Counted from the stretch's first letter, positions 1 to 29,525 are shown. The stretch: DNA of 29,525 nucleotides from an uncultured Chloroflexia bacterium (GCA_963749705.1 CAVVNQ010000009.1:1-29525), one strand, 5' to 3'. Notes: generated by a model from the sequence alone, not told the origin. Numbers and translations: made by a program.

Positions 1-74
1 GCAGCTCCTGAGCATCAAGCGAGGTCCCTCGGGCTTCCCGCCTCCGAGCGCGGCGGACTCGGCGGCAGCGGCCA

Positions 75-80
75 TACAAT
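75..80 (+). promoter_or_regulatory. Candidate sigma-70 -10 box (TACAAT) for the ABC exporter operon
   Basis: Near-consensus AT-rich hexamer in a very GC-rich intergenic stretch, about 170 nt upstream of the GTG at 250. No clear -35 box. Confidence 0.4.
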
Positions 81-249
81 GCCGCGGACCCAGCCCGGTG
101 ACAGGCGGCGGCCCTTTCAAGAGCGATGCTGCCGCTGCCAAGGACCCCGCGATGCACGACGCCGCGCTGCTGGACTCCCGTGACACCCTCGGATGTCCGT
201 GCGAGCTCGCCGCGCACCGTGGCGCCACCGATCCGGGTGAGAGCCGTCC

Positions 250-3200
250 GTGCACGCGTTGATCGCAGCGTTCCGGGTGAGCCTGCGCCGAAGCCGCGCG
301 GACTGGCCGATCGTTGCCGCCGCCTGGCTGGTCACGCTCCTCGCTGCCGCCCTCGTCGCCGCAGGACCCGTGTACTGGGTTGCGGCCTCGTCTGCCGGCC
401 TGGGACGGACGGTCGCCGACGCGCCGGCCGGCGACACCTCGATCGACGTGTCGCTCTACGGCACTCCGTCGCATGTCGCGGATATCGACGGCTCGATGGT
501 GGCCGACCTCCGGCAGGCGATTGCGACCGTGGGCGGCAGCGTCCTGCGCGAGGTGCGGAGCAGCGCGACGCTCACGATCGCCAGCCGGCCATCGATCCGC
601 GCCGGTGACCTCGCGACGCTGGGCTCGCTCGACGGGCTTGCCGACCACGCCACCCTGATCGACGGCAGCTGGCCGGCCGACCGCTCCGGTGCATCCGGGC
701 CGATCGAGGTGGCGGTCGTCGACGCCGTCGCCAGCGAGCTCCGGCTGGCGGTGGGCGACGAGCTGTCGCTGGTGACCCAGGAGGGCAACGCAGCCAGGGT
801 CCAGGTGCGCCTGGCGGGCATCTTCGCGATCGATTCGGTCGTCGACCCGTTCTGGCATGGCGACGAGCAGCTGACGTCCGGGATCGTGGACGGGGAGGGC
901 TTCCGGACGTTCGGGCCGTTCCTGGCGACGTCGAACGATCTCCTGCTCCACACCCCCATCGTCTCGGTCCATGCCTGGTGGCGTGCGTACCCGGACCTTG
1001 CCCGACTGTCGGTGGACGACGTCGCGTCGCTGCGGGGCGCGCTCGAGGCCCTGCCCGACCGCCTCAGGATCGATACCGGCGAGGCGCCCTACATCGCGAC
1101 CGGATTGCCCACCCTCCTGGGCGACGCCGAGCGCTCGATGCTGGTGAGCCGCACCAACATGCTGGTGCTCATGGCCCAGCTTGCGATCCTGGCCATCTAC
1201 GCGATCATCCTGATCGCCTCGCTCCTCGTCGATCATCGGCGGGTCGACACCTCCCTCCTCCTGTCCCGCGGCGCCGAGCCCCTGCAGGTGGCGTCGCTGG
1301 CGCTCATGGAGGGGCTGATGCTCGCGATCCCCGCGGTGATCCTCGGCCCGTGGCTGGCGGTCGCCGCCGTGGCCGTGCTCGGCATCGCCGGACCGCTGGC
1401 CGACATCGGGCTCAGCCTCCAGCCGCGGGTCACCGTGGACGGGTACGTGTTCGCCGGCGCCATCGCTGGCGTGTGCGTGGCGCTTCTTGTGCTGCCCGCG
1501 TTCCTCGCCGCGCGCAGCTTCGCGGCCGAGCAGCGCGGGCTCTCCCGGCAGGAGACGCGCACGTTCGGCCAGCGGATGGGGCTCGACATCGCACTCCTGG
1601 CGATCTCCGGGATCGGGCTGTGGCAGCTGCGGCTCTACGGAGCGCCGCTGACGCGCACCGTCCAGGGCAGCTTGGGCCTCGATCCGCTGCTCGTGGCCGC
1701 GCCCGCGATCAGCCTGCTCGCGGGCGGTGTCCTGGCATTGCGCGTCCTGCCGCTGCTGGCCCAGGGCGTGGAGGCTGCGGTCTCGCGCCGGCGGGACCTG
1801 GTGGCCTCGCTCGGCACCCGCCAGCTGGCCCGGCGCCCGCTGCGCTACACCCGATCCGCGCTGATGCTCATGATCGCCATCTCGATGGGCGTGTTCGCCG
1901 TCTCGTACGCGGCGACCTGGTCCGGCTCGCAGCGCGACCAGGCTGCCTACCAGGCGGGAGCCGATGTCCGCGTCGTGCCGGGTCACGCGCTCGGCGCCCT
2001 GCCCGCTTGGGCCCTCCCCGGCGAATATGCGGGGCTGGCCGGCGTCGAGCAGCTGTCGCCCGTCGAGCGGATCGCGAACGGCGTCTCGTTCGCGGCCGGC
2101 GCGGGCGACCTGCTCGGGATCGATGCCCAGACCGCAGCCGGGATCACGCTCCTCCGTGAGGACCAGGCGGCCCAGCCGCTGGGCGACCTGATGCAGGCGC
2201 TGCGCGATGGGCGACCGGAACCGAGCCTGGTGCCGCTGCCGGCGGGGACCGCGTACCTGCGAATCTCGCCCCTGCTCGACCTCACCTCGGTCGGCCGGTT
2301 CGTATTCGACCCCGGCACCGGCGCCGGGCACGTCGAGCGCCTGGATCCCGCCTCGCTGACCGATCTCAAGGTGAGCGTGAATGCGCTCGTGCGCGACGCA
2401 GCGGGACTGCTGTACCGCGTCGAGTCCGATCCGACGCCGGTGAACGGACCGGACACGACCATCGTCGTGCCGCTCGAGCCGGTGGCCGTGCACAGCGCGC
2501 CGATCGTGGACGAGGTGGGCGCCCGGCTCGACGGGCCCATCGAGCTTGCCGGCGTGGGCATCACGGTGTGGCTGCCGAACGATCTGATCGTGAACGTTGC
2601 GCTCGTGGGCGTGGCCGGCGTGTCCGCGGGACACGATCCGGCGGGGCCCTGGGCCGTGGTGCACCTGGATGACAACGGCCCATGGAGCGCGCAGATGGCA
2701 GCAGGGCTACGGCCGCTGGTGGCGGTGCCCGCCGGCCGGACGCGCGGCACCGCGGTGCAGATCACCAACGAGGACCAGCAGAACACCCTGTTCGGCAACG
2801 GCGGCGGCCAGGTGGCCGCCCGGCTCATGTTCCTGCCGTCCTCCATCACCTCGGTCACCGGGGCCATGCCGGTGATCGCAAACCGCGCCTTCCTGGCCGC
2901 CACGGCGTCGGCAACGGACGACACGATCACGTTGAGCGTGGACGGTGTCAGCCGGCGTGTGTCGATCGCGGGGGTCGTCGACACGTTCCCGACCACCGAT
3001 CCGGACCGCCCGCTGCTGATCGTCGACGAGCCCACGCTCGGCCTCCTGCGGCTCCAGGCGAACGGCATCGCGCGCAGCGCGGACGAGTGGTGGATGCAGG
3101 TTGCCGCCGGCCGGCAGGACGCGCTGGCGGCGGCCCTGCGCGACAGCCCGTTCGACAGCGCCCAGGTCGTGAGCGCGGTGGACCGCTCGCGCAGCCTCAG

Positions 3201-3645
3201 CACGGACCCGGTCGCGATCGGCATCATCGGCGCCCTCGCCCTCGGCTTTGTCGCCACCGGGCTGTTCGCCATCGTCGGCCTGACCGTGAGCGCCGCCGTC
3301 TCGGCGCGGGAGCGGCGCACCGAGTTCGCGCTGCTGCGCGCATTGGGCCTGTCCGGGCGGCAGCTGTCGAGCTGGCTGTGGCTCGAGAACGGCAGCCTGG
3401 TGCTGGTCGGCCTGCTGACCGGGACAGGTCTCGGGCTCCTGATCGGCTGGATCGTGCTCCCGTTCGTCACCGTGACCCAGCGCGCCACGGCACCGGTGCC
3501 CCCGGTCATCGTCCAGCTGCCGTGGGACCGCATCCTGCTGCTCGACGTCGCCAGCGCCCTGGCGCTGGGCGTGGCGGTGGTTGCCATCGGCAGCGTCCTG
3601 CGACGGCTGGGCGTGGGCAGCGTCCTGCGCATGGGCGAGGACTGA
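250..3645 (+). CDS. ABC transporter permease, FtsX/MacB (ABC3) family, 1131 aa
   Basis: N-terminal TM helix, two large extracytoplasmic domains and two multi-TM blocks. FtsX-type signatures RRVDTSLLLSRGA and ERRTEFALLRALGLS. Confidence 0.9.
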   Translation: MHALIAAFRVSLRRSRADWPIVAAAWLVTLLAAALVAAGPVYWVAASSAGLGRTVADAPAGDTSIDVSLYGTPSHVADIDGSMVADLRQAIATVGGSVLREVRSSATLTIASRPSIRAGDLATLGSLDGLADHATLIDGSWPADRSGASGPIEVAVVDAVASELRLAVGDELSLVTQEGNAARVQVRLAGIFAIDSVVDPFWHGDEQLTSGIVDGEGFRTFGPFLATSNDLLLHTPIVSVHAWWRAYPDLARLSVDDVASLRGALEALPDRLRIDTGEAPYIATGLPTLLGDAERSMLVSRTNMLVLMAQLAILAIYAIILIASLLVDHRRVDTSLLLSRGAEPLQVASLALMEGLMLAIPAVILGPWLAVAAVAVLGIAGPLADIGLSLQPRVTVDGYVFAGAIAGVCVALLVLPAFLAARSFAAEQRGLSRQETRTFGQRMGLDIALLAISGIGLWQLRLYGAPLTRTVQGSLGLDPLLVAAPAISLLAGGVLALRVLPLLAQGVEAAVSRRRDLVASLGTRQLARRPLRYTRSALMLMIAISMGVFAVSYAATWSGSQRDQAAYQAGADVRVVPGHALGALPAWALPGEYAGLAGVEQLSPVERIANGVSFAAGAGDLLGIDAQTAAGITLLREDQAAQPLGDLMQALRDGRPEPSLVPLPAGTAYLRISPLLDLTSVGRFVFDPGTGAGHVERLDPASLTDLKVSVNALVRDAAGLLYRVESDPTPVNGPDTTIVVPLEPVAVHSAPIVDEVGARLDGPIELAGVGITVWLPNDLIVNVALVGVAGVSAGHDPAGPWAVVHLDDNGPWSAQMAAGLRPLVAVPAGRTRGTAVQITNEDQQNTLFGNGGGQVAARLMFLPSSITSVTGAMPVIANRAFLAATASATDDTITLSVDGVSRRVSIAGVVDTFPTTDPDRPLLIVDEPTLGLLRLQANGIARSADEWWMQVAAGRQDALAAALRDSPFDSAQVVSAVDRSRSLSTDPVAIGIIGALALGFVATGLFAIVGLTVSAAVSARERRTEFALLRALGLSGRQLSSWLWLENGSLVLVGLLTGTGLGLLIGWIVLPFVTVTQRATAPVPPVIVQLPWDRILLLDVASALALGVAVVAIGSVLRRLGVGSVLRMGED

Positions 3646-3647
3646 CC

Positions 3648-6449
3648 GTGCGTTCTCTGTGGGCCGCGGGACTGCTCCTGCGCCGTCTTCGTGCCGAGCT
3701 CCGGATGATCACGCTCCTGTTCCTCGTGATCGCCGCGACGAGCTTCCTGTTCGCCGCCGCCCCACGGCTGTTCAACCGCGCAAGCGACGACGCGGTGCGG
3801 TACGCGGCGCGGGCGGCGCCGTCCGTGCAGCGCAACGTCGTGCTCGCCGAGGCCGCCAGGCTGTCGCCGGGTCTCGAAGGCGGCGTCAGCGAGGTCCGCG
3901 CGCGCGGCGACCAGCTGGCGGAGCAGCTTCCAGCCTCGCTCGCCGCCCTGATCGCCGATCGCCTGCTGCGCGTGACCAGCGTGCGCTTCGCCACGGCGGA
4001 CCCGAACTTCTCATACCTGTCGCTGCAGTACCAGGACGGTCTGAGCGAGGCGACCACGCTCGTCGCCGGGCGTTGGCCGGTCGACCGGGGCGTGCCGGTT
4101 CCCCTGGCCACCTGGCGGAACGGGTCGGGGTCCGCTGCTGGCAGCGACCAGGCGGCGCCGGTGGTCCTCGAGGTCGCGCTGTCCAGCGCGGAGGCATTCG
4201 AGATGGGCCTCGAGCTGGGCGATCGCGTCGCGCTGGGGCTTGACGGGACCGATCCGATGCTGTCGGGCACGCCGCTGCAGCTCGCGCCGGTCGACATCGA
4301 GGTGGTCGGGCTGTTCGACCCGATCGACCCGACCGCCGAGTATTGGGCGGACGACCGGAGCCTGCTCCATGTCGTGCAGGTGGGCACGTTCTTCGACCCC
4401 GTGTTCCAGGCCGCTGCCTACATCCCCGCCGACGCGTACCCGGACCTGTGGGCGAGCGGCCTCCCGTTCCATTACGAGTGGCGGCTCCAGGTCGACCCGC
4501 AACGACTCGACGGCGGGAAGGTGGAACAGCTTCGGACGGACCTGCGGCACCTCGATTCCATCGCCGCCTTCTCCGCCATCGCCGCGCCCGGCACCGTCCA
4601 GCTGCGCACCGGCCTGCCGGGGATCCTCGACGCCTACGCCGAGCAGCGCGCCCGGTCCGAGTCGATCCTGTCCGTCGCCGCCATCGGTCCGTTCGGGCTG
4701 GCCGGCGGTGTGCTGGCGATGCTGGCGATCCTGCTCGCCGCGCGCCGACGGGCCGCGCTCGCGCTCGCCCGCGGCCGGGGGGCATCCGGCGCGCTGGTGC
4801 TGGGCACCGAGCTGTGGGAGGCGATCCTGATCGCGGGCGGCGCGTCGCTGGTGGGGCTGCTCGGCGCGGTGATCGCCATCCCAGCCCGGGCCAGCAGCCT
4901 CTCGCCGATCCTCGCGGCGGCGGTGGGCGGGGGTGCCATCCTGCTCCTGCTGGGCTCCACGTGGCCGATGGCCCGGCGTCAGCTGGGCCAGCTGGAGCGC
5001 GACGATCCCCCCGGGCTCCGCGTTGCGCCGCGCCGCCTCGTCCTCGAGCTGACGATCGTGGCCATCGCGGGCGCCGGAGCCCTGCTGCTCCGCGAGCGCG
5101 GCCTGACCCTTGCCGACGGCGCCACGGCGACCTTCAACCCCCTGCTGGCGACGGCTCCGGTGCTGTGCGGCCTGGCGGCGGGGATCGTGGCCCTGCGCCT
5201 CTACCCGCTGCCTGTCCGCACGCTCGGCTGGCTCGCGGCCAGGCGTCACGACCTGGTCCCGGTGCTGGGCCTGCGCATGATCGGGCGGCACCCGGCCGCA
5301 GCGAACCTGGCGCTGCTCGTGCTCATGCTGACGGCCGCGTTCGGAGCCTTCTCATCGGTGATCGTGTCGAGCATCGATCGCGGGCAGGTTGCCGCCTCGT
5401 ACCTCGCCGTCGGCGCGGACTATCGGATCGAGCGGACGGCGATCGGATCGCTGGCGCCGTCGCTGGATCCATCGTCGATCGCGGGCATCGACGCGGTCGC
5501 GCCCGGGATCGTGGACAGCCGGGCCGCCTTTGCCGACACCGACGTCCAGCACGCCACGATCCATCTCGAGGCCATCGACCCGCTGGCGTACGAGGCGGTC
5601 GCCCGCGGCTCGGCCGCCGACCCGGCATGGCCGGACGCCCTGGTGGCAGACCCGGCGGGCACCGCGATCGGCACCCCGGAGAACCCGATCCCGGCGATCC
5701 TGTCCCAGCGGCTTCCGGCAGGCAGCGCCGGCCTCGCGCCGGGTGACACGTTCCGGATCACGGTCGTGGGCCAGGACCTCACGTTCCGGCTCGTCGAGCA
5801 ACGGGCGAGCTTCCCGGGGATCGCCGCATCGACGCCGTTCGCCGTGGTGCCGTTCAACTGGGTCCAGGCGGCGCTCGGAAGGACCCAGCCCCCGACCGTC
5901 ATGTGGCTGCGTGGCTCCGCGGACGCGGCGCAGCCACTGGCCGATGCCATCGACGCGGTGGCCGGCTCGACCCGCATCATCTCGCGCTATCACGCATATG
6001 ACGCGCTCCATGACGCGCCGCTCGGCGCGGCGGTCGCCACCGGCTACGCGCTGGCGCTGATCGTTGCCGCGATGTACATGGCGCTCGCGATCATCGGCAC
6101 CGTCGTCCTGTCCGCGGCGCGCCGGACCCAGGACCTCGCGTACCTGCGAACCCTCGGGGTGACCGCCCGCCAGGCGCTGGCGCTCACGTTCGTGGAGCAC
6201 GCGCCGCCCGTGCTGCTGGCGCTCGTCCCCGGCGTCGCGCTCGGGATCGGCGTTGCGTTCCTGCTCGAGCCCGGCCTCGGGTTCGCCGCGTTCGTCGGCA
6301 CCAGCGGCCTGCCACTGGTCGTCGACTGGGTGGCGCTGCTGGTCATGCTCGCGGCGCTGATCGGGGTGGTGGTGGCGGCGGTGGCAGCCGGGACGTGGCT
6401 GTCGCGTCGGGCGCGATTGGTGGATGCGCTGCGGATCGGCGAGGATTGA
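3648..6449 (+). CDS. Second FtsX/MacB-family ABC permease, about 933 aa
   Basis: GTG at 3648 lies 2 nt after the upstream stop and is in frame with ORF 2682..6449. Motifs RRAALALARGRGAS and RRTQDLAYLRTLGVT. Same architecture as the first permease, and both end in R-x-G-E-D. Confidence 0.88.
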   Translation: MRSLWAAGLLLRRLRAELRMITLLFLVIAATSFLFAAAPRLFNRASDDAVRYAARAAPSVQRNVVLAEAARLSPGLEGGVSEVRARGDQLAEQLPASLAALIADRLLRVTSVRFATADPNFSYLSLQYQDGLSEATTLVAGRWPVDRGVPVPLATWRNGSGSAAGSDQAAPVVLEVALSSAEAFEMGLELGDRVALGLDGTDPMLSGTPLQLAPVDIEVVGLFDPIDPTAEYWADDRSLLHVVQVGTFFDPVFQAAAYIPADAYPDLWASGLPFHYEWRLQVDPQRLDGGKVEQLRTDLRHLDSIAAFSAIAAPGTVQLRTGLPGILDAYAEQRARSESILSVAAIGPFGLAGGVLAMLAILLAARRRAALALARGRGASGALVLGTELWEAILIAGGASLVGLLGAVIAIPARASSLSPILAAAVGGGAILLLLGSTWPMARRQLGQLERDDPPGLRVAPRRLVLELTIVAIAGAGALLLRERGLTLADGATATFNPLLATAPVLCGLAAGIVALRLYPLPVRTLGWLAARRHDLVPVLGLRMIGRHPAAANLALLVLMLTAAFGAFSSVIVSSIDRGQVAASYLAVGADYRIERTAIGSLAPSLDPSSIAGIDAVAPGIVDSRAAFADTDVQHATIHLEAIDPLAYEAVARGSAADPAWPDALVADPAGTAIGTPENPIPAILSQRLPAGSAGLAPGDTFRITVVGQDLTFRLVEQRASFPGIAASTPFAVVPFNWVQAALGRTQPPTVMWLRGSADAAQPLADAIDAVAGSTRIISRYHAYDALHDAPLGAAVATGYALALIVAAMYMALAIIGTVVLSAARRTQDLAYLRTLGVTARQALALTFVEHAPPVLLALVPGVALGIGVAFLLEPGLGFAAFVGTSGLPLVVDWVALLVMLAALIGVVVAAVAAGTWLSRRARLVDALRIGED

Positions 6450-6464
6450 CCTGATGGAGCGGAC

Positions 6465-7468
6465 ATGACCCAGGAACGTACCGACCCCGGCACATCGCCC
6501 GGCGACGTCGCCACCCGGACGGCTCGAACCGTGCCGCAGTCGCGCCGTCCGCGGTACGACGGCCCGCTGATCGCGTGCGACAACCTGGTCAGGATCTACA
6601 AGGTCGCCAACCTCGAGGTGGTGGCCCTCCAGGGTCTCGACCTGCAGGTCGAGGCGGGCGAGTTCATCGCCCTGGTCGGCGCCTCCGGCAGCGGCAAGAG
6701 CACCCTCATGAACATCCTGGGCGGGCTCGACGTCCCGTCGGCCGGTCGAGCCGTGGTCGCCGGGCCACGACCTGGGTGAGATGGGGCGCCAGCGGCGGAC
6801 CGACTACCGGCGCCGGGTGATCGGCTTCGTATGGCAGCAGACCGCACGCAACCTGCTCTCGTACCTGACCGCGCGGCAGAACGTGGAGCTGCCGATGCTG
6901 CTCAACGGGATCGGGCGCGGCGAGCGCGAAGCGCGGGCGATGGACCTGCTGGCGCGGGTCGGGCTGGCCGATCGCGGCGAGCACCGTCCGGAGCGCCTGT
7001 CCGGCGGCGAGCAGCAGCGGGTGGCGATCGCCGTGGCGCTCGCCAACCAGCCGGCGGTGCTGTTCGCGGACGAGCCCACCGGCGAGCTCGACACGACCAC
7101 CGCCCACGAGGTGTTCGATCTGCTGCGCACCGTGAACCACGAGCTCGGGGTGACCATCGTCGTCGTCACCCACGATCCCGCTGGTCAGCGAGCAGGTCAG
7201 CCGCACGGTCGCGATCCGCGACGGCCGGACGAGCAGCGAGACGCTCCGCCGGCGGGCGGTCTCGCAGCAGGGTGACCACCACGTCATCAGCGAGGAGTAC
7301 GCCGTGCTCGATCGCGTCGGCCGCCTCCAGCTGCCGCGCAGCCACGTCGAGACGCTGGGCCTCGAGCGGCGGGTGCGGCTGGCCCTGGAACCGGACCACA
7401 TCAGCGTGTGGCCGGACCGCGACCGTTCGGGCGATGGGGATGGCGTCGACGGCGGGACGGACGCGTGA
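6465..7468 (+). pseudogene. ABC transporter ATP-binding protein (LolD/MacB type) with a C-terminal extension, split by two +1 frameshifts (pseudogene or sequencing error)
   Basis: Walker [10 protein letters not shown] in the frame starting 6465. An extra base at about 6762-6765 (GGGC CAC) shifts to the frame with the Q-loop, LSGGEQQRV, Walker B VLFADE and the H-loop VTHD. An extra base at about 7177-7180 (CCCG CTG) shifts to LVSEQVSRTVAIRDGR..., which ends at TGA 7466-7468 overlapping the next ATG. Confidence 0.85.
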
Positions 7469-8223
7469 TGGGCGACCTGAGGTATGCGCCGCCCGAGCGG
7501 CGCCTGACGGACGATCCGGCCATCGCCGCCATGGTCGAGACACGGGATCTCTCGCGCGAGTACCCGATGCCCGGCGGCGCGGTCCACGCCGTGCGCGACG
7601 TCAGCGTCCGGGTGGTCCGGGGTCAGCTGGTCGCGCTGCGCGGGCGGTCCGGATCCGGCAAGACGACCTTCCTGTCCATGGTCGGCGGCCTGGACCGGCC
7701 GACCCGCGGCAGCGTCTCCGTCGACGGCATGGCGGTGTCGGAGCTGCCGGAGTCACAGCTCGTCGACTTCCGGCGACGGAACATCGGGTTCATCTTCCAG
7801 GCCTTCGGCCTGCTGCCGATCCTCTCGGCGGCGGAGAACGTCGAGGTGCCGCTGCGCCTCGTGAAGGCGGACCCACACGACCGCGACCGGCGCGTCCGCG
7901 AGCTGCTCGACATGGTGGGCCTGGGCGGCCGAGCCGATCACCGGCCGCACGAGCTGTCGGGCGGCGAGCAGCAGCGCGTGGCGATCGCCCGCGCGCTGGC
8001 CAACCGACCCGACCTGCTGCTGGCGGACGAGCCGACCGGGCAGCTGGACTCGCAGACCGGCCGCAGCATCATGGCGCTGATCCAGCACCTCGTCCGGAGC
8101 GAGGGCGTGACCGCCATCGTGGCAACCCACGACCCCATGCTGATCGACCTGGCGGACCGGGTGATCGAGCTCCGGGATGGCCAGGTCGTGGAGGGCGGGG
8201 TGGCCGAGCCGAAGCTGGCCTGA
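7468..8223 (+). CDS. ABC transporter ATP-binding protein (LolD/MacB type)
   Basis: GRSGSGKTT, LSGGEQQRV, LLLADEPTG and ATHD motifs. ATG at 7468 overlaps the upstream TGA (TGATG coupling). Confidence 0.92.
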   Translation: MGDLRYAPPERRLTDDPAIAAMVETRDLSREYPMPGGAVHAVRDVSVRVVRGQLVALRGRSGSGKTTFLSMVGGLDRPTRGSVSVDGMAVSELPESQLVDFRRRNIGFIFQAFGLLPILSAAENVEVPLRLVKADPHDRDRRVRELLDMVGLGGRADHRPHELSGGEQQRVAIARALANRPDLLLADEPTGQLDSQTGRSIMALIQHLVRSEGVTAIVATHDPMLIDLADRVIELRDGQVVEGGVAEPKLA

Positions 8224-8254
8224 GCCGGCGGGGGACGCCCGCGGGCCCGCCGGC
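8224..8254. terminator. GC-rich stem-loop between convergent operons
   Basis: GCCGGCGGG (8224-8232) pairs with CCCGCCGGC (8246-8254). No U-tract. Confidence 0.3.
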
Positions 8255-8281
8255 CGGCCGGCCGGCAGGGCCTACGCGCGA

Positions 8282-9808
8282 TCAGCCCGATGGACGCTCG
8301 AGGCGGACCACGTTCCAAGAGCGCGGAGGGAGCTCCGCCACCAGCCGCCCCGAGTCGCGTCGCGCGCCGGTCACGCGTCTCGGCACGACCCGGTCCCCGG
8401 CCGTGGCCACGTTCGCCGCGCCGAGATCCGGGTCGGCCAGGACGTGGTGCGAGATCCGTGTGAGGTCATCAAGGTCGCGAAGCCTCGCGTCCAGGACGAG
8501 CGGGCGGTCCAGCCGGTTCACCGCGAACAGCGCGAGCGACGGGGTGGCAGCATCGAGGACGGCGACCGCCTCGATCGCCTGGACGCGGCCCTCGGACGCG
8601 ACGTATTCCGGCCCGTCGAGCTCGAGGTCCAGGGCTGTCCCGCGTGCGTACCGCGCGACATCCGCGAACGGATGGAACGAGGTCTGGCGCCACGCCGGCC
8701 CACCGGCAACCGTGCGGATCACCGGGATCACGTTGACCAGCTGGGCCAGGCACGCGATCCGGACCCGATCCGCGTGGCGCAGGAGCGTGATGAGCAGGCA
8801 GCCGACCACGAGGGCGTCGGCGACGTCATGCCGGTCCTCGGCGATCGCGGGCGCGTGACGGAACGGTCCCTCGGGTTCCTCGCGTGCCCGGTGCTCGGCC
8901 AGGCGCCACACGTTCCACTCGTCCACGCTCAGGCCGATCCGCCGGGCGCTGCCCTTGCGCCGGGCCACGCCATCCACGATCGCCGCGACGGACTCGATCA
9001 TCCGCGCCAGGTCGAGCGAACAGGCCAGGTAGTCGTCGACCGAGTCGTACGCAGCCGGGTCGTAGTAGCTGTGGAGGGAGATGTGGTCCACGACCTCCCA
9101 GGCGAGATCGAGGACCGTCTCCTCCCAGGCGCCGAAGGTCGGCATCCCGGACCCCGAGCTGCCGCACGCCACCAGCTCGATCGAGGGGTCGACGCGGCGC
9201 ATCGCGGCGCCGGCCTCCGCCGCCAGGCGGCCGTACTCGACGGCCGTCTTGTGGCCGATCTGCCACAGCCCATCCATCTCGTTGCCCAGGCACCACAGCC
9301 GGACGTCATGCGGCGCGGGATGGCCGTTTGCGACGCGCCGATCGCCGAAGCGTGAGCCCGTCGGCCCGTTGCAGTACTCCACGAGGTCACGAGCGGCCTC
9401 GGCTCCGCGCGTGCCCAGGTTGACGGCGAGCATCGGCGCCACGCCGGCCAGTCGCGTCCACGCAAGGAACTCGTCCGTGCCGACGGTGTTGGGCTCGATC
9501 GACCGCCACGCGAGGTCGAGCCGGGTCGGGCGAGCCTCGCGAGGGCCGACGCCATCCTCCCATCGGTAGCCGGATACGAAGTTCCCGCCCGGATACCGAA
9601 CGACGGTCACGCCCAGCTCGCGGACCAGAGCCACGACATCGCGTCGCCAGCCGTCATGGTCGGCCTCGGGGTGGTCCGGCTCGTAGATCCCGCCGTAGAT
9701 CGCCCGGCCCATGTGCTCCAGGAACGACCCGAACAGCCGTTCGTCGACCTCGCCAATGACGCGCGCTGGGTCGACGTCGGCGCTCGCCCCGACCCTGGCG
9801 TCAGGCAA
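8282..9808 (-). CDS. abfA: Alpha-L-arabinofuranosidase, GH51
   Basis: FGSFLEHMGRAIYGGIYEP, RYPGGNFVSGYRWEDGVGP, acid/base motif LGNEMDG and nucleophile motif DEWNVW. TTG start overlaps the GH3 stop. Confidence 0.93.
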   Translation of the reverse strand: MPDARVGASADVDPARVIGEVDERLFGSFLEHMGRAIYGGIYEPDHPEADHDGWRRDVVALVRELGVTVVRYPGGNFVSGYRWEDGVGPREARPTRLDLAWRSIEPNTVGTDEFLAWTRLAGVAPMLAVNLGTRGAEAARDLVEYCNGPTGSRFGDRRVANGHPAPHDVRLWCLGNEMDGLWQIGHKTAVEYGRLAAEAGAAMRRVDPSIELVACGSSGSGMPTFGAWEETVLDLAWEVVDHISLHSYYDPAAYDSVDDYLACSLDLARMIESVAAIVDGVARRKGSARRIGLSVDEWNVWRLAEHRAREEPEGPFRHAPAIAEDRHDVADALVVGCLLITLLRHADRVRIACLAQLVNVIPVIRTVAGGPAWRQTSFHPFADVARYARGTALDLELDGPEYVASEGRVQAIEAVAVLDAATPSLALFAVNRLDRPLVLDARLRDLDDLTRISHHVLADPDLGAANVATAGDRVVPRRVTGARRDSGRLVAELPPRSWNVVRLERPSG

Positions 9809-12158
9809 CGCTGGTCGTCGTCAGGTAGCGGTGGCGCTCGACCAGGTGCACGGTCTGTCCGACAAGCTCGAGCTGTCCGGCCAGCGGCAGGTCGGCCGCC
9901 GAGCTTCCGACCAGGACCTCGATCACCCCCGGCTCGACGACCCGCCGATGGTCGACCCCCACGTAGGCGAGCTGCTCCGCGCTGAGCGTGAACGACACCG
10001 TACGACGCTCCCCGGGCGCCAGCTCCACCCGGCGGAACCCGCGGAGCTCGAGGACCGGGCGGGCAACGGACGCTTCCGTGTCGCGGACGTAGAGCTGGAC
10101 CACCTCGCTGCCGTCCCGTGACCCCGTATTGGTGACATCGGCGGTGACCTCGACCTCGCCGCCATCGGTCGGCACGAGCGCGCGGTCCAGGCGGAGGTTC
10201 GACAGCTCGAACGTCGTGTACGACCGCCCGAACCCGAACGCCCACAGCGGGGACACCGGGCCGTCCACGTAGTCGCCCTTCCACGTCGATCGGCCGCCCG
10301 TCGGGTGGTGACGGTACGAGACCGGGACCTGGCCGACATGACGCGGGATCGAGATCGGCAGCTTGCCGCCGGGGTTGTGGTCGCCGAACAGGGCGCCCGC
10401 GATCGCCTCCGGACCCGCATCACCCGGCACCCACGCGAGCAGGACCGCCGAGCAATGGCTCGCAGCCCACTCGATCGCCAGCGGCCGACCGCTGACCACC
10501 ACCAGCACCACCGGGATCCCGGTCGCCACGACGGCCTCGAGCAGCTCCTGCTGGCGACCCATGAACCCGAGCTCGCGCCGATCCCGGAACTCGCCGGTGG
10601 TGGCGTTGTCCGTCAGGCCCGATCGCTCGCCGAGCACGAGGATCGCGACGTCGGACGATCGCGCCAGCTCGACGGCCTCGGCGATGTCGGCATCGGTCCC
10701 GCTGCGGATCCCGGTTCCCCGGGCGTGGGCGACCTGCGCACCCGGCACCCGGGCGGCGATGGCGTCGAAGATCGTCTGGCGACCGGCCAGCTCGTTGGCC
10801 GGCACGATCTCATCGGTCAGCGGGAAGCCGAACGCATTTCCCTGATCCCGCATCTCCATCAGGGTCTCGATGTGCAGCAGGTGGGCGTAGTCGCCGAGCA
10901 GCTCCCGGGCGCTCGCGGCAATCGGCCCGATCACCGCCACGCGCTGGACGTCCGTGCGCAGGGGCAGCGTCCCGTCGTTCTCCACGAGCACCAGCGAGCG
11001 GCGGGCAAGCTCCCCCGCGACCTTCGCCTCGTCGGCGGCGAGCGCGGCCAGCTGCTCGGCGGACGGCGGGTCCACGAACGGGCGCTCGAACAGTCCGAGC
11101 TCGAACTTCTGGCGCAGGATCCGCTCGACGATCCGGTCGATCCGTGACTCGCTCACCCGTCCGTCGGACAGGGCCTCCATCAGCGGTGGCCCGTACACCA
11201 CGGTCGTCGGCAGCTCGACATCGACACCGGCCGTGATCGCCAGCGCGGCCGTGACGGCAAGGTCGGCGGTCAGCTTGTGCCTGGCCGAGATCATGTGGAC
11301 GCCGGTGTAGTCCGAGACCACGGTCCCGCCGAACCCCCACTCGTCGCGCAGGATCTCGCTCAGCAGCTCGTGCGACGCGTGACACGGCACGCCGTCGAGG
11401 TCGCCGTAGGCGGGCATCACGCTCGCGATCCCCGCGTCCCGCACCGCCGCCTCGAAGGGGAACAGCTGCTCATCGCGCAGCTCGCGCATGCCGATGTGGC
11501 CGGGCGCCTGGTTGAGACCGCCCTCGGCGAGCCCGTGGCCGACCATGTGCTTGCCCGTCGCGACGACACCCTGCGACAGCGAATCGCCCTGGATGCCCCG
11601 GACGTGGGCGCAGCCGAGCTCCGCGGCCAGGTACGGATCCTCGCCGTACGTCTCCTCGATGCGACCCCACCTCGGGTCCCGGGTCACGTCAAGGACCGGC
11701 GCCAGCGACTGGCGGGCACCCGTGGCGAGCATCCGCCGGCGGACCGTCGATGCCATCTCCCGGACCAGGGCCGCGTCCCAGGAGGCCGCCGCGCCGATCG
11801 ATTGCTGGAAGCACGGAGCGTCGCGCGAGACGAGCCCGTGCAGCGATTCCTCGTGCACGATCGCGGGGATCCCGAGCCTCGTCTCCTCGACCAGGAACCG
11901 CTGCACGTCGTTGCCCAGCGCGGCAACCTCGCCTGCGCCGAGATTGGTCGCTCCGGCAATCCGCGTGATCTGGCCGATGCCGTGGCTCACCAGCTCCCTC
12001 GCCCGATCAGGGTTGAGGGTTCCCGTCCCCACGATCTCGAACGACCAGACGGACCTCAGCTGGGCGACCTTCTCCTCGATCGTCATCCGCTCGAGGAGGT
12101 CCCGGATCCGCTCCTCGATCGGGAGCGATGCATCGCGATACCGCTGTTCGACAAGCAT
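9801..12158 (-). CDS. GH3 beta-xylosidase/beta-glucosidase (BxlA-like) with a C-terminal Fn3-like domain
   Basis: RDPRWGRIEETYGEDP, KH motif, nucleophile VVSDY, NPGGKLPISIP and EVVQLYVRD. No signal peptide. Confidence 0.93.
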   Translation of the reverse strand: MLVEQRYRDASLPIEERIRDLLERMTIEEKVAQLRSVWSFEIVGTGTLNPDRARELVSHGIGQITRIAGATNLGAGEVAALGNDVQRFLVEETRLGIPAIVHEESLHGLVSRDAPCFQQSIGAAASWDAALVREMASTVRRRMLATGARQSLAPVLDVTRDPRWGRIEETYGEDPYLAAELGCAHVRGIQGDSLSQGVVATGKHMVGHGLAEGGLNQAPGHIGMRELRDEQLFPFEAAVRDAGIASVMPAYGDLDGVPCHASHELLSEILRDEWGFGGTVVSDYTGVHMISARHKLTADLAVTAALAITAGVDVELPTTVVYGPPLMEALSDGRVSESRIDRIVERILRQKFELGLFERPFVDPPSAEQLAALAADEAKVAGELARRSLVLVENDGTLPLRTDVQRVAVIGPIAASARELLGDYAHLLHIETLMEMRDQGNAFGFPLTDEIVPANELAGRQTIFDAIAARVPGAQVAHARGTGIRSGTDADIAEAVELARSSDVAILVLGERSGLTDNATTGEFRDRRELGFMGRQQELLEAVVATGIPVVLVVVSGRPLAIEWAASHCSAVLLAWVPGDAGPEAIAGALFGDHNPGGKLPISIPRHVGQVPVSYRHHPTGGRSTWKGDYVDGPVSPLWAFGFGRSYTTFELSNLRLDRALVPTDGGEVEVTADVTNTGSRDGSEVVQLYVRDTEASVARPVLELRGFRRVELAPGERRTVSFTLSAEQLAYVGVDHRRVVEPGVIEVLVGSSAADLPLAGQLELVGQTVHLVERHRYLTTTSVA

Positions 12159-12164
12159 CTGCCG

Positions 12165-13070
12165 TCAACCTTTCACGGAGCCGGCCGTCAGGCCGCCGAC
12201 GATCTGCCGTTCAGCGAACGCATAGAAGATGATCGCTGGGAGGATCGCGACGACCGTGAACGCCAGGATCCGGGCCTGGTCCCGGACGAACTCGCCCGAG
12301 AAGTTCATGACGCCCAACGGGAGCGTCCACTGATCTGCCCCGTTGAGCAGGATCAGCGGCAGCAGGAAGGCGTTCCAGGTGCCGACGATCGCGAGCACGC
12401 TGACCGTGGCCAGCGCGGGGCGGGCGAGCGGCAGCAGCACCCGCCAGAAGAACCCGAACGAGCCGCAGCCATCGATCCGGGCCGCGTCCTCCAGCTCCAG
12501 CGGGATGCTCCTGAAGAACGGCCGCAGGATGATGATGGTCAGCGGCAGGGCGAACGCTGCCTGCGGGAGCGCGACGCCGAGGAGATTGCCCTCGAGACCG
12601 AGCTGGCGCAGCAGGATGTACAGCGGCAGGATCGCCACGGCGGACGGGAACAGCAGGCCGAGCGTGAACAGCGTGTAGGCCGCCTCCCGGCCGCGGAAGG
12701 CCATCCGCGCGAACACGAACGCGGCGCAGGACCCGAGGCCGACCGTCGCCACGACGGCCACCACCGCGATGATCAGGCTGTTCGCCAGCTCGCGCCAGAA
12801 CGCGCCCGCGTTCTCGCCGACCAGGACGTCGGTGTAGTTCGACACCACCCACGGGTCGGGGATGATCGACCCGGGATCACCGACCAGCTGGCCGTTCGAC
12901 TTGAAGCCGCCCAGGACCGCATACACGATCGGGGCGAGGATCAGGGCGGCAACCGCCAGCAGGAACACGTAGCGGACGGCGCCCAGCAGGCTCATCCGGG
13001 CGATCCGGACCGCGACCCGCGAACGTGCGCGACGAGCGAGCTGCCCCTGGGTGGGATTGGTGGTCGTCAT
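12165..13070 (-). CDS. Carbohydrate ABC transporter permease (MalG/BxlG-like)
   Basis: EAA loop IPLELEDAARIDGC, six hydrophobic segments and C-terminal GLTAGSVKG. Confidence 0.93.
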   Translation of the reverse strand: MTTTNPTQGQLARRARSRVAVRIARMSLLGAVRYVFLLAVAALILAPIVYAVLGGFKSNGQLVGDPGSIIPDPWVVSNYTDVLVGENAGAFWRELANSLIIAVVAVVATVGLGSCAAFVFARMAFRGREAAYTLFTLGLLFPSAVAILPLYILLRQLGLEGNLLGVALPQAAFALPLTIIILRPFFRSIPLELEDAARIDGCGSFGFFWRVLLPLARPALATVSVLAIVGTWNAFLLPLILLNGADQWTLPLGVMNFSGEFVRDQARILAFTVVAILPAIIFYAFAERQIVGGLTAGSVKG

Positions 13071-13074
13071 GGCC

Positions 13075-14004
13075 CTACCCGTTGTATGCCGTCACCGCGC
13101 CCTCGGTGTCCCGGCGGAGCACCAGGCGCTGATACGCAAGCGCGAGCACCAGGGCCACGAGGAACAGCATCACGGCCAGCGCGCTGCCGTAGCCCATCTG
13201 GCTGCTGACGAAGCCCCCCTTGAACATCGTGATGGCCATCGTGTTCGAGGCGTTGATCGGACCGCCCTTGGTCATGACCCACACCATGTCGAACAGCTGC
13301 AGCGCCCCGATCATCGACAGGAACACGGAGACCCGGAGCGTCGGGCCAAGCAGCGGCAGCGTCACGTGGCGGAAGGCCTGCCAGCGACCGGCACCGTCGA
13401 TGAAGGCCGCCTCCTCGATCTCGCGCGGGATGCCCTGGAGGCCCGCCAGCAGCAGGATCATGTGGAACCCGAAGTACTTCCAGGAGATGATCACGAACAG
13501 GGTGAGCATCACCAGGCTCGTGTCGCCCAGCCAGTCCTGGATGAACGCGCCGAGGCCGACGCCGGTGAGCGCGGAGTCGACGGCCGCGCCGGGCCGGAGC
13601 ATCAGGCTGAACACCACGCCGGCGATCGCCTCCGACAGGACGTAGGGCAGAAAGAAGATCAGCCGCAGGACCGCCCGGCCCGGAAACCTGCGGTTGAGCA
13701 TCGCGGCGAGGGTGAGCGAGAACGGGATCTGGATGACCAGGGACAGGACGATCACGAGCACGTTGTTCGCGACCGCGCCCCTGAAGACGTCGCTGCCGAG
13801 CGCCGTCTCGTAGTTGCCGAGCCCGATGAAGTTCGTGAGCGGCTCGAGCCCGTTCCACTTGTACAGGCTGTAGAGCGCCGCCTGCGCGACCGGCAACAGG
13901 ACCAGCACGACGTACAGGACGAGGGCCGGCACCAGGAACAGGAAGATCGTCACCCACTTGGTCGGGATCCCGCCGACCCGCGGCCGACCCGTCGCTGCAC
14001 TCAT
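13075..14004 (-). CDS. Carbohydrate ABC transporter permease (MalF/BxlF-like)
   Basis: EAA loop IPREIEEAAFIDGA, FIGLGNY and MTKGGP motifs. Confidence 0.93.
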   Translation of the reverse strand: MSAATGRPRVGGIPTKWVTIFLFLVPALVLYVVLVLLPVAQAALYSLYKWNGLEPLTNFIGLGNYETALGSDVFRGAVANNVLVIVLSLVIQIPFSLTLAAMLNRRFPGRAVLRLIFFLPYVLSEAIAGVVFSLMLRPGAAVDSALTGVGLGAFIQDWLGDTSLVMLTLFVIISWKYFGFHMILLLAGLQGIPREIEEAAFIDGAGRWQAFRHVTLPLLGPTLRVSVFLSMIGALQLFDMVWVMTKGGPINASNTMAITMFKGGFVSSQMGYGSALAVMLFLVALVLALAYQRLVLRRDTEGAVTAYNG

Positions 14005-14029
14005 CGCGTCCTCGCCCGGCTACCTGGAA

Positions 14030-14061
14030 TCGCACGGGCCGGCGTGTGCCGGCCCGTGCGA
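14030..14061 (-). promoter_or_regulatory. Intercistronic 14-bp perfect stem-loop downstream of the solute-binding protein gene
   Basis: TCGCACGGGCCGGC-gtgt-GCCGGCCCGTGCGA. The position is typical of mRNA-stabilising or partial-terminator hairpins in sugar ABC operons. Confidence 0.65.
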
Positions 14062-14096
14062 GGTTCGCTCCCGATTGTGATCGCGTCCGCTGCCGG

Positions 14097-15458
14097 CTAC
14101 TGGGCCGCCGCGGCGTCCGTGATCGCCTGGCAGGTCTGCTCCGGGGTGGACGCGCCGAGGAACAGCGCGATGGTCGCGTCGTTGATCGCCGCGCCAAGCG
14201 CCGGAGACGTCGCCTGGTCGAGGTAGAGCTGGATGAAGCTGGCGGCCGAGACGCCCGCCCGGACGGCCTTGAGGTTCGGGTCGGTCACGCTCGACTCGGT
14301 GCCGTTGACCGGCGAGAGCGCGGTCGGCGGGGTCGAGGCGTTGAGCGTGTTCGCATTGTCGACGCTGCTGAAGAACTTGAGGAAGTCGATGGCTTCCGGA
14401 GGCGCGTCCTTGCCGACCGCGATCCCGTTGCCACCACCGACACCGTCGGTGGCCGCACCGGCACCGCCCTCAACGCCCGGGAAGGGGAACCAGCCGAGGT
14501 CGCTGCCGAGGCCTTCCCCGCTGGTGCTGTCGTTCGCCTGGACGCCCGGGGCCCACTGGCCCATGACCTCCATGGCGGACTGCCCATTGCCCACGGAGGC
14601 GGCCTCGTCGTCGTAGGTGGCGCTCTTGTAGCCGGGCTGGTACGGGTCTAGCGCGTTGAGCTTGAGGACCTGCTCACCGGCCGCCTTGCAGGCGTCGGTG
14701 CTCCAGTTGCCCGTCTGGACCATCTGCTGGAGGGCATCGGCCCCGGCCATGCGCAGGATGAGGTACGTCCAGAGGTGCATCGACGGCCACTTGTCCTTGC
14801 CGGCGATGGCAAGCGGGACGATCCCGGCCGCCTTGAGGGTGCTGACATCAGCGAGGAACTCGGTCCAGGTCGCGGGCGGAGCCGCGATGCCGGCCTTGGT
14901 GAACAGCTTCTTGTTGTACCAGACGCCGATCATCCCCTGGTCCCATGGGATGCCGTACTGGACGCCCTTGTAGGAGTAGATGCTCATCGCGCCCGCGTTG
15001 ATCGTGTCCTTCCAGGGCGCAACCGCCGCGGTGATGTCCTGCAGGGCGCCGGCATCGGCCTGGGCGGCCATCGTCCCACCGCCCCACGACTGGAACAGGT
15101 CGGGCGCCTGGCCCGACTGGATCGAGGTCGTCAGCTTGGTCTTGAACGCCTCGTTCTCGAGGACCGTGATGTTGATCGTGACATTCGGATGGGCCGCGGT
15201 GTAGGCGTCCGCGATCCCCTGGAAGATGGTCTTGCCCGGTTCGCCGGTGGTGATGTGCCACCACTCGATCGTGACCGGCTGTGCCGCCTCGGACGGAGCA
15301 GCCGACGACGGCGCGCTCGATGCCGCCGCGCTCGCGGCGGTCGTGGGTGCGGCAGTCGGTGAGCTGCTCGAGCAGGCGCTGACGACCAGCGCGGCGACTG
15401 CGAGCGTGCTTGTCAGCCTGAGACCCCAACCGGTAGTCACTCGCGTACCTCCAGCCAT
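14097..15458 (-). CDS. Extracellular sugar-binding lipoprotein (CUT1 family, BxlE-like)
   Basis: Strong RBS AGGAGGAG before ATG 15458 (an alternative GTG at 15440 has GGAGG). Lipobox VVSAC, S/A/P/T-rich linker, and PDLFQSWGGG motif typical of xylo-oligosaccharide/raffinose-type binding proteins. Confidence 0.92.
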   Translation of the reverse strand: MAGGTRVTTGWGLRLTSTLAVAALVVSACSSSSPTAAPTTAASAAASSAPSSAAPSEAAQPVTIEWWHITTGEPGKTIFQGIADAYTAAHPNVTINITVLENEAFKTKLTTSIQSGQAPDLFQSWGGGTMAAQADAGALQDITAAVAPWKDTINAGAMSIYSYKGVQYGIPWDQGMIGVWYNKKLFTKAGIAAPPATWTEFLADVSTLKAAGIVPLAIAGKDKWPSMHLWTYLILRMAGADALQQMVQTGNWSTDACKAAGEQVLKLNALDPYQPGYKSATYDDEAASVGNGQSAMEVMGQWAPGVQANDSTSGEGLGSDLGWFPFPGVEGGAGAATDGVGGGNGIAVGKDAPPEAIDFLKFFSSVDNANTLNASTPPTALSPVNGTESSVTDPNLKAVRAGVSAASFIQLYLDQATSPALGAAINDATIALFLGASTPEQTCQAITDAAAAQ

Positions 15459-15685
15459 TCGTCGCTCCTCCTCCTGCGGCTCGATCGAGCGGGATCCACG
15501 AGGATCTGCGTTCAGCGGTTCGGGCTGTGGCTGTGGATCCAGGCGACGAGCTCATCCGACCGGGCGGAGGAGCCACCCCAGACGAACGGGCTCGTGCCTG
15601 AACTGTCGAACGCCATGCGCACCGACTCCACATGCCCGGAACACGTTGACCGAGATCCGACGAGGGTCCGGACGACCGCCTCCTT

Positions 15686-15725
15686 GCCTCGAAAGTTTCA
15701 GACTATTACAAATCGCTTTCGAGGC
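15686..15725. promoter_or_regulatory. LacI (BxlR-like) operator region at the start of the transporter transcript
   Basis: Perfect 10-bp inverted repeat GCCTCGAAAG...CTTTCGAGGC with a 20-nt spacer, containing CGAAAGTTTCA (15690-15700). Confidence 0.7.
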
Positions 15726-15730
15726 TGTGG

Positions 15731-15759
15731 ACTCTAGGCATCTGCCACGGTGCCGTCAA
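15731..15759 (-). promoter_or_regulatory. Sigma-70 promoter of the sugar ABC/GH operon
   Basis: Minus strand reads TTGACG-17 nt-TAGAGT. Confidence 0.75.
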
Positions 15760-15833
15760 GGTCTGAACAGAAGATCCGGTCTTTGGGTTCGACGGGCGGC
15801 CCACCAACGACCGACGGCATCGCACTCGACTGC

Positions 15834-15851
15834 CGAAAGTTTCGATAGAAT
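15834..15851 (+). promoter_or_regulatory. Operator CGAAAGTTTCG adjacent to the -10 box TAGAAT of the lacI gene
   Basis: Palindrome at 15834-15844. TAGAAT at 15846-15851 sits 6 nt before ATG 15858, a leaderless geometry. Confidence 0.7.
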
Positions 15852-15857
15852 GCCCGC

Positions 15858-16895
15858 ATGCGTGGTTCCCCTCCAGCCAACGCCCCGCGGCCGGACAAGC
15901 CGATGACCATCGCGCGGATCGCCGCCCTCGCGGGCGTCTCATCGCCGACCGTGTCCAAGGTGATCAACGGCAGGGGCGACGTCTCGCTGCCGACCCGCCA
16001 GCGGGTCGAGGCCACCATCCGGGAGCATGGCTACCAGCGCGCCGCCAGGACCGCCAGATCCTCGCCGCTCCTCGAGGTCATCTTCAACGAGCTGGAGAGC
16101 GATTGGGCCCTCGAGATCATCAAGGGCGTCGAGCAGGTCGCCAGGGAGAACAACCTGGCGGTCGTGCTGTCCGAGATGCAGGGCCGCCGCGCAACCGGAC
16201 GTCGCTGGATCGACGGGGTGCTCGAGCGACGGCCAGTCGGCGTGATCGCGGTCCTGTCGGACCTGAACGATGGGGACCGCGTGCTCCTGCGCTCCCGCAA
16301 GATCCCCCTGGTCGCGATCGATCCCACCGGCGAGCCGCTGCACGACACCCCGTCCATCGGAGCGTCGAACTGGAGCGGTGGGCTCGCGGCGACCCGCCAT
16401 CTGCTCGGGCTGGGGCATCGACGAATCGCGGTGATCGCCGGCCCGGATGCCGTGCTGTGCAGCCGGGCGAGGCTGGATGGCTATCGCGCGGCGATGGACG
16501 AGGCGGGGGTCCCGATCGACCCGGACCTCATCCGCCATGGCAACTTCCACGTTCGCGAGGGAGTGCTGGAAGGGCGATCGCTGCTGAGCCGGCCGGATCC
16601 GCCGACCGCGATCTTCGCGGGCAACGATCTGCAGGCGCTGGGCGTGTACCAGGCTGCGCGGGCCGCCCGACTCCACATCCCGGACGACCTCAGCGTGGTC
16701 GGCTTCGATGACCTGCCGGTCGCGGCCTGGGTCGGTCCGCCGCTGACGACGATCCGCCAGCCGCTGGTCCAGATGGCCGTCGCCGGCGCGCGACTCGCGG
16801 TGCGTCTGGGCCGTGGCGAACGCCCGTCGCAGACGCGCGTGGAGCTGGCCACGGAGCTCGTCGTCCGGGGCAGCACGGCGCGCCCGATTCGATAG
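15858..16895 (+). CDS. LacI-family transcriptional regulator (BxlR-like)
   Basis: HTH TIARIAALAGVSSPTVSKVING, plus HLLGLGHRRIA, IPDDLSVVGFDD and PPLTTIRQP. Divergent from the sugar operon. Start is 15858 or 15903. Confidence 0.93.
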   Translation: MRGSPPANAPRPDKPMTIARIAALAGVSSPTVSKVINGRGDVSLPTRQRVEATIREHGYQRAARTARSSPLLEVIFNELESDWALEIIKGVEQVARENNLAVVLSEMQGRRATGRRWIDGVLERRPVGVIAVLSDLNDGDRVLLRSRKIPLVAIDPTGEPLHDTPSIGASNWSGGLAATRHLLGLGHRRIAVIAGPDAVLCSRARLDGYRAAMDEAGVPIDPDLIRHGNFHVREGVLEGRSLLSRPDPPTAIFAGNDLQALGVYQAARAARLHIPDDLSVVGFDDLPVAAWVGPPLTTIRQPLVQMAVAGARLAVRLGRGERPSQTRVELATELVVRGSTARPIR

Positions 16896-16912
16896 CCGCC
16901 CGGGAGGGCAAC

Positions 16913-17884
16913 ATGCCGACGATCGACCTGCCGCTCGACGAGCTCCGGACCTACGCGGGCAGCAATCCACGACCCGACGACTTCGACGCGTACTGGGACG
17001 ACGCCCTGGCCGAGCTCGCCGCCGTCGACGACCAGGTGGAGCTGGAGCCGGTGACCCACCCCTCCCCGATCGCGGCGTGCTTCGATCTCTGGTTCACGGG
17101 CGTCGGCGGGGCGCGGATCCACGCGAAGCACCTGCGCCCGCGCGTCCAGGCTGACCCCGGCCCCGGGCTGGTGGTGTTCCACGGCTATTCGATGGCAAGC
17201 CCGGACTGGTTCGCGCTCCTCCCGTACGTCGCCCAGGGATACTCGGTCGTCGCGCTCGACTGCCGGGGTCAGGGCGGGATGTCCGAGGATGTCGGCGGAT
17301 CGCCCGGGATGACGCTCTCCGGGCACATCGTCCGCGGCCTCGCGGGATCGCCCAGCGACCTGCTGTACCGAAGCATCTTCCTCGACTGCGTCCAGGCGAC
17401 GAGGATCCTCATGGGCCTGCCCGGCGTCGACGCCACCCGGATCGGCGCAACGGGCGCGTCACAGGGAGGCGGGCTGACGCTCGCATGCGCAGCACTGGAG
17501 CCGCGCGTCCGGGCCGCCGCACCCGTCTACCCGTTCCTGAGCGATTACCGACGGGTCTGGGAGCTGGATCTGGCGGAACGCGCGTACGCGGAGCTTCGCG
17601 ACTATCTCCGCCGGTTCGACCCGACGCACGAGCGGGCCGCAGCCTTCTTCCACACGCTCGGCTACATCGACGTGCAGCACCTGGCACCGCGGATCACGGC
17701 GGACGTGCTGATGGTGACCGGCCTGATGGACGACGTGTGCCCGCCGTCGACGCAGTTCGCCGCCTACAACAAGATCAGCAGTCGCAAGCAGATGGTCCTG
17801 TACCCGGACTTCGGGCACGAGAACCTGCCCGGCAACGACGACCGGATCCTCGCCTTCTTCGCCTCGACGCTCCAGGGCGCCTAG
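16913..17884 (+). CDS. Acetylxylan esterase / cephalosporin-C deacetylase, CE7
   Basis: PDDFDAYW, DCRGQGG, nucleophile GASQGGG, DDVCPPSTQFAAYN and GHE. RBS GGGAGG. Confidence 0.92.
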   Translation: MPTIDLPLDELRTYAGSNPRPDDFDAYWDDALAELAAVDDQVELEPVTHPSPIAACFDLWFTGVGGARIHAKHLRPRVQADPGPGLVVFHGYSMASPDWFALLPYVAQGYSVVALDCRGQGGMSEDVGGSPGMTLSGHIVRGLAGSPSDLLYRSIFLDCVQATRILMGLPGVDATRIGATGASQGGGLTLACAALEPRVRAAAPVYPFLSDYRRVWELDLAERAYAELRDYLRRFDPTHERAAAFFHTLGYIDVQHLAPRITADVLMVTGLMDDVCPPSTQFAAYNKISSRKQMVLYPDFGHENLPGNDDRILAFFASTLQGA

Positions 17885-18675
17885 TCCAGCGCGGCGTGAA
17901 GGTCCGGCGCGTGCCGGCGAAGCCACCGTCGCCAGGTCGCATGGTCGGGCGCGGTCGCGTCCAGCAGCGCGTGGAACCGCGGCCCATGCCCGAACACGCG
18001 CAGGTGGCACAGCTCATGGACCGCGACGGCGTCGAGCGCCTGCGGCGGCGCCAGCACGAGCCGCCAGCTGAACGAGAGCCCGCCCGTCCGCGAGCAGCTT
18101 CCCCATCGGCTCGTCGTGTCCCGGATCGTGATCCTGCCCGGCGTCACGCCCAGGCCCGGCGCGTGGCGCCCGACCGCGAGCTGGAGCGCCGCCCGGGCGC
18201 GGCGCCGGAACCAGGCGTCGAGGATGGCCGCCGTGGGACGCCGGTCACGGCTCGCGCGCTCGACCAGCAGCTCATCCCCGTCGTCGCCGCCGATGCGCGA
18301 AACCCGCGACGCCCGGGCGCCGGGGGGCGCATCGACCACGCGGACGCGGTGCGGCATGCCGAGGTACGGGATGGTCCGGCCGTCGTCGAGCGATGGGCGG
18401 GCGTCGAGTCGCGCCCGGAGCACCAGCTGCCGATCGAGGTGGCGGCGGATCCAGCCTTCGCGCTCCCGCATGAAGGCCTCGACGGTGTCCGCCGGGCGGG
18501 CCCAGCCACGGCGTGAGGCGGGCGGGATCGTGACGACCAGCCCTCGCTCCGGGTGGACGGTGATGCGCAGCCGGCGAGCGAGCGGGGTGCGCCGGAGGGT
18601 GTACTCGATGTCCCCGGCCGGCAGGCGCAGGAGCATCGGGTGCTCGATCAGGTCGGATCCGGGTCCGGAGGGCAT
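17881..18675 (-). CDS. YgjP/DUF45 (M48-like) zinc-dependent hydrolase
   Basis: SRWGSCS and HELCH (HExxH) ... HGPRF motifs. ATG 18675 lies 7 nt after the -10-like TACCAT; ATG 18684 is an alternative. Confidence 0.85.
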   Translation of the reverse strand: MPSGPGSDLIEHPMLLRLPAGDIEYTLRRTPLARRLRITVHPERGLVVTIPPASRRGWARPADTVEAFMREREGWIRRHLDRQLVLRARLDARPSLDDGRTIPYLGMPHRVRVVDAPPGARASRVSRIGGDDGDELLVERASRDRRPTAAILDAWFRRRARAALQLAVGRHAPGLGVTPGRITIRDTTSRWGSCSRTGGLSFSWRLVLAPPQALDAVAVHELCHLRVFGHGPRFHALLDATAPDHATWRRWLRRHAPDLHAALD

Positions 18676-18720
18676 CGCCGGCATGGTATCGGCGGCAGCC
18701 CCGGCGGGCGAGCGTTTCGG

Positions 18721-20571
18721 CTACGCCTCCGCGATCACCCCGATGGAGATCCGGAACCCGGCCCGCCGCTGGAGCGGCGGCATCAGCGTGCCCTGGCCGA
18801 CCGGCGCGTCGCCCGGGAACCAGCGGGCCCACTCGTCGTTGAAGGTCTCGAACTCGGTGGGATCGCGGAGCGACCAGTTGGCCCACACCACCTTGTCCAG
18901 CGACGAGCCCGACGCCTCGAGCCGCGCCTTGAGGTTGCCCAGGCACTGGCGGGTCTGCTCCTTGATCCCGCCCGGCACGACCTGCTCCGTCTCCGGGTCG
19001 ATCGGGCCGATCGACGAGACGTAGACCATGCCGCCCGCGACGACGGCCTTGCCCTTGCCCAGCCCGAGCCCGGCGATGTCGGGCATGCCGGTCGTCGTGG
19101 CTCCGCCGAGCCGGGCCTTGAGCGGCCGATCCGGCTTGGCCGGGTTCTCCGGCGGGATGCCGAACTCGCCCGCCGGCAGGTCGATCCCGTTCTTGGAGAA
19201 CTGGCCCATGAACGTGGGCCGGATGCCGGTCGGCTGGAGCTCGCCCTGGATCTTCCCGTTCTCGTCCACGCCGGTCTGCTGGAACACGAAGATGTCCTGG
19301 GTGAGGATCTCGTCATCCTCCATCCCGTAGACCTCGGTGATGTTGACGATCTTCCGCGAGCCGTCCTTGAGGCGGGCGGTATGGACGATCAGGTCCACGG
19401 CAGAGGCGATCTGCTCCCGGATCGCCCGCAGTGGCATCTGGTAGCCCGTCATGAGGACCATCGTCTCGAGCCGGCGGAGCATGTCCTTGGGGCTGTTCGC
19501 GTGCCCGGTCGACAGCGATCCGTCGTGGCCCGTGGTCATCGCCTGGAGCATGTCCAGCGCCTCGCCCGAACGGCACTCGCCGACGATGATCCGGTCGGGC
19601 CGCATGTGCATCGCGTTGCGCAGCAGGTTGCGGATCGTGATCTCGCCCTCACCCTCGAGGTTGGCCGGCCGCGCCTCGAGCGTGATCACGTGATCCTGGC
19701 CCAGCTGGAGCTCGGCGGCGTCCTCGATGGTCACGATCCGCTCGCCGTTGGGGATGAACGAGGACAGCACGTTGAGCGTCGTCGTCTTGCCCGATCCCGT
19801 CCCGCCCGACACGAACAGGTTGAGGCGGGCGTCGATGCACGCGTGGAGGAAGTCGAACATCTCCTGGGTCGCGGTCCCGAACCGGACGAGATCGGCGATC
19901 GTGTACGGCCGGGCCGAGAACTTCCGGACGGTGATGACCGGTCCGACCAGCGACAGCGGCTCGATGATCGCGTTGACGCGCGATCCATCCGGGAGCCGCG
20001 CGTCGACCCTGGGGCTCGTCTCGTCGATCCGCCGGCCGAGGGGCGTGATGATCCGGTCGATCACGCGTAGGACGTGCTCGTCGTTGAGGAACGTGCTGTC
20101 CACGCGCAGGATCTTGCCGTTGCGCTCGATGTACACGTGCGACGGGCCGTTGACCATCACCTCGGTCACCGACTCGTCGTTGAGCAGCGGCTCGAGCGGG
20201 CCGAAGCCCGTCACGTCGTCGGCCAGGGCATCGACCAGGCGCCGTCGCTCGTCGCGGGTCACCGCGAAGCCATCCTGGGCGACGACCCGATCGACGATCC
20301 CCTCGACCTTGGTGCGCACGTCGGTCGCGGCAACATCGAGCAGGGTGTCGAACGCGCCGACGACCTCGGTCTGGAGCCGGGCACGGATCTCGCGCAGGTA
20401 TGCCTCGCGCGCCTGGACGCTGGCGGACGTCGGGGCGGCAGGGGCCATCACCGGGACCAGCGCGCTTGGCCGGCCCGGCTCGGGCATGCCGGACGCCTCG
20501 GGCGCTCCGGCGGAGGCGGCCCGCTCGGCCGCCGCCTGCTGTGCTCGCTCCACCCGTTGGAGCAGCGACAT
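18721..20571 (-). CDS. cpaF: CpaF/TadA-family secretion ATPase fused to a C-terminal Rid (YjgF/YER057c/UK114)-like domain, 616 aa
   Basis: RBS GGGAGG before ATG 20571. GFGPLEPLL, VDARLPDGSRVNA, Walker A GGTGSGKTT, TIEDAAEL, RPDRIIVGECR and His box GHDGSLSTGHA. The last ~115 aa follow the Rid pattern (EQTRQCLGNLKARLEASGSSLDKVV). Confidence 0.88.
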   Translation of the reverse strand: MSLLQRVERAQQAAAERAASAGAPEASGMPEPGRPSALVPVMAPAAPTSASVQAREAYLREIRARLQTEVVGAFDTLLDVAATDVRTKVEGIVDRVVAQDGFAVTRDERRRLVDALADDVTGFGPLEPLLNDESVTEVMVNGPSHVYIERNGKILRVDSTFLNDEHVLRVIDRIITPLGRRIDETSPRVDARLPDGSRVNAIIEPLSLVGPVITVRKFSARPYTIADLVRFGTATQEMFDFLHACIDARLNLFVSGGTGSGKTTTLNVLSSFIPNGERIVTIEDAAELQLGQDHVITLEARPANLEGEGEITIRNLLRNAMHMRPDRIIVGECRSGEALDMLQAMTTGHDGSLSTGHANSPKDMLRRLETMVLMTGYQMPLRAIREQIASAVDLIVHTARLKDGSRKIVNITEVYGMEDDEILTQDIFVFQQTGVDENGKIQGELQPTGIRPTFMGQFSKNGIDLPAGEFGIPPENPAKPDRPLKARLGGATTTGMPDIAGLGLGKGKAVVAGGMVYVSSIGPIDPETEQVVPGGIKEQTRQCLGNLKARLEASGSSLDKVVWANWSLRDPTEFETFNDEWARWFPGDAPVGQGTLMPPLQRRAGFRISIGVIAEA

Positions 20572-20669
20572 GGACTGGACCTCCCTGGGGCGCGCGGGGT
20601 CTCGCGATACGACTTTCTGATCGCGGATCGTCTCGGCCGAAGCCATCGTCGCCCGCAGTCCTCGCGAGC

Positions 20670-20675
20670 ATAGTA
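20670..20675 (-). promoter_or_regulatory. Candidate -10 box (TACTAT) for cpaF
   Basis: Near-consensus hexamer about 100 nt upstream of the start codon. Confidence 0.4.
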
Positions 20676-20825
20676 CGAAGGTGCTAGTCCGTCGTTGCCG
20701 CCGAGCACCACGTGATAGCTCCCGCGGGTGCGGCAGTGGTGGGTTGGGCTGAGTCCAACCCTGAGCGGATGGGTTGCCGTATCGCACCGGATTTCGCGCA
20801 GCAGGGGTCGCGACCGCACCGCCGG

Positions 20826-20845
20826 GATCTTGAGGAGATCTTGAG
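20826..20845 (+). promoter_or_regulatory. Direct repeat GATCTTGAG x2 with 11-bp period; candidate OmpR/PhoB-type response-regulator box
   Basis: Exact 9-mer at 20826-20834 and 20837-20845, upstream of the two-component remnant. Confidence 0.5.
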
Positions 20846-20957
20846 CCAGTCCAGCGGCCACGCTGATCTGCCGGCCCCATCGTGGAAACCGACCCCAAGC
20901 GGGTCCTGAAGCAGATGGAGCCGATGATGATGGGATACGGAGCCGGGATCGGGTTCG

Positions 20958-21383
20958 GCGCACGAACGGCACCAAGCCGCGGCGACGGAGCGATCGATCG
21001 AGATCTCGCTGGGTGCCGTCGCGGACACCGGCGTCCGCGCGGACCGGACCCGGATCGGCCAGGTGCTCGACAACCTCATCGCCAACGCGATCCGCTACAC
21101 GCCTCCCGGCGGACACGTCGAGCTGGGGCTGTCGACCCAGGACGGCCCATGGGTGGTGGTCTCGGTGCGTGACGACGGTGCCGGGCTGACCGCGGAGCAG
21201 GCCACCCGTGTGTTCGACCGTTTCTACCGCGCCGATCCCTCGCGCTCGCGTGACGCCGGCGGCAGCGGCCTCGGGCTCGCGATCACGAGATCGCTGGTCG
21301 CGGCGATGGGCGGCTCGATCGGCGTGGCCAGTCCGGGCGCCGGCGGCGGCACGGTGTTCACCGTGCGTCTGCCCCGATCCTGA
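20958..21383 (+). pseudogene. Sensor histidine kinase remnant (HATPase_c domain only)
   Basis: N box QVLDNLIANAIRYT, G1 DDGAG, F box VFDRFYR and G2 GSGLGLAI. An in-frame stop lies at 20928-20930, and there is no HisKA, HAMP or sensor region. Confidence 0.8.
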
Positions 21384-21407
21384 GCGCCCCGCTCACGCGA
21401 GACCGCC

Positions 21408-21554
21408 CTACTTCCGCCTGGCCATCGCGACCTGGAGGAGGCCGCCGCCCAGGATCCCGGCCATGCCGAGCGCGACGAACGCGAGGTTGCCCGCGACGAA
21501 CAGGCCGAGGACCACGAGCAGAATGCCGATGACCACAAGGGACTCGCTAGCCAC
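21408..21554 (-). CDS. Small two-TM membrane protein, 48 aa (absent from the ORF track)
   Basis: GGAGG RBS, then a GTG overlapping the SRPBCC stop. Translates to MASESLVVIGILLVVLGLFVAGNLAFVALGMAGILGGGLLQVAMARRK with mostly GC-ending codons. Confidence 0.75.
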   Translation of the reverse strand: MASESLVVIGILLVVLGLFVAGNLAFVALGMAGILGGGLLQVAMARRK

Positions 21555-22047
21555 GGGACTGAACCTCCATCGTCATCGCCGATCCCGGCTCCGCCGTGGT
21601 TTCCCGCCTCGCCAGCGCGCGCGCGTAATCCTCCAGCCGGCAAAGCTCGTCGGCGTAGAGCGGACGAACCAGCCGCGGGACGAACAGGCGGGCCGCCAAC
21701 CCTTCGAGGCCCCGGGCGTCGAGGACGGTTTCGAACCGCACCCGCGCACCGCGTCCCGCGGGCTCGACCGTGAACGTGGTCACCAGGTCGGCCGCCGTCT
21801 CCACGAGGACGTGCCCCGGGACCGGCTCGCTGATCGTCGCGGCGATCGTTCGGCGACGACCACCGAGGTCCAGGGCCCAGCTAACCTCGGTCCCGGCCCC
21901 GACGCCGCCACGCGTGATTCGAAGATCGGAGAACGCCGGCGGCAGGAAGCCCTCGGGCCGATGGTGCTCACGGTAGTCCGCGATACAGCGGTAGACGACG
22001 TCCGGCGGGACATCCATCAGGCGCTCGGCGGTAACGGTTGTCTTCAC
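21547..22047 (-). CDS. SRPBCC (polyketide cyclase/START-like) family protein
   Basis: GGAG RBS and GTG 22047. AERLMDVPPDVVYRCIADY, GGVGAGT and TTFTVEP patterns with a C-terminal helix. Confidence 0.8.
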   Translation of the reverse strand: MKTTVTAERLMDVPPDVVYRCIADYREHHRPEGFLPPAFSDLRITRGGVGAGTEVSWALDLGGRRRTIAATISEPVPGHVLVETAADLVTTFTVEPAGRGARVRFETVLDARGLEGLAARLFVPRLVRPLYADELCRLEDYARALARRETTAEPGSAMTMEVQSRG

Positions 22048-22072
22048 TCGCGACTCCAATGCGCTCGGATGC

Positions 22073-22102
22073 GTACCATGTGGTACATGTACCACATGGT
22101 AC
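22073..22102. promoter_or_regulatory. Perfect 30-bp palindrome, candidate double operator
   Basis: GTACCATGTGGTACATGTACCACATGGTAC. Confidence 0.75.
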
Positions 22103-22124
22103 AGAACGCCCTATGAGAATGCAA
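22096..22124 (-). promoter_or_regulatory. Sigma-70 promoter of the SRPBCC gene
   Basis: Minus strand reads TTGCAT-17 nt-TACCAT; the -10 box lies inside the palindrome. Confidence 0.7.
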
Positions 22125-22196
22125 TAGGTGAGGTTGTTGGTAGTGTCTCGTGGCCGCAGCGGGACATCACCATCCAGGCCCGGAAAGGAGCGGCCC

Positions 22197-22604
22197 ATGG
22201 CCACTGTCAGCGTTCGCTACTTCGTCCGCGACATCGACGCCTCGATCGACTTCTACTGCCAGCTGCTCGACTTCCACGTGGAAATGCACCCGAATGCCTC
22301 GTTTGCGATGCTCTCGCGGGGGGACCTCCGGCTGGTGCTCAGCGTCCCGGGCGGGGGGCCGGGCGGTGGCCAGGCCATGCCAGACGGCAGGCTGCCCGAA
22401 CCGGGTGGCTGGAACCGCTTCCAGCTCGAGGTTGCTGATCTCGCAGCCACGGTGGAGGCATTTCGTGCCCGGGGAGCCCATTTCCGCAGCGATATCGTGG
22501 TCGGCGTCGGCGTCAAACAGATCGTGGTCGACGACCCCTCCGGCAACCCGATCGAGATCGATGAGCCGACGATCCCCGAGGCGAGACAGGCACTGTCAAC
22601 CTAG
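22197..22604 (+). CDS. VOC / glyoxalase / bleomycin-resistance family protein
   Basis: RBS AAAGGAG. VRDIDASIDFY, PGGWNRFQLEVADL and DDPSGNPIEI motifs. Confidence 0.88.
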   Translation: MATVSVRYFVRDIDASIDFYCQLLDFHVEMHPNASFAMLSRGDLRLVLSVPGGGPGGGQAMPDGRLPEPGGWNRFQLEVADLAATVEAFRARGAHFRSDIVVGVGVKQIVVDDPSGNPIEIDEPTIPEARQALST

Positions 22605-22920
22605 GGAGGGAGTGCGCGGCTATCGGCCGTCGCCGCATTGTGGGTCGCGCAAGGCGGATCGGTCTGGTCGGGGCGGGAGGAGTTGAGCAGCCGTCGCCTG
22701 CGTCCGGTCATGCGCCGTAGCCGGACCTCAGTGAGCCCGAAGGTGGGGTACGCTCGGATTCGTCCGAATCGATCGGAGGCCGTTGGAGGCAGGCGGTGGC
22801 GCTGGTGGTATGCGCGCCGTCGCTGGCCCGCCGGACGGTCGGTTTGCGGCGGCTGCTGGCCCGTCGCAGGGATCGGATGCGTCCCGTCAACGCGGGGTCA
22901 GCGTGCGACGAGGGCTGGAG

Positions 22921-23757
22921 ATGGGCGACAGCAGAGGGTCGGGTCCAGCGCAGTACGAGAACGCGGGCAGATTCAACGCCAGGGTCGCTCTGCATGCGAG
23001 GTTCCGCACCAATCCGCGACCGTGGCCGGTGTGGGTGTTCGACCAGCTCGAGGGACACGATGGCTGCAGCATCCTTGACGTCGGGTGCGGCACCGGGTTG
23101 CTCTGGCAGGTGAACGCCCCCCGCATCCCGGCGAGCTGGACGCTGGTGCTGACCGACAACTCTGAGGGGATGCTGGCCGAGACCAGGCGGCGCGTGGACG
23201 GGCTCGCGTGTCGCGTCGAGTATCGCGCCATGGACGCCCAGGAGGTCAGCTTTCCCGACGGCGCCTTCGATATCGTCATCGCCAACCACATGCTGTATCA
23301 CGTGCCCGATCGCCGGCAGGCGATCGCCGAGGCGCGTCGCGTCCTGCGGGAGGGGGGAGCCTTCCATGCCACGACCCCGAGCCTCGAAAGCCTGGCCGAG
23401 CTCCGAGCACTGATGCAGGAGTACCGGAACGCCTCGAGCACCTCGAAGGGCACCCTCGACCAGGTTCCGCGCCAGCCTCGCGATCCGATCATCGGGGCGT
23501 TCTCGCTCGAGAACGGTGCGGCACAGGTGGGCGAGCAATTCGCGACGGTCGAGACGCGCACCTATGTCGACGAGCTGAGGATCACCGATCCTGACGCCAT
23601 CGTCGACTACTTCCTTTCCCTCAACGAGATCCGTGAGGGCGAGCGCGTCCTCGCCGATGACGAGGCGGGCGCCTTCCGTGACTTCGTCGCGGCCAGGATG
23701 GCGCGCGATGGCTATCTTTCGGCCACGAACGCCTCGGGCATGTTCGTGGGCCGCTAG
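22921..23757 (+). CDS. Class I SAM-dependent methyltransferase
   Basis: Motif I ILDVGCGTG, TDNSEGML, FDIVIANHMLYHVPD and RVLREGG. Start codon uncertain. Confidence 0.85.
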   Translation: MGDSRGSGPAQYENAGRFNARVALHARFRTNPRPWPVWVFDQLEGHDGCSILDVGCGTGLLWQVNAPRIPASWTLVLTDNSEGMLAETRRRVDGLACRVEYRAMDAQEVSFPDGAFDIVIANHMLYHVPDRRQAIAEARRVLREGGAFHATTPSLESLAELRALMQEYRNASSTSKGTLDQVPRQPRDPIIGAFSLENGAAQVGEQFATVETRTYVDELRITDPDAIVDYFLSLNEIREGERVLADDEAGAFRDFVAARMARDGYLSATNASGMFVGR

Positions 23758-23894
23758 GCGGAGGACCGACGGCCATCGCCGAGAGCGAGCCCGGACTTCC
23801 TTGACCCGCGGGGCGATGTCGGACCTGTTTCACCGGTTCGTCGCGGGGCGCGAGCGTACCATCGGGCATCTCACGCCCATAGAGGTGCCGTCCG

Positions 23895-24746
23895 ATGCTC
23901 GCTCGCGTCCTCACCCGCGCCATCGATGCCCAGGAGCGCTGGGCCAAGCCGCTCGGCGACCGGGTCCATGGGGTCGTCGTCGCGATCTTCGGGCGGATCC
24001 TGCCGCTCCGCGACCTGCTCAACGGGACATGGCTCGGGCATCCGCTCCACGCGATGCTGACCGACGTCCCGATCGGGGCCCTGACGCTGGTCATCGTCTT
24101 CGACCTGCTCGGGCAGCGCGTCGCGGGCGACATCGCCCTCGTTGTCGGGGTCCTGACGATGGTCGCGGCTGCGGCCGCCGGGTTCGCCGACTACTCGGTC
24201 ACCGACGGCAAGGCTCGGGTACGCGCCACCGTCCACAGTGCCCTGATGGTCGCGGCGCTCGTCCTGTACCTCGCCTCTCTGGGGCTGCGCGCCGGTGGGG
24301 CACAGGACCGGACGATGCCGGTGGTGCTGTCGATCGTCGCCTACCTCGTGCTGGCGGGAGGCGCCTTTGTCGGGGGCGACGTCGTCTATGCCCTCGGCAA
24401 CATGGTCGATCGCCACGCATGGCGCCCGGCCGGGGCGAAGTGGCAATCCCTCGAGGTCGGTGAGATCCCCGAAGGCACGCTCGTCAAGGCGAAGGTCGGG
24501 ATCCAGAGCCTCGTCCTCTTCCGCCAGGGCGAGGCGATCCATGTCCTCCACGACCAGTGTGCCCACGCGGGCGGACCCTTGAGCGGAGGAGCGATCGTCG
24601 ACGGCTGCGTCGAGTGCCCGTGGCATGGCTCGCGGTTCGGGCTTGCCGACGGCCGCCGGCGGCGCGGACCGACGGTCTACGATCAGCCGGCCTACGAGGT
24701 CCGCCGGGCTGAGAGCGGCGGCTACGAGGTCCGGCGAGTCTCCTGA
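23895..24746 (+). CDS. Membrane protein (DUF2231-like) fused to a Rieske [2Fe-2S] domain
   Basis: GHPLHAMLTDVPIG followed by four TM helices. Rieske ligands CAHAGGPL and CPWHGSRF. Confidence 0.9.
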   Translation: MLARVLTRAIDAQERWAKPLGDRVHGVVVAIFGRILPLRDLLNGTWLGHPLHAMLTDVPIGALTLVIVFDLLGQRVAGDIALVVGVLTMVAAAAAGFADYSVTDGKARVRATVHSALMVAALVLYLASLGLRAGGAQDRTMPVVLSIVAYLVLAGGAFVGGDVVYALGNMVDRHAWRPAGAKWQSLEVGEIPEGTLVKAKVGIQSLVLFRQGEAIHVLHDQCAHAGGPLSGGAIVDGCVECPWHGSRFGLADGRRRRGPTVYDQPAYEVRRAESGGYEVRRVS

Positions 24747-24787
24747 GGCGGCGCTCGGCGAGCTGGACCGGCACTCTTTGAGCGTCG

Positions 24788-24805
24788 GATGGTATCGTTA
24801 CCATC
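24788..24805. promoter_or_regulatory. LacI-type operator palindrome upstream of the epimerase operon
   Basis: GATGGTA-TCGT-TACCATC with a central CG. It contains the -10-like TACCAT and lies 45 nt before ATG 24851. Confidence 0.7.
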
Positions 24806-24850
24806 GGCGATGTCAGCGTACGGCTCACAGAGGATGAAAGGCGGTCCGCG

Positions 24851-25912
24851 ATGGCCACTGAGCACAGCGATACGGTCCCCGGCACGAACGTCGCGCGCGG
24901 CCTGGGCAAGGACGATCTGATCGTCATTGCCGGCGCGGGTGGGTTCATCGCCGGCTCGCTGACGAGGTACTTCGCGGATCAGGGCTTCACCCGGATCCGG
25001 GCGATCGATCGCAAGCCGCTCCCGGACTGGTATGTGCGGGTGCCCGGCGTCGAGTCGATCTCGATGGACCTCTCGTACCGCGAGAACGCGGTCGCCGCGG
25101 TCGCGGGTGCGACCGAGGTCTACAACCTCGCGGCCGACATGGGCGGCATGGGTTTCATCGAAAAGTTTCGGGTCGAGTGCCTGCGCAGCGTCCTCGTGAA
25201 CACGCACCTGACGGAGGCCGCCTGGCGGGCCGGAGTCCAGCGCTACTTCTTCTCATCGTCGGCATGCGCGTACAACACCGACCTCCAGAAGAGCCCGGAC
25301 GTCATCGCCCTCAAGGAGTCGGACGCCTACCCGGCGATGGCCGAGCGCGGCTACGGGTGGGAGAAGCTGTTCTCGGAGATGGTGTGCCAGGAGTACACCG
25401 CGGAACGCGGGCTCGAGACGCACATCGCCCGCTTCCACAACATCTACGGCCCGAACGGCACCTGGTTCGGCGGCCGGGAGAAGGCACCGGCGGCGATGTG
25501 CCGCAAGGTGATCGAGGCGCAGGACAGCGGCAACCTCCAGATCGAGATCTGGGGTGACGGAACGCAGACGCGGAGCTTCTGCTACATCGACGACTGCCTC
25601 CACGGCATCGACCTCATCATGCATACGCCCCGGTTGATCGCGACCCCGATCAACCTCGGCTCGTCCGAGCTCGTGTCCATCAACGAGCTGGTCTCGATCG
25701 TCGAAGACCTCGCCGGCGTGCACCTCGACCGCACCTACAAGCTCGACGCCCCGAAGGGGGTTGCCGGCCGGAACAGCGACAACACGTTCATCCAGGAGGT
25801 GCTCGGGTGGGAGCCGAACACGCCACTGCGGACCGGGATGGCGGCCACGTACGCCTGGATCCGTGACCAGTACGCGTTGCGCAAGGCGGGCAAGCGCGTG
25901 GTCGAGGGCTGA
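24851..25912 (+). CDS. NAD-dependent epimerase, GDP-mannose 3',5'-epimerase (GME)-like extended SDR
   Basis: GAGGFIA, NLAADMGGMGFI, SSSACAY, YGWEK (YxxxK), RFHNIYGP, GGREKAPAAMCRK and WGDGTQTRSF; these match the GME signature segments. Confidence 0.88.
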   Translation: MATEHSDTVPGTNVARGLGKDDLIVIAGAGGFIAGSLTRYFADQGFTRIRAIDRKPLPDWYVRVPGVESISMDLSYRENAVAAVAGATEVYNLAADMGGMGFIEKFRVECLRSVLVNTHLTEAAWRAGVQRYFFSSSACAYNTDLQKSPDVIALKESDAYPAMAERGYGWEKLFSEMVCQEYTAERGLETHIARFHNIYGPNGTWFGGREKAPAAMCRKVIEAQDSGNLQIEIWGDGTQTRSFCYIDDCLHGIDLIMHTPRLIATPINLGSSELVSINELVSIVEDLAGVHLDRTYKLDAPKGVAGRNSDNTFIQEVLGWEPNTPLRTGMAATYAWIRDQYALRKAGKRVVEG

Positions 25913-25916
25913 CGAG

Positions 25917-26726
25917 TTGTCGGATCCCGCGGCCGGATCCCCGCCCGCACTGCACGAGGTCATCGGCGGTCTCCCCTACCGGCTGCAGCTCGCCGGCGGC
26001 TGGATCGACCAGCCCTGGATGTCGGCGGCGAACCCCGAGCCGTCCGGGTCGATGGTGGTCGTCTCGCTCGAGCCCACCTTCCGCTACATGGACCGCGCCG
26101 GGATGGCGACCGGCACCCGGGCCGCCGCCGAGCGGCTGTGGGGTGGCTCCCTGCCGCGAGGCCGGCCGGCTCGAGAGCTGGTGCGCGAGCTGTATGCGGT
26201 GGAGAACGCCGACAAGGTGGAGCCCTCCGGGTCCCAGGACATGTGCGGCATCGTCTATCCCGGCATCAGCCGCCTCGACTATGCCGCGTCCGCCAACGGT
26301 GGCTGGTTCCCTGCGCACGTCGAAAGCACCTGCGACGACGACGTCGCGAGGTGGCTGGAGCGGGTGGTCCAGCTGGTGCCCGTCATGCAGCGCCCGGTGG
26401 GCTACACCCCGCTCGGCGTCAAGCACCTCGACCCCGGCTGGGTCGCACGGCTCGGCCGGAGCGGCCGGGCATGCTACGAGGCCATCGTCACGAGGGACCT
26501 CGCAGCGCTGGGCGCCTCGCTGACCGAGACGGCAGCGTGCTGGGATGCCCTGCTGCCGCACGTGCATGCCCATCCGACGATCAGCGTGGATCTGCCGGCC
26601 CTGCTCGTCGCGTACCAGGCGGACAGTGCCGGGGCGATGTATTCGGGATGTGGCGGCGGCTACCTGATCGTCGTGTCGGACAGGGCGGTCCCGGGCTCGC
26701 TCCGTGTCTCGGTCCGGGTGCGGTGA
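25917..26726 (+). CDS. GHMP-superfamily sugar kinase-like protein (compact, HddA/fucokinase-related), about 269 aa
   Basis: Motif-1-like PYRLQLAGGWIDQP, motif-2-like RAGMATGT, SGSQD and motif-3-like YSGCGGGYL. TTG start 4 nt after the upstream stop (start uncertain). Confidence 0.7.
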   Translation: MSDPAAGSPPALHEVIGGLPYRLQLAGGWIDQPWMSAANPEPSGSMVVVSLEPTFRYMDRAGMATGTRAAAERLWGGSLPRGRPARELVRELYAVENADKVEPSGSQDMCGIVYPGISRLDYAASANGGWFPAHVESTCDDDVARWLERVVQLVPVMQRPVGYTPLGVKHLDPGWVARLGRSGRACYEAIVTRDLAALGASLTETAACWDALLPHVHAHPTISVDLPALLVAYQADSAGAMYSGCGGGYLIVVSDRAVPGSLRVSVRVR

Positions 26727-27583
26727 GCGACACAAGGGGTCGCCGCGGCCCGAGACCCGTCTCGACCGTCGTGGTGACGGCAAGCCTCGACAACATGACG
26801 TCCGCGGACGTGCGCCTGCTGCAGGAGGCGGCCCGCCTCGGGCCGGTGCACGTCCGGGTCCCGTCCGACGAGCTGGTCGAGCGGATGACCGGCAAGCCGC
26901 CGACCTTCCCCCAGTCCGAGCGGCGGTTCCTCGCCGCCGCTCTCCGGTGCGTCAACACCGTGGGCGTGGTCGATCGGGACATCCAGGCGAGCCTGCCCAG
27001 CATCGCCGCGCAGTTCCAGGCACTTGTGATCCGGGAGGGCGAGGATGCCGAACGGCTTCGGGCCGCGTGGACGGGACACGGCCGCGAGCTGCGAACGGTC
27101 AGCGCGTCCGACCTCGAGGGCTTCCCCGACTGGGTCAGCGATCCGGCGCAGGTGCGGCCAGGTCGCGCCGATCCACGTCGAACGGTCGTCACCGGGTGCT
27201 ACGACTGGCTTCACTCCGGGCACATCCGGTTCTTCATGGACGCGTCCCGTTTCGGACCGCTCTACGTGGTCGTCGGCAGCGACCACAATGTGGAGCTGCT
27301 CAAGGGGCCCGGGCACCCGTTGCAGCGCGAACAGGAGCGTCGGTACATGGTGAGCGCCATCCGCCACGTGCATCGCGCCATCGTCTCGACCGGCGGGGGA
27401 TGGATGGACGCCGAGCCCGAGATCGCGTGGATCCGACCGACGTCCTACGTGGTCAACGAGGACGGTGACCAGCCGGAGAAGCGCGAATTCTGCGCGTCGC
27501 GAGGCATCGAGTACGTCGTCCTGCGGCGGCTCCCCCACCGCGGCCTGCCGGCCCGGAACAGCACCGACCTGCGCGGCTTCTGA
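26723..27583 (+). CDS. Cytidylyltransferase-like (HxGH) nucleotidyltransferase with two tandem domains, the N-terminal one degenerate
   Basis: GTGA overlap with the kinase stop. C-domain has VVTGCYDWLHSGH, GSD, LKG, ERRYMV and RNSTDLR. N-domain has VVTASLDNMTSAD, PSD and ERRFL. Confidence 0.82.
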   Translation: MSDTRGRRGPRPVSTVVVTASLDNMTSADVRLLQEAARLGPVHVRVPSDELVERMTGKPPTFPQSERRFLAAALRCVNTVGVVDRDIQASLPSIAAQFQALVIREGEDAERLRAAWTGHGRELRTVSASDLEGFPDWVSDPAQVRPGRADPRRTVVTGCYDWLHSGHIRFFMDASRFGPLYVVVGSDHNVELLKGPGHPLQREQERRYMVSAIRHVHRAIVSTGGGWMDAEPEIAWIRPTSYVVNEDGDQPEKREFCASRGIEYVVLRRLPHRGLPARNSTDLRGF

Positions 27584-27586
27584 AGC

Positions 27587-28597
27587 ATGGCGACGCTCGC
27601 TGACGTCGCGCGCCGAGCCGGCGTGTCGCCGATGACCGTCTCAAGGGTCATCCGCAACGCGGAGCCGGTCAGCGACAGGACGCGCGCGCGCGTGGAGCAG
27701 GCGATCGCCGAGGTCGGTTATGTGCCCAACGTGCTTGCCCGCAGCCTGCGAGCGCAGCGCACGCTCACCATCGGCCTGCTCCTCAGCGACATGACGAACC
27801 CGTTCTTCACGACCGTCGCCCACGGCGTCGAGACCGCCGCCAGTGCGGCCGGCCTCGCCCTGCTGCTGGCGAACACCAGGGAGAGCGAGGCCGAGGAGCA
27901 ACGGCTGATCCAGACGCTGCTGGAGCGACGGGTCGACGGCATCTGTTTCGTGCCGGCGGGCGACGGCGTGGCAACGATCCAGGCGGCGCTCGAGCACCAG
28001 ACGCCGATCGTGGCGATCGACCGGCGCCCGAAGAGCCGCGCCGCCGACAGCGTCCGGTCCGACTCGATCGGTGGGGCGCGGCAGCTCGGCGCGCTGCTCA
28101 CGTCGCTCGGCCACCGGGTCACGGCGATCCTCGCCGGGCCCATCGGTGTATCGACCGCCGATGACCGCGTGCAGGGCTTCCGCGCGTCGATCGCGGCATG
28201 TCCGGACGCCCGTCCGCCCCGCGTGCTTCGGGGCCCGCTCACGGTCGAAGGGGGGATGGACCTGGCCCGCGCCGCCATGGACCTCCGACCTCGGCCGACC
28301 GCCCTGTTCGCGGCCAACAACTTCCTCGCGATCGGCGCGCTCCACGCCCTCGACCAGCTGGGCATCCGGGTCCCGGATGACGTTGCCGTCGTCGGCTTCG
28401 ACGACCTGCCGCCGGTGATGGTGGTCTTTCCGTTCCTGACGGTCGCCGCCCAACCCGCGTTCGAGATGGGGCAGCGCAGCGTGGAGCTCCTGCTGGACCG
28501 GATCGCCGGCCGGGCCGGCCGGGCACGGGAGCTCGTCCTCCCGACGCAGCTCGTGATCCGACGTTCGAGTGGCTCGCCCATCGCGCTCGAGGCGTGA
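27587..28597 (+). CDS. LacI-family transcriptional regulator
   Basis: HTH TLADVARRAGVSPMTVSRV, hinge YVPNVLARSL and VPDDVAVVGFDD. Starts 3 nt after the upstream stop. Confidence 0.93.
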   Translation: MATLADVARRAGVSPMTVSRVIRNAEPVSDRTRARVEQAIAEVGYVPNVLARSLRAQRTLTIGLLLSDMTNPFFTTVAHGVETAASAAGLALLLANTRESEAEEQRLIQTLLERRVDGICFVPAGDGVATIQAALEHQTPIVAIDRRPKSRAADSVRSDSIGGARQLGALLTSLGHRVTAILAGPIGVSTADDRVQGFRASIAACPDARPPRVLRGPLTVEGGMDLARAAMDLRPRPTALFAANNFLAIGALHALDQLGIRVPDDVAVVGFDDLPPVMVVFPFLTVAAQPAFEMGQRSVELLLDRIAGRAGRARELVLPTQLVIRRSSGSPIALEA

Positions 28598-28760
28598 CCG
28601 TCGCGCGTCGCGTTGCCGCCGGTCAGGTGATCCCGTAGGGTTGGCGCTGGCAGTCCCAGGCGATCGGCACGTCCCAGCGCCTGCCCGGCGGCACTCACAC
28701 CGTCAGGCGCGCGCCCGCCGCTGCGACGACCCGCTGATGTCGACGTCAGGAAGGACCACG

Positions 28761-29180
28761 ATGCTCAAGACCCGCCTGCTCCACCCGCAGATCCTGGCCG
28801 CGCTGGGCGAGGCCGGCCATGGTTCGCAGGTCCTCATCGCCGACGGCAACTACCCGCTGGCGACCCGGTCCAACCCATCGGCGGCGAGGGTGTTCCTGAA
28901 CCTTGCGCCGGGCCATGTCACCGTGACCGATGTGCTCGAGGTCATCGCCGAGGCGATCGAGGTCGAGACGGCGCACGTGATGGGCCCCGACGACGGCAGC
29001 GAGCCGCCGATCTATCAGGATTTTCGTCGCCTGCTGCCTGGCAACGACCTCGTGCGGCTTGGTCGGTTCGAGTTCTACGACCTGGCCAGCAGCTCCGACT
29101 GCGCGCTCGCCATCGCGACGGGCGAGGAGCGCATCTACGCCAACATCCTGCTCACGATCGGCGTGGTCGAGCCCGGGTAG
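28761..29180 (+). CDS. RbsD/FucU family sugar mutarotase/pyranase
   Basis: AGGAAGGA RBS. LLHPQILAALGEAGHGSQVLIADGNYP, RFEFYD and IATGEERIYANILLTIGVV. Confidence 0.9.
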   Translation: MLKTRLLHPQILAALGEAGHGSQVLIADGNYPLATRSNPSAARVFLNLAPGHVTVTDVLEVIAEAIEVETAHVMGPDDGSEPPIYQDFRRLLPGNDLVRLGRFEFYDLASSSDCALAIATGEERIYANILLTIGVVEPG

Positions 29181-29320
29181 CCGGCGACCGCCACCCGATG
29201 CGCATCCGGCTCGCCGCGGTCCTCGCGTTCGAGGATTGCGCCCGCGATGCCGGCCCGGGCGGCCCTCGCGCTGCAGCACCTTGGCCGGAGTCCTCGCCGT
29301 CGGCTCGGCCGTTTTGACCG

Positions 29321-29329
29321 TGCTAGACT
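29321..29329 (+). promoter_or_regulatory. Extended -10 promoter (TGcTAGACT) for the tRNA
   Basis: TGn plus TAGACT about 40 nt upstream of the tRNA 5' end. Confidence 0.55.
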
Positions 29330-29371
29330 CCCGTTCGCGCACTCAGGAGCTCTGATCGAGCACGAAACCGT

Positions 29372-29447
29372 GGGGCTATAGCTCAGCTGGGAGAGCGTCT
29401 GAATGGCATTCAGAAGGTCCGGGGTTCGAATCCCCGTAGCTCCACCA
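29372..29447 (+). tRNA. tRNA-Ala (GGC)
   Basis: 76-nt cloverleaf: acceptor GGGGCTA/TAGCTCC with G3:U70, anticodon arm TCTGA-ATGGCAT-TCAGA, T-loop TTCGAAT and encoded CCA. Confidence 0.98.
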
Positions 29448-29471
29448 ACGCACTGATCACGCCGACCACCT

Positions 29472-29505
29472 GACCCCTCGCCGGGACCGGCGGGGGGTCT
29501 CGTTT
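29472..29505 (+). terminator. Probable intrinsic terminator after the tRNA
   Basis: GACCCCTCGCCG / CGGCGGGGGGTC stem (one G:U pair) followed by TCGTTT. Confidence 0.6.
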
Positions 29506-29525
29506 CAGCGGGGGATGTCTTTCAC

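Follow-up and report, generated by a model that had tools for sequence, protein, structure and literature searches.

A putatively LacI-controlled operon of an uncultured Chloroflexia bacterium with a possible Leloir-like nucleotide-sugar route from an L-sugar to the mannose pool

Five genes in a 29,525-nucleotide stretch of DNA from an uncultured Chloroflexia bacterium (hereafter the window) raise the question of which sugar they handle, and whether they serve to degrade it or to build with it. The original prediction saw in them a Leloir-like pathway for a rare L-sugar, comprising a mutarotase, a GHMP kinase, an HxGH nucleotidyltransferase and an epimerase resembling GDP-mannose 3,5-epimerase (GME), under LacI control. 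The results lead us to lean, with some caution, towards a LacI-repressed operon that would carry a free L-galacto-configured sugar, most likely L-galactose, into the mannose pool by a Leloir-like nucleotide-sugar route.

ORF analysis places all five genes on the plus strand with successive gaps of 4, -4, 3 and 163 nt (Table 1); these gaps, and the LacI-type palindrome before the first gene, are as had been predicted. The kinase begins with TTG at 25917, 4 nt past the TGA stop of the epimerase (25910-25912), and the transferase with GTG at 26723, overlapping the kinase end by 4 nt (GTGA). The LacI gene begins 3 nt after the transferase ends, and the RbsD/FucU gene has an ATG start with the ribosome site GGAAGGA. 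All of the genes named are present. The heading of the original prediction obscures their order: the epimerase comes first, and the repressor gene lies fourth, within the operon rather than separately in front. As had also been claimed, no glycosyltransferase or export family was found among the 24 ORFs scanned in the window.

Table 1. Features of the operon, in positions of the window
Feature	Position	Strand	Basis or remark
LacI-type operator palindrome TGGTATCGTTACCA (predicted)	24790..24803	.	48 nt upstream of epimerase ATG
GDP-mannose 3,5-epimerase homologue (SDR)	24851..25912	+	First gene; Pfam Epimerase PF01370, 115 bits
Miniature fucokinase-like GHMP kinase, 269 aa	25917..26726	+	Structure model and family profile; without library family
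Tandem HxGH (cytidylyltransferase-fold) nucleotidyltransferase	26723..27583	+	CTP_transf_like 43.1 bits, cut-off 21
LacI-family repressor	27587..28597	+	Fourth gene; Pfam LacI HTH and Peripla_BP_1/3/4
RbsD/FucU-family mutarotase	28761..29180	+	Pfam RbsD_FucU, 106 bits

The first gene is, judged by all eight defining residues, a GDP-mannose 3,5-epimerase homologue, as the original prediction had proposed. Its closest matches in the PDB are plant GMEs (8sg0, E 1.1e-78; 2c59, E 3.2e-77), to which it is about 50% identical by an estimate read from the alignment. The account of AtGME in PMC8787198 assigns roles to S143, C145, Y174, K178, N203, K217, R243 and R306; for GM35E the same source describes Cys145 and Lys217 as an acid-base pair, places Arg243 on the diphosphate and notes that Arg306 is Lys in GMER. 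In the alignment to 2c59 all eight GM35E-defining residues are identical: the SDR triad Ser143/Tyr174/Lys178 corresponds to S137, Y168 and K172 (2c59 chain numbering +2), and Cys145, Lys217, Arg306, Arg243 and Asn203 to C139, K211, R307, R241 and N197. The eight are invariant in all 19 cluster epimerases. The base is Lys rather than His, and this rules out an enzyme of the GMER (Fcl) type; the NCBIfam Fcl model gives 100.5 bits, its cut-off being 500. Characterised members of the epimerase's family act on GDP-sugars.

The kinase has no match in Pfam (E up to 0.01), NCBIfam or the PDB by sequence, GHMP_kinases_N and GHMP_kinases_C included, although 3 of 21 distant relatives do match GHMP_kinases_C. 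Its assignment as a GHMP kinase was nonetheless borne out by a structure model and a family profile. The AlphaFold model (pLDDT 93.5), compared with known structures by VIA-align, matches heptokinase WcbL (4usk; Z 22.4, rmsd 3.9, 242 aligned), the fucokinase domain of FKP, the bifunctional L-fucokinase/GDP-L-fucose pyrophosphorylase of Bacteroides fragilis (9iip; Z 20.4, rmsd 2.9, 229 aligned, 21% identity), and galactokinase (1s4e; Z 20.0), with 194 chains at Z 8 or more; the modelled fold is the two-domain one of GHMP sugar kinases. The family profile finds FKP as its best PDB match (E 7.2e-15), with heptose kinase at 6.5e-9, and its alignment to 9iip and 5yys pairs R22, W29 and D31 with FKP R592, W599 and D601, and G105, Q107 and D108 with G759, Q761 and D762. 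These FKP residues are described as the general base (Asp762), Arg592 and the sugar contacts Trp599, Asp601, Gly759 and Gln761 (PMC11982464). Among 28 kinase-family sequences there is no variation at R22, W29, D31, G105 or D108 and almost none at Q107. FKP Thr602 is replaced by Gln32. By this alignment the kinase keeps the residues with which FKP holds an L-fucose/L-galactose-shaped sugar. The putative phosphate loop is less orthodox: the canonical glycine/serine-rich GHMP motif II loop is GSGLGSS, whereas the conserved candidate here is G62-M-A-T-G/S-T67-R68 (GMATGTR in this protein), preceding a helix at 65-75. G244 and the GGG at 246-248 in the C-terminal part are also conserved.

These residues bear on the substrate. 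L-gulose, proposed originally beside L-galactose, is the C3 epimer of the latter. L-galactose now appears the favoured of the two because D31, the counterpart of the Asp601 that binds the sugar C3 hydroxyl in FKP (PMC11982464), is invariant in the kinase family. FKP itself is reported to take L-galactose, yielding GDP-L-galactose; its roughly 100-fold preference for L-fucose with the same residues (PMC11982464) counts against L-galactose.

In the transferase the Pfam CTP_transf_like match spans residues 157-222 only, and an HSGH motif at 164-167 in this C-terminal domain agrees with the predicted HxGH assignment. The N-terminal domain, in both sequence and model, retains the fold and lacks an HxGH motif. 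H164, G166, H167, R278, S280 and T281 are invariant in all 16 homologues, so that both the HxGH and the C-terminal RxxST-type motif of the nucleotidyltransferase superfamily are present. Foldseek matches the model (pLDDT 84.8) over its full length to the two-domain human ECT (TMq 0.70), and over single domains to HldC, Fom1 and TagD. A scan of 21 relatives showed transferase and kinase as a single fused protein in 12; the fusion also occurs at L028 and L029 among the 108 related loci that made up our comparison set, many of them on short contigs.

The nearest solved HxGH relatives (ECT, TagD, HldC) use CTP or ATP, which counts against a GDP-sugar step, and we know of no GTP-using HxGH relative. 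On a rival reading the nucleotide or the class of sugar would differ: the transferase would make an ADP- or CDP-linked sugar, like its RfaE/HldC and TagD relatives, and the epimerase would resemble GME in appearance only. The top NCBIfam match of the transferase, RfaE domain II (TIGR02199, a heptose-1-phosphate adenylyltransferase), would agree with this, as would the single-domain structural matches and the first place of WcbL among those of the kinase, but FKP lies within about 2 Z units of WcbL and in the profile search comes six orders of magnitude ahead of heptose kinases, and the RfaE match, like all NCBIfam matches of the transferase, is far under its cut-off (68.9 against 181.5 bits). 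An epimerase so close to plant GME, with every defining residue kept, also speaks against it, as do ManC-type guanylyltransferases next in the operon at 10 loci. In three loci (L063, L084 and L109), moreover, the kinase adjoins an FKP-N-type fucose-1-phosphate guanylyltransferase and no HxGH gene was seen within 3 kb. We consider an ADP- or CDP-linked sugar very improbable. GDP is supported as the nucleotide because a guanylyltransferase thus stands in for the HxGH enzyme and because the epimerase's family acts on GDP-sugars.

The mutarotase scores under both relevant NCBIfam cut-offs (RbsD, 39.3 bits against 93; FucU, 38.5 against 141). Its counterparts directly adjoining L-fucose isomerase (FucI) in L002 and L004 share 85% and 83% identity with it, respectively, and assignment to FucU rather than RbsD is favoured by that position.

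The fourth gene product has the features expected of a repressor, namely an N-terminal LacI HTH, a periplasmic-binding-protein-like effector domain and a predicted palindromic operator with central CG, and falls below the cut-offs of the NCBIfam RbsR, CytR and PurR models. The palindrome TGGTATCGTTACCA has a single match in the window, although at least one match also arose in 6 to 7 of 100 shuffles. An orthologous LacI gene occurs in 18 of the 108 loci, and in 15 of those 18 the motif TGnTAnCGnTAnCA occurs upstream of the epimerase gene or the LacI gene at a distance of no more than 250 nt. Its density is 25 sites in 218 kb for the LacI loci, compared with 8 sites in 858 kb for the 90 loci without LacI. 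The operator is also seen upstream of the FucU-FucI genes in L002 and L004 and of a CUT2 ABC importer in L004. A motif search found none in the 163-nt gap ahead of the RbsD/FucU gene here, which counts against the route.

Conservation of the gene neighbourhood, suggested as a check on the original prediction, proved positive. Where at least 3 kb was available on both flanks, the epimerase lies beside the kinase in 48 of 48 loci, making it the kinase's most constant partner, and the HxGH transferase does so in 44. This trio is kept in records from Chloroflexota, Acidobacteriota, Bacteroidales and Sedimentisphaerales. Across all 108 loci its neighbours include AraC (11 loci) as well as LacI regulators, fucosidases in 15 loci (GH29 in 12, GH95 in 3), FucU in 12, FucI in 4, and importers (CUT2 binding protein in 6, MFS in 3); in L086, L093 and L108 the genes of the trio alternate with GH29 genes. 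Such regulators, fucosidases, FucU and importers support a catabolic setting. Genes for the mannose end of the route are ManC-like in 10 loci, phosphomannomutase (PMM) in 4 and Nudix in 4. At least one of them is adjacent in only 15 loci, many contigs being short, and this counts against the route. A gene like phosphomannose isomerase (PMI) lies within the L002 operon and another in L035, while L033 has LacI, GME, kinase, transferase, FucU and PMM in that order on one strand.

The same neighbourhoods bear on whether the genes might instead serve salvage. Kinase and transferase would then recycle scavenged L-fucose or L-galactose to a GDP-L-sugar that the cell builds into surface glycans of its own, the role of Fkp in Bacteroides, and epimerase and ManC would feed that pool of GDP-L-galactose by de novo synthesis starting with mannose. 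FKP is indeed the kinase's closest characterised relative, and ManC and PMM operate in both directions. Two distant kinase-family members, P0177 and P0185, carry a fused glycosyltransferase domain of the GT2 or TcdA/TcdB type, and the L029 module lies 1.5 kb upstream of the LPS-core genes LpxK, HldE, GmhA and heptosyltransferase; both suit a biosynthetic salvage role. Yet a scan of 228 neighbour proteins turned up just one glycosyltransferase, a distant GT9 in L029, and no flippase or polymerase. Glycan salvage also fits poorly with sugar-responsive LacI/AraC regulators, with conserved operators that cover importer and FucU-FucI genes too, and with GH29 and GH95 genes in the same operons. GME equilibrium favours GDP-mannose, and if a GDP-L-sugar were the goal, the epimerase would drain it despite being so constant a partner of the kinase. 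We think it rather unlikely that the operon serves salvage in this way.

L-fucose is the other obvious candidate. It would pass through fucose-1-phosphate to GDP-L-fucose, on which the epimerase would act as a 3,5-epimerase to give GDP-6-deoxy-D-mannose (GDP-D-rhamnose). In nature L-fucose is much more abundant than L-galactose, the rarity of which counts against it in a module so widespread, and the kinase residues equal FKP's L-fucose binders. The fucosidases and FucU are in keeping with L-fucose, and FucI, together with an aldolase and FGGY kinase in L097, points to it. However, PMM and PMI could not use the 6-deoxy product, yet PMM, PMI-like and ManC genes occur in the operons; the unchanged eight GM35E residues bear no mark of an altered substrate, and we are aware of no pathway that would degrade D-rhamnose-1-phosphate further. 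A fucose route of this kind seems very doubtful to us, and L-galactose, on the evidence of the sequences, fits best as substrate.

The gene order, folds, conserved catalytic residues, gene neighbourhood and operator are directly established, and each of the four Leloir-like steps originally proposed maps to a gene with a verified family or fold, so that comparison favours that reading. None of the results named in advance as speaking against it appeared among those that could be checked; homologues, for example, do co-occur. In the route that we prefer, the FucU-type mutarotase would supply the beta anomer, the kinase would phosphorylate C1 and the transferase would make the NDP-sugar, probably GDP-L-galactose. 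The GME homologue would then epimerise C3 and C5 to give GDP-D-mannose, from which a ManC-type guanylyltransferase in reverse, or a Nudix enzyme, may free mannose-1-phosphate for conversion by phosphomannomutase to mannose-6-phosphate and by phosphomannose isomerase to fructose-6-phosphate. ManC and PGM/PMM genes are indeed adjacent on another contig of the genome (C18). The genome, 88% complete, yielded no GH29, no FucI and no C-terminal domain of a type-I PMI, nor was a sugar importer found beside the operon; this counts against the route.

If correct, the route would feed a rare L-sugar into mannose metabolism in GDP-linked form, with GME working in a reverse, catabolic direction; no description of such a route was found in the literature searched. 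The known roles of GME (plant 2c59/8sg0; bacterial MfGM35E) are biosynthetic, in plant ascorbate and cell wall and, as reviews propose, in bacterial LPS or antibiotic sugars (PMC6678494, PMC8787198), which accords with glycan salvage rather than with the direction that the operon setting predicts. Known bacterial L-galactose catabolism, the oxidative routes of Bacteroides vulgatus and Luteolibacter, has the same presumed substrate but starts with L-galactose dehydrogenase and proceeds via L-galactonate. In the excerpted text of a 2025 L-galactose paper (PMC12632266) 'GDP' is not mentioned, and the kinases act on fructose or KDG.

The pyrophosphorylase (Isselbacher) form of the Leloir pathway (GalM, GalK, UDP-sugar pyrophosphorylase, GalE) has the same sequence of mutarotase, anomeric GHMP kinase, nucleotidyl transfer, epimerisation by an SDR NDP-sugar epimerase and hexose-1-phosphate release, and similar control by a LacI-type repressor. 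The operon would differ in its L-sugar input, in a nucleotide that is probably GDP, not UDP, in its mannose-1-phosphate output and in double 3,5- rather than 4-epimerisation; its mutarotase belongs to the FucU rather than the GalM family, and its transferase is of HxGH fold, not GalT or GalU type. The two have no superfamilies in common beyond those of kinase and epimerase. FKP (5yys, 9iip, 9iit), though the best profile match with six matched residues, has a kinase domain of about 360 aa with a phosphate loop from which that of the smaller kinase diverges. FKP serves glycan synthesis, whereas the kinase here is always paired with GME and stands alone or fused to an HxGH domain rather than to a left-handed-helix pyrophosphorylase, FKP-N-like genes being separate neighbours where they occur. 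ADP-heptose synthesis by HldE/HldC and HldD is similar in that HldE couples or fuses a sugar kinase to an HxGH nucleotidyltransferase acting on the sugar-1-phosphate, and in that an SDR epimerase comes next, but HldE has a ribokinase-like rather than a GHMP kinase, and HldD works at C6 of a heptose. ECT, finally, has the tandem two-domain architecture of the transferase, but with HxGH motifs in both domains (HYGH and HIGH), whereas the first domain of the transferase has lost its motif.

The operon at the 3' end of the window proved to be laid out as the original prediction had described it. The same intergenic gaps (4, -4, 3 and 163 nt) were measured; the palindrome seen before the first gene is a 14-bp element, TGGTATCGTTACCA, at 24790-24803, 48 nt 5' of the epimerase start; and the reported lack of glycosyltransferase and export genes holds among the 24 window ORFs scanned for families, so that the observation as a whole was confirmed. 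A scan for promoters and terminators gave nothing usable on the + strand of the window. The genome of origin is 3.6 Mb with ~70% G+C and is 88% complete, the window representing one whole 29.5-kb contig. Directly after the FucU gene lies a tRNA-Ala (GGC) gene, with the contig end 78 nt further on.

Coordinates of features in the window and in related material (L, related locus; G and C, genome and contig of a sampled relative)
Feature	Location	Strand	Remark
SDR epimerase	24851-25912	+
Kinase ORF, 269 aa	starts TTG 25917	+
HxGH transferase, 286 aa	starts GTG 26723	+	GTGA overlap with preceding stop
LacI repressor	27587-28597	+
RbsD/FucU gene	28761-29180	+	163 nt after LacI
tRNA-Ala (GGC) gene	29372-29447
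FtsX-type permease pair, then ABC ATPase genes	250-6449
ABC_tran ORF, first 44 domain positions	6465-6779
ABC_tran ORF, last 83 domain positions	6781-7275
Arabinoxylan-type utilisation locus	8282-17884
725-aa T2SSE protein	18721-20898	-
Kinase copy, same genus	G079:C31:10691-11461
Kinase copy, same family	G151:C7:32843-33619
Stand-alone FKP-guanylyltransferase-half protein	L063:3758-5380, L084:1-1170, L109:3554-4894		PF07959
AraC-controlled operons	L093:1865-9466, L108:6874-14990, L086:1921-6210
URO-D-superfamily genes	L007:3249-4553, L007:11275-12306, L004:14932-16188		also in L002, L005, L024, L026, L037, L062, L103, L104

The kinase matches nothing in Pfam or NCBIfam, nor in the PDB by sequence (phmmer), so that structure and profile searches were needed. 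At least 6102 of 8000 candidates scored pass E = 0.001, and clustering of the family at 50% identity gives 624 representatives. Homologues among the 120 matches listed are 64-97% identical to the window protein and, where named at all, are called only 'hypothetical protein'; the Atlas clusters are likewise unnamed. A confident model derived from 28 sequences (pLDDT 93.5) matches solved GHMP sugar kinases, namely the heptokinase WcbL (Z 22.4), galactokinases (Z 19-20) and the fucokinase domain of FKP, the bifunctional L-fucokinase/GDP-L-fucose pyrophosphorylase of Bacteroides (Z 20.4, 21% identity). FKP is also the best solved relative of the family profile (E = 7.2e-15), heptose kinases following at 6.5e-9 and weaker. 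The predicted GHMP kinase is thus borne out by the model, with its matches at Z 20-22, and by the family profile rather than by sequence libraries.

The profile alignment places R22, W29 and D31 of the kinase on Arg592, Trp599 and Asp601 of FKP, and G105, Q107 and D108 on Gly759, Gln761 and Asp762. Across the 28 kinase sequences Q107 is nearly invariant and the other five residues are strictly so. The available sections of a study of FKP (PMC11982464) give Asp762 as the general base and Arg592 as stabilising the transition state, with Trp599 stacking on C4-C6 of the sugar and Asp601 and Gln761 binding the C3 and C4 hydroxyls. They also report that FKP makes GDP-L-galactose from L-galactose, for which its affinity is ~100-fold weaker than for L-fucose. 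Compared with the FKP kinase domain, the window kinase is ~90 residues shorter and has an atypical phosphate loop, GMATGTR; because of these differences we file it as a predicted GHMP-fold, fucokinase-like enzyme outside every existing library family.

The best solved relatives of the epimerase are plant GDP-mannose 3,5-epimerases (GME), 8sg0 (E = 1.1e-78) and 2c59 (E = 3.2e-77). Hallmarks of the GME family, in the available text of PMC8787198, are Ser143, Tyr174 and Lys178, the acid-base pair Cys145/Lys217, and Arg306, Arg243 and Asn203; GME differs from GDP-fucose synthase in having Lys rather than His and Arg rather than Lys. All eight positions are identical in the window epimerase when aligned to 2c59 (chain numbering +2), and none of them varies among the 19 epimerases compared from related loci, the most distant included. 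Bacterial GMEs have been ascribed, in the sections available, to LPS or antibiotic sugars (PMC6678494, PMC8787198).

A single Pfam domain, CTP_transf_like, is found in the C-terminal half of the transferase, whose best NCBIfam match, RfaE domain II, falls far under its cut-off. The HSGH and terminal RxxST motifs of the C-terminal domain are conserved across 16 homologues, and the N-terminal domain has the same fold with the histidines of the motif absent. The model of the whole protein resembles the two-domain human ethanolamine-phosphate cytidylyltransferase (TMq 0.70), and its single domains resemble HldC, Fom1 and TagD. HxGH relatives of solved structure work with CTP or ATP, which counts against a role in L-galactose catabolism (see below); to our knowledge, a tandem HxGH enzyme using GTP on a sugar-1-phosphate would be the first of its fold. 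The main argument that the step is sugar-1-phosphate guanylyl transfer comes from three loci (L063, L084 and L109) where no HxGH gene was found within 3 kb of the kinase. There, the neighbour of the kinase matches the guanylyltransferase half of FKP (PF07959; NCBIfam PRK13412 positions 87-506), which we read as non-orthologous displacement. Such a stand-alone protein and the mini-kinase would form a split, FKP-like pair.

Related loci were drawn from species genomes (28, from Chloroflexota, Acidobacteriota/Terriglobia, Bacteroidales and Sedimentisphaerales) and from metagenomes (80); the latter, obtained with a 10-sequence alignment, represent close relatives only (58-69% identity), with distant contexts thinly sampled. 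Neighbour counts rest on tblastn. Simple ORF calls were unreliable in high-GC loci, giving antisense ORFs over the transferase gene and some over-extended starts, among them that of an 826-aa 'PMM' ORF in L098 whose 5' part is unrelated to the transferase. Tblastn places the epimerase no more than 3 kb from the kinase in 87/108 loci and the HxGH transferase in 85/108; where the flanks on either side measure at least 3 kb, the figures become 48/48 and 44/48. Kinase and transferase are fused in L028, L029 and 12 of the 21 longer or distant relatives scanned. Single relatives also carry an L-rhamnose mutarotase, nucleoside-phosphorylase-type, GT2 or TcdA/TcdB-type glycosyltransferase domain.

Of the 108 loci, 56 contain at least one gene for a regulator, fucosidase, mutarotase or mannose-end enzyme. 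By type, and again out of 108, the neighbours are LacI (18) and AraC (11) regulators, GH29 (12), GH95 (3) and GH2 (4), FucU (12), L-rhamnose mutarotase (2), L-fucose isomerase (4), ManC-type mannose-1-phosphate guanylyltransferase (10), phosphomannomutase (PMM; 4), Nudix (4), CUT2 sugar-binding protein (6) and MFS (3). In L033 the order on one strand is LacI-GME-kinase-transferase-FucU-PMM, and L047, L082 and L090 share GME-kinase-transferase-ManC, a Nudix gene then following in L047. PMM-GH95 stands at the end of L066, and in L002, where ManC lies opposite, a PMI-like gene separates the transferase from FucU-FucI. GH29 genes are interleaved with the trio of epimerase, kinase and transferase behind a divergent AraC gene in L086, L093 and L108; these operons hold two or three GH29 paralogues, and that of L108 has GH2 interleaved as well. 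The only glycosyltransferase among 228 neighbour proteins (Pfam) is a GT9 in L029, ~6 kb off and inside an LPS-core cluster. The module's neighbours in L029 are LPS genes and two distant kinase relatives are fused to glycosyltransferases, which keeps alive the alternative that the trio serves salvage for glycan building, like Fkp in Bacteroides.

Two kinds of URO-D-superfamily protein also recur beside the module: homologues of MtaA/CmuA-like methyltransferases (5/108 loci by tblastn) and a 434-aa relative that matches neither Pfam nor NCBIfam (10/108) and whose clusters in the Atlas bear the automatic name URO-D-like. MTHFR-like and pterin-binding genes accompany the URO-D proteins in L006, L024 and L026, a combination that could serve to demethylate methylated sugars, 2-O-methyl-fucose for example. 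The window's own genome (88% complete) yielded no relative of c11, the URO-D-like protein lacking a Pfam match.

The palindrome is conserved among LacI-bearing loci. TGGTATCGTTACCA is the single such site in the window, where no operator site precedes FucU. In 15 of the 18 LacI-bearing loci the 250 nt before the epimerase or LacI gene contain a TGnTAnCGnTAnCA site, one mismatch being allowed, and operator-type sites number 25 in 218 kb of LacI loci versus 8 in 858 kb of the 90 loci without LacI. Extra sites occur before FucU-FucI (L002, L004) and before a CUT2 ABC importer (L004).

We see about an even chance that these loci encode a widespread bacterial catabolism in which the plant route to ascorbate is reversed in its first committed steps, from L-galactose through L-galactose-1-phosphate, GDP-L-galactose and GDP-mannose to mannose-1-phosphate. 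It would employ two uncharacterised enzyme families, a 270-aa minimal GHMP anomeric L-sugar kinase without a Pfam model and a tandem HxGH transferase, and would give bacterial GME a primary role in catabolism. It would be nature's second Leloir-type pathway, of the same logic as the first but acting on an L-sugar with different enzyme families; the Leloir-like interpretation in the original prediction finds support from comparative genomics and structure-based inference. FucU would mutarotate a free L-galacto-configured sugar, the mini-fucokinase would add phosphate at C1, and the HxGH enzyme would activate the sugar-1-phosphate, probably with GTP. GME would then epimerise the NDP-sugar to GDP-mannose, from which a reversed ManC, or a Nudix enzyme, would free mannose-1-phosphate for PMM and PMI to carry to fructose-6-phosphate. 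Counting against L-galactose catabolism, just 15/108 loci have any mannose-end gene (ManC, PMM or Nudix) adjacent.

L-galactose is preferred over L-fucose as the substrate for two reasons: PMM and PMI cannot process a 6-deoxy sugar, and the epimerase shows no difference from enzymes acting on GDP-L-galactose. Against this, FKP prefers fucose with the same residues as the kinase. L-fucose may be a second kinase substrate. Some loci clearly handle L-fucose in parallel, through FucI or, in L097, through an aldolase and an FGGY kinase. D-arabinose and L-gulose were set aside, the mannose-end genes fitting L-galactose better. L-gulose and L-galactose differ at C3, and L-gulose is further disfavoured since the C3 hydroxyl is the one bound by the conserved aspartate in FKP.

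The phyletic distribution is patchy. The kinase is present in 3 of 301 sampled genomes of the phylum, its own included, and in 2 of 15 of the same family (13 lack it), with none in the other families sampled. Copies from the same genus and family are 68% and 64% identical to the window's, respectively, and cross-phylum copies are equally close or closer (71% in L002). This patchiness, with a same-genus copy no closer than those of other phyla, suggests that the trio is an accessory, horizontally moving module. In the window's own genome, ManC and PGM/PMM genes adjoin on one contig (C18). No FucI, GH29 or PMI_typeI_C was found in that genome (88% complete), nor any sugar importer beside the operon; the lack of GH29, FucI or importer beside the operon also counts against L-galactose catabolism. 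FucU is followed by the L-fucose isomerase gene in L002 and L004.

For L-galactose catabolism, a 2025 paper sets out oxidative routes and, in its available sections, never mentions GDP (PMC12632266). Our literature search, mostly of journals readable without subscription, returned nothing that connects GME to a kinase, to fucosidases or to catabolism, and nothing relevant on L-galactose kinase, L-galactose-1-phosphate guanylyl transfer or L-galactose salvage. If correct, reversal of the ascorbate steps would be a third bacterial route for L-galactose, based on nucleotide sugars as opposed to oxidation. It would give many bacterial GME homologues a physiological role, annotate a kinase family with thousands of 'hypothetical protein' members and add a new class of substrate to those of the HxGH transferase fold. 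It would also explain consumption by soil, peat and sediment bacteria of L-galactose, and perhaps L-fucose, residues released from plant or algal glycans by GH29 and GH95, and its enzymes would be of use in making GDP-L-galactose and other L-sugar nucleotides.

Elsewhere in the window, the arabinoxylan-type locus comprises a GH51-like arabinofuranosidase, GH3, two ABC permeases, a binding protein, an AXE1 acetyl-xylan esterase and a LacI of its own; no TGGTAnCGnTACCA-type operator occurs there. The tandem FtsX-type permeases are very long (1131 and ~935 aa). One ABC_tran ATPase domain is split between two adjacent ORFs in different frames, suggesting a frameshifted gene or a misassembly. Finally, the 725-aa protein is an unusual fusion of a T2SSE type II/IV secretion ATPase with an L-PSP/RidA endoribonuclease-like domain at its C terminus.
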